Source: an uncultured delta proteobacterium
GTDB taxonomy: Bacteria > Myxococcota > UBA727 > VGSZ01
DNA length: 64,000 nucleotides
Direction of reading: 5' to 3'
Assembly (NCBI GenBank): GCA_963775425.1
Contig: CAVZJB010000016.1
Location: forward strand, 992,001-1,056,000
The notes beneath the pieces are model-generated. The model searched no databases and was not told the DNA's origin. It worked only from the letters and a program-made list of their open reading frames with translations. This document shows positions 1-64,000 of the stretch, in pieces; position 1 is the stretch's first letter; every line of letters starts with the position of its first letter. The translations under genes were made by a program, and so were the position numbers.

Positions 1-398
1 CCCGGCCGGCCGTCGAACTCGTGCGCCGCCGCCGAGAAGAAGCAGCCGCCCTGAAACGGCGTGCGCGAGCAGTAGTCGACGTAGCCCTCGACGAGGACCT
101 CGAGGCGCTCGAAGCCCGCCGGCAACTGCTGCGCGGGCCGGACGACCGCGTCGAAGAAGATCCGCTCCGCTTCGTCGATGATGGCGATCTGGAGCGCCTC
201 CTTGCTGCGGAAGTGCGCGAACAGTCCACTCTTGGACATCGACGTGGCCTTGGCGAGCGTGGCCAGGCTCATGGACGACAGACCCTCGACGGAGGCGATA
301 TGCACGGCCTTCTCGAGGATGCGGTTTTGCGTCGCGGCCCCACGGGCACGAACCGACACGTTGGCGTTGCTGCTGTTGCTGGCGATGGAAACGACCAT
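1..398 (-). CDS. TetR/AcrR family transcriptional regulator (3' end outside window)
   Basis: Not in ORF track. Manual translation gives MVVSIAS...TQNRILEKAVHIASVEGLSSMSLATLAKATSMSKSGLFAHFRSKEALQIAII...GGCFF, a typical TetR HTH. Alternative start at 410. Confidence 0.9.
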   Translation of the reverse strand, partial: MVVSIASNSSNANVSVRARGAATQNRILEKAVHIASVEGLSSMSLATLAKATSMSKSGLFAHFRSKEALQIAIIDEAERIFFDAVVRPAQQLPAGFERLEVLVEGYVDYCSRTPFQGGCFFSAAAHEFDGRP

Positions 399-615
399 GA
401 CTTCCCCCATTCGGTGATTTGTTGCGCCGTTCGGCCCCCCGAAGACGCACTGACGTTGAAGCATCTATGCGCAGAGCGACCGGCGGTGGCAAGAAGGATC
501 GCGCGGTCCATCCCGGAGTTTCCACAACGCAAAGTCTGCGCGCGACGACGCCTTTTTCTGCATGTCAGAATGTGCAACGCGACGGAGCCCCACCGGGGCC
601 AAGCCAGGTGAACGC

Positions 616-2703
616 ATGACCACGCAAACCGCGACCTCCGAAAAGACCAAAGCTCCCCTGCCTGCGCTCAAGAGCGGTGCGCTCAAGAAGGTCGACGCCG
701 ACAAGGTCCTCGGGTGGTACCGCTTGTTGTTCGCCACCCGCGCCATCGACGAGCGGGCGAGCCGCTACATCCGCCGTGGCATGGGGTGGAGCTACCACGC
801 GCGCTGCGCGGGGCACGAAGGGATCCAGGTGGCGCTCGGCCTCCAGTTCCGGCCGAACGTCGACTTCCTCTTCCCGTACTACCGCGACCTCGGCACCAAC
901 CTCGCCGCCGGCGTCACGCCCTACGAGCTGTTCTTGAACGGGCTGTCGCGCGACGCCGATCCCTGCTCGGGCGGGCGGCACATGTCCAACCACTTCGGCA
1001 AGCCCGCCATCGGCGTCCAGAACGTGTCGTCGTGCACGGGCAACCACACGCTCCACGCGGCCGGCGTCGCGCGCGCCATCAAGTACTACAAGGCCGAGGG
1101 CGTCGCGCTGTCGTCGCAAGGAGAGTCGTCGGCGTCGGAGGGCTATTGCTTCGAGGCGTACGCGGGCGCGGCGCGCGAGAAGCTGCCGGTTGTGTTCGTC
1201 ATCCAGAACAACCTGTACGGCATCTCCGTCCCCATCGCGGAGGGATCGCCCAACCCCAACGTCGGTGAGAACTTCCGGGGCATCAAGGGCCTCACCATCA
1301 TCGACTGCGACGGCACCGACATCTTCGACTCCATGCGCGCCATGGACGAGGCGGTCGCGCACGCGCGCAAAGGCGCAGGCCCCGTGCTCGTGCACGCACA
1401 GTGCGTCCGCATGGGCGCGCACAGCAACTCCGACGCGCAGGACCTCTACCGCTCGCCCGAGGAGCTCGCCGACGCCGCGCGCCTCAATCCCGTCTTGCGC
1501 CTGCGCGCGTACGTCCTCGACAAGAAGCTCAGCGACGAGGCCAGGCTCCAGAGCATGGAGGCCGAGATCGAGGCCGCGCTGGACAAGGACGCCGCGCGCG
1601 CCGAGGAGGCGGCCAAGCCCGCGCCCGACAGCGTGCACCTCTTCGTCACCCCGCCCGAGGTGGATCACCAAAAGGCGGGACACGAGCTCACGCCGCCGGA
1701 GGGCGAGCCCACCGAGAAGCTGCGCGAGGCCGTCAACCGCACGCTCCACGAGGAATTCCGCCACAACCCGAACACCTTCTGCTGGGGGCAGGACGTCGCC
1801 AGCAAGGACAAGGGTGGGGTGTTCAACCTCACCAAGAACATGCTCGCGGAGTTCGGCCACGGCCGCGTCTTCAACGCGCCCATCGCCGAGGACTTCATCG
1901 TCGGCACGGCCAACGGCATGTCGCGGTTCAAGAAGGAGATCCGCTGCGTCATCGAGGCCGCGCAGTTCGCGGACTACGTGTGGCCGGCCATGGAGCAGAT
2001 CGTCGAGATGAGCCACGAGTACTGGCGCACCAAGGGCCAGTTCTCGCCCAACGTCGTCTGCCGGCTCGCGTCCGGCGGCTACATCACCGGCGGCCTCTAT
2101 CACTCGCAAAACGTCGAAGCGATCATGAGCCACCTGCCCGGCCTGCGCGTGGTCTACCCCGCGTTCGCCGACGACGCGGCGGGCCTGTTGCGCACCGCCA
2201 TCCGCTCCGAGGGCATGACGTTCTTCCTCGAGCCCAAGTTCATGTACAACCGCCCCGAGGCAAAGGCGCCCAAGGGCAGCGACCGCTTCGCCGTGCCCTT
2301 CGGCAAAGGCCGCGTGCGCAGGAGCGGCACCGACGCCACCGTCATCACCTACGGCAACACCGTCCAGATGGCGCTGCGCGCCGCGGACAAGCTCGAGGCC
2401 GAGGGGCACAGCGTCGAGGTGTTCGACCTGCGCTCCATCAAGCCGCTCGACGTCGACGGCATCTGCGACACCGTGCGCCGCACCGGCAAGGTGCTCATCG
2501 CCCACGAGGATCATTGGTTCCAGGGCCTGGGCGGCACCGTCGCCGGCGTCATCGCCGATCGCTGCTTCATGGACCTCGACGCGCCCGTCAAGCGCGTGGC
2601 GGCGCTCGACATCCCCATCGGCTTCGCGCCCAGCCTCGAGCAGGCCATCCTGCCGAACGCCGACACCATCGAGGCCGCGCTGCGCGAGCTGCTCGCGTTC
2701 TGA
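616..2703 (+). CDS. Fused E1 alpha/beta 2-oxoacid (probably branched-chain/2-oxoisovalerate) dehydrogenase
   Basis: TPP-binding region QGESSASEG...QNN, AHSNSD loop, beta-part GQDV, FNAPIAE, GGLYHSQ, FLEPK, DLRSIKPLD. Start moved to ATG 616 (MTTQTAT). Confidence 0.92.
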   Translation: MTTQTATSEKTKAPLPALKSGALKKVDADKVLGWYRLLFATRAIDERASRYIRRGMGWSYHARCAGHEGIQVALGLQFRPNVDFLFPYYRDLGTNLAAGVTPYELFLNGLSRDADPCSGGRHMSNHFGKPAIGVQNVSSCTGNHTLHAAGVARAIKYYKAEGVALSSQGESSASEGYCFEAYAGAAREKLPVVFVIQNNLYGISVPIAEGSPNPNVGENFRGIKGLTIIDCDGTDIFDSMRAMDEAVAHARKGAGPVLVHAQCVRMGAHSNSDAQDLYRSPEELADAARLNPVLRLRAYVLDKKLSDEARLQSMEAEIEAALDKDAARAEEAAKPAPDSVHLFVTPPEVDHQKAGHELTPPEGEPTEKLREAVNRTLHEEFRHNPNTFCWGQDVASKDKGGVFNLTKNMLAEFGHGRVFNAPIAEDFIVGTANGMSRFKKEIRCVIEAAQFADYVWPAMEQIVEMSHEYWRTKGQFSPNVVCRLASGGYITGGLYHSQNVEAIMSHLPGLRVVYPAFADDAAGLLRTAIRSEGMTFFLEPKFMYNRPEAKAPKGSDRFAVPFGKGRVRRSGTDATVITYGNTVQMALRAADKLEAEGHSVEVFDLRSIKPLDVDGICDTVRRTGKVLIAHEDHWFQGLGGTVAGVIADRCFMDLDAPVKRVAALDIPIGFAPSLEQAILPNADTIEAALRELLAF

Positions 2704-2733
2704 ACAGCCCGACCGTCGCGGCGGTTTGGCCGC

Positions 2734-4551
2734 TCAGAACGGGTTGGACTTCTTGACGTTGTCGAAGCCACCGGTCCCCGTGGCGGGACCGGAGGCGAGC
2801 TGGAGCTTGAGCGCCTGGTGCGCGCTCGCGACCTTCTTGCGCAGCTCCTCGACGCGAGCGGCGAGCAACTGTTGCGCGGAGCCCTCGGGGATGAGCGAGG
2901 GATTGAGCTCGCGCATGCGGGCGTCGAAGGCGGCGTCGATCTCGACGGCGTCGGCTTCGAAGCCCACGCCGAGCACCTGGCGCGGCAGGGTGAGCGGCTT
3001 GAGCCGCATGTAGAGACCGAAGATGGCCTCACGCGCCTTGGCCTCCTCCTCGGACTGCGGCGGCTCCGTGGGGAATTCGACGTCGACGAGCGTCACGGCC
3101 TCGTCGTCGACGTCGGCGATCATGAAGGCGCCGTCGTTGAGCGTGACGCCGCCGGCGTCCTTGGCGTGCGGCTCGGCGTCGAGCGTGATGAGCTTCGTGT
3201 CGCGCAGCGAGAGCATCACGAGCGTGCCCATGAACTGATCGAGGCTCGTGTACTCGAGCACCTCGCGCACCGTACGCGTGCCGTCGATGATGTGGTCGAG
3301 GCGGGCGCCGCGCACGAACGCCGCGAGCTTGTCGGCGGACTTGCCGAGGCCGGGCGCGGGCGCGACGTACTTGTCCTCCATCTCGTTGGCCACCGCGAGC
3401 AATTGCGCCGGCGTCATGTTCCTGCGACGCGACTCGAGGACGAGGCCGAACGGGTTCACGCGCAACAGCGGCGCGACGTCGAGGAACTTGCGGTCCTCCT
3501 CGAAGCGATACGCGCCCGACGCGGCGTTGGCGAGCGACAGCACGAAGTCGCGCACGAGCTCGCGCATGAAGTCGTGCATCTGCTGGCCCGTGAGGACGCC
3601 CTTTTGCACCAGGGAGCCGAGCAACTGGCCCTGCGCGACCGCGTCGATGCGGGCGTCCGGCGGCAGCTTGCCCTTTTGCACGAGGCGACGGTGCAGGCCG
3701 GCGTCGCCGAGCGGGTCGTCGGCCCACACGGGCTCGCCCCGGTAGAAGTACAGGACGCCGGCAGCGGGGCCGTCCTTGACGACGAGGCGCCCGGTGAGCT
3801 CCTGCGAAAAGACGCCGAGGAGGAGCGCCGGCCCGCTGTCACCTTCGAGGAGCCCCTCGAGGAGCGGGCCCTCCTCCTCGGTGGTGACCGGCGCGGGCGC
3901 GGAGGTGATCCCCGTGACCCCCGTGATCGGCGCCGGCGCGGCGATGAGCCGCTCGGTGGGTTCGTCGGGCGTGAGCGAGTTGGGCGCCAGTGGGTTGGGC
4001 GCCGGTGGGTTGGGCGCCCGTGACCGGGGCGCCGGCGAGCTCGGCGCCACCGCGGCGTGCACGGGCATCTTGAGGGTGGGATCCTCGTCGATGGGCGTGG
4101 GTGTCGCGACCACCGCGTTGGGCGTGGTCTTGTCGGCGTTGGTCTCGGGGAGCTGGAACTCGGAGAGCGACACGTCCTCGCCGTCGACGGGCTCGATGAG
4201 GGCGTTTTCAACCGCGGCGGCGACGGCGTCGGCGGTCGCCTGCGGGCTGATGACGTCGACCTTGGTGCCGAGCACCGTCGGGATGGTCGCGGGATCGCTG
4301 CCCTCGCGGTGGATCACCAGAATGACGACGTCGGGGTGGCGCCGGCGCGCGAGCTGGCAGAGGCCGCGCAGGGAGAGCGTGCGGCGGCCCTCCGCGGCGA
4401 CGACGGCGCCGAAGTCCGCGCGGCCGAGGGCGGCCATGGCGCCGAACGCGTCACCGACGTCGAGGTAGCGAAGGCCGCGGCGCGACAGCGCGTGCACCAG
4501 GTGGCGCCGCCTCGACTCGTCGTCGTCCACCACGAGGGTGCTTCGCTGCAT
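2734..4551 (-). CDS. Atypical receiver domain + Pro-rich linker + DUF4388-like domain + degenerate J-like domain protein
   Basis: N-term LVVDDD receiver fold; LLLGVFSQELTGRLVV...LYFYRGEPVWA DUF4388-like segment; C-term QVLGV...EIDAAF...LNPS J-like helices. Start at MQRSTL. Confidence 0.75.
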   Translation of the reverse strand: MQRSTLVVDDDESRRRHLVHALSRRGLRYLDVGDAFGAMAALGRADFGAVVAAEGRRTLSLRGLCQLARRRHPDVVILVIHREGSDPATIPTVLGTKVDVISPQATADAVAAAVENALIEPVDGEDVSLSEFQLPETNADKTTPNAVVATPTPIDEDPTLKMPVHAAVAPSSPAPRSRAPNPPAPNPLAPNSLTPDEPTERLIAAPAPITGVTGITSAPAPVTTEEEGPLLEGLLEGDSGPALLLGVFSQELTGRLVVKDGPAAGVLYFYRGEPVWADDPLGDAGLHRRLVQKGKLPPDARIDAVAQGQLLGSLVQKGVLTGQQMHDFMRELVRDFVLSLANAASGAYRFEEDRKFLDVAPLLRVNPFGLVLESRRRNMTPAQLLAVANEMEDKYVAPAPGLGKSADKLAAFVRGARLDHIIDGTRTVREVLEYTSLDQFMGTLVMLSLRDTKLITLDAEPHAKDAGGVTLNDGAFMIADVDDEAVTLVDVEFPTEPPQSEEEAKAREAIFGLYMRLKPLTLPRQVLGVGFEADAVEIDAAFDARMRELNPSLIPEGSAQQLLAARVEELRKKVASAHQALKLQLASGPATGTGGFDNVKKSNPF

Positions 4552-4725
4552 CGCCCGCCTTCCGCCGCGGCTCACCGTCGACGCCGCGCGTTGGCGACAA
4601 TAGCCGTAGCGCCGGACCGGTGCCAAACGCGCCGAGCGGCCCGACCGCGATCGATGGCGCGGCCGCCCGTCGCCGTTGCGGCTCGGCATTGCGGGCGCCG
4701 CGCCGGTGTCGCATCGTCCCCGCCG

Positions 4726-6003
4726 ATGCCGCGACGAAAGGTAACGACGACGACGCGGCAGGCGCGCGGGCGCGAGCGCGCCCTGGCGGACGCCGGGCTC
4801 CCGCTCGTCTTCGCGGCCGCGCTCGACGCGGTGGCGCGGCACCGCGCCGCCGGCGAGCCGCTCGAGCGTGCCCTCGCCGACGTCTCGCGCGCCCGCCGCC
4901 TCGGGCCCCGTGAGCGGCGCGCGGTCGGCGACGCGATCTTTTCGTGGGCGCGGCTGCGCGGGGCCGTGGAGGGCCTCGTGGACGACGCCGTCGCAGAGGC
5001 CGGCGGCATCAAGCCGTCGCGGAGGGACCGCGACCTCGCCGCGCTGCTCCTCGCCGAAGCCGGCGGCGGTGCCGACCCCGATCCCCGCGCGCGCGCGCGC
5101 CTGACGCCGGAGCTGCGAGCGCTCGTCGACGAAGCCGCTGCGCGCGGCCTGCCCGCGGCCCACAGCGCCCTGCCCGCGTGGCTCGACGACGCGCTGCGCC
5201 ACGCCCACGGCGACGCCGCCCCGGCGCTCGTCGCCGCGCTGGGCCGCCCCGCGCCGCTGGTGCTCGCCTTCGACCCCCGCCACGTCGATGCCGCCGCGGT
5301 CATGGCCGCGATCGCGGCCGGCGGCGCAGAGGCCACGCCCTCCCCGGTGGTGCCGGACGCCCTGCGCGTGGGCGATCGGAAGGGCCGCGCGCCGCTGCGG
5401 ATCGCCGCGCTCCCCGAGGCCGTCCGGCGCTTCGTGTGGCCCATGGACGACGGCAGCCAGGCGGTGGCCGCCGCCGTCGAGGTCCGGCCCGGCGAGCTCG
5501 TGCTCGACCTGTGCGCCGGAGGCGGCGGCAAGGCCCGCTTCCTGTCCGCGCGCGGCGCGCGCGTCGTCGCCGCCGACCTCTCCCCCGAGCGCCTGGCCGC
5601 CGTGCCCGCCGACGTCCTGCGCGTGGTGGCCGACGGCCGCGCGCCGCCGTTTCGCCCCGGCACCTTCGACAAGGTGCTCCTCGACGCCCCCTGCAGCGGC
5701 ACGGGCACGCTGCGGCGCGCCCCGGACCTCGCCCGCCGACAATCCGCCGACGACGTCGCGCGCTTCGCCGCGCTCCAGAGAGCGCTGCTCGAGGCCGCGC
5801 TCGCGCTGGTGCGTCCGGGCGGCCGCGTCGTCTACGCCACGTGCTCGCTCTTGCGCGAAGAGAACGACGACGTCGTGGATGCCGCGCTGAGGGCGCACCC
5901 CGACGTGACGCAGGTCCGGCGCGATCGCTGGCTCCCGCACATCCACGGCACCGACGGCTTCTTCGCCTCGACGCTGCTGTGTCCCGGTTCACGCCCAAAG
6001 TAG
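4726..6003 (+). CDS. RsmB/NOP2-family RNA cytosine-C5 methyltransferase
   Basis: VLDLCAGGGGK, DKVLLDAPCSGTG, VYATCS, HGTDGFF motifs. Confidence 0.92.
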   Translation: MPRRKVTTTTRQARGRERALADAGLPLVFAAALDAVARHRAAGEPLERALADVSRARRLGPRERRAVGDAIFSWARLRGAVEGLVDDAVAEAGGIKPSRRDRDLAALLLAEAGGGADPDPRARARLTPELRALVDEAAARGLPAAHSALPAWLDDALRHAHGDAAPALVAALGRPAPLVLAFDPRHVDAAAVMAAIAAGGAEATPSPVVPDALRVGDRKGRAPLRIAALPEAVRRFVWPMDDGSQAVAAAVEVRPGELVLDLCAGGGGKARFLSARGARVVAADLSPERLAAVPADVLRVVADGRAPPFRPGTFDKVLLDAPCSGTGTLRRAPDLARRQSADDVARFAALQRALLEAALALVRPGGRVVYATCSLLREENDDVVDAALRAHPDVTQVRRDRWLPHIHGTDGFFASTLLCPGSRPK

Positions 6004-6077
6004 CCGACGGCGGCGCGCGTGATCCCGGCGGCCCGCGCCCGTTCGCGGCGCCGGCGACCGCGCGCTAGACTCGCCGG

Positions 6078-7994
6078 ATGCCTTTGCGCCTGCCCCCTGT
6101 CGTCGCCGGGCTCGTCGTCGCCGTGGGTGCGCTCGCCGGCTGCCCCGGGCTGCTGCCGTGCGTCGCCGCCGACGACTGCGCCGCCCCCACCACGTGCGTC
6201 GAGGGCCAGTGCGTGTTGTCGTGCGAGCGCGACGGTGACTGCACCGAGGGGCAGACGTGTGTCGACGGGCTCTGCTCCGACGCTCCCGGCGAGGGCGAGG
6301 GCGAGGGCGAAGGAGAGGGCGACGAGGGAGAGGGAGAGGGCGAAGGCGAAGGCGAAGGCGAAGGCGAAGGCGAGGGAGAGGGCGAAGGAGAGGGCGAGGG
6401 CGATCCCTGCGGCAACGGCGCACAGGACGGCGCCGAGGCCTGCGACGACGGCAACAACAACCCCGGCGACGGCTGCAGCGCCACGTGCACCGTCGACAGC
6501 GGCTTCACCTGTCAGGGCTTTCCGTCGCAGTGCGCCGAGCTGCCCGTCGCCGACCGCTGCGCGTCCACCGATCCGTTCAACCGCGACATCAACGGCGACT
6601 GCATCCCGGACGTCGTCGTCGGCGCGCCCGGCTCGAGCGGCTTTCAGCTCGTGCAGGGGCTCAACAACGCCACCAACTTCCAGATGGCCAACCCCATCGG
6701 CCCCCCCGAAAACAACGGCCGCTTCGGCAACACCATCGCCCTCGAGCGCGACCGCGGCGTCGACGGCGCGCGCGCCTTCTACGCCACGCGCGGCGCCGCC
6801 GGCGAGATCTGGTACTTCACCGTCGACGGAGCGTTCGTGAACGCCCCGTTCGGCACCCTCGCGCTCGCCGGCTCCACCACCCTCGGGCTCGACGCCATGG
6901 CCGTGCTCCCCTCGGGGCCGGGCGGCGAGGGCGCGCTCGCGTTCACCGAGGGCAGCTCGCTCTTTGTCACCGACGGCGTCGTCCCGGCGCCCAATGCGAG
7001 CATCGAGATCAACGCCACGCAGGTGGTCGACGGCGCGACCGGCGCGGTCAAGGCGCTCGCCGTCGGCCCCGACGAGGACGGCGACGGCTTGCCCGATCTC
7101 ATCGTCGGCGCGCCCGGCCGCGCGGGCGGCGCGGTGTTCTTCGTCTCGTCGCTCACGCACCAGCGCGTCGGGCGGTCCTTCGACGCCCCGGCCGGCGTCG
7201 CGAGCTTCGGCGCCGCGCTCGGCGCGCTCGGCGACCTCGACGGCGACGGTGAGGATGACTTCGCGGTGGGCGCGCCGGCCGAAGGCAAGGGCCTCGCCTT
7301 CCTGAGCCTGTCGTCGCGCGGCGTCGACCTCGTCGAGCTCGACCCGCCCGCCAACTACACGGTCGGCGCGCGCTTCGGCGCCGCCATCACCGCCGTCGGC
7401 GACGTCGACGGTGACGCGCTCGGTGACCTGCTCGTCGGCGCGCCCTTCAACGACGGCGGCGGCGCGCTGCTCAGAAACGGCGCCGCGTGCGCGTCGGACG
7501 CCGACTGCAACGACGCCAACGTCGGCTTTCCCGGCCTCGGCCTCACGTGCTCGAGCGGCCGCTGCGTCGACGCCGTGAACGATCCCCACTGCCGCACGCT
7601 CGGAGGCAATCCCACCTACAACGGCGACTGCGGCGGCGCCGTCGCTCTCGCCAAGAGCGTCGACTTCCTCACCGGCGCCACCACCGCAACGACCAACCCC
7701 TGCATCGACGTCGGCGTCAACGGCGACGTGTCGCGCCTCGGGTCGGCGCTCACGGTCATCGGGCCGCAGCCGGGCAATCCCACCGGCGGTGTGCGCGTCG
7801 GCATCGGCGTGCCCGGCGATCCGCTGCGGACGAGCCCACCGCCGGTCGCCGCCGTGGTCAACGGGCAGCTCCTCATCATCAACCTCCTGCTCACCGCGGA
7901 CGGCAACTGCGGCGGCACCGGTGGCAGCACCCAGGTGTCCGCGTTCGCCGGCGGGCTCGCGGCGGGCGAGCTCGGCGCCAGCGTCGGTCGTTGA
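6078..7994 (+). CDS. Surface lipoprotein with Cys-rich repeats, (GE)n linker and FG-GAP/integrin-alpha-like repeats
   Basis: Lipobox LAGC; CGNG...EACDDGN...DGCSATC myxobacterial Cys-rich repeat; DxDGDGxxDLxVGAP motifs several times. Confidence 0.85.
   Translation: MPLRLPPVVAGLVVAVGALAGCPGLLPCVAADDCAAPTTCVEGQCVLSCERDGDCTEGQTCVDGLCSDAPGEGEGEGEGEGDEGEGEGEGEGEGEGEGEGEGEGEGEGDPCGNGAQDGAEACDDGNNNPGDGCSATCTVDSGFTCQGFPSQCAELPVADRCASTDPFNRDINGDCIPDVVVGAPGSSGFQLVQGLNNATNFQMANPIGPPENNGRFGNTIALERDRGVDGARAFYATRGAAGEIWYFTVDGAFVNAPFGTLALAGSTTLGLDAMAVLPSGPGGEGALAFTEGSSLFVTDGVVPAPNASIEINATQVVDGATGAVKALAVGPDEDGDGLPDLIVGAPGRAGGAVFFVSSLTHQRVGRSFDAPAGVASFGAALGALGDLDGDGEDDFAVGAPAEGKGLAFLSLSSRGVDLVELDPPANYTVGARFGAAITAVGDVDGDALGDLLVGAPFNDGGGALLRNGAACASDADCNDANVGFPGLGLTCSSGRCVDAVNDPHCRTLGGNPTYNGDCGGAVALAKSVDFLTGATTATTNPCIDVGVNGDVSRLGSALTVIGPQPGNPTGGVRVGIGVPGDPLRTSPPPVAAVVNGQLLIINLLLTADGNCGGTGGSTQVSAFAGGLAAGELGASVGR
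6288..6401 (+). repeat. 6-bp GGNGAR tandem repeat encoding poly-(Gly-Glu)
   Basis: GGCGAG/GGCGAA/GGAGAG units translate to GEGEGE... Confidence 0.95.
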
Positions 7995-8001
7995 CGCCTC
8001 G

Positions 8002-9021
8002 TCAGGCGACGACGACGCAGTCCACGCCTTCGACGAAGCCCGCGCCGGCGAGCTGCGCGCGCACCACGCCCCGCGCGCCGCTGGTGCCGACGGCGCCGAT
8101 GAGGAAGACGCCGCCGCTCGCGTGAAGCGACGCGAGCGATGACGCGGGGAGCACCTCCACCCCGTGGCGCAGCCGGCCGATGCGGCGGACGGCGACGTCG
8201 ACGAACGCCGCCGGTCGCGCGCCCGCGGCGATGAGCGCGCGCGCGATGCGCCCGCCCTCCTTGCCGGCGCCGGCGACGACGACGCGACGCGCGGCGAGCC
8301 CGAAGCGCGCCACGAGCGCGCGCGCCTTGAGCGCGGCCAGCGCGTCGCGGGAGAAGCGCGTCGTCGTGAGGGGATGTCGGCGCCACCCATGGTGGACGGC
8401 GGGGCGCTTCTCGAGCGCGCCGCCGGCGGCGACGAGGCGCAGGAACAGGTCGTAGTCCTCGGGCCCGTCAGCGGGCGTGCGCCAGCCGCCGGCGGCGTCG
8501 AAGGCGCTCGCGCGAAACGTGGTGGCCGGGTTGCAGAGCGGCTGCTCGATCCAGATCTCGCGGGCATGGTCTTCTGCCGTGATCGAGGCGTTCTGCCACG
8601 CCACGTACGACGCCAGCGCGCCGCGCGCGGTCGATCGCGGCAACAATTTCACGCGGCACGCCACCGCTGCGGCGTCGCTCCGCTCGAGGTGGGCGGCGTC
8701 GGCGGCGAGCCTGTCGGGGTGCATGACGTCGTCGGCGTCCATCCGGGCGATGAAGGCGGCCGTGCACGCCCGCCTGCCGAGCGCGAGGGCGCCGGCGAGA
8801 TCCACGTCGCGCCCCGCCGTGACGACGCGGACCCGCGTGTCCCGCGCGGCGAAGCGCGCCGCGATCTCGGGCGAGGCGTCGTCGCTTGCGTGCTCGACGA
8901 CGACGACCTCCAGCTCGACGCCCCGACTCCGGAGCACGCTGCGCAGCGCCACCGGCAGGGTGGCTGCGGCGTTTCGCACCGGGAGGAGCACCGAGACGAC
9001 GTTGCACCGAGACAAACGCAT
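8002..9021 (-). CDS. Family 2 glycosyltransferase
   Basis: VSVLLPVRN, IARMDADD, EDYDLFLRL motifs; C-term VVAGAGKEG Rossmann-like tail. Confidence 0.9.
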   Translation of the reverse strand: MRLSRCNVVSVLLPVRNAAATLPVALRSVLRSRGVELEVVVVEHASDDASPEIAARFAARDTRVRVVTAGRDVDLAGALALGRRACTAAFIARMDADDVMHPDRLAADAAHLERSDAAAVACRVKLLPRSTARGALASYVAWQNASITAEDHAREIWIEQPLCNPATTFRASAFDAAGGWRTPADGPEDYDLFLRLVAAGGALEKRPAVHHGWRRHPLTTTRFSRDALAALKARALVARFGLAARRVVVAGAGKEGGRIARALIAAGARPAAFVDVAVRRIGRLRHGVEVLPASSLASLHASGGVFLIGAVGTSGARGVVRAQLAGAGFVEGVDCVVVA

Positions 9022-9054
9022 CGCTAGGGCCTAGGCTGGCCCCACGAGGTTTTC

Positions 9055-9288
9055 ATGTTTGGCTTGGGCGTTCCTGAGCTTCTGGTCATCCTGTTCATCA
9101 TCCTGCTCCTCTTCGGGGCGAAGAAGCTCCCCAATCTGGCCTCCGGCCTCGGTGGAGCGGTGAACGCCTTCAAGAAATCGATGAACGCCAAGGACGACGA
9201 GGAGCCCGAGATGAAGACCATCGACTCCCGCTCGGTCTCGGCGTCGGGCGACCCCGTCGCCGCGCCCAAGACCGAATCCAAGGTCTAG
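9055..9288 (+). CDS. tatA: Twin-arginine translocase TatA/TatE subunit
   Basis: MFGLGVPELLVILFIILLLFGAKKLPNLASGLGGAVNAFKK. Confidence 0.95.
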   Translation: MFGLGVPELLVILFIILLLFGAKKLPNLASGLGGAVNAFKKSMNAKDDEEPEMKTIDSRSVSASGDPVAAPKTESKV

Positions 9289-9331
9289 GCCCGCGCAGGC
9301 CTGCTGGTGTCGGGCGCCGCCGACGGGCGGC

Positions 9332-10978
<1,647 letters not shown>

Positions 10979-10987
10979 GCGTCCCGT

Positions 10988-11629
10988 CTACGCGACGGGG
11001 TCGACATCGACAACGCGGGCCCGCGACGCGCGCAGCAGCCCGAGGATGGACCAGATGACGAGCGCGAGGCCGAGCGTCCACGCCACCGCGTACTCGCTCA
11101 TCTCCCCGGGGTGCTCGTCGGCGATGACCACACGAGCGTCGACGGGGACCTCGGCGCCCTGCAGCTCCACGAGCTTGCGCGCGTCGGACAGCTCGCTGTC
11201 CGGAGCGAACGACACCACGCGCCCGTCGACGTCGGTCTCGACGAACGGGCCCCAGTGCGGGTGGAGCGCCTTTTGGTACTCGACCCAGATCGGCGCGCCG
11301 AGCACCTGGCGCACCACGATGGGGCCCCAGCGCAGGGAGCCCTTGCGCCACAGCGGGATCTCCGCGGCGCGGTTGCCGAGGATGACGTGGGCGCGCACGC
11401 GCGAGCCCACGGGCAAGACCGAGCCCGAGGGCAGCGCCATCGCGTCGCCGATGTCCGTCGGGGGCGCGCGCCGGAAGCTGTACAACAGCTCGTCGACCGT
11501 GGGCGCGAGGACCAAGGCGACGACGATGGCCGTGGCCAGGGTGACGACGAGCCGCACGGGCGGGACGCGCCGCAGCCGGCGGCCCTCCCGGACCGGCGCC
11601 TTCACGAACTGTTCGAGCTCCCGGTCCAT
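10988..11629 (-). CDS. Hypothetical membrane protein (2 TM segments)
   Basis: Hydrophobic segments near both ends; in an operon with cysS. Confidence 0.75.
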   Translation of the reverse strand: MDRELEQFVKAPVREGRRLRRVPPVRLVVTLATAIVVALVLAPTVDELLYSFRRAPPTDIGDAMALPSGSVLPVGSRVRAHVILGNRAAEIPLWRKGSLRWGPIVVRQVLGAPIWVEYQKALHPHWGPFVETDVDGRVVSFAPDSELSDARKLVELQGAEVPVDARVVIADEHPGEMSEYAVAWTLGLALVIWSILGLLRASRARVVDVDPVA

Positions 11630-11707
11630 GCGCTCACCCTCGAAGCGGGCCGGTTGGCGGGCCCCGCGGCCGCAGGGTTCGACCCCGCCGGGCGGGCGCG
11701 GGTTCCG

Positions 11708-12556
11708 TCAGGCCACGTCGGACTTCGTATCCACCGGCGAGCCGGACGCCACCGTGCCGTCGCTTGGCGCGACCGAGGCGCCGTCGGCCTCGCGCGCCTC
11801 GCCCGGATCGAGCGCCTTGGCGAGCGGGTCCTCGGGCAGCAGATCGCGCGGATACAGGAACGCGTAGTCGACGGCGCGGCGCGAGAACACCTCGAGCGCG
11901 CGGCCGACGTCGGCGGAGTCGCGCAGCAGGATGTTGTCGTCGTCACCGGCCAGGAGGTTCACGGCGGAGCCCGCCTGCGCCACCAGCTCGGCCTCGCTCT
12001 TGTCGTCGCCGTCGGTCATGGTCTGGTCCGCCCACGACGCCACGGCCGCCTTGAGCACCTGCACCTTGAAGCACTGGGGCCCCTGCAGCAGGCGGAGCTG
12101 CGGCCGCACGTCGAGGGGGACGAGCGCGCCGCCCTCCTCGGCGACCACGGCGTCCTTGAGCACGACCGCGGGCACGGCGGCGTCGGCGCCGCGGGCGGCG
12201 GCGGCCACGCGATCGGCGAGGCCCGTGGGGACGAGGACGCGCGCCGCCTCGTGCACGAGGACGAAGTCGACGTCGGCGGGGAGCGCGTCGAGCCCGGCCT
12301 TGAGCGCGCCGCGGCGGTCGGGGCCGCCGGCGACGACGCGATCGATCTCGTCGAGGCCGAAGCGCTCGACCACGTCGCTCTTCACGCGATCGACGAGGTC
12401 ACCGGGGACCACGAGGACGCCGGCGACCGCTTCTTCACCGGGCAGCGCCGCGGCGATGCCGCGCGCGAGCAGGGGCGCGCCGAGCAGGGTGTCGAGGAGG
12501 GCGTGGGGCGGGAGGCCGGCGCCGTTGTCGGCGGTGATCACGATGAGGCCGAGCAT
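11708..12556 (-). CDS. ispD: IspD-like (MEP cytidylyltransferase fold) protein, divergent
   Basis: VVAGGPDR, VLVHEAAR, QGPQCF, DDKS..., downstream of carD as in the conserved carD-ispD-cysS synteny; the N-terminal catalytic motif is degenerate. Confidence 0.72.
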   Translation of the reverse strand: MLGLIVITADNGAGLPPHALLDTLLGAPLLARGIAAALPGEEAVAGVLVVPGDLVDRVKSDVVERFGLDEIDRVVAGGPDRRGALKAGLDALPADVDFVLVHEAARVLVPTGLADRVAAAARGADAAVPAVVLKDAVVAEEGGALVPLDVRPQLRLLQGPQCFKVQVLKAAVASWADQTMTDGDDKSEAELVAQAGSAVNLLAGDDDNILLRDSADVGRALEVFSRRAVDYAFLYPRDLLPEDPLAKALDPGEAREADGASVAPSDGTVASGSPVDTKSDVA

Positions 12557-12571
12557 GGTCACACCTTGTTG

Positions 12572-13061
12572 TCACACTTTGAAGATCGTGCGGAATTCCT
12601 TCTCGACCTCTTCCTCGGACATGGCCTTGGCGATCGAGAATCTCTTTGACGAGGAGCGACCGGGCCGTGTCGAGCATCTTGCGCTCGCCGAAGGAGAGGT
12701 CCTTGTCGCCCTTGAGGAGGTAGAGGTCGCGCAGCACCTTGGCGACCTCGAAGACGGAGCCCGTCTTGATCTTCTCCATGTACTCCCGGTAGCGGCGGTT
12801 CCACGTGGTGGACTCGACGACCTTCTCCTTCTTGCGGAGGATCTTGAAGACCTCCTCCGCCTCCTCCGAGGAGATGATCTCCCGCATCCCCACCGCCTTC
12901 ACGTTGGAGGTGGGGATGAGGACCTTCATGCCGTTGTCGAGGATGCGCAGCACATAGAAGGTCTGCTCGTGACCGGAGATCTCCTTGCGCTCGATCGCGA
13001 TGACCTCCGCGACCCCGTGCGCAGGGTAGACAGCCTTGTCGCCGACCTTGAACGTATCCAT
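12572..13061 (-). CDS. cdnL: CarD/CdnL family RNA polymerase-binding factor (apparent +1 frameshift near 3' end)
   Basis: FKVGDKAVYPAHGV...TWNRRYREYMEKIKTGS...LSFGERKMLDTAR. Removing one base at ~12639 gives the ending EISIAKAMSEEEVEKEFRTIFKV*. Confidence 0.92.
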
Positions 13062-13109
13062 CACATGCCCTTGCGAGAGGTGAGGTGGGATACCATCTCC
13101 CCGTCCCCG

Positions 13110-14696
13110 ATGCGAGTTCCCGCTTCTCCGGCCGCTCTCCTCGTCCTTGCCCTCCTCGGGCTCGCCGGGCCGACCCGCGGCCAGGAGAGCGTCGGGGCCG
13201 CCTCGGCCGCGCCCGCGCGCGCCTCCACAGGCGCCGGGGCCGCCGACGCCTCGGGGCTGCTCGGCCTCGCGGAGCCGGCGGGCGGCCGCCCGGTGCTGAG
13301 CCTGCCCGACGTCCTCGACCTCGCCCGCAACAACGCCGCCGACGTGCGCATCGCCGCGGAGCGCGTGGTCCAAAGCGAGGCCAACCTGCGGCGCGCGTGG
13401 GCGGCGGTCCTGCCCACGGTCACGCTCCAGGGCTCCTACACGCTCACCTGCGCCGGCGGCGGCCAGGATCTCCTCACGTGCGCCGACCGCACCGCCGTCT
13501 TCGCCGACCCCAAGCAGCTCGAATCGCAAGCGAGCCTGTTCGAGGGCATCGCCAACCTCCTCACCATCGCCGCCGGCGCCGAGAGCGATCCCGGGCAGAA
13601 GCAGCAGCTCCTCGACGACGCCGCCAACCTCAACCAGGGCGCGCAGGACACGCGCGCGGCCGAGCAGACGGCCAAGCCGGTGGTGGTGCAGCCCGCGAGC
13701 GTCTTCGCGGGGAGCCTCACCGTCGCGCTGCCCCTCTTCAACGGCCGCGCCTTTCCGCTGCTGAACAACGCGTACGACTCCGTGGACCTGTCCGCCCGCG
13801 CGCGCGAGCAGATCATCGACGCGCTCCTGTACTCCACCACGCGCGCGTACTACGCCGCCGTCGCCGCCCGAAAGCTCGTCGACATCGCCGAGCGCCGGGT
13901 GGACGGCGCCGCCAAGCACACCGCGGCGACGCAGGCGCGGGTGGAGGCGGCCACGCAGCCGCCGCTGTCGCTCAAGCGGGCCCAGCTCGACGAGCTGCGC
14001 GCCAAGGCGGAGCTCGAGAGCGCCAGGAGCGGCTACGACGTCGCCGTCGCCGGCCTCGGCCTGGTCGTCGGGCGGACGGAGGCGTTCGACGTCGTCGAGC
14101 CGTCGGCGGCCATCGCGCTGCCGCAGGGGACGCCGGAGGAGCTGGCCGACAAGGCGCTCGGCAGCCGCGCCGACGTCGCCGCGGAGAGGCTCACGCTGCA
14201 GATCGCAGAGCGCGGAGAGCTCGACGCGTGGATGATGTTCGCGCCGTCGGTGAACCTCGTGGCGAGCGCGCACGCCACGTCGTTCACCTCGGGCTTCGTC
14301 ACCGATCCCATCAACGGCACCGTCGGCATCACCGCCAGCGTCCCCCTCTACGACGGCGGCGTCCGCTACGCCGCCCTCAAGGACGCCGGCTCCAAGATCC
14401 GCGAGGAGAACATTCGCCTGCGCACGCTCGAGGACCGCGTGCGCGCGCAGGTGCGCGGGAACGCGCGCGACGTTCCCGTGAAGGAGCGCGCGCTGGCCAT
14501 CGCCCACGACGCGGTCGACGTCGCCACGGCGGCGCATGAGCAGGCGCAGGCGGCGTTCGACGCCGGCGTCGGCACGTCTCTCGACGTCAGCGACACGGCG
14601 CTCGCGCTGTTCGTCGCCGACAACGACCTCGCCCGCGCGGAGCTCGACCTCGAGCTCGCCAAGGTCGGCCTCGCCTACGCCGTCGGCGCGCGCTGA
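13110..14696 (+). CDS. TolC-family outer membrane efflux protein
   Basis: Signal peptide; LSLPDVLDLARNNA, LPLFNG, VPLYDGG, FDAGVGTSLDV OEP repeats. Confidence 0.88.
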   Translation: MRVPASPAALLVLALLGLAGPTRGQESVGAASAAPARASTGAGAADASGLLGLAEPAGGRPVLSLPDVLDLARNNAADVRIAAERVVQSEANLRRAWAAVLPTVTLQGSYTLTCAGGGQDLLTCADRTAVFADPKQLESQASLFEGIANLLTIAAGAESDPGQKQQLLDDAANLNQGAQDTRAAEQTAKPVVVQPASVFAGSLTVALPLFNGRAFPLLNNAYDSVDLSARAREQIIDALLYSTTRAYYAAVAARKLVDIAERRVDGAAKHTAATQARVEAATQPPLSLKRAQLDELRAKAELESARSGYDVAVAGLGLVVGRTEAFDVVEPSAAIALPQGTPEELADKALGSRADVAAERLTLQIAERGELDAWMMFAPSVNLVASAHATSFTSGFVTDPINGTVGITASVPLYDGGVRYAALKDAGSKIREENIRLRTLEDRVRAQVRGNARDVPVKERALAIAHDAVDVATAAHEQAQAAFDAGVGTSLDVSDTALALFVADNDLARAELDLELAKVGLAYAVGAR

Positions 14697-14748
14697 CGCG
14701 ACCCTGCGCCGGCGCGTCCGCCGGCGTCGCCGCTGCTAGCATCGGGCC

Positions 14749-16641
14749 GTGCTCGGCTCGCCGTTCGCGGACCTGGATGCCTTCACCGCGGCCCTCGGCC
14801 GGGCGGAGGTCGACACCAAGGTGCTCGTCCTCGACGACAAGGGCACCATCTGCGCCACGGCGCGCGAGGCGGCGCGGGCGGCGGCGGCGACGAACCTCGT
14901 CGCGGTGAACAACGAGATCACCGTGAAGGGCCCGCTGTCCCGCGGCGGCATGGGGCGCATCCTGCTCGCGCAGCAGTCGTCGCTCGGGCGCGAGGTCGCG
15001 GTGAAAGTCGCCTCCGACGGCGACGAGGGATCGCTCGCCCAGGCCGACCTCGTCGTCGAGGCGCGCGTGGCGGGCCAGCTCGAGCACCCGAACATCGTCC
15101 CGGTCCACCTGCTCGGCGTCGCCGACGGCAAGCCCGTCATCGTCATGAAGCGCATCGAGGGGCGCACGTGGAAGGGGCTCCTGACGGACAAGCGCGACCA
15201 GGCGCCACCGCTCCCTCCGCTCGCCGATCGACCCGACGGCGTGTCGGGGCGCGATCTGCGGCGCGACATCGAGATCCTCATGGAGGTCTGCCAGGCGCTC
15301 CACTTCGCCCACGACCGCGGCGTGGTGCACCGGGACGTCAAGCCGCAAAACGTGATGGTCGGCCGCTTCGGCGAGGTCTACCTCCTCGACTGGGGCATCG
15401 CCGTCGGCTTCGGCGACGCGCCGCCCGCCGAGCTTCCCCTGGCGAAAGACGTCGACGGCGTGGCCGGCACCCCGGCGTACATGGCGCCGGAGATGGCCCT
15501 GCCCGCCGGCGCCATCTCCCCGCGCACCGACGTGTATCTCGCGGGCGCCGTGCTCTACGAGGTGATCACCGGCTCACCGCCGCACGCGGGACGGAACCTC
15601 GAGGAGAGCCTGTTTTCCGCGCACATCGCGGCCGTGCCGTCCTTCGCCGACGACGTGCCCGAGGAGCTCGCGGACATCTGCCGGCGCGCCATGAGCCGCG
15701 ACCCCGCCGATCGGTTCGCGAGCGCCGAAGCGCTGCGGCTGGCGCTCGCTGCGTTTTCGAGCCACGCCGCGTCGCGCGAGACCTGCCGCGCCGCCGAGGA
15801 GAGCCTGCAGAGCCTGCAAGCGCTCCCGGCCGACGCCGCCGACGGCGACGTGCAGCGGCTGTTCAACGAGTGCCGCTTCGGCTTCTCGCTCGCGCTGCGC
15901 ACCTGGCCGGAGTCCACGCGCGCCCGGGACGGCCTCGCGCGCGCCGTGGCCGGCATGGCCCGCCGCGAGCTCGACGCCGGGCGCTACGACTCCGCGCGCC
16001 TCCTCGCCGCCGAGCTCGCCGTGGTCCCGCCCGAGCTCGAGGAGCGCCTCGCGGCGCTGCGCCAGCGACGCGACCACGAGGCGGTGGAGCTATCGCGCCT
16101 GACGCACGAGACCGACGTCAGTGTCGCGGAGCGCGAGCGCGCCGTCGTCGTCGTCATCTGCGCGGCCGGCTGGTTCGCGATGCTCCTGGCGATGGATCTG
16201 CTCGCGCGCTTCGGGGTCTGGCGCGCGCAGAGCGGCACCTTCGCCATCATCATGGGCGCGTTCCTGCTCCTGGTCGGCGGCGTCGGCCTGGTGGTGCCCG
16301 GCATCCGCGCCACCGCCGCCAGCCGCTCGCTCTACCTCGCGCTGCTCATCACCGTCGCCGGCATCGACGCGCTGCACGTCATCGGTTGGCTCTTCGCGCT
16401 GCCGCCGACGCCGATGCTCGCGATCGGCCACACGCTCCTCGCCGCGTGCCTGCTCACCGTCGCCGCGCAGGACCCGCGGATGCTCGCGGGCGCGGCGCTG
16501 AGCGCGGCCATCCCCATCGTCATCGTCGTCGCGCCGCCGCTGACCTACCTCGGCAGCGGCATCGGCGCGCTGGTGGCTCTGGCGCTGGTGGCGCGCGGGT
16601 GGAGCCGCCCGCGCCGTGACCCCGAGCGCGGCGATCAATAG
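14749..16641 (+). CDS. Eukaryote-like Ser/Thr protein kinase with C-terminal multi-TM region
   Basis: RGGMG, VAVK, HRDVKPQN, DWG, GTPAYMAPE; several hydrophobic helices at the C-terminus. Confidence 0.93.
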   Translation: MLGSPFADLDAFTAALGRAEVDTKVLVLDDKGTICATAREAARAAAATNLVAVNNEITVKGPLSRGGMGRILLAQQSSLGREVAVKVASDGDEGSLAQADLVVEARVAGQLEHPNIVPVHLLGVADGKPVIVMKRIEGRTWKGLLTDKRDQAPPLPPLADRPDGVSGRDLRRDIEILMEVCQALHFAHDRGVVHRDVKPQNVMVGRFGEVYLLDWGIAVGFGDAPPAELPLAKDVDGVAGTPAYMAPEMALPAGAISPRTDVYLAGAVLYEVITGSPPHAGRNLEESLFSAHIAAVPSFADDVPEELADICRRAMSRDPADRFASAEALRLALAAFSSHAASRETCRAAEESLQSLQALPADAADGDVQRLFNECRFGFSLALRTWPESTRARDGLARAVAGMARRELDAGRYDSARLLAAELAVVPPELEERLAALRQRRDHEAVELSRLTHETDVSVAERERAVVVVICAAGWFAMLLAMDLLARFGVWRAQSGTFAIIMGAFLLLVGGVGLVVPGIRATAASRSLYLALLITVAGIDALHVIGWLFALPPTPMLAIGHTLLAACLLTVAAQDPRMLAGAALSAAIPIVIVVAPPLTYLGSGIGALVALALVARGWSRPRRDPERGDQ

Positions 16642-17252
16642 CGCTGGGGGCGCCCCCCGCTTCGCGGTGTGCGGCCGACGAACGGCACGGCCATGTCCGC
16701 AGGCGTGGTGGTTACCAGCGGCACCGGCTGCGTGAAGTCGACGTCGATCCGGTCGGGCCCCTGCCGCGCGCCCTCGCCGACGCCGAGGATGACCGCGTAC
16801 GGCGCTTCGGCGATGAGGATGACGCCGACGAGGTACGCGGTGTACGCGCCGAGGACGAGGAACAAGGCGACCGTGGGATCGGTGAGCACGAGGACGGCCG
16901 CGGGCACCGCGAGCACGAGCCCCACGAGGCCGGCGCCGCCGAGGACGCACATGCCGCCGGCGCTGCACAGAGACGCCATGAGCGCGTCGCTGTTCAGGCC
17001 GGTCCTTTTGTACGCGAAGCGCGCGGTCTTTTCCCGGTGTTGCACCTCGACGGGCACGAGGTCGTCGCGGCCGCTCTGCTCGTCGAGGCGGTACGGCGTG
17101 CGCCCGACCACCTTGCCGTTGACGATGACGTCGGCGCCGGCGGGCCGGCTGGCGATGGTGACGGCGTGGGCGCAGCCGATGTCGGCGGCGCAGGCGACGA
17201 CGAGCGCGCCGGCGGCGACGAGCTTCGCGAGCGCCTGCCCGGAGATCCTCAC
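16635..17252 (-). CDS. PEGA-domain lipoprotein/membrane protein
   Basis: IASRPAGADVIVNGKVVGRTP PEGA motif; GTG start overlaps the upstream TGA. Confidence 0.75.
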   Translation of the reverse strand: MRISGQALAKLVAAGALVVACAADIGCAHAVTIASRPAGADVIVNGKVVGRTPYRLDEQSGRDDLVPVEVQHREKTARFAYKRTGLNSDALMASLCSAGGMCVLGGAGLVGLVLAVPAAVLVLTDPTVALFLVLGAYTAYLVGVILIAEAPYAVILGVGEGARQGPDRIDVDFTQPVPLVTTTPADMAVPFVGRTPRSGGRPQRY

Positions 17253-17842
17253 GAGGTGCCCTCCGGCGTCAGCGGCGGCGGCGGCTCGCTCGGATCGAGG
17301 GGCGCGCCCGCGGGCGGCGCCGGTGACGACGACGGCGGTGACGACGGCGTGATGATGTCCGGCGGAGGCGCGATGATGTCCGGCGGCGGCGTGGCGGCGT
17401 CCGGCGGCGGCACCGGCGCGGGCGCGACCTTCCTGTGCAGGAGCGGGCGGCCGGGAGGCGGCGGCCCCGGGATGCGCACGACGTCGGCGCGCACGCGATA
17501 GCTGCGCGGCGTGACGATGCCGAGCGTGAGCGTGCGGAAGATGACGTCCCCGGTGGTGAGCTCGCTGTCGAGGATGACGTTGGCGACGCCGTCGCCGCCC
17601 GCCTTCTCCACCGCCCGAAGCAGCGGCCCGGCGTAGATGTCCGTGGGCGTCTGCGGCAGGAGACCGTCGAGGAAGAACACGTGCGAGACGCGCTCGTCGA
17701 CGTGGCCGACGACGACGATGTCCTCGTGCGGCGCCGCCGGCCGCCAGGTGCCCGGGATGTCGGCGCGCAACGTGTAGCAGCCCGCCGACGACGCACACGC
17801 GACCAGCGCGACGAGCGCGACGAGCGCGCGGCGGGCGGTCAC
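17249..17842 (-). CDS. Putative lipoprotein, Bor/Iss-like fold with Pro-rich tail
   Basis: Lipobox SAGC; HVFFLDGLL and LTLGIVTPRSYRV resemble Bor-type motifs. Confidence 0.65.
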   Translation of the reverse strand: MTARRALVALVALVACASSAGCYTLRADIPGTWRPAAPHEDIVVVGHVDERVSHVFFLDGLLPQTPTDIYAGPLLRAVEKAGGDGVANVILDSELTTGDVIFRTLTLGIVTPRSYRVRADVVRIPGPPPPGRPLLHRKVAPAPVPPPDAATPPPDIIAPPPDIITPSSPPSSSPAPPAGAPLDPSEPPPPLTPEGTS

Positions 17843-18414
17843 GGCGTCACCTGCGCCACGGCCGGCGGGGGCTCGCGGAGATCGTCTTTGGGGGGCTTGC
17901 TCCCCGCCGTGACAGGCGGCGCTTGCGAGGGCGGGGCCGCGGCGTCGACGGGCCCGGGGGAGAGCCTGCGCGCGTGCGCCCGGGCCGTGAAGGTGTACGA
18001 GGGCAGCGCCCAGCTCGCGAGCGGGAAGACGATGGGCACGAACGTGGCCGCCACGACGTCGAGCACCGCCTCCTGCTCGCCCACCTGCAGCTCCGTGAGC
18101 GCGCCGCTCGCGGTGAGCGCGGCCTGAAGCTCGGGCGTGGGGCTCTCGTTGTAGATGGGGATGGAGCCGACGATCCAATAGTGCCGATCCTCGACGCTGA
18201 CCTCGCCCCCTGACGCGCTCACGCCGGCGCCCTCGGCGAGCGCCTCGCTGCCCGAGCGCACCTGGCGCGGGTCCGGCTTGACGCGCGTGTTGGTGGGCAG
18301 CCCGCTCCCGTCCGTGCGCATGTCGATGACGCCAGGGAGGAACGCGCGGTGATGGAAGCAGCCGGCGGCGAGCACGCACGCGGCCACGATCGACGCCCAG
18401 CGCAGAGCCCCCAT
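17839..18414 (-). CDS. Putative lipoprotein, paralog-like to the downstream Bor-like protein
   Basis: Lipobox AAGC; RHYWIVGSIP and LPSYTFTA segments; translational coupling. Confidence 0.65.
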   Translation of the reverse strand: MGALRWASIVAACVLAAGCFHHRAFLPGVIDMRTDGSGLPTNTRVKPDPRQVRSGSEALAEGAGVSASGGEVSVEDRHYWIVGSIPIYNESPTPELQAALTASGALTELQVGEQEAVLDVVAATFVPIVFPLASWALPSYTFTARAHARRLSPGPVDAAAPPSQAPPVTAGSKPPKDDLREPPPAVAQVTP

Positions 18415-18459
18415 GGGCGGCAACGTTCCACGCCCCGAACGGGACGTCCACACGGTTCG

Positions 18460-19440
18460 CTACGCGCCTTCGTCGGCGAGCTGGCGCAAGGTGCGGGCGA
18501 GGGCGCGGGCCGCAGGCCGCAGGCCGGTGGCGCGGAAGCGGTTGCCGCTCCTGACCATGACCTCGTCGACGTGGCGGCCGTCGGGGCTCTTGAAGGCGAC
18601 CTCGAAGGTCACGCTCTTCACGCGCGCGCGGCAGCGAAACTCGGTGGCGTCCTCGGTGCGCTGGCGCCAGGGGTCAGAGACGGACTCGATGCCGTCTTCG
18701 GCGCGCAGATCCCACGCGAGGGCGCGCGCTTGCTGCGCCGCGGGCTCCACGCGGTCCTCGGTGAACGGCCCGACGTCGACGGCCGGGTCGATGGCGCGCA
18801 GGTGCGCGACGGCGTCGCGGAGCGCGGTGTCGTCGAGGACGGCGGTGGGGGAGCGCGCGAAGGCCTCGCGGGCGCCGCGATCATGGACGCGGGCCTCGAA
18901 GCCGGCCCCGCCGAGGACGACGTCGGCGCGCACCACGAACGACGGCGGCCCGCGCGCGTCGCGGCCCGCGAGGAGCACGGAGCCGGCGACGCCGAGGTCG
19001 GCGTAGACGGGGGCGCCTTTGCGGGCGGCGATGTCGGGCTCGAAGATGCCGGCGATGTCGGCGCTCCACCCGACGCGCGCGTTGTGGATGGGCCCGCGCG
19101 GCGAGAGCGTGACGGTGTACAGGCCGTCGGCGAATTCCTCGAGGAGCGGCGCGAGCCCGAGCGCGGTCTCCTCGTCGAGGAGCGGCCGCGCCGCGAGCGG
19201 CGGCACCGCGGGCAGCGCCGCGCCGCCGGGCGGCGGGAGCACGAGGCCGCCGGGCTCTTCGCCCTCGAGCACCACGAACGCCGGCGCGCCGTCGATGACG
19301 AAGGCGCCCGCATGGGTGCCGGGGACCGGGCCCGGCCCCTGCCCGAAGCGGAGCCGGCCGCTGCCGCCCTGGACCTCGACCTCGACGAGGTTGACGCCCT
19401 CGGCGCCCCTCCGCAGTCCCGTGATGCGCACGCTTGCCAC
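18460..19440 (-). CDS. Hypothetical protein
   Basis: 326-aa ORF with GC3-biased codons filling the gap; no recognised motif. Confidence 0.7.
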   Translation of the reverse strand: MASVRITGLRRGAEGVNLVEVEVQGGSGRLRFGQGPGPVPGTHAGAFVIDGAPAFVVLEGEEPGGLVLPPPGGAALPAVPPLAARPLLDEETALGLAPLLEEFADGLYTVTLSPRGPIHNARVGWSADIAGIFEPDIAARKGAPVYADLGVAGSVLLAGRDARGPPSFVVRADVVLGGAGFEARVHDRGAREAFARSPTAVLDDTALRDAVAHLRAIDPAVDVGPFTEDRVEPAAQQARALAWDLRAEDGIESVSDPWRQRTEDATEFRCRARVKSVTFEVAFKSPDGRHVDEVMVRSGNRFRATGLRPAARALARTLRQLADEGA

Positions 19441-19499
19441 CGCGGGAACTTAGCGTGCGCCGGGGGCCCCGACGAATTTCGTCGACGCGCGCATCGTGG

Positions 19500-20561
19500 C
19501 TACAGGCCGAGGCGGGCCGCGAGGGCGGCGACGTCGGCGACGTCTTTGGCGCCAGGGACGTTGTGCAGATACAGCCGCAGGTCCGCGCGTGCGTTGTCGA
19601 GGTCGCCGCGGGCGGCGCGGACGCGGGCACGGGAGAGGAGCGGGTCGGGGTCGGTGACGCCGACGAAGGAAGAGAGCACGAGCGCGCGCGAGTACGCCTC
19701 CTCGGCCAGCGCGAGGTCGCCGACGTCTTCGGCGACGCGGCCGGCGGCGAACGCGAGCGGGCGCGCGCCAGGGCTCTCGGGGTGCTCGAGGCCGAAGGCG
19801 CGGCACACCTCCACCGCCTCGCGGTCACGCTTGTGGAGCAGCTTCTGCTCGCAGCGGATGCGCATGGCCTCGGCGCTCTTGAGGCGCGCGAGATCGGCGT
19901 CGACGGCGTCGAGGGCGTCGGGGAAGCGCCGGGCCACCAGGGAGAGCGCCGCGCCGGCGCCGTCGTCGGCGGCGAGCGCCTTCACGAGCACGCGCGCAGC
20001 GCCCACGCCGTCGCCGCGCTCGACGAGGGCGTCGGCCTGCTCCCGCCACGAGCGCGCGGGCGTCGCGGCGCTGCGAGGCGCGGGCTTCACGCGCGGCGCC
20101 ACGACGGCGACCTCGGCCAGCCCGGACGGCGCCCCCGGGGAGGGGCCCACGGACGGCGTCCCCGGGGAGGGGCCCACGGACGGCGTCTCCACGGACGGCG
20201 TCCCCACGGAGGGGCCCCCCACCGACGACGCCCCCACCGACGACGCCCCCATCGACGGGGCACGCGACGGGGCCGCGACCGGCGTCACCGCCGAAGGCGC
20301 GACGGCGACGGTGCCCTCGACGCGGGAGGCGTGCGTCACCAGGCCGAACCCGCCGGCGCCGGCGAAGCCCGCGGCGAGGGCGACGAGGCCGACGCGCAGC
20401 GGCGTCCAGCGGACCCGCGATCGGGCGTCGGCGTCGAGGGCGCGCTCCAGGGAGCGCCAGGCGCGCGCCGTCGAAAACGGCGAGACCGGCTCCGGCTGCG
20501 CGGCCTCCCGGAACGCGGCGAGCGCCGCGTCGTCGGCGGGCGGGAGCGTGGGATCGCTCAC
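19500..20561 (-). CDS. Putative transmembrane anti-sigma factor with C-terminal TPR
   Basis: Coupled to the ECF sigma; one TM helix, Pro/Ser repeat linker, TPR-like helices. Confidence 0.72.
   Translation of the reverse strand: MSDPTLPPADDAALAAFREAAQPEPVSPFSTARAWRSLERALDADARSRVRWTPLRVGLVALAAGFAGAGGFGLVTHASRVEGTVAVAPSAVTPVAAPSRAPSMGASSVGASSVGGPSVGTPSVETPSVGPSPGTPSVGPSPGAPSGLAEVAVVAPRVKPAPRSAATPARSWREQADALVERGDGVGAARVLVKALAADDGAGAALSLVARRFPDALDAVDADLARLKSAEAMRIRCEQKLLHKRDREAVEVCRAFGLEHPESPGARPLAFAAGRVAEDVGDLALAEEAYSRALVLSSFVGVTDPDPLLSRARVRAARGDLDNARADLRLYLHNVPGAKDVADVAALAARLGL
20125..20260 (-). repeat. Imperfect 15-bp tandem repeats encoding (P/S)SVG(A/G/T/P)
   Basis: SSVGA-SSVGG-PSVGT-PSVET-PSVGP-SPGT-PSVGP in translation. 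Confidence 0.8.
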
Positions 20562-21235
20562 GCGTCCTCCCCCCGGGCGCTGCCGCGCCCCGCGAGCAGG
20601 TCCACGAAGCCCTTGTGACCGCGGACCCGCTGCGCCACCTCGCGGCGCGCGTGGAACAGGCGCGTCCGGACGGTGGCGTCGGGCACCTCGAGGATCTCCG
20701 CGATCTCCGTCGACGACAGCCCCTCGAGGTCCGCGAGGACAAACACCGCGCGCTTCTTGGGGGACAGCGCCTGGAGCACCTCGGAGACCGCGGCCTCACG
20801 CGCGTGCCGGGAGGCGATCTCGTCGGCGCCGAGGCCGGGCTGCTGCCACACGGGCACCGCCGCGCGATCGGCGGCGGCGTTGACGTCGCTCACGAGCAGC
20901 CGGCGCAGGCGGCGGCGGGTGGAGAAGCATGTGTGCATGGCCACCCGCGTGATCCAGGTGGTGAAGCGGCTGCGCCCCTCGAAGCGCGGCAGGCAGCGCC
21001 AGGCCTCGAGGAACGCCTGCTGCACGGCGTCATCGACCTCCACGGGGTCGGCGAGCATCCGCATGCACATGGCCTGCACGCGGCCGTGGTGCTTCTTGAA
21101 CAGGGCCCCGAAGGCGACCCGGTCGCCCTGCTGCGCCCGGCGCACCAGATCGGCGTCCTCGTCGAGGACGTCGGGAGACTTCTGGAGCGAGAGGGCGGCC
21201 TGCATGTCGTCGCCCGGTTTGGTGCCGTTGGCCAT
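20558..21235 (-). CDS. ECF RNA polymerase sigma-70 factor
   Basis: DADLVRRAQQGD, DAVQQAFL, FEGRSRFTTW, EGLSSTEIAEIL...TVRTRLFHAR. Confidence 0.95.
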   Translation of the reverse strand: MANGTKPGDDMQAALSLQKSPDVLDEDADLVRRAQQGDRVAFGALFKKHHGRVQAMCMRMLADPVEVDDAVQQAFLEAWRCLPRFEGRSRFTTWITRVAMHTCFSTRRRLRRLLVSDVNAAADRAAVPVWQQPGLGADEIASRHAREAAVSEVLQALSPKKRAVFVLADLEGLSSTEIAEILEVPDATVRTRLFHARREVAQRVRGHKGFVDLLAGRGSARGEDA

Positions 21236-21386
21236 GGATCTCGTTCAAGCCTAGGCCACTGCGTGGAAGCCCGGTAGACAGGCGCCAGGACTCCGCCTAG
21301 AGACGGCGGTCCCGGCCCGGCGTTCGTGCCGTGCGCGGGCATCGAGGGCCGCCCCGTCAGCACGGGGCTCGGGCAAACGGGCGGAC

Positions 21387-23147
21387 ATGGGAGAACCGGA
21401 GCAGTCGCCGCCGTCGAGCCGCTGGGATCCACGCGACCAGGAGCACCTGCGCCGCGTGGTCGCGCTGCGGCCCGAGGTGGACACGCAGCTCGGCGGCACC
21501 GAGCACGCGGCCGAGCTCGGCGAGACCACCGTCGAGGCCCGGCAGGGCTTGCTCGAGGCCCTCGTCGCGTGGCGCCGTGATCTCGAGACGCAGATGAACG
21601 ACTCGCGCGAGCGCATGCTCGACGTGCGCGTCTTCGCGGCGTCGCTCGAGCTGTTCCGCTTCTCCGAGGAGCAGGTGGCGATGCACCGCCACGATCCCGA
21701 CAGCGCCACGTCGCTGTTCGAGACGCTGCTGTACCACCTGCGCGGCCACGCCGAGAGCGAAGCGGAGCGCTTCGCCACCCTCGCCCAGCGCCTGCGCCTC
21801 GTCGGCAACCACTTCGAAGGCGCGCGCGCCGGCGTCGACAAGCCCTCGGCGGAGCTCGTGCTGCGCGCCCGCGACGTCCTCGACGGCGCCCCCAATCTCC
21901 TGCGCGCCGTCGCCGACGCCAGCCGCCACGCGGCCGCGAGCCCCCCGCCGGGCGCCAGCGCCATCCCCGCCGCCGTCAGCGCCGAGGTGCAGGAGGCGGT
22001 GCAGGTCGCCGCCGCCGCCGTCGACGATCAGCGCCGCTGGCTCGCGTCGCTCGAGGCGCGACCGCACGAGCCCATCGGCCTCCCGGCCCTCGACGAGCTC
22101 CTGCGCCTGCGCGGCCTCGACCTCACCGCCGCGGAGGTGCTCGACCTCGCGCGCAGCATCGCCGAGGAGCTGCGCGTCGAGCAGGCGCGCGCGGCCAAGC
22201 GGCTGACCCGCAAGGGGCCGCCGCGCACGGTCGACGAGTCCGTGGCGCAGGCGCGCGCCGCCACCACCCCCACCAGCCTCGGCGAGGCCATCGCGTGGCT
22301 CAGCGACCTCGTCGGCGTGTCACGCGAGTGGCTGCAACAGCAGGGCGCGGTGCCGTTGCCCGACACCGACGCCGAGCGCATCGTCGTCGAGGCCATGCCC
22401 ACGGTGCTCGCGCCTTCGGGCCGCGCGCTCCTGCACCTGCCGCCGCAGCCGAAGGCGCCGCGGCAGGAGAGCCTGCTCCTCGTGCGCGAGCCGCTCGGGC
22501 CGCAGGCGGAGGCGCTGCAGGAGCTCTCCGTCGCCGATCTCGAAAACGCCTCCGCGTCGCTGGCGTACCCCGGGCGCCACCTGCAGAGCGTGTGGACCAA
22601 CCTCGCCACCACCATCGCGCGCCGCGGCGTTCCGCTCGGCAGCTTCGGCAGCGTCGCGGGCACGTGGGGCATGGACATGGTCCACGGCTGGTCGCACTCC
22701 GCCGAAGAGCTGATGCGCGAGATGCAGTTCCGGCCGTCGCCCGCCAGCCGCCTCATCATGGTGCGCCGCGCGCTCTTGACGACGCTGCTCGCCGCCGTCG
22801 ACGTCAACCTCAGCATCGGCCGCATGACGCCCGAGCAGGCCGCCGTGTTCCTCGTGCGCCGGGCGGGCGTCCGCCTGCCGGTGGCGCGGGCGCAGGTGCG
22901 CACGCTGTTGCGCGCGCCCACGCTCGGCCTCTCCGCGCTCGTCGGCAAGGTGCGCATCGAGCAGCTCCGCCGGGAGGCGCACAAGCGCTGGCGCGACGGC
23001 TACAGCGAGAAGCGCTTCCACTCGCTGCTGCTCGTGAGCGGTCCCCTGCCCCTCGCGTACCTCTTCGAGCGCTTGCAGGACCCGCCCACCTTCGTCAGCG
23101 ACGTGCCCACGGCCTCGTTCGCCGACGGCAACGGCGCCCCCAAGTAG
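21387..23147 (+). CDS. DUF885-family protein, divergent
   Basis: AYPGRHLQ, GWSHSAEELM, AVDVNLS, FHSLLLVSGPLPL match the DUF885 C-terminal pattern. Confidence 0.75.
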   Translation: MGEPEQSPPSSRWDPRDQEHLRRVVALRPEVDTQLGGTEHAAELGETTVEARQGLLEALVAWRRDLETQMNDSRERMLDVRVFAASLELFRFSEEQVAMHRHDPDSATSLFETLLYHLRGHAESEAERFATLAQRLRLVGNHFEGARAGVDKPSAELVLRARDVLDGAPNLLRAVADASRHAAASPPPGASAIPAAVSAEVQEAVQVAAAAVDDQRRWLASLEARPHEPIGLPALDELLRLRGLDLTAAEVLDLARSIAEELRVEQARAAKRLTRKGPPRTVDESVAQARAATTPTSLGEAIAWLSDLVGVSREWLQQQGAVPLPDTDAERIVVEAMPTVLAPSGRALLHLPPQPKAPRQESLLLVREPLGPQAEALQELSVADLENASASLAYPGRHLQSVWTNLATTIARRGVPLGSFGSVAGTWGMDMVHGWSHSAEELMREMQFRPSPASRLIMVRRALLTTLLAAVDVNLSIGRMTPEQAAVFLVRRAGVRLPVARAQVRTLLRAPTLGLSALVGKVRIEQLRREAHKRWRDGYSEKRFHSLLLVSGPLPLAYLFERLQDPPTFVSDVPTASFADGNGAPK

Positions 23148-23156
23148 CCGCTGCGC

Positions 23157-23768
23157 TCACGGCGCGAGCTCGGCGGAGTCGACGCTCACCGTGCGGCGCA
23201 GGCCGTCGAGCACGAGGGTGACGTCGACGACGACGTGGCCGGAGGGCGCGGCGTCGTAGACGAGCTTGCCGCGCTCCGCGATGCACGACGCGAGCACCGG
23301 CGACGGCGCCACGGGCATGGTGACCACGGCCGCGCCGTGGCCGGCGACGACGCGCACCGAGGCCTTGCCGCCGAGCGCCGGGTCGAAGCGCAGCGCGGCC
23401 TTGAGGCACTCCTCGACGACGGGCACCACGAGCGCGGCGACGTCGGCGGTCTTCACCGGCGGTCCAGGCACGATCACCGGCCCCGCGTCCGGCGGCGGCG
23501 TCGGACCGATCAGGGGCGCGCCGGCGTCGACGACGACGCCCGCGTCGGCGACGGCCACGCCGGCGTCCGCGCGCGGACGGGCGGCCGGCCTCACGAGGCC
23601 GGCGTCGGGCTCCACCTCGTGCGGCACGCCGCGCGGCGTGTCGCGCGTGGCCCACGCCGACACCGCGAGCCCGAAGACGAACAACACCGCGGCGACGGCG
23701 CCGGCGAGGAGGCCGCGCCAGGGCGCGCGCTTCTTGGGCTCACCGGCGTCCCTGGCGACGAGCGACAT
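23157..23768 (-). CDS. Single-TM protein with AgmX/PglI-like (TonB C-terminal-like) domain
   Basis: TM helix, DAG repeats, VEECLKAALRFDPALGGK...SCI. Confidence 0.6.
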   Translation of the reverse strand: MSLVARDAGEPKKRAPWRGLLAGAVAAVLFVFGLAVSAWATRDTPRGVPHEVEPDAGLVRPAARPRADAGVAVADAGVVVDAGAPLIGPTPPPDAGPVIVPGPPVKTADVAALVVPVVEECLKAALRFDPALGGKASVRVVAGHGAAVVTMPVAPSPVLASCIAERGKLVYDAAPSGHVVVDVTLVLDGLRRTVSVDSAELAP

Positions 23769-24349
23769 CTACAACACGGCGACGCCGACGTCGCCGCCCT
23801 CGAACCGCGCGATGACGCCGCCCTCCTCGAGCAGGCGCGCGAACCGCGGCCGGAACACGCGCCCGGGGTCGCCGACGACGACGACGGCGCCGGCGCGCTT
23901 GGCCTCGAGCGCGCGGCGCGCCGCGGCGTCGGCGAGCTCGGCTTCATAGAGGAGATCGGCGACGACGACGACGTCCGCCTGTGGGAGGGGCTCGACGCCG
24001 GCGACGTCGAAGAGCGCGGTGTCGACCGTGAAGCCCGCGTGGTCGGCGGCGCGGCGGAGCAGCGCGAGCGCGCCCGCGTCGATGTCGGTGGCGATGACGC
24101 GCGCGCCGTGACGCGCGGCGACGAGCGAGACGAGGCCCGTGCCGCACCCGATCTCGAGCACGCGCTTTCCGGCCAACGGCATGCCGGCGATGACGCGCGC
24201 GACGACCGGCGCGCTCGACCACAACACGCGGCCGTAGGGCGCGGGGCCGCCGCGGGCGATGGCGTCGTCGAGGTCGCGCTCGGCGTCGGCCGTCTCGAAG
24301 ATGGTGAGGGGCCCGCCGGGCGCGTCGACGTGGCTCTCGCGAAGCGCGC

Positions 24350-24353
<4 letters not shown>
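23769..24353 (-). CDS. Class I SAM-dependent methyltransferase (lysine MTase/Methyltransf_16-like)
   Basis: PYGRVLWSSA, VLEIGCGTG, ATDID, ADLLYE, GDPGR. Confidence 0.85.
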
Positions 24354-27699
<3,346 letters not shown>

Positions 27700-27703
<4 letters not shown>

Positions 27704-29163
27704 TCCGTCCCCCGGCGGCGCGCGACGACGGTGCGCGCCAGGAGGTCACCGAGGCCGCGCCGGCGCCTGTCGAGGAACACGCCCCAAAGCGGGCCGCACA
27801 AAAACGCCGCCGTGCCCACGGCGACGCCGAGGGCGCGCGCGCACACGCGCAGCAGGCCCGGGCGCGCGCCGTCCCTGAGGCGCAGCACCCGCAGCCCGCA
27901 GATGCGCTGGCCGAGGGTGCCGCCGAACAGCAACACCGACAGCCCCTGGTAGACGACGAGGCCCGCGAGGGGCGCGGCGCCGACGGCGACGGCGGCGAGC
28001 ACCGGCTGCGCGTGGATGAAGTCGACGATGGGCTGCACCGCGAGCCGCACCCCCTGCGACGTCAAGGCGCCCGCGCCCGCGCCGGCGGCGCAGGCCGCGC
28101 CAAGCAACGCGTCGACGACGGTGGAGGCCGCCCAGCGCGCACCGCCGGTGAGGTCGAGGACGACGCGCTCGGGCGGCGTGAAGCCGACGGGGGCGTCCTC
28201 GCCGGTCTCCGCCGTGGCGACGAGCGCGGGCCTCGGCGTCGGCTCGACGTCGCTGGTGCGCCCGCCGGGCCCGCCGCCGGGCGCGGCGTGCTCCCCGCCC
28301 CGGTCGTCGTCGTGCGCGCGCGCGGCGGGCCGCGCCGGCGTCGTCAGCGCGGGGCGCAGACCCGCGGGCGTGGCCTCGTCGGCGGGCGGCGCGCCGCCGA
28401 CGACGGGCGCGGACCGGACCGGGGCCTTCGCCGCCGCGGGGGCGGCAGGGCGCGACGCCGCCGCGGCGGGGACGGGCAAGGCCTCGGTGGGCGGCATCGA
28501 CGGGATCGGATCGAGCCGCGGCCCCGGCGCCGGCTGCGACGCCCGGTGCGAGCCCGGCTGCGATGCCGGCTGCGGGCCAGGCCGCGGCGCCGTCGACGAG
28601 GTGGGCGGCGGCGCCAGCGGGCGCGTCGGCTGGTCCGCGATCGGGTCGAGCGGCCTCGGCGGGCGCGCGGCCGGGTCGAGCGACGGCATGCTCACCGGCG
28701 ACGGGCGCATGGCCTTGGTGGGCGCGAGCATCTCGGCGCTCGTCTGGATGGGCGGCGGCGACGAGACGGCGACGGGCTGGGCGGGCGCCCGCGGCGCCGG
28801 CGCGCGCGCGCCTGACGACGGACCCGACGGCGGGCCTGACGACGGGCCCGACGACGGGCCTGACGACGGGGCGGAGGGGTGCCGGCGCACGACGGTGGGA
28901 TCGTCGGCGCTCACGTTGGGGTTTCGCGGGACGATGTCGATGGGTGCAGGCGCCAGCGGTCCGGGGCGCTTGAGGATGCGCGGCGGTTGTCCCGGCGCCT
29001 GCGCGGGCGCGTCGGGGACGGTGGAGGGCGAGTCGATCAGCGTGGCCGGCCCGTCGAGGACGGTGGCGGCGCCGGCGGGCCGCATCATGGGGAGCGCACG
29101 TCCGCACTCGGCGCACGTGCGCGCGCCACCCGCGTTCCTCGCGCCGCAGCTCGGACAGAACAT
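27700..29163 (-). CDS. Zinc-ribbon + Pro-rich linker + RDD domain membrane protein
   Basis: MFCPSCGARN...CAECG; RWAASTVVD, GTLGQRICGLRV, RRGLGDLLARTVV. Confidence 0.85.
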
Positions 29164-29241
29164 CGCGTGCCGGGATAGCACAAGTGTCGACGTTGGCGCG
29201 CCACCGTGACAGGGAGCGCGCGGGCCGCGCGGCGGCGCGTG

Positions 29242-29988
29242 TCAGAGCCGGCCGAGGGCGACCTGCGCCGCCGCCAGGGCGACGACGGCGGCGGTCTCCG
29301 TGCGCAGCACATGGGTGCCGAGGCGCACCGGCACGGCGCCCGCTGCGCACAGCGCGTCGACCTCGCGGGCGTCGAGGCCGCCCTCGGGGCCGACGACGAC
29401 GAGCAGGCCACCTGCTTCGAGCGCCGGCAACGACGCGGCCAGCGCCTCCGACAACGGCGCCGGCGCGTCGACGACCCCCACGACGGCGACGCCCACGAAG
29501 GTGCGCACCCGGGCGGCGAGGGTGTCGACGTCGACGGGGCCCTCCACGAGGGGCGCCGTCGCCCGGCCGGATTGGCGCGCGGCGTCGTCGGCGATGCGCT
29601 GCAGGCGGTCGCGGCGCTTGGCCGCGCGGGCCTCGTCGAGCTTCACCTGGCCGCGCGCGCACGCGACCAGGACGAACGCGGAGGCGCCGAGCTCGGTGCT
29701 CTTCTGGGCGGCCAGCTCGAGCTTCTCGGTGCGCGTGACCGCCTGCGCGACGACAAGGGGCGGGAGCGCGACGCCGGCGTCGACGACGACGGCGCCGGCG
29801 ATCCCGGCGGGGGGCTCGAGGACGCCCCGCGCGACGCGCCCGGTGCCGTCGAACAGCTCCACGGGCGCGCCCGCGGCGAGGCGCAGGACGCGAAAGAACC
29901 GGTGGGCGCAGTCGGGCGGCAGGGCCACGCGTCCGTCGACGACGGCGTCGAGCACGGCCGGGTCGACGTGGGCGCGGCGCAGCGCCAT
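29242..29988 (-). CDS. rsmE: 16S rRNA m3U1498 methyltransferase
   Basis: RVLRL, QKSTELG, ARQSGR, VGPEGG, LGTHVLRTETA. Confidence 0.95.
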   Translation of the reverse strand: MALRRAHVDPAVLDAVVDGRVALPPDCAHRFFRVLRLAAGAPVELFDGTGRVARGVLEPPAGIAGAVVVDAGVALPPLVVAQAVTRTEKLELAAQKSTELGASAFVLVACARGQVKLDEARAAKRRDRLQRIADDAARQSGRATAPLVEGPVDVDTLAARVRTFVGVAVVGVVDAPAPLSEALAASLPALEAGGLLVVVGPEGGLDAREVDALCAAGAVPVRLGTHVLRTETAAVVALAAAQVALGRL

Positions 29989-30440
29989 CAGACGCGGGAC
30001 GACGCGATCAGGTCGTCGGCCCGCCGCAGGCGACGCGAGAGCTCGCGCGCGAGGTTCATGACGAGCAGCGTGTAGCACCTGCTGTCTTTGCAGTAGCGGT
30101 CATGGATGGCTGCGTACGGCCACACCCACAGGACCGACCTCGCCAACGCGCGCACCGTGGCCGAACGCGGCTGCATGTCGATGAACGACATCTCCCCGAA
30201 CGACTCGCCGGGCCGGATGCGCCAGAGCTGGATCTCGCCGTCGCCCTTTCGCTTCACGACGTCGAGCGAGCCGCTCTCGAGGACGTACAGGCTGCGGGCG
30301 GCGTCCTCCTCGTGGAAGATCTCGGCGTCCTGCTCGATGACCAGGACCTCCGCCTGGTCGGCGAAGGCGCGCAGCGCGTCCTCGTTCAGACCGCCGAACA
30401 GCGGGAGCTTGCCGAGATCGGATGACGTCGGGCGCCGCAT
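29988..30440 (-). CDS. Stand-alone cyclic nucleotide-binding domain protein
   Basis: LPLFGGL, GESFGEMSFIDMQPRSATVRA phosphate-binding cassette; no HTH. Confidence 0.9.
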   Translation of the reverse strand: MRRPTSSDLGKLPLFGGLNEDALRAFADQAEVLVIEQDAEIFHEEDAARSLYVLESGSLDVVKRKGDGEIQLWRIRPGESFGEMSFIDMQPRSATVRALARSVLWVWPYAAIHDRYCKDSRCYTLLVMNLARELSRRLRRADDLIASSRV

Positions 30441-30443
30441 GGG

Positions 30444-30665
30444 ATGGGATATACCGTACCTGTGTGGTCTCCGCTGACCCCTGCCCTGCGAGAAGAGATC
30501 CTGCGCCACCGCCTGGCCTTCACATGTGAGGACTGCGCGCACTTCGTCCCGCGGGAGGGAGCGTGCGATTTGCTCTACCCGACGGAGCCCCACCGGCGCG
30601 CCACGGTGGACAAGAAGGTCGATGGAGATCCGCTCCTGTTCTGCAAGATGTTCGAAGCTGCTTGA
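30444..30665 (+). CDS. Small Cys-rich hypothetical protein
   Basis: FTCEDCAHF...C...HR...FCKMFE four-Cys pattern. Confidence 0.7.
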   Translation: MGYTVPVWSPLTPALREEILRHRLAFTCEDCAHFVPREGACDLLYPTEPHRRATVDKKVDGDPLLFCKMFEAA

Positions 30666-30716
30666 CGCAGCTTTTGCGATCGTGGGAGGAAGCGCCCGAC
30701 TCCCCGGAGCAGGTGC

Positions 30717-30983
30717 ATGACGAAGTTCGGCAAGAAGTTCACGTGCTGGAAGTGCAGCACCAGGTTCTACGACTTGAACAAGCCGAACCCGAAGTGCCCC
30801 AAATGCGGCGCGGACCCCGAGGACGATCCCAACAAGGGCGTTCCCATGGCGGCCGCGCCCGCGTTCGGAGACGACGCGGCGGACGACGACGTCGAGGACA
30901 TCGCCGACGACGCTGCCGAGGAAGAAGAGCTCGAGGAAGAGGGCGCCGAGGAAGAGGCGGCCGGCGGCGAAGAGGACTTCTGA
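30717..30983 (+). CDS. FYDLN acid domain protein (TIGR02300-like)
   Basis: [25 protein letters not shown] followed by an acidic tail. Confidence 0.92.
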
Positions 30984-31011
30984 GCCAGCGGTTCCGAGGG
31001 AGCCGTTCCGT

Positions 31012-31250
31012 GCGACCCGCGTGAAAAACCCGGTCTGAGCGACCCGTCTGAGCGACCCGTCTGAGCGACGCGACCCGTCAGAGCGACCCGATCCCGTCTG
31101 AGGGACGCGACCCTTCACAGCGACCCGATCCGTTTGAGGGACGCGACCCGTGAGGGCGACCCGCCCGTCAGGCGATCTGTGGTGACGCGCGGTGCCCGCG
31201 GCGCCGTCAGGGCGCTCGCGCTCCGTCAGGGCGCCCGCGCTCCGTCAAGC
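31012..31250. repeat. Intergenic degenerate tandem repeat tract
   Basis: Nine GCGACCC copies (31012-31162), 13-bp GTCTGAGCGACCC units, and a 19-bp CCGTCAGGGCGCYCGCGCT tandem. Confidence 0.88.
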
Positions 31251-31289
31251 GATCCACTCTGGGCGCCGCGCTCTGCTGCGAGCCAGGGG

Positions 31290-31427
31290 CTAGACCTTCA
31301 CGACCTTGAAGAGCTCTTCGCGGCTCTTGGTGCTGCCGTGGTTGGCCAGGCGGTTCTTCCGCCAACGGCCGCCGCGCTTGGCCTTGCGGTTGCGGATGAT
31401 CTCGGTCTGCTTGCACGGGGACGCCAT
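31290..31427 (-). CDS. 45-aa highly basic small protein
   Basis: MASPCKQTEIIRNRKAKRGGRWRKNRLANHGSTKSREELFKVVKV*; GAGG RBS-like sequence upstream; starts 8 nt after the rlmB stop. Confidence 0.75.
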   Translation of the reverse strand: MASPCKQTEIIRNRKAKRGGRWRKNRLANHGSTKSREELFKVVKV

Positions 31428-31435
31428 TTCGAACC

Positions 31436-32266
31436 TCACGGCTTGGAAGTGCGCTCGGAGGTAGCAGCCGTGGCCCGTTGCCGCAAGCACTCGTACAGGA
31501 GCACCGTGGCCGCGTCGGCGGCGTTGAGGCTGGTCCCCGCGGCCGCCATGGGGATCGCCACGACGTGGTCGCAGGCCTCGCGGGTGAGCCGTCGCAGGCC
31601 GCGGTCCTCGCCCCCCACCACGAGCGCGATGCTGCCGGTGAGGTCCACGTCCCACGGCGCGGCGGAGGCGTCCGCCTCGGCGCCCACGAGCCAGGCCCCC
31701 TTGTCCTTCAACAGCTCGAGGCCGCGGCGCAGGTTCCCGACGCGCGCGACGCCGATGCGCGACAGCGCCCCCGCCGCCGCCTTGTGCGCGCTGGCGGTGC
31801 AGGCGGCGGCGCGGTCGCGGGGCACGACGACGAGGCCGGCGCCGAGCGCGAACGCGGCGCGTGCGGCGGCCCCGAGGTTTCTCGGGTCCTCGACGCCGTC
31901 GAGCACGAGGGTGAGCGGCGGCGCCTCGGCGAGATCCTCGACGTCGACGTACGGAAAGGGCCCGCAGGACAGGACCGCGCCTTGATGCACCGTGCCCTTG
32001 CCGGCCAGCGCGTCGAGCTCGGCGGCGTCGACGACGTCGACGGGCACGCCGGCCCGGCGCGCGGGCGCCTCGAGCCCGCCGGCGGCGCCGCCGCGCTGCA
32101 GCCACAGGCGCCTGGCGCGCGAAGGCTGGTGCTCGAGGACCGCGTGCACGGGGTGGCGGCCGACGACGTGGAGCTCGGGATCGAGCGGCCCCGATCCGGG
32201 CCCACGCTCGCTGCGGCCGCGGTCGTCGCGGCCGCGGGGCCGGCTGTCCGGGCGGGGACGCCTCAC
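31436..32266 (-). CDS. rlmB: 23S rRNA Gm2251 2'-O-methyltransferase (TrmH family)
   Basis: GRHPV, HQG, LDGVEDPRNLGA, GGEDRGL, SLNAA motifs. Confidence 0.92.
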   Translation of the reverse strand: MRRPRPDSRPRGRDDRGRSERGPGSGPLDPELHVVGRHPVHAVLEHQPSRARRLWLQRGGAAGGLEAPARRAGVPVDVVDAAELDALAGKGTVHQGAVLSCGPFPYVDVEDLAEAPPLTLVLDGVEDPRNLGAAARAAFALGAGLVVVPRDRAAACTASAHKAAAGALSRIGVARVGNLRRGLELLKDKGAWLVGAEADASAAPWDVDLTGSIALVVGGEDRGLRRLTREACDHVVAIPMAAAGTSLNAADAATVLLYECLRQRATAATSERTSKP

Positions 32267-33006
32267 GCGGCGCCTTCGTCGCGGGCGCGCTCGATCTCCT
32301 CGAGGATGCGCGCGGCGGCCTCGGCAGGATCGGGGGCGGCGCGGATGGGCCGGCCCACGACGACGCGGTCGGCCCCGGCGCGGACGGCCTCGGCAGCGGT
32401 GGCGGTGCGCGCTTGATCGTCGCGGGTGCCGTCGTCCTTGGGCCGGATGCCGGGGCACACGATGGCCATGTCCGGGCCGACAATCGCGCGCACGGCGGCG
32501 GCCTCGTCGGGGGAGCACACGATCCCGTACAGGCCGGCGTCGCGCGCGAGGCCGGCGAGGCGGGCGACGACGGTGTCGGGGCCGTCCGCGAAGCCGACGG
32601 CGGCGAGGTCCTTGCCGGACAGGGACGTCAGCGCCGTCACCGCGAGCAGGCGCGTGCCGTGGCCGCCGGGGACCATCGTCTGCCCCGACAGCGCCTCCTG
32701 CGCCGCGCGCAACATCGCCGGCCCGCCGGACGCGTGCACGGTGAGGAGGCCGACCTCGTGGCGGGCGGCGGCGCGCACGGCGCCGGCGACGGTGTTGGGG
32801 ATGTCGTGGAGCTTGAGATCGAGGAAGACCTCGGCCTCCTCCTTGCGCAGCGCCTTCAGCACCGCCGGGCCCGCCGCCGTGTAGAGCTCGAGGCCGACCT
32901 TGTACGTGCCGACGACGCCACGGGTACGGCGCACGAGGTCGAGGGCGCTCTCGAGGTCCGGGGTGTCGAGGGCGAGGATGAGCCTTTGCTGGATGGGGAT
33001 GTCCAC
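32263..33006 (-). CDS. pyrF: Orotidine-5'-phosphate decarboxylase
   Basis: LILALD, KVGLEL, DLKLHDIPNTV, PGIR, VVGRPI. Confidence 0.97.
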   Translation of the reverse strand: MDIPIQQRLILALDTPDLESALDLVRRTRGVVGTYKVGLELYTAAGPAVLKALRKEEAEVFLDLKLHDIPNTVAGAVRAAARHEVGLLTVHASGGPAMLRAAQEALSGQTMVPGGHGTRLLAVTALTSLSGKDLAAVGFADGPDTVVARLAGLARDAGLYGIVCSPDEAAAVRAIVGPDMAIVCPGIRPKDDGTRDDQARTATAAEAVRAGADRVVVGRPIRAAPDPAEAAARILEEIERARDEGAA

Positions 33007-33141
33007 GCGGCCGCAATAGCCGAGGCGCCACGCCCGGCAAAGGCTGGACTCTGCGGCGCGACGACATTGTCGACGGCACGACGCGTGTCGCTGACGACGA
33101 CGTCTTGCCCCGCCGCGACTGTCTACGCAGCGCGGTCGGCG

Positions 33142-33678
33142 TCAGCCTTTCCGCTTCTTGTCGAGGTCGGCGAGCAGGGCCTTCAGCTCGGCGTTTTGCG
33201 GCTCGAACATGATGGCCGTCTGGATGTTTTTGTACGCCTTGTCCCACTGGGACTTCTTCATATCCAAAAGCGCGGTCTGGTAGAGCTGCTCACCCTTGGG
33301 GGTCTTGGCGACCTTGACGGCCTTCTTCGCCTGTTCCTTCTGCTCCGCCTCCGACTCTTCGTTGAAGCGGAGCTTCCTCATGCGGTCCGGGCCGTTGATG
33401 TCGGCGACGTACTTGATGCGCTTTCGCTCGTCTTTCAGGATTGTGTAGGACTCGACAACACGCTTGTAGATCTTATGCACTGCCGCCTTGGTCTCTTCCT
33501 CGGTGATATGGAAGAACTTATCGGGGTGCAGCGCGCGGGCGAGCGCGTAGTAGCTCTGCCGGATCTGCTGCCCCGACGCGCCGGACGTGAGGTTCAGGAT
33601 CTGGAAGTAGTCCAGCCCGTCGATGTTCCCCGCGAGCTGCTTGAGCGAAGGCCAATACTGCGGATCGGTGTAGTCCAT
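33142..33678 (-). CDS. J-domain protein with C-terminal TPR
   Basis: DYFQILNL...LHPDK J motif; TPR-like GEQLYQTAL...FEPQN. Confidence 0.9.
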   Translation of the reverse strand: MDYTDPQYWPSLKQLAGNIDGLDYFQILNLTSGASGQQIRQSYYALARALHPDKFFHITEEETKAAVHKIYKRVVESYTILKDERKRIKYVADINGPDRMRKLRFNEESEAEQKEQAKKAVKVAKTPKGEQLYQTALLDMKKSQWDKAYKNIQTAIMFEPQNAELKALLADLDKKRKG

Positions 33679-33681
33679 CCC

Positions 33682-35274
33682 TCACCCGCCCTCGTGCAGG
33701 GCTCCGCGCGCGAGATCCATCTCGGCGTTTCTCTCTGCGGCCGCGACGATGTCGTCCTCGCTCATGCCGCCCGACAACGTAATGGTGGTGGAGGCCTTCT
33801 GGCCGGTCTCCACGTCGCGCGCGGACACGTTGACGATGCCGTCGGTGTCGATCTCGAAGGTGACCTCGATCTTCACCTGCCCGCGCGGCGCCGGCCGCAG
33901 CCCGCCGAACTCGAACTCGCCGAGGAGCTGGCACTCCTCCTCTTTGCGGCCCTCGCCCTGGAAGATGCGGATCTTCACCTTCTCCTGGTTGTCGCGCGCG
34001 GTGACGAACGTCCGCGTGCGATCGATGGGGATGGACGTGTTCTTCTCGATGATCGCGTCGGTGAAGCCGCCCACGGTGCCGAGCCGCAGCGTCTGCGGCG
34101 TGACGTCGAGGAGGAACGTGTTGGTGTTCTGGTCGAGGAGCGCGTCCGCCTGGATGGCCGCGCCGAGCGCCACCACCAGGTCGGGGTCGACGTCGATGTT
34201 GGGCTCGCGCTGGAAGTAGTGGCGCACCGAGTTCCGGATGATGGGCAGCCGCGTGGGGCCGCCGACCAGGATGACGCCGTCGATCTCGTTGGCGGTGATG
34301 CGCGCGCTCTGGAGCGCCTCGTCGCACACCTTGAAGGTGCGCTGCACGAGGTCCATCACCATCTGGTTGAACTGCGAGCGGGTGAGCAGCAGGTCGAGGT
34401 CGTGGCTCTGCCCGCGCTTGTCCGTGACGAGCTGCGGGACGTGGAGCTGGACCTTGTCGTGCTCCGACAGGTCGATCTTGGCCTTCTCCGCCGCCTCCTT
34501 GATCTTGGAGAGCGCCTGGCGGTCGTTGCGCGGATCGAGCCCCGTCTGCTCGTAGAACTGCTGCGTCATCCACTGCATGATGCGCTCGTCGAAGTCGTCG
34601 CCGCCGAGGTACGTGTCGCCGTTGGTGGCGAGCACCTCGAAGACGTCCTCGCCGATCTGCAGGATGGAGACGTCGAACGTGCCGCCGCCGAGGTCGTAGA
34701 CCACGACCCGTTGGTTGATGTTCTGGCCGAAGCCGTAGGCGAGCGCCGCGGCCGTGGGCTCGTTCAGGATGCGCAGAACCTCGAGCCCGGCGATGCGCCC
34801 GGCGTTCTTGGTCTCCTGGCGCTGGTTGTCGTTGAAGAACGCCGGCACCGTGATGACGGCCTGGGTCACCGCGTGGCCGACGTGGGCCTCCACGATGGCG
34901 CGCATCTCCTTCAAGATCATGCCGGCGACCTCCGGCAGCGAGTAGACCTTGTCGTGCGTCTTGACCCGCACGGAGTTGTTGGGCCCCTCGACAATCTCGT
35001 AGCTGCACACCGTCTGCGCCTTCTTCACCTCTTCGGAGAAGAAGTAGCGGCCGATGAGCCTCTTGGAAGAGTAGATGGTGGCCCGCGGGTTGGTGATGAT
35101 GTGCTTCTTGGCGTCGTTGCCGACCACGACGGCGCCGTCATCGAGGAAGGTCACGACGGAGGCGTGTGTGCGCTCGCCCCACTCGTTGGCGATCACCTTC
35201 GGCACGCCGTCCTCGACGATGGCGACGCAGCTGTTGCTGGTGCCGAGGTCGATGCCCATGGCGATCTGCTTCAT
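33682..35274 (-). CDS. Hsp70/DnaK paralog lacking the alpha-helical lid
   Basis: GIDLGTSNS, TVPAFFND, NEPTAAALAYG, DLGGGTFD, LLDVTP, IDTDGIV; only 530 aa. Confidence 0.93.
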   Translation of the reverse strand: MKQIAMGIDLGTSNSCVAIVEDGVPKVIANEWGERTHASVVTFLDDGAVVVGNDAKKHIITNPRATIYSSKRLIGRYFFSEEVKKAQTVCSYEIVEGPNNSVRVKTHDKVYSLPEVAGMILKEMRAIVEAHVGHAVTQAVITVPAFFNDNQRQETKNAGRIAGLEVLRILNEPTAAALAYGFGQNINQRVVVYDLGGGTFDVSILQIGEDVFEVLATNGDTYLGGDDFDERIMQWMTQQFYEQTGLDPRNDRQALSKIKEAAEKAKIDLSEHDKVQLHVPQLVTDKRGQSHDLDLLLTRSQFNQMVMDLVQRTFKVCDEALQSARITANEIDGVILVGGPTRLPIIRNSVRHYFQREPNIDVDPDLVVALGAAIQADALLDQNTNTFLLDVTPQTLRLGTVGGFTDAIIEKNTSIPIDRTRTFVTARDNQEKVKIRIFQGEGRKEEECQLLGEFEFGGLRPAPRGQVKIEVTFEIDTDGIVNVSARDVETGQKASTTITLSGGMSEDDIVAAAERNAEMDLARGALHEGG

Positions 35275-35404
35275 CCGGTCTCCCGCTCCTCTGTGCTGGG
35301 AGCATCCGTGAAGGCGCACCGCGTCGTCAATCCTCACGTCCCTGGTTCGAGCGGCGATCTGGAAACGGGCAGACCACCTCGTTCCTTGCTACGTTGAAGG
35401 CATC

Positions 35405-36244
35405 ATGGTTGGAACGCGAGCCGTCGGGATGGTGGTCAACGATCCGCAGCGGGCCCAGCTCGCGCTTCACGAGATCGCCCCGCTCGTGTCCCTGCCGGTC
35501 GGCGCGGACGCCATCGGCATCGCGTCCCTCGTCGACGGCGCTGCGCTCCTGTCGCGCCTGCCCGCCATCCCCGCCGGCGCCGGCCTCGCCGCCGCCGTGG
35601 GCCCCATCAAGGGGCGATGTGCGGTGGTGCAGGTGCGGGTGCGAGACGAGCTGCGGCCCCACGGGCCCGACGGCACCGCCAACCTCGGCCCGTTTCGCGC
35701 GCGCAGCTTCGCCGCCGCCATCGTCGGCGGCCCGCAGGACGCCGACGCAGCCTCGAGCAGCCGGGAGCGGCTGCTCGACACCGTGCCCGACTTCCTGCGC
35801 CGCTTCGTCAGCGGGCAGAGCGAGGCGGAGGCCTTCTTCCTCGCCTTGCTCGCGCGGCTGCACCACAAGGGCGCGCTCGACGGCCGCGACCCGGCCGCGC
35901 TCTGCGACGCCACCCGCGAGGTCGTCGCCGAGAGCGGCCCGGAGCCCCGCCACGTGCTGCTCACCAACGGCTCGGAGATGGTGCACGTCGCCGCCGGCAT
36001 GCCGTCGGCGATCCTCACGCTCAACGGGCTGTCGGAGCGCGTGGCGACGAGCATCGACGCCACGCTGACCGACTCGTCCATGGGCCGCGAGCGCCTCCGC
36101 CGCTTCCACGGCGTGCTCTGCCTCGGCGCCCTCGACACCACGCTCAAGGCGAACGCCCCGGTGCCGGCCGGCTCGGCCTTGCAGGTGCTCCCCGAAGGCG
36201 CCGCCGCCCTCGTCACCCGCGAGCTCAACGTCCGCATCCTGTAG
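35405..36244 (+). CDS. Class II glutamine amidotransferase (EgtC/YafJ)-like protein lacking the N-terminal Cys
   Basis: ADAIGI, QVR, NLGPFR, GQSEAEAFF, LLTNG correspond to degenerate GATase_4 motifs. Confidence 0.68.
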   Translation: MVGTRAVGMVVNDPQRAQLALHEIAPLVSLPVGADAIGIASLVDGAALLSRLPAIPAGAGLAAAVGPIKGRCAVVQVRVRDELRPHGPDGTANLGPFRARSFAAAIVGGPQDADAASSSRERLLDTVPDFLRRFVSGQSEAEAFFLALLARLHHKGALDGRDPAALCDATREVVAESGPEPRHVLLTNGSEMVHVAAGMPSAILTLNGLSERVATSIDATLTDSSMGRERLRRFHGVLCLGALDTTLKANAPVPAGSALQVLPEGAAALVTRELNVRIL

Positions 36245-36319
36245 TCGCGCGCGGCCATGCGTGGGTTGCTGGGCCCGCGTGGGTTGCTGCGCAAAGGGCT
36301 CCGGACTACACGGCGCCGC

Positions 36320-37789
36320 ATGGGGCTGCCCCGCGTCCTCGTCGTCGACGACTCGCCCACCATCCGGCGCGTGGTGTCGAACGTGCTGCGCCAGGCAGGC
36401 TACGACGTGAGCACGGCCGAAAACGGCGACACGGGCCTCGAGGAGGCCCAGGCCACGCGGCCCGACCTCATCCTGCTCGACTTCATGATGCCGGGCATGA
36501 ACGGCTATCAGTTCGTCAAGCAGCTCGACGTCCTCGATGAAGGGCGCGCCCCCGTGGTGCTGATGTGCACGCGCACCGACCAGGTGCCCGAGGGCGCGCT
36601 CAAGGGGCTCGGCGTCGTCGACAGCATCACCAAGCCATTTTCGCCGGAGGCCATCCTCGCGGTGGTGCAGTACTGCCTCGACAAGCACGGCCGCGCGCCG
36701 CGCCAGGAGACCACGCGGGTCACCAAGCTCGCCGAGCAGAGCGCGGTCGCCGACTTCGACGAGGAGGCCACCACCCCGGGCGTCGCGCGCGCCGCCGACG
36801 GCTCGAACGACGGCGACCGCGCGCGCGCCGACCAGGCCCTGCGCGACATCGCGCGCCTGGTCGCCGACGCCCTCTTCGCCCGCGGCGTCTCCGACGCCGA
36901 CGCCGTCGCCACCGCCATCTGCGCCGACCTGCGCGCGGGCCTGCCCTCCACCAGGCTCGCCGACGTGCTGCGCGGCCCGCAGCCGAGCCTCACCGGCGAC
37001 CTCGCGGCCGTTCCCCTGCCCGAGGTGCTCCAGCTCCTGAAGTTCCAGGGGCAGACCGGCGTCCTCGAGGTGGCGCTCGACGGGCCCACGCCGGCGGGGC
37101 CGCCGGCGCGCTTCGAGGTGGCGGTGAAGGCCGGCGTCGTCGTCGCCGTGCGGGCGCGGGACGCGCGCGCCGACTTGCTGCTCGGCAACTACTTCGTCGG
37201 GGCGGCCCTGGTTTCGCGGGCGCAGCTCGACGCCGTGCTCTCGAAGTCCTCGAGCGAGCCCATCGGCATGCGCCTCGTGTCCGCCGGGCTCCTCACCACG
37301 GAGCAACTGCGGCGCTGCGTCGGCGCGCAGGCGCAGGACCTGATGGTCGAGCTGCTCCGCGCGCGCCGCGGGTTCTTCGGGCTGCGGCGCGGCGAGGACC
37401 TCCTGCCGTCCACGCACATCACGCCGGGCTTCTCCGTCGACATGCTGCTGTTCGAGGGCCTGCGCCGCATCGACGAGTGGGGCGTGATCGAAAAGCAGGT
37501 GCCGTCCTTCGACGCCAGGTTCGTGCTCGCCTCCGACGACATCCACGATCTCTCCCCCGACGAGATCGACGTGCTCTCCGTATTCAAGGACGGTGAGACG
37601 CTCGCCATCAAGGAGCTGTTGCGCATCTCGTCGCTGCGCGCGTTCGAGGCCTGCAAGGTCGTGTACCGGCTCTGCGTGCTGCGCCGCCTGCGCCGCGTCG
37701 ACGACGGCGACTCCGAGAACCTGGTGAGCGACAGCGTGGAGGGCGAGCCGGTGGCCGACGCGCCCTCCCCCGAAGGACCGGGCTCGTGA
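36320..37789 (+). CDS. Response regulator with DUF4388 domain
   Basis: VLVVDDS, PDLILLD, ITKPF; LTGDLAAVPLPEVLQLL...TGVL, LLFEGLRRIDEW. Confidence 0.9.
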   Translation: MGLPRVLVVDDSPTIRRVVSNVLRQAGYDVSTAENGDTGLEEAQATRPDLILLDFMMPGMNGYQFVKQLDVLDEGRAPVVLMCTRTDQVPEGALKGLGVVDSITKPFSPEAILAVVQYCLDKHGRAPRQETTRVTKLAEQSAVADFDEEATTPGVARAADGSNDGDRARADQALRDIARLVADALFARGVSDADAVATAICADLRAGLPSTRLADVLRGPQPSLTGDLAAVPLPEVLQLLKFQGQTGVLEVALDGPTPAGPPARFEVAVKAGVVVAVRARDARADLLLGNYFVGAALVSRAQLDAVLSKSSSEPIGMRLVSAGLLTTEQLRRCVGAQAQDLMVELLRARRGFFGLRRGEDLLPSTHITPGFSVDMLLFEGLRRIDEWGVIEKQVPSFDARFVLASDDIHDLSPDEIDVLSVFKDGETLAIKELLRISSLRAFEACKVVYRLCVLRRLRRVDDGDSENLVSDSVEGEPVADAPSPEGPGS

Positions 37790-39366
37790 CCGCGCGCGGC
37801 GCGCACCGGACGCGCGCGGGCTTCGCGCTCGGCGGCGGCGTCGCGCTCGGCGTGGTGCTCGCGGCGTTCGCGCCGGCCGCGCTGGTGGCGGCGCTCCTGT
37901 GGCCGCGCTCCCCCGCTGCATCGGCGACGTCGACGACGACGACGACGTCGTCGTCGGGGGCGAGCACGCCGGCCGCCCCGCGGATCGAGCCGCCGCGCGT
38001 GGACTTCGCCGCCATCAAGCAGGCGGCGCAGGCGCCGGCGACCCAGGCGCTCATCTACGACCGCGCGCGCGTGGACGCCGAGCGGCTGCTCCTCAAGAAG
38101 ATCGCGCGCGCGCGCGACGCCCGCCGCGCCGCCGGCGGCACGCTGCAGGACCTCAGGAAGCCCTTCTCCGTCGACGACCTCGGCGGCGCGCCGGCCATGG
38201 CGGAGCTCGGCGTGGCCGCGGGCAAGCGCCTGCTCGTGAGCCGCCCCGACGGCAAGCTCGTGGCGCCCACGGGCGCGTCCCTGCCCGCCGGCGTGGAGCT
38301 CTCGTCCAAGGAGCGCGACGAAGACACGATCGAGGCGGACGCCACGCTCGACGGAAAGCCCGTGCGCGTCCTGCGCCGCTGCGTCGCCGGCGAGCACCTG
38401 TGCCTGGTCGACATCGAGGCCCACGACGACGGTGGCCCCGCGGCCCGCGCGCGCTTCGACGCCGTCGTCGACGCGGAGCAAAGCAAGCTCGAGGCCTGGA
38501 CGCCGCCCGCGCCGCCCGCGCCGCCCGCGCTCCCGGCCGCGCCGCCGCTGCCGCTGTCGCCCGCGGCCGCCGTCGCCGCCGGCGCGGCTTTGGCGTTGCT
38601 CCTCGCCGCCGCGCTCGCGTTCCGGTTGCGCGCCGTCGGCGGCGCGGTGCTCGCGGCGGCGGCCCGGCTGCGCGCGGTGTCGGCCGGGAGCCCGCGCGAG
38701 GCGCCCGCCGCGACGCTGCCCGAAGAGATCGCCGCGCTCGAGCGCGCCGTCGACGAGGCGGCGGCCGCGCTGGGCGACGCCGGGGCGCGCGCGGCGCTCG
38801 ACAAGCGGCGGGCGGCGCGCGCGGAGGCGGTGGCCGCCGGGCTCACCGAGGCGCGCACACGGCTCGACGCCCGCGTCGCCGCCGACGACGCCGACGACGC
38901 CGCCCTCGCCGCCCTCGTGACGGCGGCGAACGCGCTGGTGGAGTCTTTCGAGGCGCGCGTGGTGCGCTGGCAGAGCCACGCCGGCGTCATCGCGGCGCCG
39001 CCCGCGATCAGCGACGTCGAGACGCGTGCGCAGGCGCTGGTCCCGCTGCCCGGGTTGATGCTCGAGGCGGCGCAGCGGCTGCTGCGGGTGGCGCGCGCGC
39101 CGGGCGTCCCCCCAAAGATCGTCGAGGAGCTCGCGTCGGTCGGGCGGGCGTTGGCGGAGCGCGGCAAGAACGCGCAGACGCTCGTCGATCAGTTGCTCCT
39201 CGACGCCGCCACCGATCGCAAGGGCGAGCGCCCGGTGGGCGCGCTCGAGGCGCTCCGCGCGGAGCTGTCCGCCCTCGCCCCTGCCCCGGCGGCGCCCACG
39301 GCCGTCGCCGCGCTGCAAGACCTGCCGCCCGCCGAGATCGCCAAGCGCTTCGAGGAGCGCCCATGA
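37786..39366 (+). CDS. Hypothetical two-TM sensor-like protein with degenerate HAMP-like segments
   Basis: TM-periplasmic-TM layout; LPEEIAALERAV and DDAALAALVTAANALV HAMP-like motifs; coupled to the response regulator. Confidence 0.6.
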   Translation: MTARGAHRTRAGFALGGGVALGVVLAAFAPAALVAALLWPRSPAASATSTTTTTSSSGASTPAAPRIEPPRVDFAAIKQAAQAPATQALIYDRARVDAERLLLKKIARARDARRAAGGTLQDLRKPFSVDDLGGAPAMAELGVAAGKRLLVSRPDGKLVAPTGASLPAGVELSSKERDEDTIEADATLDGKPVRVLRRCVAGEHLCLVDIEAHDDGGPAARARFDAVVDAEQSKLEAWTPPAPPAPPALPAAPPLPLSPAAAVAAGAALALLLAAALAFRLRAVGGAVLAAAARLRAVSAGSPREAPAATLPEEIAALERAVDEAAAALGDAGARAALDKRRAARAEAVAAGLTEARTRLDARVAADDADDAALAALVTAANALVESFEARVVRWQSHAGVIAAPPAISDVETRAQALVPLPGLMLEAAQRLLRVARAPGVPPKIVEELASVGRALAERGKNAQTLVDQLLLDAATDRKGERPVGALEALRAELSALAPAPAAPTAVAALQDLPPAEIAKRFEERP

Positions 39367-39472
39367 GGCGTGAATCCGCGGTGGGGGCGCGCCCCTGCGT
39401 CACGCGCTCCCTGGTGACGGCCCTCACGTGAATCGCTAGCCCTGCCGGACGTCGATCCGCTGGAGTCCCCTG

Positions 39473-40267
39473 ATGTTCATCCCCGTCTCGCCCCTGGTCG
39501 CCCTCACGCTCCAGCTCTTTGTGCCCGCCGACGCAGCCGCCCTCGCGGCCGACGGCGTGACAGCCGCCGAGCCGGCGCCGCCCGCGCCCGCGGCGTCGCC
39601 GGCGCCCGCCGCGCCCGCGGCGGCGCCCGCGCCGAAGAAGATGGACGCCAAGCTCCAGGCGGTCGTCGACGCCATCCAGAAGACCTACGACAACACCACC
39701 GACTTCAGCGGCAGCTTCACGCAGAAGTACACCTACACGCTCCTGCGGCGCACGCAGGAGTCGAGCGGCACCGTGAAGTTCAAGAAGCCGGGCCTGATGC
39801 GTTGGGACTACGAAAAGCCCACGCCCAAGGCCTTCGTCGTCGACGGCAAGTCACTGTGGGTGCACCAGCCCGAGGACCACAACGCGTTCGTGAACGCGTG
39901 CTTTCAGCAGGACGGCCTCACGGCGTCGGTGGCGTTCCTCTGGGGCCAGGGCAAGATCGCCGAGCAGTTCGACGTCGCCTGGTTCGACGGCGTCTTCGGC
40001 AAGAAGACCGACTACCACCTCGAGCTCACGCCCAAGCAGCCGAACGCGGTGTTTTCGAAGCTCATCCTCGTCGTGGACCCGAAGACGTCGCGCGTCAAGC
40101 AGTCCGTCGTCGTCGACCCGTCGGGCAACGTCAACCAGTTCATCTACGACCACCTCGCGTTCAACAAGAAGATGGGCGACGACGCCTTCGCCTTCACCCC
40201 GCCGGCGGGCACCCACGTCTCGCGGCTGCCCGGCTCCTGCGACAAGCCGGTGCCCGGCTTGAAGTGA
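39473..40267 (+). CDS. lolA: Outer membrane lipoprotein carrier LolA
   Basis: Signal peptide; FTQ, SGTVKFKKPGLMRWDYEKP, VVDGKSLW, FAFTPPAG. Confidence 0.9.
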   Translation: MFIPVSPLVALTLQLFVPADAAALAADGVTAAEPAPPAPAASPAPAAPAAAPAPKKMDAKLQAVVDAIQKTYDNTTDFSGSFTQKYTYTLLRRTQESSGTVKFKKPGLMRWDYEKPTPKAFVVDGKSLWVHQPEDHNAFVNACFQQDGLTASVAFLWGQGKIAEQFDVAWFDGVFGKKTDYHLELTPKQPNAVFSKLILVVDPKTSRVKQSVVVDPSGNVNQFIYDHLAFNKKMGDDAFAFTPPAGTHVSRLPGSCDKPVPGLK

Positions 40268-40313
40268 CCCGCGCCCCGGGCGGCGCGCGCGCGATGCGTG
40301 GCACCATCGAGGC

Positions 40314-41009
40314 GTGCGGATCGTCTCCCGCTTCAAGGACTACTACGACGCCCTGCGATCCATGGATCGCGAGCCGGAGCCGCTGTACGTCCGCCAGACC
40401 GCGGAGATCGCGCTCGGCGGCGCGCGTCCCACCGCCGAGCAGGTGCGCGCGCGACAAGCGGTGCGCCCGCTGTGGACCACGGCGACCATCCCGCACCACC
40501 CGCCCGTCGGCGGGCGCGGCGTCGTCGGCTTCTGCGGCCGGCTGTATCCGTTCCTGCGCTTCGGCGGCCGCACGTTCCACACGTTTCGCGGCTTCTACGA
40601 CGCCGTGCGCAACAGCGATCTGCCCGAGCGCGCGTCGCTGCTCGCACGGCTCGACGGGCGCAGCCGCTACGAGCTCACCCGGCGCGAGTGGGAGGCGTTC
40701 GAGGCCTCGCGCGCGCGCACCGTCGAGGACGGGCCGTTTCGCTTCTTCAACGCGCCGGTGATCGTGATGACCGACGATCACATCGTCGTGAACCCGCGCC
40801 TGCGCGACTACGAGCTCGCGCGCGTCGTGGACCCGTACACGGCCTGGCAGGACATCTCGGTGTTCCTCGGCAACAACCTCGTGAACAGCGCGGGCCCACC
40901 GCGCCCCGTGTCGGACGAGCTCAGGGCGGAGGCCCACGGCTTCGACCGGAAGCTCTCCTTCCGGAAGGCGAAGGGCGGCCGGCAGAAGGTCGACCGCGGC
41001 GACTGGTGA
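40314..41009 (+). CDS. Hypothetical protein, possibly of a phage-associated family
   Basis: MRIVSRFKDYYD N-terminus and DPYTAWQDISVFLG...HGFDRKLSFRK C-terminus. Confidence 0.75.
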   Translation: MRIVSRFKDYYDALRSMDREPEPLYVRQTAEIALGGARPTAEQVRARQAVRPLWTTATIPHHPPVGGRGVVGFCGRLYPFLRFGGRTFHTFRGFYDAVRNSDLPERASLLARLDGRSRYELTRREWEAFEASRARTVEDGPFRFFNAPVIVMTDDHIVVNPRLRDYELARVVDPYTAWQDISVFLGNNLVNSAGPPRPVSDELRAEAHGFDRKLSFRKAKGGRQKVDRGDW

Positions 41010-41065
41010 GCGCGCGGACGGCGACCGGCGTTGGCATGCGCCGCCATTGCGGCTAACCGGCGCGC

Positions 41066-42372
<1,307 letters not shown>

Positions 42373-42376
<4 letters not shown>

Positions 42377-43986
42377 GGCGGCTCGCTCGCAACCTTCTGC
42401 CGGGGACGTTCGCGCTCGTCATGGGTGCCTGCGTGACCACGCAGCAGATCGCCGATCGCTCGCCGGACCCGCGCGACGACCTGCCGGCGCTGACGAGCGC
42501 CGACCAGGCCGCGCTCGCGACCAAAAAGCGCGCGGAGCGCGCCGCCGCGCACCCGCTCCGCACCGTGATCGCCACCTCGGCGCACGATCCCATCGTCAAC
42601 GTGCGCGTGGTCTTCGAGGCCGGCTCCGCCGACGACCCCGCGGGCAAGGAGGGGCTCGCCATGCTCAGCGCGAGCCTCATGCGCGAGGCGACGGAGAAGC
42701 TCACTGCCGCCAAGCTCCAGGAGACGCTCTTTCCCTGGGCCGCCGAGCTCGGCGTGCAGGTCGACAAGGACACGACGGTGTTCATGGGCCGCGTGCACAA
42801 GGACCACGAGAGCGAGTGGGGCGACGTGCTCCTCGACGTCATCCTGCACCCGCGCCTCGACAAGGGTGACTTCGAGCGCAAGCGCGCGGAGCAGAAGGCG
42901 TTCATCGAAAACACCTTGCGCACCGGCAACGACGAGCTCCTGCAGCGCGAGGCGTTGGAGACCGCGCTGTATCCGCCGGGCCACCCGTATCACCACACGC
43001 CGTGGGGCACGGTGAAGGGGCTCGACAGCATCACCCTCGACGACGTCCACGCGTTCATCGCCCAAAACCTCACGTACGACCGCGTGGTGCTCGGCGTGTC
43101 CGGCGGCGCGGACGACGCGCTCGTGAAGAAGCTCGAGGCGGGGCTCTCGTCGCTCCCGTTCTCGACGGCGCCGCGGGCCGCGGTGAAGACGCCCGCGCTG
43201 CCGATGAAGAACGTCGCGGAGCTCATCGACAAGCCGGCGGCCGGCACCGCCATCTCCATCGGCTACGTCCTCCCCGAGCTGTCCCGCACGAGCCCCGACT
43301 ACGCCGCCATGAAGCTCGCAGAGACGTGGTTCGGTGAGCACCGCAGCCTCATCGGCCACCTCTTCGACGCCATGCGGGAGAAGCGCGGCCTCAACTACGG
43401 CGACTATGCGTACATCGAGCACTTCCGGCAGGCGGGCTGGGGCACGTTCGAGCAGCTCAACATCCCGCGGCGCACGCAGTACTTCTCGATGTGGATCCGC
43501 CCCGTCGAGCACAAGAACCGCCTCTTCGCGCTCCGGCAGACGGCGTACGAGCTCGACAAATTCGCGCGCTTCGGCATCCCCGACGACGAGAGCTTCGAGC
43601 GCGCCAGGTCCTACGTTCAGGGCTACTGGCGCGCCAAGGAAGCGGAGCCCATGCGGCGGCTCGGCTACCAGATGGACACGGCGATGTCGGGCTCCATCAG
43701 CCGCGAGCAACTGCGCAAAGCGGTGGCGCGGCTCACCCGCGCCGAGGTGAACGCGGCCATCAAGCGCCACCTGCACCCGGGCAGCGAGACCATCGTCGTC
43801 GTCACCGAGAAGGCGGACGCGCTCAAAGCGGCCATCGACAAGGGGGACGCGTCGCCCATCTCGTATGCGTCGAGCAAGGTCCCGAAGGAACAGAAGGACG
43901 AGGACAAGATCATCGAGGTGTTCGATCTCGGCCTCGCGCCCGACCGCATCCACGTCGTCCCTCCGTCGGCGCTGTTCGAGGAGTGA
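42373..43986 (+). CDS. M16 family peptidase partner subunit (non-catalytic), lipoprotein
   Basis: Lipobox MGAC; GSADDP..KEGLA without HxxEH; REKRGLNY; ATGA overlap with the catalytic subunit. Confidence 0.9.
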
Positions 43987-43996
43987 GCGCGCGCCC

Positions 43997-44935
43997 ATGT
44001 CGCACGCGCTGTTGAGGGCCCTGTGCACGTTCGGCGCCGCCGTGGTGGCGCTGCCGGTCGTCGCATGGCTCGAAGGCCTGCGCGGGCGCTCGCAGTCGGG
44101 CGTGGTGAGCGGTCCGCGCGGCGCGTTCACTGCGCTTGCCACCGCCATCAAGCTCCTCGAGAAGCGCGCGCCGCGCGCGCTCGAGACCGATCGCCTGTTG
44201 CATACGACCGCGCCGGTGCTCGCGCTCATCCCCACGCTCGCGCTGTTGACCATGCTGCCGGTGTCGCCCGACGACCCCATCGGGGCCACGCTCCCGCAGA
44301 TCCTGGCGATGCCGCTGTTGTCGACGGGGGCGGTCGCGCTGGCGGGCTTCGGCAGCGGCAGCCGCCTCGCGCACCTCGCGGCGCTCCGCCTGGTCGCGCT
44401 GCGTTTGAGCGTCCTCGTCGTCGTGGGTGCGGCGGCCATGGCGGTCGCGCACGTCGCGGGCTCCGTCGACATGCCGGTGCTGGCTGCGGCGCAGGCAGAG
44501 CCGCTCCTCGGCGTGCTGCCGCGCTGGGGGATCTTCGTCGCGCCGACGGCCTGCCTGGCGGCGACGGTGGCGCTGGCGGTGCACGCGCAGCACGTGTCGC
44601 GCTCGCGGACGGAGCCGTCGCTCGCGGAGCCCTGGCTCGGCGACGCCACGGGCCCCGTCCTCCTCGGACATCGCATCTTCGAGAGCCTCGACCTCTTCGC
44701 CGGCGCGAGCGTCCTGGCGGTGCTCTTCTTCGGCGCTTGGGACATCCCGGGCCTCGCCGTGCCTGACACGCTCGCCACGGCCCTGAAGATCCTGCTCGCG
44801 CTGGCGGCGGTGGTCGGCGTGCGCAACATCCTCCCCGTGCTCACGCCCGCCGTCGCCCTCCGCGTCTGCTGGATCGTGCTGTTGCCGCTGGCGGTGATAG
44901 CCCTCGTCGCCGTCGAGCTCTTCTTCGTTTCCTGA
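43997..44935 (+). CDS. NuoH/ND1-like membrane protein, divergent and isolated
   Basis: GPRG...AIKLLEK, GFGSGS...LAALR, LFFGAW, VRNILP...CWIVLLPLA pattern of complex I subunit H. Confidence 0.72.
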   Translation: MSHALLRALCTFGAAVVALPVVAWLEGLRGRSQSGVVSGPRGAFTALATAIKLLEKRAPRALETDRLLHTTAPVLALIPTLALLTMLPVSPDDPIGATLPQILAMPLLSTGAVALAGFGSGSRLAHLAALRLVALRLSVLVVVGAAAMAVAHVAGSVDMPVLAAAQAEPLLGVLPRWGIFVAPTACLAATVALAVHAQHVSRSRTEPSLAEPWLGDATGPVLLGHRIFESLDLFAGASVLAVLFFGAWDIPGLAVPDTLATALKILLALAAVVGVRNILPVLTPAVALRVCWIVLLPLAVIALVAVELFFVS

Positions 44936-44937
44936 CC

Positions 44938-45198
44938 CTACGTCGGGGCGTCGCCGCGGCGGTCCTTGCGCAGGCCCGTTGCGTCGTCGTCGAGGATGAG
45001 CGCCCCCTGCACCGCCTCGAGCAGCAACGCCGTCGAGCGCGCGTCGCCCGCCTGCGCGGCCGCCGCGAGCTTGCCGAGCCAGGCGCGCTCGGCCTGCGGC
45101 AGGCTCTCGAGAGGAACGCGGGCGCGCGAAAAGAGCGCGTCGCTCACGCGAAGCTCAACCAACGCGCCTCGCTCGAACCGCGCGACGTCGATGTTCAC
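44938..45198 (-). CDS. Small hypothetical protein
   Basis: GTG start overlapping the upstream stop; 86 aa. Confidence 0.5.
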   Translation of the reverse strand: MNIDVARFERGALVELRVSDALFSRARVPLESLPQAERAWLGKLAAAAQAGDARSTALLLEAVQGALILDDDATGLRKDRRGDAPT

Positions 45199-45833
45199 AG
45201 CAGCTCCTCCTCGACGGCGCGCTTGATCTCCGAGCGCACCTCGCCGCCGGGGAGCAGCGGCGCGGTGACGAAGCGAAACCACGCCTGCTCGACGAACGCG
45301 TCGAGCACCTGCGCCCGCTCCTGGAACACCGGGAAGCGCTCGAGCAGGCGCGGGCGCGCGGCGCCGAGCACCTCGGCGAGCGTGCCGAGGGCGGGCGGCA
45401 ACACCTGCTCCAGGCGCTGGCGCACCTTGCGGGCGAGCGCGGGGCTCGCCCCCGACGTGCCCACGACGACCGCGAGCGGGCCGCGACGGATCATGGCGCC
45501 GCTGTAGAAGTCCGACTGCTCCGCGCGGTCCACCACGTTCACGAGCGCGCCGTGGGCGCGGGCGTCGGCGGCCACGGCGTCGTCGACGGCGCGATCACCC
45601 GTGGCCGCGACCACGATGAACGCACCGGCCGTGTCCCCCGGCGCGAACGCACGCGCGAGGTGCTCCACGCCGGCCGGGGGCGGCCCACCCGAAGCCAGCT
45701 CGGGGCTGATCAGGGCGACCCGCGCCCCCGCGTCCGCGAGCTCCGCGGCCTTGTGGCGGCCGACGGCGCCGCCGCCGACGACGACGGCGCGCTTGCCCGC
45801 CACCTTCAGGAACATCGGGTACAGCGGCTTCAT
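45195..45833 (-). CDS. Precorrin-2 dehydrogenase/sirohydrochlorin ferrochelatase (CysG N-terminal/SirC-like)
   Basis: YPMFL, VVGGGAVG..K, VNVVD, GTSGASPALA. Confidence 0.92.
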   Translation of the reverse strand: MKPLYPMFLKVAGKRAVVVGGGAVGRHKAAELADAGARVALISPELASGGPPPAGVEHLARAFAPGDTAGAFIVVAATGDRAVDDAVAADARAHGALVNVVDRAEQSDFYSGAMIRRGPLAVVVGTSGASPALARKVRQRLEQVLPPALGTLAEVLGAARPRLLERFPVFQERAQVLDAFVEQAWFRFVTAPLLPGGEVRSEIKRAVEEELL

Positions 45834-46252
45834 CGCGCGCACCGCGCGAACAGCGGACGACGCTCGCCGACGTCGCCCTGGTAGCGCACCGAGAAGCGTG
45901 TGAGCGCCGCGAGCGCGTGCTCCTCGTCGCGCGCGTCGCGCAGGATGACCTCGTCGAAGCCGCAGCGTCCGAGAAACGGCAGCGCGTCGACGACCACGGC
46001 GCCCACGGCGCGCAGCCGCCCCTCGAAGCCGCGCTCTCGCAAGACCCGCGCCTGCGTGAAGGGCCGACCCTCGCTCGCCTTGGGGAAGCTCAGGACCACG
46101 CGCTGGACGCCGTCGAGGTCGAGCGCGCCGACGTCGTCGCCGGGCGCGACCTCGAGCGTGCGTCCGCCGGCGGGCGGATCGACGAAGCGCGCGCTCCGCG
46201 GGTCGCCCGCGGGGATCTCGAGGACACGGCGCGACGCCGGGCTCGACGTCAC
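45830..46252 (-). CDS. DUF934 family protein
   Basis: FPKASEGRPFTQARVLR, LRAVG, RCGFD, RYQ; follows the sulfite reductase as is usual. Confidence 0.85.
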   Translation of the reverse strand: MTSSPASRRVLEIPAGDPRSARFVDPPAGGRTLEVAPGDDVGALDLDGVQRVVLSFPKASEGRPFTQARVLRERGFEGRLRAVGAVVVDALPFLGRCGFDEVILRDARDEEHALAALTRFSVRYQGDVGERRPLFARCAR

Positions 46253-46264
46253 GAGGGGCTCCCG

Positions 46265-47941
46265 TCATGCATACACGCGCTCCGCGAAGGGCTTGAGCCC
46301 GATGCGCCGCACGGTGTCGAGGAACCGCTCGTCGTCGCCCTCGCGGTTGTCGACGTAGACCTGCACGATCTTCTCGACCGCGTCGGCGACCTCTTCCCTG
46401 GGGACGGCGGGGCCGATCCACTTGCCGATGCCGGCGTCCGCCTCCTCGGAGCCCCCGAGCAGGATCTGGTAGGCCTCGACGCCCTTCATGTCGACGCCGA
46501 GGATGCCGATGTGGCCGACGTGGTGGTGGCCGCAGGAGTTGATGCAGCCGGACATCTTCAACTTGATCTCGCCGAGATCGTAGAGCTGGTCGAGGTCGTC
46601 GAAGCGCTCCGTGACCGCCTGCGCCACCGGGATGGAGGCGGTGTTGGCGAGGTTGCAGTAGTCGAGGCCGGGGCAGCAGATGATGTCCTGGAGCGTGCCG
46701 ATGTTCGCCTGCGCGAGCCCGAGCGCCCGCAGCTCGCGCCACAGCGCCGGCAGCGCCGCCTCTTCGACGTCGCCGAGGAGCAGGTTCTGCGTGTGCGTCG
46801 CGCGCGCTTGTCCGCGGCTGTAGCGGTCGGCGAGGTCGGCCACCGCCTCGAGCTCCTCGGCGGTGACGTCGCCGGGCGGCCGGGTGCTGCCGTCGAGCCG
46901 CGTGCCCTTGAGCGACACGTACGCCGCGCGCAGGCCCTTCACTTTGTGCTCGACGGTGTTGAAGCGCTTCCAGCGCATGAACGCCTTGGCCTCGTCCTCG
47001 TCGAGCAGGCGCGCGTCGCGGGGCGGGGTCGCCGGCGCCGGCGTCGTCGCGGGCGCCGGCGGCGCGAAGTGCGCGGCGATGCGCGCGATCTCTGCGCGGA
47101 TGTCGGCGGGTCCGGCCGCGAGGATGCGCGCGTGCTCGTCGCGCACCCGCCGCCGGAATTCGTCGATGCCGAGGTCGCGCACGAGGATCTTGATGCGTGC
47201 CTTGTACAGGTTGTCCCGGTTCCCCTCGCGGTTGTACACGCGCAAGACGGCCTCGACATAGGTCAACACGTGCGCGGGATCGAGGTGCTCCTCGACCACA
47301 CGGGCCACGAGCGGCGTGCGCCCGAGGCCGCCGCCGACGAGCACCGCGCAGCGCACCGCGCCGTCGTGGCGGTGCAGGCGCAGGCCGATGTCGTGGACGG
47401 CGGTGGCGGCGCGGTCCGCCGGGGAGCCCGAGACCGCGATCTTGAATTTGCGCGGCAGAAACGACAGCTCGGGATGCAGGGTGGACCACTGCCGCAACAG
47501 CTCGCACCAGGGTCGCGGGTCCTCCACCTCGTCGGCGGCGACGCCCGCGAGGTGATCGCAGGTGATGTTGCGCACGACGTTCCCGCTGGTCTGCAGCGCG
47601 TGCATCTGCGCCCTGGCGAGCGCGGCGAGGATGTCCGGGGTCTCCTCGAGCCGCGGCCAATTGAGCTGGACGTTCTGACGCGTGGTGAAGTGGGCGTAGC
47701 CCTTGTCGTAGTCGCGCGCGATGCCGGCGAGGGCGCGGAGCTGCGCCGAGGACAACATGCCGTACGGCACGGCGACGCGCAGCATGTACGCGTGGAGCTG
47801 GTGGTAGAGGCCGTTTTTCAAGCGAAGCGGCCGGAAGTCCTCCTCGGAGAGCTTGCCCGCCATGAACCGCGCGACCTGGTCGCGGTACTCCGCCACGCGC
47901 TCGTCGACGAGGGTCTGATCGTAGGCGTCATACCGGTACAT
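46265..47941 (-). CDS. cysI: Sulfite reductase hemoprotein (Pseudomonas-type CysI)
   Basis: MYRYD, FTTRQN, LPRKFK, CPGLDYC, SGCINSC siroheme/4Fe-4S ligands. Confidence 0.95.
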   Translation of the reverse strand: MYRYDAYDQTLVDERVAEYRDQVARFMAGKLSEEDFRPLRLKNGLYHQLHAYMLRVAVPYGMLSSAQLRALAGIARDYDKGYAHFTTRQNVQLNWPRLEETPDILAALARAQMHALQTSGNVVRNITCDHLAGVAADEVEDPRPWCELLRQWSTLHPELSFLPRKFKIAVSGSPADRAATAVHDIGLRLHRHDGAVRCAVLVGGGLGRTPLVARVVEEHLDPAHVLTYVEAVLRVYNREGNRDNLYKARIKILVRDLGIDEFRRRVRDEHARILAAGPADIRAEIARIAAHFAPPAPATTPAPATPPRDARLLDEDEAKAFMRWKRFNTVEHKVKGLRAAYVSLKGTRLDGSTRPPGDVTAEELEAVADLADRYSRGQARATHTQNLLLGDVEEAALPALWRELRALGLAQANIGTLQDIICCPGLDYCNLANTASIPVAQAVTERFDDLDQLYDLGEIKLKMSGCINSCGHHHVGHIGILGVDMKGVEAYQILLGGSEEADAGIGKWIGPAVPREEVADAVEKIVQVYVDNREGDDERFLDTVRRIGLKPFAERVYA

Positions 47942-48782
47942 CCACGCCTCCTTCCGCCACCGCTTCCGCCACCGCGTCCGCCGCCCACGACGACGCCACG
48001 ACGGCGGCGCGCACGCTGACGACGTCGCCGACCACGATGACCGCCGGCGCCTGCACGCGAAGCACGCGCGCCTCGACGGCGAGCCGCTCGAGCGTGGTGG
48101 TGGTCACGCGCTCGCCGAGCTGCGCGCCGTTCTCCACGATGGCCACGGGCGTGTCCGGCCGCCGGCCTTCCTCGAGGAGCACCTCGACGATCCGCTCGAC
48201 GACGCGCACCGCCATGAGGAACACCAGCGTGCCCCCGGTGTGCGCCGCCGCGCGCCACGCGGCCTCGGGCGAGACCCGCACGCGCGTCATCCCCGTGAGC
48301 ACGGTGAACGAAGTGGCCACGCCGCGGTGGGTGACGGGGATGCCCGCGAGCGCCGGCACCGCCAATGCGCTCGACAGCCCGGGGACCACCTCACAGCGGA
48401 TGCCGTGCATGGCGAGGGCGAGGGCCTCCTCGGAGCCGCGCCCGAACACGTAGGGGTCGCCGCCCTTCAAGCGGACCACGAAGCGCCCCGCGCGCGCCTC
48501 CTCGACGAGCATCCCGCAGGTCAGCTCCTGCGCGGTCTGCGGCCCGCCGCCGATCTTGCCGACGTCGACGACGCGGGCGCCGGGGCGCACGAGCTCGAGC
48601 ACGCGCTCGTCGACGAGCGCGTCCACGAGGACCACGTCGGCCCGGCCGATGAGGCGCGCCGCGCGGACGGTGAGCAGGTCGGGGTCGCCTGGGCCGGCGC
48701 CGACGAGGGCGACGCAGCCGGCCCTCGGCCCGCCGCGCTCCTCGCGCGCGGCGCGCAGCGCGGTGCTCGAATCAAGCGGCAT
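47928..48782 (-). CDS. cobA: Uroporphyrinogen-III C-methyltransferase
   Basis: LVGAGPGDPDLLT, RLKGGDPYVFGRG, GIPVTHRG. Confidence 0.95.
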   Translation of the reverse strand: MPLDSSTALRAAREERGGPRAGCVALVGAGPGDPDLLTVRAARLIGRADVVLVDALVDERVLELVRPGARVVDVGKIGGGPQTAQELTCGMLVEEARAGRFVVRLKGGDPYVFGRGSEEALALAMHGIRCEVVPGLSSALAVPALAGIPVTHRGVATSFTVLTGMTRVRVSPEAAWRAAAHTGGTLVFLMAVRVVERIVEVLLEEGRRPDTPVAIVENGAQLGERVTTTTLERLAVEARVLRVQAPAVIVVGDVVSVRAAVVASSWAADAVAEAVAEGGVDVPV

Positions 48783-50445
48783 CGGTCCTCCCCGCACGGC
48801 GCCCGCTCACGCTGACGGCGGCGACGACGACGTCGACGAGCGCGTCGAGCGCGTCCGGCGCGTCGAGGGAGGCGCCGCCGAACGGCCGCAGCGCGCCCGG
48901 GACGTCGAAGCCGCACGCGAGCGCGATCAAGCCCGCCGCCGCCAGCACCTGCGCCGCGCGGCGATCGTCCGCGAGCGCGACCGCGAGGCCGCGCTCGAAC
49001 AGGGCGCGCTCGACGACGTTCGGGTCGAGGGAGCCGGGGATCACCACGGCCGCGCCCGTGTGCCCGAAGCGCCGCGCGCGCTCCCCGGCGTCGACGGCGC
49101 GGGTGGAGGCCGCGGCCTCGTCGTCGAGCGCGCCGGTGATGATGCCGCCGCCAGCGACGTCGCGGTCGTCGACGAGAACGAAGCGGGCGCTCGCCTGCAA
49201 CCGGCGATCGGAGTCGAACGCGATGGGCGCGCGCGTCTCGAGCACGACGTCCGCCACCTCGTCCTTCTTCACGCTTTTGGCCTCGTCGCTGGACGACAGC
49301 GAGCCCGCGTCCACCACGCGCTCGACCGCGACCACGCGCGCGTCCGCCTCGAGCGTGCACAGGCGGAGCTTCAGCCGTCGCTCGACGTCGAGGGTGCGCT
49401 TCCCGAGCCAGAACACACGCGCGCGCAACCTGCGCCCCACGTGCGCCCGCGCCTCGGCGCCCGGCGTGGACGACGGAGACGGCGACGCCCGCTCGGGAGT
49501 GGCGACCTGTCCGCGCTCCACGAAGATGGGGTCCGTGAGCGTGAGGCCGACCGAGTCGCCGGCCACCGCCACCGACGTAGACGGCGCCGCCCAGCGCTCG
49601 ATGGTCTTCACCGTCGACACCGCGCCGCTCGGCAGGAAGCGCAGGCGGTCGCCGGTGCGCAGCACGCCCGCGTCGATGCGGCCGGCGATGATGCGGCGGT
49701 CATCGAAGCGGTACACGTCCTGGACGAACAGCCGCAGGGGCAGCTCCTCGTTCGGCCGCGGGCCCTCGAGCGTCAAAAGCTCGTCGAGCACCGTGCGCCC
49801 GGCATACCAGGGCATGTGCGGGCTGCGCGCCACGATGTTTTCGCCCTCGCGCGCGACCACCGGGATGAACGCCCGCGCGGTGACGCCGACCGAAGCGAGG
49901 AACGCGCCGAGCTCGGTCTCGACCGCGCGGAACGCCTGCTCCGACCGGTCCACCCGATCGAGCTTGTTGACGACGACGACGACGTCTTCGATGCCGAGGA
50001 GCGCCAGGAGCTGCGCGTGCCGGCGCGACTGCTCGCGCACGCCCTCGTCCGCGGCGACGAGCAACACCGCGGCGTCGGCGGCGGCGGCGCCGGTGACCAT
50101 GTTGCGCAGGAACTCGCGGTGCCCGGGCGCGTCGACGAGCACCAGGGTGCGCTCCGGCAAGCGCAGCCAGACGGTGGACGCGTCGATGGTGACGTTCTGA
50201 TCGCGCTCCGCCTCGAGCGCGTCGAGGACAAACGCCATCTCGAACGGGACGCCCCGGCGCGCGCAGGAGGCGCGCACGCTCTCGAGCTTGCCCTCGGGCA
50301 GCGCGCCCGAGTCGGCGAGGAGGCGCCCGGTGAGGGTGGACTTGCCGTGGTCGACGTGGCCGACGAGGACGACGCGCAGCGGCGCCGCCGTCGACGGGGG
50401 TGCCGCCTCGGCAGGTGCGGGGCGCACGGCGCGGCGGGCCGTCAC
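48772..50445 (-). CDS. cysN: Sulfate adenylyltransferase GTPase subunit with vestigial APS kinase tail
   Basis: GHVDHGKST, ERDQNVTID, DAPGH, NKLD; short C-terminal CysC-like remnant. Confidence 0.93.
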   Translation of the reverse strand: MTARRAVRPAPAEAAPPSTAAPLRVVLVGHVDHGKSTLTGRLLADSGALPEGKLESVRASCARRGVPFEMAFVLDALEAERDQNVTIDASTVWLRLPERTLVLVDAPGHREFLRNMVTGAAAADAAVLLVAADEGVREQSRRHAQLLALLGIEDVVVVVNKLDRVDRSEQAFRAVETELGAFLASVGVTARAFIPVVAREGENIVARSPHMPWYAGRTVLDELLTLEGPRPNEELPLRLFVQDVYRFDDRRIIAGRIDAGVLRTGDRLRFLPSGAVSTVKTIERWAAPSTSVAVAGDSVGLTLTDPIFVERGQVATPERASPSPSSTPGAEARAHVGRRLRARVFWLGKRTLDVERRLKLRLCTLEADARVVAVERVVDAGSLSSSDEAKSVKKDEVADVVLETRAPIAFDSDRRLQASARFVLVDDRDVAGGGIITGALDDEAAASTRAVDAGERARRFGHTGAAVVIPGSLDPNVVERALFERGLAVALADDRRAAQVLAAAGLIALACGFDVPGALRPFGGASLDAPDALDALVDVVVAAVSVSGRRAGRTDAA

Positions 50446-51326
50446 ATGTACCCCTGCGAGCGCAGGTGCTCGAACGCGTGCTCGCTCTCCTGGTCCTGCG
50501 CGCGCGTGCTGCGCTCGGCGACCTTGGTGGTGCGGAGCTCCTCGATGATCTCGGCCGTCGTCGATGCCGTGGACGCGATGGGCCGCGTGCACGGCGCGCA
50601 GCCGAGCGAGCGGTAGCGGACGCTCTCGCCGTCGGGCCCCGGGTGCGCGAAGTAGATGGGGACGACGGGGATCTGTTCGCGCTCGATGTAGCGCCACACG
50701 TCGATCTCGGTCCAGTGCAGCAGCGGATGCACGCGCACGTGGGTGCCCGGCGCCGTATCGATCTTGAACTGGTCCCAGAGCTCCGGCGGCTGCTCCTTCA
50801 CGTCCCACGCGTTGTCGACGCCGCGCGGAGAGAACACCCGCTCCTTGGCGCGCGTGCCCTCCTCGTCCCTGCGGATGCCGGCGATGACGGCGTCGTAGCC
50901 CTGCTCATGGATCACGCGGTTGAGCGGCTCGGTCTTGAGCGCACCGCAGCACTCGACCCGCGTGGCGTCGCCGTTTGGATAGGTGCGGCCGATGGCGACG
51001 AGGCCGTCGTCGAGACCGCGGTGCGCGCCGAGCGCGGCTTCGTTGCGCCCCACGATCAGGTCGAGGCCCCACTCGCGCGCGAGCCGGTCGCGGAACGCGA
51101 TCATCTCGGGGATCTTGTAGCTGGTGTCGACGTGGACGACGGGGAACGGCACGCGTCCGAAGAACGCCTTGCGCGTGAGCCAGAGCATCACGCTCGAGTC
51201 CTTGCCCACGCTCCACAGCATGGCGAGCCTGTCGAACGCCGCGCGCGCCTCGCGCAGGATGTAGATGGAGCGCGACTCGAGCTCGTCGAGGTCAGTCCTC
51301 GAGGTGGACGCTGCGTCATGCGGCAT
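50442..51326 (-). CDS. cysD: Sulfate adenylyltransferase subunit 2
   Basis: SVGKDS, GIRRDEE..RAKER, QPPELW, YRSLGC..CT. Confidence 0.95.
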   Translation of the reverse strand: MPHDAASTSRTDLDELESRSIYILREARAAFDRLAMLWSVGKDSSVMLWLTRKAFFGRVPFPVVHVDTSYKIPEMIAFRDRLAREWGLDLIVGRNEAALGAHRGLDDGLVAIGRTYPNGDATRVECCGALKTEPLNRVIHEQGYDAVIAGIRRDEEGTRAKERVFSPRGVDNAWDVKEQPPELWDQFKIDTAPGTHVRVHPLLHWTEIDVWRYIEREQIPVVPIYFAHPGPDGESVRYRSLGCAPCTRPIASTASTTAEIIEELRTTKVAERSTRAQDQESEHAFEHLRSQGYM

Positions 51327-52074
51327 GAGGGGCCTCCTTTCTCTGCTCGACCATAGCCGGGTGCGCCGGGTGCAGACCGCACTCCTTGTGCTCCGGCGCT
51401 TCCCACCACCAGCGGCCGGCACGAGGATTTTCTCCCGCTGCGACGGCGCGCGTGCACGGCGCGCAGCCGATGCTCGGGTAGCCCTGCGCGTGCAGCGCGC
51501 TCACGGGGACGTCGTGGACCGCGACGTACTTCCACAGCTCCGCGTCCGTCATGCGCCACAGCGGGCTGAGCTTCACGAGGCCGCGCTCGTCGAGAGCGAA
51601 CGGCGCGAGCGCGGCCCGCGTGGGCGACTGCGCCTGGCGAAGCCCCGTGGCCCACGCGCCGGCGCCGGCGAGCGCGCGACCGAGCGGCTCCACCTTGCGG
51701 ATGCGGCAGCACTCCTTGCGGTCCTCGACGCTGTTTCGGAACGAGCGCGTGCCCTTGATGGTCACGAGCGCCTCGACGGCGGCGCGCTCCGGAAAGAACA
51801 CCTCGACCTCGACGCCGTAGCGCGCGCGCACGCGGTCCATGACGTCGTAGGTCTCCTCGTGCAGCCGGCCGGTGTCGAGCGTGACGACGCGGAAGCGGCG
51901 CGACACGCGCTGCGCGATGTCGATGAGGACGACGTCTTCGGCCGAGAAGCTCGAGGCGAACACCAGCCCCGCGCCGAACCGCTGGATGCCCCACGCGACG
52001 ATCTGCTGGGCGCTCATCGTCGCCGCCCGCGCGTTGAGCGCGGCGACGTCGACGTCGTCATCGATGACGGTCAT
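51316..52074 (-). CDS. cysH: APS reductase (4Fe-4S type CysH)
   Basis: LDTG, ECCRIRKVEP, YPSIGCAPCT, ECGLH. Confidence 0.95.
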   Translation of the reverse strand: MTVIDDDVDVAALNARAATMSAQQIVAWGIQRFGAGLVFASSFSAEDVVLIDIAQRVSRRFRVVTLDTGRLHEETYDVMDRVRARYGVEVEVFFPERAAVEALVTIKGTRSFRNSVEDRKECCRIRKVEPLGRALAGAGAWATGLRQAQSPTRAALAPFALDERGLVKLSPLWRMTDAELWKYVAVHDVPVSALHAQGYPSIGCAPCTRAVAAGENPRAGRWWWEAPEHKECGLHPAHPAMVEQRKEAPHAA

Positions 52075-52297
52075 CAGATCCCCTCCATGGCATCGAGCGC
52101 GCGCGCTGCGGCGCCGGGCGGCGAGCCTGGTGGAACGAGAGCTCGCGCGCGCGCAGCCGGCCCGCGACGTCGAGGGCCGGCGAGCGCGAGCTCACATCGT
52201 CGGCGCGCTTGCGGCGAAAGAGCCGGCCGATCTGCGGCAGGGTCTTTGCCTCGAGCGCGAGCCTTCCGGCGGTTCCGAGGAGCGCGAAGAGCACGCT

Positions 52298-52364
52298 TCC
52301 CATGTGCCGCGCCGCGGCATGGCTGTCAACCAATAAGACAGATCTGTATCCGTAATAGCGGATA
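52298..52364 (-). promoter_or_regulatory. Putative promoter/operator of the cys operon
   Basis: TTGACA on the minus strand at 52324-52329; palindromes ACAGATCTGT (52338-52347) and TATCCG-N6-CGGATA (52347-52364) in an AT-rich patch; the -10 box is weak. Confidence 0.5.
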
Positions 52365-52484
52365 TCGCGCGACCTCCTCGTTCCTCCGAGGCAGTCAGAG
52401 CATCCGTGCGTCTGTGATAACGGACAATCCAGCGGCGCCCACGACGAGCGGCGTCCCGCCGCGAAGGTCGTCGCGTCGCTTTGC

Positions 52485-53579
52485 TCAGCGCGGGTAGCGC
52501 GCGGTGTCGCCGCGGAAACCTCGCAGGACGACGTGGTCCTCGGCCTCTTCGACGAGGGGGCTCGGCCCCATCGGCACCTTGCCGAGGCCGCCCGGCACGT
52601 CGACGACGAAGGTGGGGATGGACAGCCCGCTCAGGTGCCCGCGCAAGGAGCCGTACAGCGCGCGCGCCTCGTCGAGGGGCACGCGGAACGCCTCGGTGCC
52701 GGGGGCGAGGTCGCACTGGTGCAGGTAGTAGGGCCGCGCGCGCAGCCGCGTGAGCGTCCGGAACAGCTCGACGAGCACGGCGCGGTCGTCGTTGACGCCG
52801 CGCAGGAGCACCGTCTGGTTCAGCACCGGGACGCCGGCGTCGACGAGGGCGCCCACGGCCCGCCTGGTGACCTCGGGCTGAAGCTCGCGCGGGTGGTTGA
52901 AGTGCGACAGCACGTAGACGGCCTTTTCGCCCCGCCGCGCGCGGATGAGGTCGACGAGCTCCCGGGTCACCCGCGTGGGGGCGAACGCGAGCATCCGCGT
53001 CGCCAGGCGCACGACGTCGAGGTGCTCGATGCGCGCGAGCGCCGACAGTAGCGACGCCAGCCGCTCGTCGGGGAGCACCAGGGCGTCTCCGCCGGAGACG
53101 ATCACCTCGCGCACCTCTTCGTGCGCGCGGACGTAGCCGAGCGCGGCGCCGAGCTCGTCGAGGGAGGGTCCCGGCCCCTGCCCGACGAAGCGCTTGCGCG
53201 TACAAAAGCGGCAGTACGCGGCGCAGCGGTCGGTGGCGAGGAGCAGCACGCGGTCGGGGTAGCGGTGCACCAGGAACGGCACCACCTCGAGCTCCTCCTC
53301 GCCGAGCGGGTCCTTGCGGTCCCACGACGACGGCGCGAATTCCGCCGCGCGCGGCACCACCTGAAGCCGCAAGGGATCGCGCGGGTCGTCGCGGTCGATG
53401 AGCGAGAGGAAGTGCGGCGTGACCCCGAGGGGGAGCCCGCCTTGTGCTTCGAGCGCCTCGACGCCGGCGCGCTCATCCTCGCTCAAGCGGAGCGCGCTCT
53501 CGAGCTCGACGCGGCGGCGCAGCGCGCCCCGGAGCTGGGCGCGCCAATCGGCGGCGTCGTCGACGACGGGCAACGGCAC
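52485..53579 (-). CDS. KamA-family radical SAM aminomutase (lysine 2,3-aminomutase-like)
   Basis: HRYPDRVL, CAAYCRFCTRKR, SGGD, HFNHPRE, NQTVLLRGVND, PYYL, PGGLGK. Confidence 0.93.
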   Translation of the reverse strand: MPLPVVDDAADWRAQLRGALRRRVELESALRLSEDERAGVEALEAQGGLPLGVTPHFLSLIDRDDPRDPLRLQVVPRAAEFAPSSWDRKDPLGEEELEVVPFLVHRYPDRVLLLATDRCAAYCRFCTRKRFVGQGPGPSLDELGAALGYVRAHEEVREVIVSGGDALVLPDERLASLLSALARIEHLDVVRLATRMLAFAPTRVTRELVDLIRARRGEKAVYVLSHFNHPRELQPEVTRRAVGALVDAGVPVLNQTVLLRGVNDDRAVLVELFRTLTRLRARPYYLHQCDLAPGTEAFRVPLDEARALYGSLRGHLSGLSIPTFVVDVPGGLGKVPMGPSPLVEEAEDHVVLRGFRGDTARYPR

Positions 53580-53658
53580 GGCCCCTCATAGCCAGCGCCG
53601 GCGCCGACGCCAACCGCCCGTCGCGCGCGCTCGGGTCGGGAGGGCCGCGGCGCTTGGC

Positions 53659-54366
53659 CTACTTGCGCTTGGCCTGGGCCTTCTTCTGGCCCTGGGCGCG
53701 CAGCTTGTCGACGTCCAGCCCCTTTTCGCGCATGGCCTCCTCGAGGACGGAGGCCGTGGCCTGGGCGAGCGCGCGGGCGCGGATGCCGAAGGGCTGCTCG
53801 CCCTTGGGGTCCAGGTCCACGGCGTGCTTGAGGTCCCGGAGGGCTTTTTCGATCTCGCCGTGCTGCAGGAGGATCTCGGCGCGGTTGACGTGGGACGCGA
53901 GGTCCTTGGGGTTCAGCTCGATGGCGATGGAGTACTCCTCCTGCGCCTCCTCGTGCATGCCCTTCCTGCCGTAGATGGAGCCGAGCAGCGAGTGGAAGTA
54001 CCCGTCGTACGGGTTGGAGATGACGAGCCCCTCGACGATGGTCTGGGCCTGGTCGTACTTGCCCTGCTCGAAGAGGTTGTACGCGATCTCGGCGAAGGCG
54101 TACGCGTCCTGCATGGTGAGCCCGGTGAGCTCGGCCCACGTGATCTCGCCCAGCACGAACTTGGTGAGGTTCTCGTCACTGAAGTTGGGCGTGTTGATCT
54201 CGCCCGCCTCCATCATCTGAATCACCTCGTCCTGCGAGTAGGTCGAGGGGTCGCGGCGGGGGTCGAAGATCTTCTTCTTTGCCTTGCCCTGCGCGGCCTT
54301 GCTCGTCTCGAGCTGTTTTGCGAGGGCGGAGGCCTTGGCGGATTCGTGGGTTGTCTTCGTCGCCAT
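53659..54366 (-). CDS. SycD/LcrH-like TPR type III secretion class II chaperone
   Basis: GEITWAELTGLT...YAFAEIAYNLFEQGKYDQA...EGLVISNPYD...LG followed by further TPRs. Confidence 0.8.
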   Translation of the reverse strand: MATKTTHESAKASALAKQLETSKAAQGKAKKKIFDPRRDPSTYSQDEVIQMMEAGEINTPNFSDENLTKFVLGEITWAELTGLTMQDAYAFAEIAYNLFEQGKYDQAQTIVEGLVISNPYDGYFHSLLGSIYGRKGMHEEAQEEYSIAIELNPKDLASHVNRAEILLQHGEIEKALRDLKHAVDLDPKGEQPFGIRARALAQATASVLEEAMREKGLDVDKLRAQGQKKAQAKRK

Positions 54367-54396
54367 ACGTGGACCCCAAGTAGCACGCCTGCCTGC

Positions 54397-54431
54397 CAAA
54401 AGGGAACGGCGCCGCCGAAGCAGCGCCGTTC
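54397..54431 (-). terminator. Intrinsic terminator with C(UUCG)G loop
   Basis: Minus-strand GAACGGCGCUGC-UUCG-GCGGCGCCGUUC then CCUUUU, ~18 nt after the stop of 54450..55325. Confidence 0.8.
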
Positions 54432-54449
54432 ATCCAGGACCCGGAGCGA

Positions 54450-55325
54450 TCAGCCCGCCTTGATGTGGCGGATGGCGTTCATGGCCTGGTCGTTCATCGT
54501 GTTGAGCACGTTGCTCATGGCCTGCTGCATCTGCGACAGCTTCTGGATCTCGTTCTTGATGATCTCGAACTCGATGTTGCGGCTGTCGCTGTTGCCGTCC
54601 TGCGTCGCCCCGTTCACGCCGGGAGCGACCGCGCCGGTGGCCTGGCCCGCGACGTTGCCGCCGCTGTTGCTCTGGTTGTCCTTGGCCTCGAGCTCCTTCA
54701 GGCGCTCCTCGACCTTCTCCTGCTTGTCCTTGATGACGTCGATCATGAAGGCCGCGACGATGTCCTCGAACATCGCGGGCTTCGGCAGCGACGCCAGCAT
54801 GGAGCCGGGGCCCTGGTTCGAGCGCGTCATGCCGGTCATCTGGCGCACCTTGGCGGTGTTGTTGCCGAAGGCGAGCCGCATGCCGGTGCCGGCGACGTCA
54901 TTGAGCTGCATGCCCGTGGCGCCGCCCAGGATGCCGGTGAGCAGGTTGCCGATGCCCCCCTGCATGTTGGCCAGGCCGCCCATGGCGGTGAGGCCGAGGG
55001 CCGGGCCGGCGAGGCTGGCGAGGTTGAGCCCGCCACCGGCACCGCCCGAAAGGAAGCCCTTCGGGAGGACGTTCAGTGCAGCCGTAAGACCCAGTGTTGC
55101 CACAGGGGAATTGACACCGAAGGCCTTGAGAGCGTGCCGCGCGAGGGCGCCCTTGTTGACCTTGCTCAGGTCGAAGCCGTCCTTGGTCATGCCGCGCGAC
55201 AGCTCGGCGGCGAGGCCGATCATCTCCGCCGCCTTGTCCGGCACGCCGACCATCTTCAGAGCGCCCGAGAGGATGCCCGTCTTCGAGATACCAAACGCGC
55301 CCAATGCATCGCCGAGGAAACCCAT
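54450..55325 (-). CDS. Gly-rich putative T3SS-type substrate (translocator/needle/harpin-like)
   Basis: No Cys/Trp/Tyr, no signal peptide; C-term IKNEIQKLSQMQQAMSNVLNTMNDQAMNAIRHIKAG; flanked by SycD-like chaperones; GGAG RBS. Confidence 0.7.
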   Translation of the reverse strand: MGFLGDALGAFGISKTGILSGALKMVGVPDKAAEMIGLAAELSRGMTKDGFDLSKVNKGALARHALKAFGVNSPVATLGLTAALNVLPKGFLSGGAGGGLNLASLAGPALGLTAMGGLANMQGGIGNLLTGILGGATGMQLNDVAGTGMRLAFGNNTAKVRQMTGMTRSNQGPGSMLASLPKPAMFEDIVAAFMIDVIKDKQEKVEERLKELEAKDNQSNSGGNVAGQATGAVAPGVNGATQDGNSDSRNIEFEIIKNEIQKLSQMQQAMSNVLNTMNDQAMNAIRHIKAG

Positions 55326-55544
55326 GATGTACTCCGTGTGTTGTTGTCGCGCGGAACGACCGCCGTTCCAGCGGGACCAACAGGTTATCGCAGGACGGTT
55401 ACCCAGGTTGCGGATGTCGGCGAAGGTGTGATCGGATCCGAAGTCCGTGTTTATCCTACATTTCCCGCGCTTCGGCCCGCCGCCGCGTCCGCTCGGGGTC
55501 CGGGATTTCCCCCGCCTCGACCCCGCGCGTTATTCATACGGCGG

Positions 55545-56012
55545 ATGCCCGAGCCGGTAGATCCCCAGAAGCTGCCCGCGCTCCTGCCGAAATGGGCCGC
55601 CGGCCAGATCACGTTGAAGGAGCTCAAGGGCTACTCGGACGACGAGCTCTACGCCATCGCGCACACCGGCTACTTCTTCCTGATGCAGGGGAAGAACCAC
55701 GAGGCGCGCACGCTGTTCGAGGGCCTCGTCGCCATCGACCCGCGCAACGACTACTACTACCGCGCGCTCGGCGTGATCTTTCACAAGCTCGGCGACGCCG
55801 AGCGCGCGCTCAAGCAGTTCGGCTACGCCATCCGCGTGAGCCCGCGCTCGCCGAACGCCTACGTCAACCGCGCCGAGGTCTTCATCTCGACGTCGCGCTA
55901 CCAGGAGGCCGCCGGCGACCTGCGCCGCGCCCTCGAGCACATGGGGCCCCGCGACGTCGCGCTCGCCCGCAAGGCGCGCGCGCTCCTGGGCGTCGTCACG
56001 CGGAGACGATGA
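55545..56012 (+). CDS. Second SycD/LcrH-like TPR chaperone
   Basis: GQITLKELKGYSDDELYAIAHTGYFFLMQGK..EARTLFEGLVAIDP...YRALG. Confidence 0.85.
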   Translation: MPEPVDPQKLPALLPKWAAGQITLKELKGYSDDELYAIAHTGYFFLMQGKNHEARTLFEGLVAIDPRNDYYYRALGVIFHKLGDAERALKQFGYAIRVSPRSPNAYVNRAEVFISTSRYQEAAGDLRRALEHMGPRDVALARKARALLGVVTRRR

Positions 56013-56112
56013 TGCGCTTCGCCGCCGTCGCCCTCGTCGTCTTCGCCGCCGCGCGACGCGCCGGCGAGCGAGCGACGCGCAGCTTTGAGCACCCCCTCGT
56101 CGCGGGCCACTG

Positions 56113-56820
56113 ATGGCCGTCGAGCGCGCGGTCCTGCTCATCGCGGACATCGGCGGGTACACGCGCTTCATGACGTACCACCGGCTGAACCTCGCGCACG
56201 CGCAGGACACCATCGCGCGCCTGCTCGAGGCGGTCATCGACGCCGCCGGCCGGTTCAAGCTCGCCAAGCTCGAGGGCGACGCCGCGTTCTTCGCCGGCCC
56301 CGTCGCCGACGACACCGGCGACGCCGTCGCGGGCATGCGGCGCGCTTTCCTCAAACAGAAGAACAAGCTGGTCTCGGACCGCATGTGCACGTGCGACTCG
56401 TGCATGCAGATCGAGATGCTCAAGCTGAAGTTCGTGCTCCACGAGGGCGAGCTCGTGCGACAGAAGGTGAAGGGTCGCGAGGAGCTCGCGGGCGTCGACG
56501 TCATCCTCGTGCACCGCATGCTCAAAAACGACGTCCCGCTGAAGGAGTACGTGCTGGCCTCCGACCAGGCCAAAAAGCACGTCTCGCCGCTCGGCGAGCC
56601 CACCGAGATCATGCACAGCCTCGAGGGGCTCGGCGACGTGCGCACCCACTACGTCGACCTCACGACGCTGTCACTCGACGAGCCGCCGCCTCCGCCGCCC
56701 AAGGGGCTCAGGAAGCTCCTCACCAAGATCGCGTTCGAGGCCCGCTCGCTGCCGTACCTGATCGGCCTCAAAGAGCCGTGCAAGGACTTCGACTCGGTGC
56801 CCAAGCCCGACGAACGCTGA
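56113..56820 (+). CDS. DUF2652 family (nucleotide cyclase-like fold) protein
   Basis: LLIADIGGYTRF, KLEGDAAFF, CTCDSC, LKLKFVLHEGE, GVDVILVHRMLKN. Confidence 0.88.
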   Translation: MAVERAVLLIADIGGYTRFMTYHRLNLAHAQDTIARLLEAVIDAAGRFKLAKLEGDAAFFAGPVADDTGDAVAGMRRAFLKQKNKLVSDRMCTCDSCMQIEMLKLKFVLHEGELVRQKVKGREELAGVDVILVHRMLKNDVPLKEYVLASDQAKKHVSPLGEPTEIMHSLEGLGDVRTHYVDLTTLSLDEPPPPPPKGLRKLLTKIAFEARSLPYLIGLKEPCKDFDSVPKPDER

Positions 56821-56898
56821 AAGGCTGCCAAAAAATAAGGCTCGTAGCAGCACTCGGCGAAGCCGCCCACAAGGTGGCTCGCCGCGCGGAGTACGTGG

Positions 56899-57239
56899 CG
56901 AGGCACGTCGGCGCGCAAGAACCGCTGCAGGTTGTGAGGAAACGGCGGGTCCGAGCGGTGTTGTGATCCCGTTATCAGCGCACGTGGCGGGTTCGCGCGG
57001 GTCGTGTGCGCGCCGACGTGCCTCGATGCGACGTCGGCGCGGACCCACCGCCAAACTGCTCGGGGCCGATGAGGTCGTCCACGGCCTGGGTCTTCAGCTT
57101 GGGCGCTCTGAATCAGCGAAGGCTAGACAACGTCGCCACCGCCGGAGCGGAAGGAGCGGAGAGCTCGGCGCCCCGGCGCTCAACTCGGCGCGCGTCTTCG
57201 TCGCCGAGCTCGGAGCTCCTTTCCGCTCCGCCGTGTGGC
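56899..57239. other. Highly structured intergenic region (candidate ncRNA or MITE-like element)
   Basis: Perfect 19-bp inverted repeat 56899-56917/57007-57025 and a long imperfect hairpin 57135-57239. Confidence 0.55.
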
Positions 57240-57464
57240 CGTAGCACCGTCCCCTTCCGGGTGGCTCGGATCAACGGTCCATCGGGCCAGCCCTCGTCGC
57301 CAATCGCGCGCGCTGCATCGGCCGCAGGGCCCCCCTCGCGGGGCGCGTCGGAGGGCCCGGCGACGTCCCCGGCGTCTCTCCGACGCGGGCGACAAGCCCG
57401 CGCTACGGACCGTCGACGGAGCCGTCGGCCGTGGCCCGGGGCGCTGCGTCGACGGAGGTCGCGC

Positions 57465-58868
57465 TCACGCGCGGTAACGGGCGACGCGCAGGGCGGCGGC
57501 GAAGTCGGCGGCGGCGACGCGGGCGCTGTCGGGCTCGAGCTGTTCGATCTTGTCGTTGAGGGCCGCGCGCGCCTGCTCCCAGACGGCGTCGAACGCGCCG
57601 GCCTTCTCGACGACGAGGTGGAAGAGCTTCTCCGCGGGCTGCTTGTTGCCGTAGACGCCCGGACGAAAGAGCGTGAAGTCCCACGCGTAGGTGGCGGCGC
57701 CGTCGCCGTCGTCGTCGCGGACGATGGCGGCGAGGCCGGCGCTTATCTGCTCGGTGAGCGAGACCACCTCCCAGTGCCCCTCCTCGTGCTCGTCCTCGTC
57801 GTCGACGACGTTGGTGTGCCCGCGCCGCTCGTCGGCGATGTCCTCGTCGCCGGCGGGGGCGTTGCCGTCGCGCCCGGCCTTCCACGGATCGTCGACGTCG
57901 CCGGCCGCGCCGTCGGCGTGCGCCCCGGGGGCGCCGCTGTGCGCGAGCTCCTGCGGGGCGTCGCGCGCCTCGGCGCCGCGCGCCCCGTCGCCTCTCTGCG
58001 CGCCGTCGCCGCGGTCGGCGCGGCCGTCGCCGCGCGCGCCGTCGTCGCCGCGGGCGCTCCCCTCGGTGCGCGCGTCCTCACCGTGGGCGGCGGGAGCGCC
58101 TGAGCGTCCGTCGCCGGCGCGCGCCTCGTCGGCGGCGCGCGCGTCGCGGTTGTCCGACGACGTCAGCGGCAGCGCGCGCTCGTCGACGATGCCGCGGCGG
58201 ACCAGCGCCTCTGCGGTCTTTCCGTCGAGCTGCCCGGAGGCAGGGAGGCCCTCGGCGCGCTGCAGCTTCTTGAGCGCGTCCTTGAGCTGCTCGGCGCCCT
58301 TGCCGCCACCCGCGAAGCCCGCCGCGCGCAGCGACGACAGGAAGCTCTTCAGGTCGAGCTCGGGGGGCTTGTCGCGCGCGGACTTGTCCACCGCCTGCTC
58401 GAGCTCGACCGCCTGCGCGCTCCTGGCGCCCTCGGGGACGCCGGCGTCGCCACGGGGCAAGCCGAGGTCGCCGCCGAGCCGGCGCCCGTCGGCGTCGAAC
58501 GACGCGGGCCGCTCGCCCGCTCGCGCCGGCGCCGTCGTCGACGACGCCTCCTCGGCGCCGCGCGGCATGAGCCCGGCCTCCTCGAGCGCCGCGTGCGTCT
58601 CGTGATCGAGCACGCCGGTCTCCGGCAGGCCGCGCTCCTTCTGGAACAGCTTCAGCGCCTGCGCGAGCTCGCCGTCCGCGTTGCCCGTCTTGGCGACGGG
58701 GAAGCCGGCGGCGCGCAGCCCGGCCAGGAGCTGGGCGACGAGCTTCTTCGCCTCCGTCGGCGTGCGCGCCGAGCCGAAGTCCATGAGCCGCTGCAGCGGC
58801 GACTTCGGTTGTTGCCGCGCGGGCCGCGGCGCTTGCGGGAGCTCCGGGTGCTTTGCGCGGATGGCCAT
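57465..58868 (-). CDS. Protein with two peptidoglycan-binding (PG_binding_1) domains and an uncharacterised C-terminal domain
   Basis: ALKLFQKERGLPETGVLDHET and ALKKLQRAEGLPASGQLDGKT; GDGARG low-complexity linker; no signal peptide. Confidence 0.85.
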   Translation of the reverse strand: MAIRAKHPELPQAPRPARQQPKSPLQRLMDFGSARTPTEAKKLVAQLLAGLRAAGFPVAKTGNADGELAQALKLFQKERGLPETGVLDHETHAALEEAGLMPRGAEEASSTTAPARAGERPASFDADGRRLGGDLGLPRGDAGVPEGARSAQAVELEQAVDKSARDKPPELDLKSFLSSLRAAGFAGGGKGAEQLKDALKKLQRAEGLPASGQLDGKTAEALVRRGIVDERALPLTSSDNRDARAADEARAGDGRSGAPAAHGEDARTEGSARGDDGARGDGRADRGDGAQRGDGARGAEARDAPQELAHSGAPGAHADGAAGDVDDPWKAGRDGNAPAGDEDIADERRGHTNVVDDEDEHEEGHWEVVSLTEQISAGLAAIVRDDDGDGAATYAWDFTLFRPGVYGNKQPAEKLFHLVVEKAGAFDAVWEQARAALNDKIEQLEPDSARVAAADFAAALRVARYRA

Positions 58869-58911
58869 GGCGCACGACGAGGTTAGCCGATATGCGGCGC
58901 GCGGAGGTCCC

Positions 58912-61125
58912 ATGCTCCATGTCGTCGTCATCGCGGCCCTCGCTGCCGCGCCGAGCCTGTCCACGCAGAAGGCGGCCCCCGCCCCCCGCAAGGAGAACGC
59001 CGTGAAGTATCCCGTCGCCAAGAAGGGCAACGTCGTCGACGACTACCACGGGCAGAAGATCGCCGACCCGTACCGCTGGCTCGAGGACCCCGACGCCGAC
59101 GACACGCGCGCGTGGGTGAAGGCAGAAAACGAGGTCACCTTCGGCTGGCTCGACCGCGTCCCCGACCGCGACGCGCTCAAGCAGCGGCTCACCGAGCTGT
59201 GGAACTACGAGCGGTACAGCCCACCCTCCGTCGAGGGCAAGGGCAAGGACCAGCGCGTGTTCTTCTTCAAGAACGACGGCCTCCAGAACCAGGCGGTGCT
59301 CTACGTGCAGGACGTCCACGGCGGCGACGCCCGCGCGCAAGACGGCGTCAAGCTGTCGGCGCCGCGGGTGCTCCTCGACCCCAACACGTGGACCAAGGAC
59401 GGGACCGTGGCCCTGTCGGGGATGAGCGTCAGCGACGACGGCAGGCTCATGGCGTACGCCAGGTCCGTCGGCGGCAGCGACTGGATGGAGTGGCACGTCA
59501 TGGACGTGCGCACGGGCAAGGACCTTCCCGACGTCGTCAAGTGGTCCAAATTCTCCGGCGCCTCGTGGACCAAGGACGACAAGGGCTTCTTCTACTCGCG
59601 CTACCCGGAGCCCAAGAAGGGCGAGGACCTCGAGCAGGCCAACTACCACCAGAAGGTCTACTACCACCGCCTCGGCGAGCCGCAGGACAAGGACACCCTC
59701 GTCGTCGAGGACAAGGACCACAAGACGTGGGGCTTTTCCGCAGGCGTCACGGAGGACGGCCGCTACCTGCTGGTCCACGTCTGGGACGGCACCGACCGCC
59801 GCACCCGCGTCTGGTTCAAGGACCTGCACCAGAAGAAGGACGGGCCGCTCGTCAAGCTGTTCAACGACTTCGACGCCGCCTACGGCGTGCTCGGCAACGT
59901 CGGGAGCACGTTCTACGTGCAAACGGATCTCGACGCCCCCCGCCAACGCGTCGTGAGCGTGGACGTCGCGCACTTCAAGGAGGGCGACAAGCCCAAGCTC
60001 GTCGAGGTCATCCCGGAGGCGCCGAAAGACAAGCTCGACAGCGCCACGATGATCGGCGGCGGCTTCCTGGTGCGCTGGCTGCAGAACGCGCACGACGTCG
60101 TCACCATCCACGACATCCACGGCAAGAAGCTGCGCGACGTCGTCCTGCCGTCCATCGGCACCACCGGCGGCTTCGCCGGCCGCCAGAACGACAGCGAGAC
60201 CTGGTACGCCTTCACCTCGTTCACCTACCCGACGGTCATCTACAAGCTCGACGTGTCGTCCGGCGTGTCGACGCTGTTTCAACAGCCCAAGGTCAAGTTC
60301 AACCCCGCCGACTACGAGACCAAGCAGGTCTTCTACACGTCCAAGGACGGCACCCGGATCCCGATGTTCCTCGTGCACAAAAAGGGGCTCGCCTACGACG
60401 GCAAGAACCCCACGTACCTGTACGCCTACGGCGGCTTCAACATCTCGCTCACCCCGGCGTTCTCCACGGCGCTCATCGCTTGGCTCGAGAAGGGCGGCGT
60501 ATACGCGCAGCCGTCCCTGCGCGGCGGCGGCGAATTCGGCGAGGAGTGGCACCAGGCGGGCATGCTCGACAAGAAGCAGAACGTCTTCGACGACTTCGCG
60601 GCGGCGGCCCGGTGGCTCGTCGACAACGGGGTGACGTCACACGAGCGCCTCGGCATCGGCGGCGGGAGCAACGGGGGCCTGTTGTGCGGGGCCACCGTCA
60701 CGCAGCACCCGGAGCTCGTGGGCGCCGCCGTGTGCATGGTGGGCGTCATGGACATGCTGCGGTTCCACAAGTTCACCATCGGCCACGCGTGGGTGAGCGA
60801 GTACGGCAGCAGCGACGATCCGAAGATGTTCCCGGTGCTGCGCGCGTACTCCCCGCTGCACAACCTCAAGGAGGGCGTGAAGTACCCCGCCACGCTCATC
60901 ACCACCGCCGACCACGACGACCGCGTCGTCCCCGCGCACTCCTTCAAGTTCGCCGCCACCATGCAGGAGGCGCAGGGGGGCGACGCGCCCGTGCTCATCC
61001 GTATCGAGGTGAAGGCCGGCCACGGCGCGGGCAAGCCCACCTCCAAGCTCATCGAAGAGGCCGCTGACCGCTGGGCGTTCCTGCGGGCGGCCCTCGGCGT
61101 CGAAGAGCTCACCCCCGCGCGCTGA
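58912..61125 (+). CDS. Prolyl oligopeptidase (S9A), secreted
   Basis: DPYRWLED, YGGF, LRGGGEFG, GGSNGG, DHDDRV, AGHG; signal peptide. Confidence 0.97.
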   Translation: MLHVVVIAALAAAPSLSTQKAAPAPRKENAVKYPVAKKGNVVDDYHGQKIADPYRWLEDPDADDTRAWVKAENEVTFGWLDRVPDRDALKQRLTELWNYERYSPPSVEGKGKDQRVFFFKNDGLQNQAVLYVQDVHGGDARAQDGVKLSAPRVLLDPNTWTKDGTVALSGMSVSDDGRLMAYARSVGGSDWMEWHVMDVRTGKDLPDVVKWSKFSGASWTKDDKGFFYSRYPEPKKGEDLEQANYHQKVYYHRLGEPQDKDTLVVEDKDHKTWGFSAGVTEDGRYLLVHVWDGTDRRTRVWFKDLHQKKDGPLVKLFNDFDAAYGVLGNVGSTFYVQTDLDAPRQRVVSVDVAHFKEGDKPKLVEVIPEAPKDKLDSATMIGGGFLVRWLQNAHDVVTIHDIHGKKLRDVVLPSIGTTGGFAGRQNDSETWYAFTSFTYPTVIYKLDVSSGVSTLFQQPKVKFNPADYETKQVFYTSKDGTRIPMFLVHKKGLAYDGKNPTYLYAYGGFNISLTPAFSTALIAWLEKGGVYAQPSLRGGGEFGEEWHQAGMLDKKQNVFDDFAAAARWLVDNGVTSHERLGIGGGSNGGLLCGATVTQHPELVGAAVCMVGVMDMLRFHKFTIGHAWVSEYGSSDDPKMFPVLRAYSPLHNLKEGVKYPATLITTADHDDRVVPAHSFKFAATMQEAQGGDAPVLIRIEVKAGHGAGKPTSKLIEEAADRWAFLRAALGVEELTPAR

Positions 61126-61144
61126 CGTCGTGGCCCGCGCGCGC

Positions 61145-63121
61145 TCAGCCGCCGCAGACGGCGGCGGCGTCGACGGCGCAGTCGGTGGTGTCGACGGAGT
61201 TTCCGGTGTTGGTGAGCGCCGGCGCCGTCGACATCTGCGCCGCCAGCGCGTCGACCATGCACGCGGGGAGCTGCGGGTTCTGTTGAACCACCAGCGTGGT
61301 GGCGGAGCCGAGGTGCGCGAGCCCGTCGACGCTGGTCACGCGGGTGTTCTTGAGCGTCAGCGACGTCACCGACGCCAGACCGCACAGATCGAGGGACGTG
61401 ATGCGCGCGCCGTCGACGACGACGACGGGCGCGGTGGTGAGCGTAGGGAGCGAGAGGTCCGTGACGTCGCTGGTGCCGCCGAAGGTGTCGATGTCGAACA
61501 CGAGCTGGCCGACGTCCTCGAGGGCCGTGAGCTTGGCGAGATCGGCCTGGTCGAGCCCGGTGATGTTGAGGTTTCCGCCGACCGTGGTGAACGCGGACAG
61601 CTCGTCCTCGAGGACGGCCGGGAAGAGGAGGACGTCGCCGTCGACGGAGACGAGCTGGATCAGGCCATGGATGTCGTCGTCGTTGGGCAGGAGGAGCCCG
61701 CCGGCGCCGACGTGGGTGAGGCCGGCGAGGCTCACGCTCGTGAGCAGGTTGTTGGCGGTGATCTCGAGGCCGCCGACGTCCGTGAGCGCGTCGAGGTCGA
61801 GGCTGCCGACGTCGGTGCCGACGTAGTGGAGCGTGCCGTCCACCGTCCGGAGGCTGTGGAGGTCGAACGAGGTGACTGCGCTGTTGTCGTCGGGGACGAC
61901 GCCGACGTTCGGGTCGGTGAAGGCGTTGCCGACGATGCGGAGGTCGCCGGGCCGATAGAAGCCGCTGGCGAGCGCGTCGTCGTAGAACCGGGAGTAGAGC
62001 TGCGACTGGAAGTCGTCGACGGCGTGGATCTGCTCGAGGGCCCCGAAGTCGAGCTGGAGCTCGCTGCCGTTTTTGAGGTTGTCGTTGCTGTCGAGGAGCA
62101 GCGTCCCGGTGCCGGTGAGCACGGGGAACGAGACGCGCGTGAGGACGTCGTTGCCGAAGAGGACGACGGAGCCGCCGATGGTGGTGAGGGCGGGCAGGTT
62201 GAGCGTGGTGAGCTTGTCGGCGTCCTCGAGATCGAAGAAGCCCCCGATGGTCGCGAGCTGGTGCGCGTCGAGGGCGGCGAGGAGCGGGAGCGTGGCGGCG
62301 ACAGCGCCGTCGGCGCTCGGGAAGCTCGGATACTTGTACGTGCTCCAGGCCACGCCGCCGCCGACGTCGTGGAGCGCGGGCACGCTCAGGCTCTGCAGGA
62401 GGGCGAGGGCCTCGACGAAGAAGTCGCCGCCTACGGACGTGAGGGACTCGAGGTCGACGGCGGTGAGATCGGCGTCGCTGTCGACGATGAGGTCGCCGTC
62501 GACGACGGCGAGCTCGGGCATGTCGAGACCGGTGAGCCCGGTGACGCCGATGACATGCAGGTTGCCGTGGACCACGGCGAGCTTCATGGCGGAGACGTCG
62601 TTGAGGGAGACGCCGTCGGCGGTGACGTCGCCGTCGACCTCCTCCACGCCGGCGGCGGCGTCGACGTCGGCCTGGCTCCCGAGCGTGAGGGCCTCGCGCA
62701 GGACCTTCCTGACGTGCACGGTGACGGAGGCGTCGACGATGTCGGTGGTGGCGCCCTGGCACGCGAGCGTGACGACGACGTCGCCCGCGTCCTGGAAGCT
62801 CGCGGTGGCGGAGCCGTTCACGTCGATGGTCTGCCCGGGGAGCGCGTCGAGCCCGCAGGTGAGGGCGTTGTCGGTGCTCCAGGTGAAGGTGACCTCCTCC
62901 TCGCCGGCGTCGCGCACGGCGGCTTTGTCGACGGTGAAGGCGTCGATGGTGGGGGCCGGCGGCGCGTCGCCCGGGAGGCACGCCTTGCTCGCGCTGCAGA
63001 AGTAGCCCGACGGGCACGCGCCGTCGCACGGCAGCCCGAAGGCGGGCGCGTCGCTCGCCGGGATGGGGCAGGCCGCGAGGAGCGCGACCGGCGCGAGCGC
63101 GCCGAGCGCGCGGGCCCTCAT
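61145..63121 (-). CDS. Lipoprotein with Cys-rich and Ig-like N-terminus and receptor L-domain-like (LxxVGGxL) repeats
   Basis: Lipobox LAAC after MRARAL; repeats LTSVGGDF, LTTIGGSV, LRTVDGTL, LTDVGGLEI; NPQLPAC cap. Confidence 0.82.
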   Translation of the reverse strand: MRARALGALAPVALLAACPIPASDAPAFGLPCDGACPSGYFCSASKACLPGDAPPAPTIDAFTVDKAAVRDAGEEEVTFTWSTDNALTCGLDALPGQTIDVNGSATASFQDAGDVVVTLACQGATTDIVDASVTVHVRKVLREALTLGSQADVDAAAGVEEVDGDVTADGVSLNDVSAMKLAVVHGNLHVIGVTGLTGLDMPELAVVDGDLIVDSDADLTAVDLESLTSVGGDFFVEALALLQSLSVPALHDVGGGVAWSTYKYPSFPSADGAVAATLPLLAALDAHQLATIGGFFDLEDADKLTTLNLPALTTIGGSVVLFGNDVLTRVSFPVLTGTGTLLLDSNDNLKNGSELQLDFGALEQIHAVDDFQSQLYSRFYDDALASGFYRPGDLRIVGNAFTDPNVGVVPDDNSAVTSFDLHSLRTVDGTLHYVGTDVGSLDLDALTDVGGLEITANNLLTSVSLAGLTHVGAGGLLLPNDDDIHGLIQLVSVDGDVLLFPAVLEDELSAFTTVGGNLNITGLDQADLAKLTALEDVGQLVFDIDTFGGTSDVTDLSLPTLTTAPVVVVDGARITSLDLCGLASVTSLTLKNTRVTSVDGLAHLGSATTLVVQQNPQLPACMVDALAAQMSTAPALTNTGNSVDTTDCAVDAAAVCGG

Positions 63122-64000: not shown

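Follow-up and report, generated by a model that had tools for sequence, protein, structure and literature searches.

Two proteins resembling type III secretion chaperones that flank a protein resembling a secreted substrate would normally be expected beside the machine they serve, yet in the genome of an uncultured delta proteobacterium of the Myxococcota such a trio stands among genes of other functions. What, then, does this locus do, and for which machine? The locus lies in a segment of 64,000 nucleotides (hereafter the window, positions 992001-1056000 of contig C16). An initial annotation, made from the letters of the window alone, had proposed that it is a satellite from which a T3SS-like machine, itself encoded elsewhere, would receive a substrate and a pair of SycD-like chaperones; the substrate would form a pore or a filament, the chaperones possibly a heterodimer, and the purpose would plausibly be predation.

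A non-flagellar T3SS is known from the phylum. The T3SS* of Myxococcus xanthus (mxan_2434-2464) is described as a "needleless" apparatus that serves predation together with the Kil Tad pilus; it comprises SctD, J, I, Q, RSTUV, N and L together with LcrH homologues, and no secretin, needle, tip or translocon homologue has been reported for it in the parts of these papers available to us (PMC10433427, PMC12075869, PMC3459982). The way in which it moves its putative protein substrates is presented as an open question (PMC10433427), and in the same portion of the T3SS* literature we found no client named for its LcrH homologues. Here, we analyze the trio, its relatives in other genomes and the secretion genes of the source genome, and suggest, with a probability of about three in four, that the locus is a substrate-chaperone module of the Myxococcota non-flagellar T3SS whose substrate family is undescribed.

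Organization of the Locus

The trio and the spacer within it contain the following features:

53659-54366, minus strand: chapA, 235 aa, a cytoplasmic, SycD/LcrH-like TPR protein (listed as 53659-54399; the likely ATG is at 54366)
54450-55325, minus strand: candidate T3SS* substrate gene, 291 aa
55385-55412, minus strand: promoter-like element CGCAAC-N16-CGATAA, its end 59 nt before the start codon of the substrate gene
55452-55465, minus-strand reading: conserved spacer block GGAAATGTAGGATA, 80-93 nt upstream of chapB and invariant or nearly so in five orthologous spacers
55545-56012, plus strand: chapB, 155 aa, a cytoplasmic, SycD/LcrH-like TPR protein

The open reading frames were found where they had been annotated, with the two TPR genes on either side of the 291-residue gene. 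Lying 50 bp downstream of the latter on the same strand, chapA is probably co-transcribed with it. As chapB is on the plus strand, opposed to the other two genes across a divergent spacer of 219 bp, the trio is not a single operon; the block GGAAATGTAGGATA in this spacer may be a promoter or operator of chapB.

In a Pfam scan, 37 other reading frames of the window proved to be housekeeping genes only. Genome-wide profile scans with FHIPEP, Bac_export_2, FliP, FliI/YscN and YscJ_FliF gave no match at C16:992001-1056000, which bears out the initial claim that the 64 kb contain no sct or fli gene. The nearest T3SS gene, sctU, is 37 kb from the module.

The Secretion Machines of the Source Genome

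Outside the window the genome encodes a non-flagellar sct set, scattered over several contigs: sctR/S/T/Q/O/N/D and sctJ are on C9, sctU on C16 and sctV on C4. SctV (813.6 bits, cut-off 692) and SctU (361.1 bits, cut-off 358) pass the thresholds of their models, and the SctN-like (587 bits) and SctQ-like (100 bits) proteins fall just under their NCBIfam cut-offs. On C9 the sctR, sctS and sctT genes are accompanied by genes for YscO-like, HpaP-like and FHA/YscD-like proteins, and the contig has a second YscJ_FliF match. The core of a T3SS* (sctRSTUV, N, Q, J and D) is thus present without a PF09392 needle gene, and T3SS* genes occupy at least seven loci (on C4, C8, C13, C14 and C16 and at two sites on C9). 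Close to sctU, a gene for a PilQ-type secretin is grouped with pilP and pilO.

In machine type, core sct genes and LcrH-like TPR proteins this apparatus corresponds to that of M. xanthus; it differs in that its genes are scattered rather than gathered in one cluster, in the expansion of the substrate family (six matches in the genome) and in the coexistence of a flagellum. The source organism, which is not a Myxococcus, has a complete flagellar locus (FlhA, FlhF, FlhG, FliA, flagellin, FliD, FliS, FlgK, FlgL, FlgH and MotAB).

The Two TPR Proteins

Both TPR proteins had been likened to class II T3SS chaperones, and the profile searches agree: TIGR02552 (LcrH_SycD) is the top NCBIfam model for chapA (75.6 bits, E 2.9e-21, model positions 4-131 of 136) and for chapB (80.9 bits, E 6.9e-23, positions 3-133 of 136), with runners-up at 48 and 36 bits and every generic TPR model of NCBIfam behind by more than 27 bits. 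The two are the best of the 31 TIGR02552 matches in the genome, yet their scores, like those of all other proteins of the genome, stay below the curated cut-off of 104.8 bits. Their TPR domains cover about 130 residues, in keeping with the small, cytoplasmic, all-helical architecture of SycD with its approximately three TPRs, and a hydrophobic N-terminus of the signal-peptide or lipoprotein type is absent from both. Moreover, the chapA family profile aligns with Shigella IpgC (hhalign probability 88%, E 3e-6), and residues 23-155 of chapB align with residues 6-140 of PcrH, over its full length (E 5.9e-9).

Pfam assigns both proteins only to generic models (TPR_1, TPR_2, TPR_16 and similar), many chapB homologues are named TadD or PilF in JGI, and, in a search against single PDB sequences, designed multi-repeat consensus TPRs rank above PcrH and SycD. 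The SctY model also matches chapB, at 35 bits, and its orthologue in the 2.0-Mb genome G018, at 41 bits.

The 291-Residue Protein and Its Family

The 291-residue protein contains no Cys, Trp or Tyr and 44 Gly, and no N-terminal hydrophobic signal was found in it, as the initial annotation had stated for both its composition and the lack of a Sec signal. The same source described a hydrophobic, Gly-rich N-terminal half. The richness in Gly stands; since the highest 19-residue Kyte-Doolittle mean is 1.28, the hydrophobicity is only moderate, and no segment reaches that typical of a transmembrane helix. A predicted coiled coil and C-terminal amphipathic helix have counterparts in two AF2 helices, one at residues 186-221 and, beyond a Gly-rich loop, one at 247-290, although the confidence of the model is low (pLDDT 41-65, with 61 quoted for the helices); the C-terminal helix is conserved among homologues. 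An ASLPKP sequence had been loosely compared to the motif (P/V)xLxxP, the peptide by which clients of SycD/LcrH chaperones occupy their concave groove. Its LPKP occupies residues 180-183, with L180 invariant and P181 nearly so, but the first position of the motif is variable and the stretch is not N-terminal.

No Pfam or NCBIfam family matches the protein at E <= 0.01, all of its 118 homologues are unnamed, and Foldseek found no match for the low-confidence model. A marginal, nonsignificant profile match to XaxA (E 0.08) spans a helix and a Gly-rich hydrophobic loop. What defines the family is its C-terminal domain, whose profile gathers 372 cluster representatives and is always located at the end of the protein. 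Genomes have three to eight paralogues with variable N-terminal parts. Through the C-terminal helix the 291-residue protein is also related to a protein of about 190 residues encoded in Myxococcaceae-type T3SS* clusters (hhalign 96%).

Comparison with Needle Subunits and Translocators

None of the needle or translocator HMMs of Pfam and NCBIfam matches the 291-residue protein. The PF09392 needle model in particular hits neither this protein nor any family locus in the genome, nor any of 28 C-terminal domains of the family at E <= 10. When the window-family profiles A1 and A2 were aligned with MxiH, MxiI, IpaC and IpaB, the hhalign probability stayed below 1% (for A2, 0.1% against both MxiH and IpaC); the profile of the ~190-residue proteins (A5) gave 5% against MxiH and 0.3% against IpaC. 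End-anchored C-terminal scores were compared with those of shuffled sequences. Against MxiH, that of the 291-residue family has a z of 3.4 and was attained by 0 of 200 shuffles, and that of the ~190-residue relatives, whose last 22 residues align end-to-end with MxiH, by two of 1,000. Against IpaC, the ~190-residue relatives were equaled by 0 of 1,000 shuffles, and the window family has a z of 2.4, with some shuffles scoring higher; the ending of family members resembles the GNIRA with which IpaC terminates. The 291-residue protein resembles the C-termini of MxiH and IpaC only weakly. An SctF needle subunit is a helix-turn-helix hairpin of about 80 residues whose polymerization is driven by the C-terminal helix, and the 180-290 residues of family proteins, with their long Gly-rich N-terminal part, contrast with the 83 of MxiH.

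The locus nevertheless recalls the class II systems SycD/LcrH-YopB/YopD, IpgC-IpaB/IpaC and PcrH-PopB/PopD, in which a small cytoplasmic three-TPR protein is likewise encoded beside a helical substrate that is hydrophobic and in part disordered; TIGR02552 as the top model and the alignment of chapA with IpgC point the same way. Minor translocators are reported to combine a coiled coil with a C-terminal amphipathic helix (PMC3443056), as the 291-residue protein appears to do. It departs from these systems in the subthreshold chaperone scores, in that a single substrate gene is accompanied by two chaperone genes, in the position of the LPKP stretch outside the N-terminal region, in its lack of both a transmembrane-grade segment and any connection with IpaB or IpaC by HMM or hhalign, and in its distance from other T3SS genes.

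A second comparison is with the class III needle chaperones, whose TPR-like large subunit is described as binding the C-terminal helix of a polymerizing helical substrate (PMC13466201). YscE/YscG-YscF and PscE/PscG-PscF share with our locus the pairing of a TPR-like fold and a helical substrate, and a TPR protein of a related cluster (in genome G172, see below) also gives a hit with the CdsG model (E 2e-4).

Conservation and Gene Neighborhood

The arrangement chapB-substrate-chapA is kept in all five close orthologous loci (L024-L027 and the partial L037), in each of which chapA lies beside the substrate gene (78-83% identity). Around more distant orthologues (38-43% identity, L028-L033) there is no chaperone within the flanks. 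Beyond orthologues, a SycD-like TPR gene stands beside a family member in 8 of 24 loci of public genomes, chapB-like genes adjoin other family members in L042 and L043, and the source genome itself has further SycD-like TPR and family member pairs on C6 and C8. On C12 a SycD-like TPR gene neighbors one for a protein with DUF1521, a domain reported for type III-secreted proteins of the NopE1 type.

A link to the secretion apparatus, absent from the window, becomes visible in relatives. In 9 of the 23 genomes of the order with a chapB orthologue, this gene lies 370-690 bp from sctU, and in both of the gaps inspected (G018 and G113) a reading frame of about 157 codons fills the interval. The order in G018 is KamA, SycD-like, a 232-aa protein, substrate-like, SycD-like, a 156-aa protein, SctU, Rsm22, EF-P and PilQ. 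In the source genome KamA is kept on one side of the module, and SctU-Rsm22-EF-P-PilQ lies 37 kb off on the other. In three genomes (G000, G084 and G026) chapB adjoins the substrate gene at about 36 kb from sctU.

Relatives of the module are also found inside T3SS* clusters. In G172 the order is a 209-aa family member, TPR, a 131-aa protein, a FliA-like sigma factor, SctI-like, SctJ, SctL, SctN, SctO, SctP and SctQ; the 209-aa/TPR pair recurs in all five further genomes of the same family. Its place upstream of SctI-like, SctJ, SctL and SctN parallels Shigella mxiH-mxiI-mxiJ, and a Bradyrhizobium plasmid has a small ORF before SctI-SctJ in a similar order. Correspondingly, when Myxococcaceae-type T3SS* clusters are set against the Shigella mxi operon, the ~190-aa gene (~180 aa on C8 of the source genome) occupies the position of sctF (mxiH). 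This protein and its TPR partner were present as a pair in all five searched genomes of family f14, which we take to be Myxococcaceae-like. Simple co-occurrence is uninformative across the phylum, FHIPEP being found in 66 of 69 family-positive and 282 of 332 family-negative genomes.

A Common Promoter-Like Element

The promoter-like element CGCAAC-N16-CGATAA occurs once in the window and in none of 100 shuffled sequences. Having first been noticed in the upstream regions concerned, the motif was then sought in the whole genome of 8.26 Mb, where it has exactly three matches. They precede the substrate gene, the ~180-aa gene on C8 and the SctI-like rod gene, at distances of 35-59 nt. Other spacings from 8 to 30 gave two hits altogether in the genome, and forty permuted hexamer pairs a mean of 0.1. 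The motif is invariant in the five orthologous spacers and recurs in other genomes; a scan of 344 kb from other loci that allowed one mismatch gave 13 hits, of which 12 stand before family genes or before the gene lying between sctU and chapB. Upstream of the latter gene (156-161 aa) it is exact in L043 and has one mismatch in the source genome.

Its CGATAA looks like a sigma-28-type -10 box and matches the core of the sigma-28 consensus GCCGATAA (PMC12784957). A FliA-like sigma factor, second to the flagellar one, is encoded inside T3SS* clusters; its orthologue in the source genome (C13:131458-132117) is a paralogue of FliA that scores 111 bits, below the FliA cut-off of 189.6. The arrangement recalls the late flagellar regulon, in which FliA (sigma-28) drives flagellin, other late substrates that are exported and the chaperones of these: a FliA/WhiG-family sigma is encoded with an export apparatus, and the same -10 core stands upstream of putative exported substrates. 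However, the -35 element is GCAAC rather than the TCTAAAG of the P. aeruginosa fliC promoter (PMC12784957), the sigma paralogue is below the FliA cut-off and the targets are nonflagellar. The regions upstream of flagellin, flgK, the flgL-like gene, fliD and flbD/motA of the source genome do not contain the motif.

Discussion

The presence of the machine, the synteny with sctU and the SycD-like character of both TPR proteins support the core of the satellite-locus proposal. Three of the four tests that the initial annotation had set itself came out in its favor: SycD/LcrH leads the generic TPR models of NCBIfam, a T3SS is encoded in the genome, and the three genes are kept together in the five close loci. 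A pore or a filament, a chaperone heterodimer and a part in predation would be possible further elements of it. In the mechanism that we envisage, the 291-residue protein would be made from the sigma-28-type promoter that it has in common with the SctI-like and sctF-position genes, the sigma factor probably being the FliA-like one of the Myxococcaceae-type T3SS* clusters. The TPR chaperones would then hold the protein soluble and unpolymerized in the cytoplasm, putatively by binding its conserved C-terminal amphipathic helix or the LPKP stretch; chapA would be the co-transcribed partner and chapB the one historically tied to sctU. Export would follow through the SctRSTUV gate, and outside the cytoplasm the protein would most likely be a structural helical substrate (a filament, tip or translocator-like component) and not an enzyme.

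The division of labor between the chaperones could be different. It is possible, if rather doubtful, that chapA alone serves the 291-residue protein and that chapB is an SctY-like assembly chaperone of the 156-161-aa protein, its present position being a relic of rearrangement. The SctY matches, the proximity of chapB to sctU in relatives, the reading frame in the intervening gap with its promoter motif and the precedent of YscX:YscY, a substrate:chaperone pair that is reported to bind the export gate (PMC9163089), all favor such a role. It is opposed by the lead of SycD/LcrH over SctY for chapB (45 bits), by the three genomes which keep chapB by the substrate gene and not by the 161-aa gene, and by the chapB-like genes next to other family members. 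Somewhat less probable, and in our view unlikely, is a T3SS* module whose 291-residue protein is a delivered effector or toxin, harpin-like or alpha-pore-forming, that acts on prey or host membranes and has no structural role. A Gly-rich, Cys-free composition, numerous paralogues with variable N-terminal parts and the neighbor of NopE1 type on C12 would suit an effector, as would XaxA, an alpha-pore-forming toxin, had the match been significant. Against it stand the promoter common to the rod and sctF-position genes, the lack of any segment of typical transmembrane hydrophobicity and the fact that class II/III TPR chaperones are described for translocators and needle subunits rather than for effectors in the account at hand (PMC13466201).

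Two further readings would detach the locus from the T3SS* altogether. The complete flagellar locus and the sigma-28-like -10 box might suggest that the 291-residue protein is a nonflagellar cargo, or an accessory filament protein, of the flagellar T3SS under flagellar sigma-28. This is very improbable: flagellin was found in none of five small genomes in which the family is accompanied by a single FHIPEP gene, and flagellin-less genomes contain both chaperone types. Family and chaperone types also occur inside the nonflagellar cluster of G172, the gene beside chapB in relatives scores as SctU and not FlhB, the flagellar genes lack the motif and a separate T3SS*-linked sigma is available. Least probable of all is that there is no secretion role, the TPR proteins being generic scaffolds (of a TadD/PilF-like pilus assembly, for example) beside an unrelated low-complexity protein. 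The generic Pfam assignments, the JGI names, the consensus TPRs heading the PDB search and the PilQ, PilP and PilO genes near sctU are what such a reading would predict; it can scarcely accommodate the wide lead of the full-length SycD/LcrH match, the absence of a signal-peptide or lipoprotein N-terminus, the adjacency of chapB to sctU, the promoter common to the SctI-like gene and the conserved chaperone-substrate arrangement.

Returning to the substrate-chaperone module of a T3SS*, we tentatively propose, as an idea that is rather less than an even bet, that the Gly-rich family with its common C-terminal helix provides the missing axial substrates of the T3SS*, of the needle, filament or translocon type, which LcrH-like TPR proteins would hold and a T3SS*-specific FliA-like sigma would express from GCAAC-N16-CGATAA. 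The "needleless" T3SS* may, then, not lack extracellular parts. The locus and its relatives are in any event candidates for T3SS* substrates, recognizable as a family by a diagnostic C-terminal helix and LcrH-like chaperones, with a promoter motif by which the regulon can be recognized across the genome and a named candidate sigma factor. A FliA-type regulon of late substrates seems to have been retained, and this would bear on the evolution of injectisomes from flagella. The ~190-aa orthologue is carried by myxobacteria that are cultivable and non-pathogenic.

Organization of the Module

[quoted passage not shown] The initial annotation had proposed that a dispersed satellite locus supplies a substrate and its chaperones to a T3SS-like machine encoded elsewhere; this is supported by the profile matches of the proteins, the presence of such a machine in the genome, the synteny with sctU and a shared promoter. 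Binding of the substrate by the chaperones, its export and its extracellular role are putative. An ORF check of the span found all three genes in place. The described trio stands, with its strands corrected: chapB lies on the plus strand, divergent from the substrate gene across a spacer of 219 bp, and 50 bp separate the substrate gene from the downstream chapA.

Features of the module (window positions)
53659–54366, minus strand, chapA, SycD/LcrH-like TPR gene, 235 aa counted from ATG
54450–55325, minus strand, substrate (middle) gene, 291 aa
55385–55412, CGCAAC-N16-CGATAA block pair, 59 nt before the substrate start codon
55545–56012, plus strand, chapB, SycD/LcrH-like TPR gene, 155 aa

Both TPR proteins are matched over their full length by the NCBIfam SycD/LcrH model TIGR02552, which is described as defining the class II chaperones (PMC13466201). 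The scores, 75.6 bits for chapA and 80.9 bits for chapB, are far above those of every other NCBIfam model and the top two among 31 matches genome-wide; neither reaches the curated cut-off of 104.8 bits. Pfam returned generic TPR models only. When single sequences were compared with PDB chains, the T3SS chaperones, of which PcrH, SycD and AcrH gave whole-length alignments, ranked below designed consensus TPRs and long TPR proteins. A profile built from 61 chapA homologues matched Shigella IpgC with an hhalign probability of 88%. A hydrophobic N-terminus is absent from both proteins. TPR-like class III large subunits are described as binding the C-terminal region of the needle (PMC13466201). Among sequencing runs, just two contained the locus in small proportions; in one metatranscriptome, contigs of a close relative map onto chapA (53868–54102) and cover the substrate gene at 54446–54856 and 55145–55326, although contigs from an RNA library are no proof of transcription.

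The Substrate Protein and Its Family

The 291-aa protein contains 15% Gly and no Cys, Trp or Tyr; none of its segments reaches transmembrane-grade hydrophobicity, and neither Pfam nor NCBIfam has a family for it. Its 118 homologues are all unnamed, and the public-genome hosts of the family are only MAGs labelled Myxococcota, Myxococcales or Deltaproteobacteria, together with one labelled Opitutaceae. Two parts of the family alignment are conserved: LPKPAxFEDIVAAFMID..KDKQ and, beyond it, a C-terminal helix ending ..QKLSQMQQAMSNVLN.MH..AM.AIR.IK. With a profile of the final ~118 residues, 372 representatives (50% clusters, E <= 0.001) were found. In the 150 best-scoring of these the domain ends the protein or stops only a few residues short of its end, P0304 being the one exception, and the N-terminal parts ahead of it are of very unequal lengths. 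The domain occurs in 69 of the 401 genomes of a phylum sample, in 10/10 genomes of the window's own family (3–8 matches apiece) and six times in the window's genome, where the member on contig C6 is likewise followed by a SycD-like TPR gene.

A third SycD-like TPR gene of this genome comes after a gene for a 418-aa DUF1521 protein (C12:241.4–243.3 kb; L016:10386–12333). DUF1521 is described as the domain by which NopE1-type proteins, which are T3-secreted, cleave themselves, and the two genes are a candidate for a further putative chaperone–substrate pair. In addition, a conserved ~425-aa protein that ends in ..RGLKRPPSK is regularly encoded just after members of a ~245-aa subfamily of the proteins with the C-terminal helix (L034:6693–7973, L035:4597–5856, L018:11037–12320), with a small Gly-rich protein of 131–133 aa encoded nearby; no known family was found for either companion.

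Secretion Genes of the Genome

The claim that the 64 kb contain no export genes was borne out, there being no T3SS genes within the window. The remaining genes are of a housekeeping nature (sulfate assimilation, DnaK/DnaJ, CysS, kinases, peptidases), and a gene for a KamA-family radical-SAM enzyme adjoins chapA. The genome as a whole carries two export gene sets, one flagellar and one non-flagellar. The flagellar locus is complete (C9, ~326–381 kb; L011, L012), with FlhA, FlhB, FliP, FliI, FlhF/G and FliA as well as flagellin, FliD/S, FlgK/L/H and MotAB; its presence beside a non-flagellar T3SS is against the expectation of a non-flagellated myxobacterium. The non-flagellar genes are dispersed, occupying seven loci or more. 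By NCBIfam, SctV and SctU pass the cut-offs of the non-flagellar models and fall short of those of FlhA and FlhB.

Non-flagellar T3SS genes of the window's genome
C9:110–122 kb, sctT, sctS, sctR, FliO-like, sctQ, HpaP-like, YscO-like, sctN and FHA/YscD-like genes
C9:218 kb, second YscJ_FliF match
C4:94448–96469, SctV, solitary amid polysaccharide-synthesis genes, a LexA-like gene adjoining
C16:1085367–1086392, SctU, 37 kb from the module and 29 kb beyond the window end
C8:51728–52756, orthologues of the ~190-aa/TPR pair of Myxococcaceae-type clusters
C14:81.7 kb, SctI-like gene
C13:131.5 kb, orthologue of a FliA-like sigma gene

Conservation and Synteny with sctU

The five closest loci (62–83% identity; one locus partial) have the same order of chapB, substrate and chapA, and their chaperones are more conserved (78–90%) than the substrate. 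Six remoter substrate orthologues have no chaperone gene inside the available flanks, and a SycD-like neighbour was found in 8 of 24 public-genome loci. The corresponding locus of G018 (same order, genome size 2.0 Mb) runs KamA, SycD-like (88 bits), a 232-aa protein, a substrate-like protein of 326 aa, SycD-like (87 bits), a 156-aa protein, SctU (373 bits, exceeding the cut-off), Rsm22, EF-P and PilQ. Because the outer markers are the same in the window's genome, with KamA beside chapA and SctU-Rsm22-EF-P-PilQ 37 kb off, the module looks like a T3SS locus that was broken up by insertion or rearrangement. A chapB orthologue is present in 23 of the 38 genomes analysed from the order; sctU is within 700 bp of it in nine of these, 35–163 kb away on the same contig in four, and on a separate contig in the other ten, whose assemblies are fragmented.

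The place between sctU and chapB in the compact genomes is filled by a conserved ORF of 156–161 aa without a family (C16:1084765–1085247 in the window's genome, L022:8765–9247; L051:10877–11347; L043:1153–2250). It bears the promoter motif described below, and its product may itself be exported as a substrate or may be chapB's client.

Flagellin is absent from all five small genomes (four of family f2, one of f4) that have the substrate family and one gene of the FHIPEP (FlhA/SctV) family, and this argues for the non-flagellar system rather than the flagellum. The co-occurrence of the substrate family with FHIPEP itself says little, since FHIPEP is found in 348 of the 401 genomes of the phylum sample (a count that takes in the unpublished genome G195, which enters no other result). 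The order also includes very small genomes of 0.3–2.5 Mb (G064, G094, G104 and others of family f2), and most of its larger small-genome members retain sctU, sctV and chapB.

A Counterpart in Myxococcaceae-Type Clusters

The C-terminal profile of the substrate weakly matches a protein encoded inside the T3SS cluster of G172, a 10-Mb genome of the presumably Myxococcaceae-like family f14. In this cluster four genes (L053, G172:C1:3655001–3675000, at 10311–13173) stand ahead of the SctI-like gene.

Gene order of the G172 cluster
1, 209-aa Gly-rich protein
2, 144-aa TPR protein, SycD/LcrH best model, CdsG match weak
3, 131-aa protein
4, sigma factor of the FliA/WhiG family
5, SctI-like (PF17001, E 8e-4)
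6–8, SctJ, FliG_C-like, SctL
9–12, SctN, SctO, FliK-like, SctQ

The first two genes occupy the needle and chaperone gene positions of classical operons. On Shigella pCP301, mxiI and mxiJ directly follow the needle gene mxiH, a Bradyrhizobium plasmid has a small ORF preceding SctI-SctJ-SctL-SctN-SctO, and Yersinia yscF-yscG is arranged likewise. Against four unnamed ORFs of the Bradyrhizobium cluster, the C-terminal profile gave hhalign probabilities of ~1% or less. The 209-aa/TPR pair was found again in 5/5 other complete genomes searched from this family, and the profile of these ~190-aa proteins matched the C-terminal helix of the window family with an hhalign probability of 96% (E 4e-9). 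Systems of the 'Myxo' group are described as being without secretin, SctF, tip and translocon (PMC3459982), and the T3SS* of Myxococcus xanthus as needleless (PMC12075869; PMC10433427). The substrate family, the promoter and the sigma link were not found in print, a provisional result of full-text searches that does not extend to the primary T3SS* paper of 2022 or to supplementary files.

A Shared Promoter Motif

Alignment of the five orthologous loci revealed invariant blocks in the divergent spacer, among them the pair CGCAAC-N16-CGATAA. This motif was first seen in these upstream regions and the genome was scanned afterwards; its weight comes from that scan and its controls. The exact motif has three sites in the whole 8.26-Mb genome, and they precede the substrate gene, the C8 gene (counterpart of the gene at the sctF position) and the SctI-like gene. 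Spacings of 8 to 30 other than 16 together gave two sites, and 40 permuted hexamer pairs a mean of 0.1. When one mismatch was allowed, 18 further genomic sites appeared, one of them ahead of the 161-aa ORF adjoining sctU. Loci of other genomes, 344 kb in total, gave 13 matches (<= 1 mismatch), of which 12 precede substrate orthologues, a paralogue, the gene in the sctU–chapB spacer or the ~190-aa gene, the last having the motif upstream in 5/6 loci; the low-GC loci L050, L051 and L052 gave no match.

A sigma-70 promoter scan over the module locus returned no site. The sigma-28 -10 consensus GCCGATAA has CGATAA as its core (PMC12784957), and the C13 sigma factor, which is distinct from the flagellar FliA of the same genome, is the orthologue (45% identity) of the FliA-like sigma borne by the Myxococcaceae-type clusters. 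We infer that this FliA-like sigma is the factor for CGCAAC-N16-CGATAA. A second block, GGAAATGTAGGATA on the minus strand at 55452–55465, is also invariant or nearly so in the five spacers; it lies 80–93 nt upstream of chapB and is separate from the substrate promoter.

Needle or Translocator?

The suggested likeness of the substrate to needle subunits or translocators did not hold for either at the profile level: the needle model PF09392 found nothing in the family (whole protein, C-terminal domains and the genome's family loci), and hhalign of the family profiles against MxiH, MxiI, IpaC and IpaB was insignificant. Some weak similarity is present at the extreme C-terminus, where hhalign aligned the final 22 residues of the ~190-aa proteins end-to-end with the Shigella needle subunit MxiH (P 0.008). 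In an end-anchored BLOSUM comparison of their last 30 residues with 1000 shuffled targets each, the observed score was attained by 2/1000 shuffles for MxiH, 0/1000 for IpaC, 13/1000 for IpaB, 88/1000 for IpaD and 345/1000 for MxiI; the window's own family gave z 3.4 against MxiH and z 2.4 against IpaC. These comparisons hint that the family may have a shared, axial-protein type of C-terminus, which is not the same as membership.

The AF2 monomer of the substrate is a poor model (mean pLDDT 61), and its Foldseek comparison with the PDB, with no match at E <= 0.001, is uninformative. XaxA, the sole match of the substrate profile among PDB sequences (E 0.08), is a lead at most. The nearest ESM Atlas clusters are unnamed, one of them (score 0.89) having 10% PF09392 members, and a needle cluster scores 0.81; the needle identity that these clusters suggest is only a lead, which the HMM tests did not support.

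Other Genes of the Window

An ECF-type sigma gene (20558–21232, minus strand) lies upstream of three co-directional ORFs without a Pfam family, the whole spanning 17839–21232. Two large ORFs of 936 and 526 aa (61145–63955 and 37786–39363), neither with a Pfam match at E <= 1e-6, display a strong coding GC3 bias.
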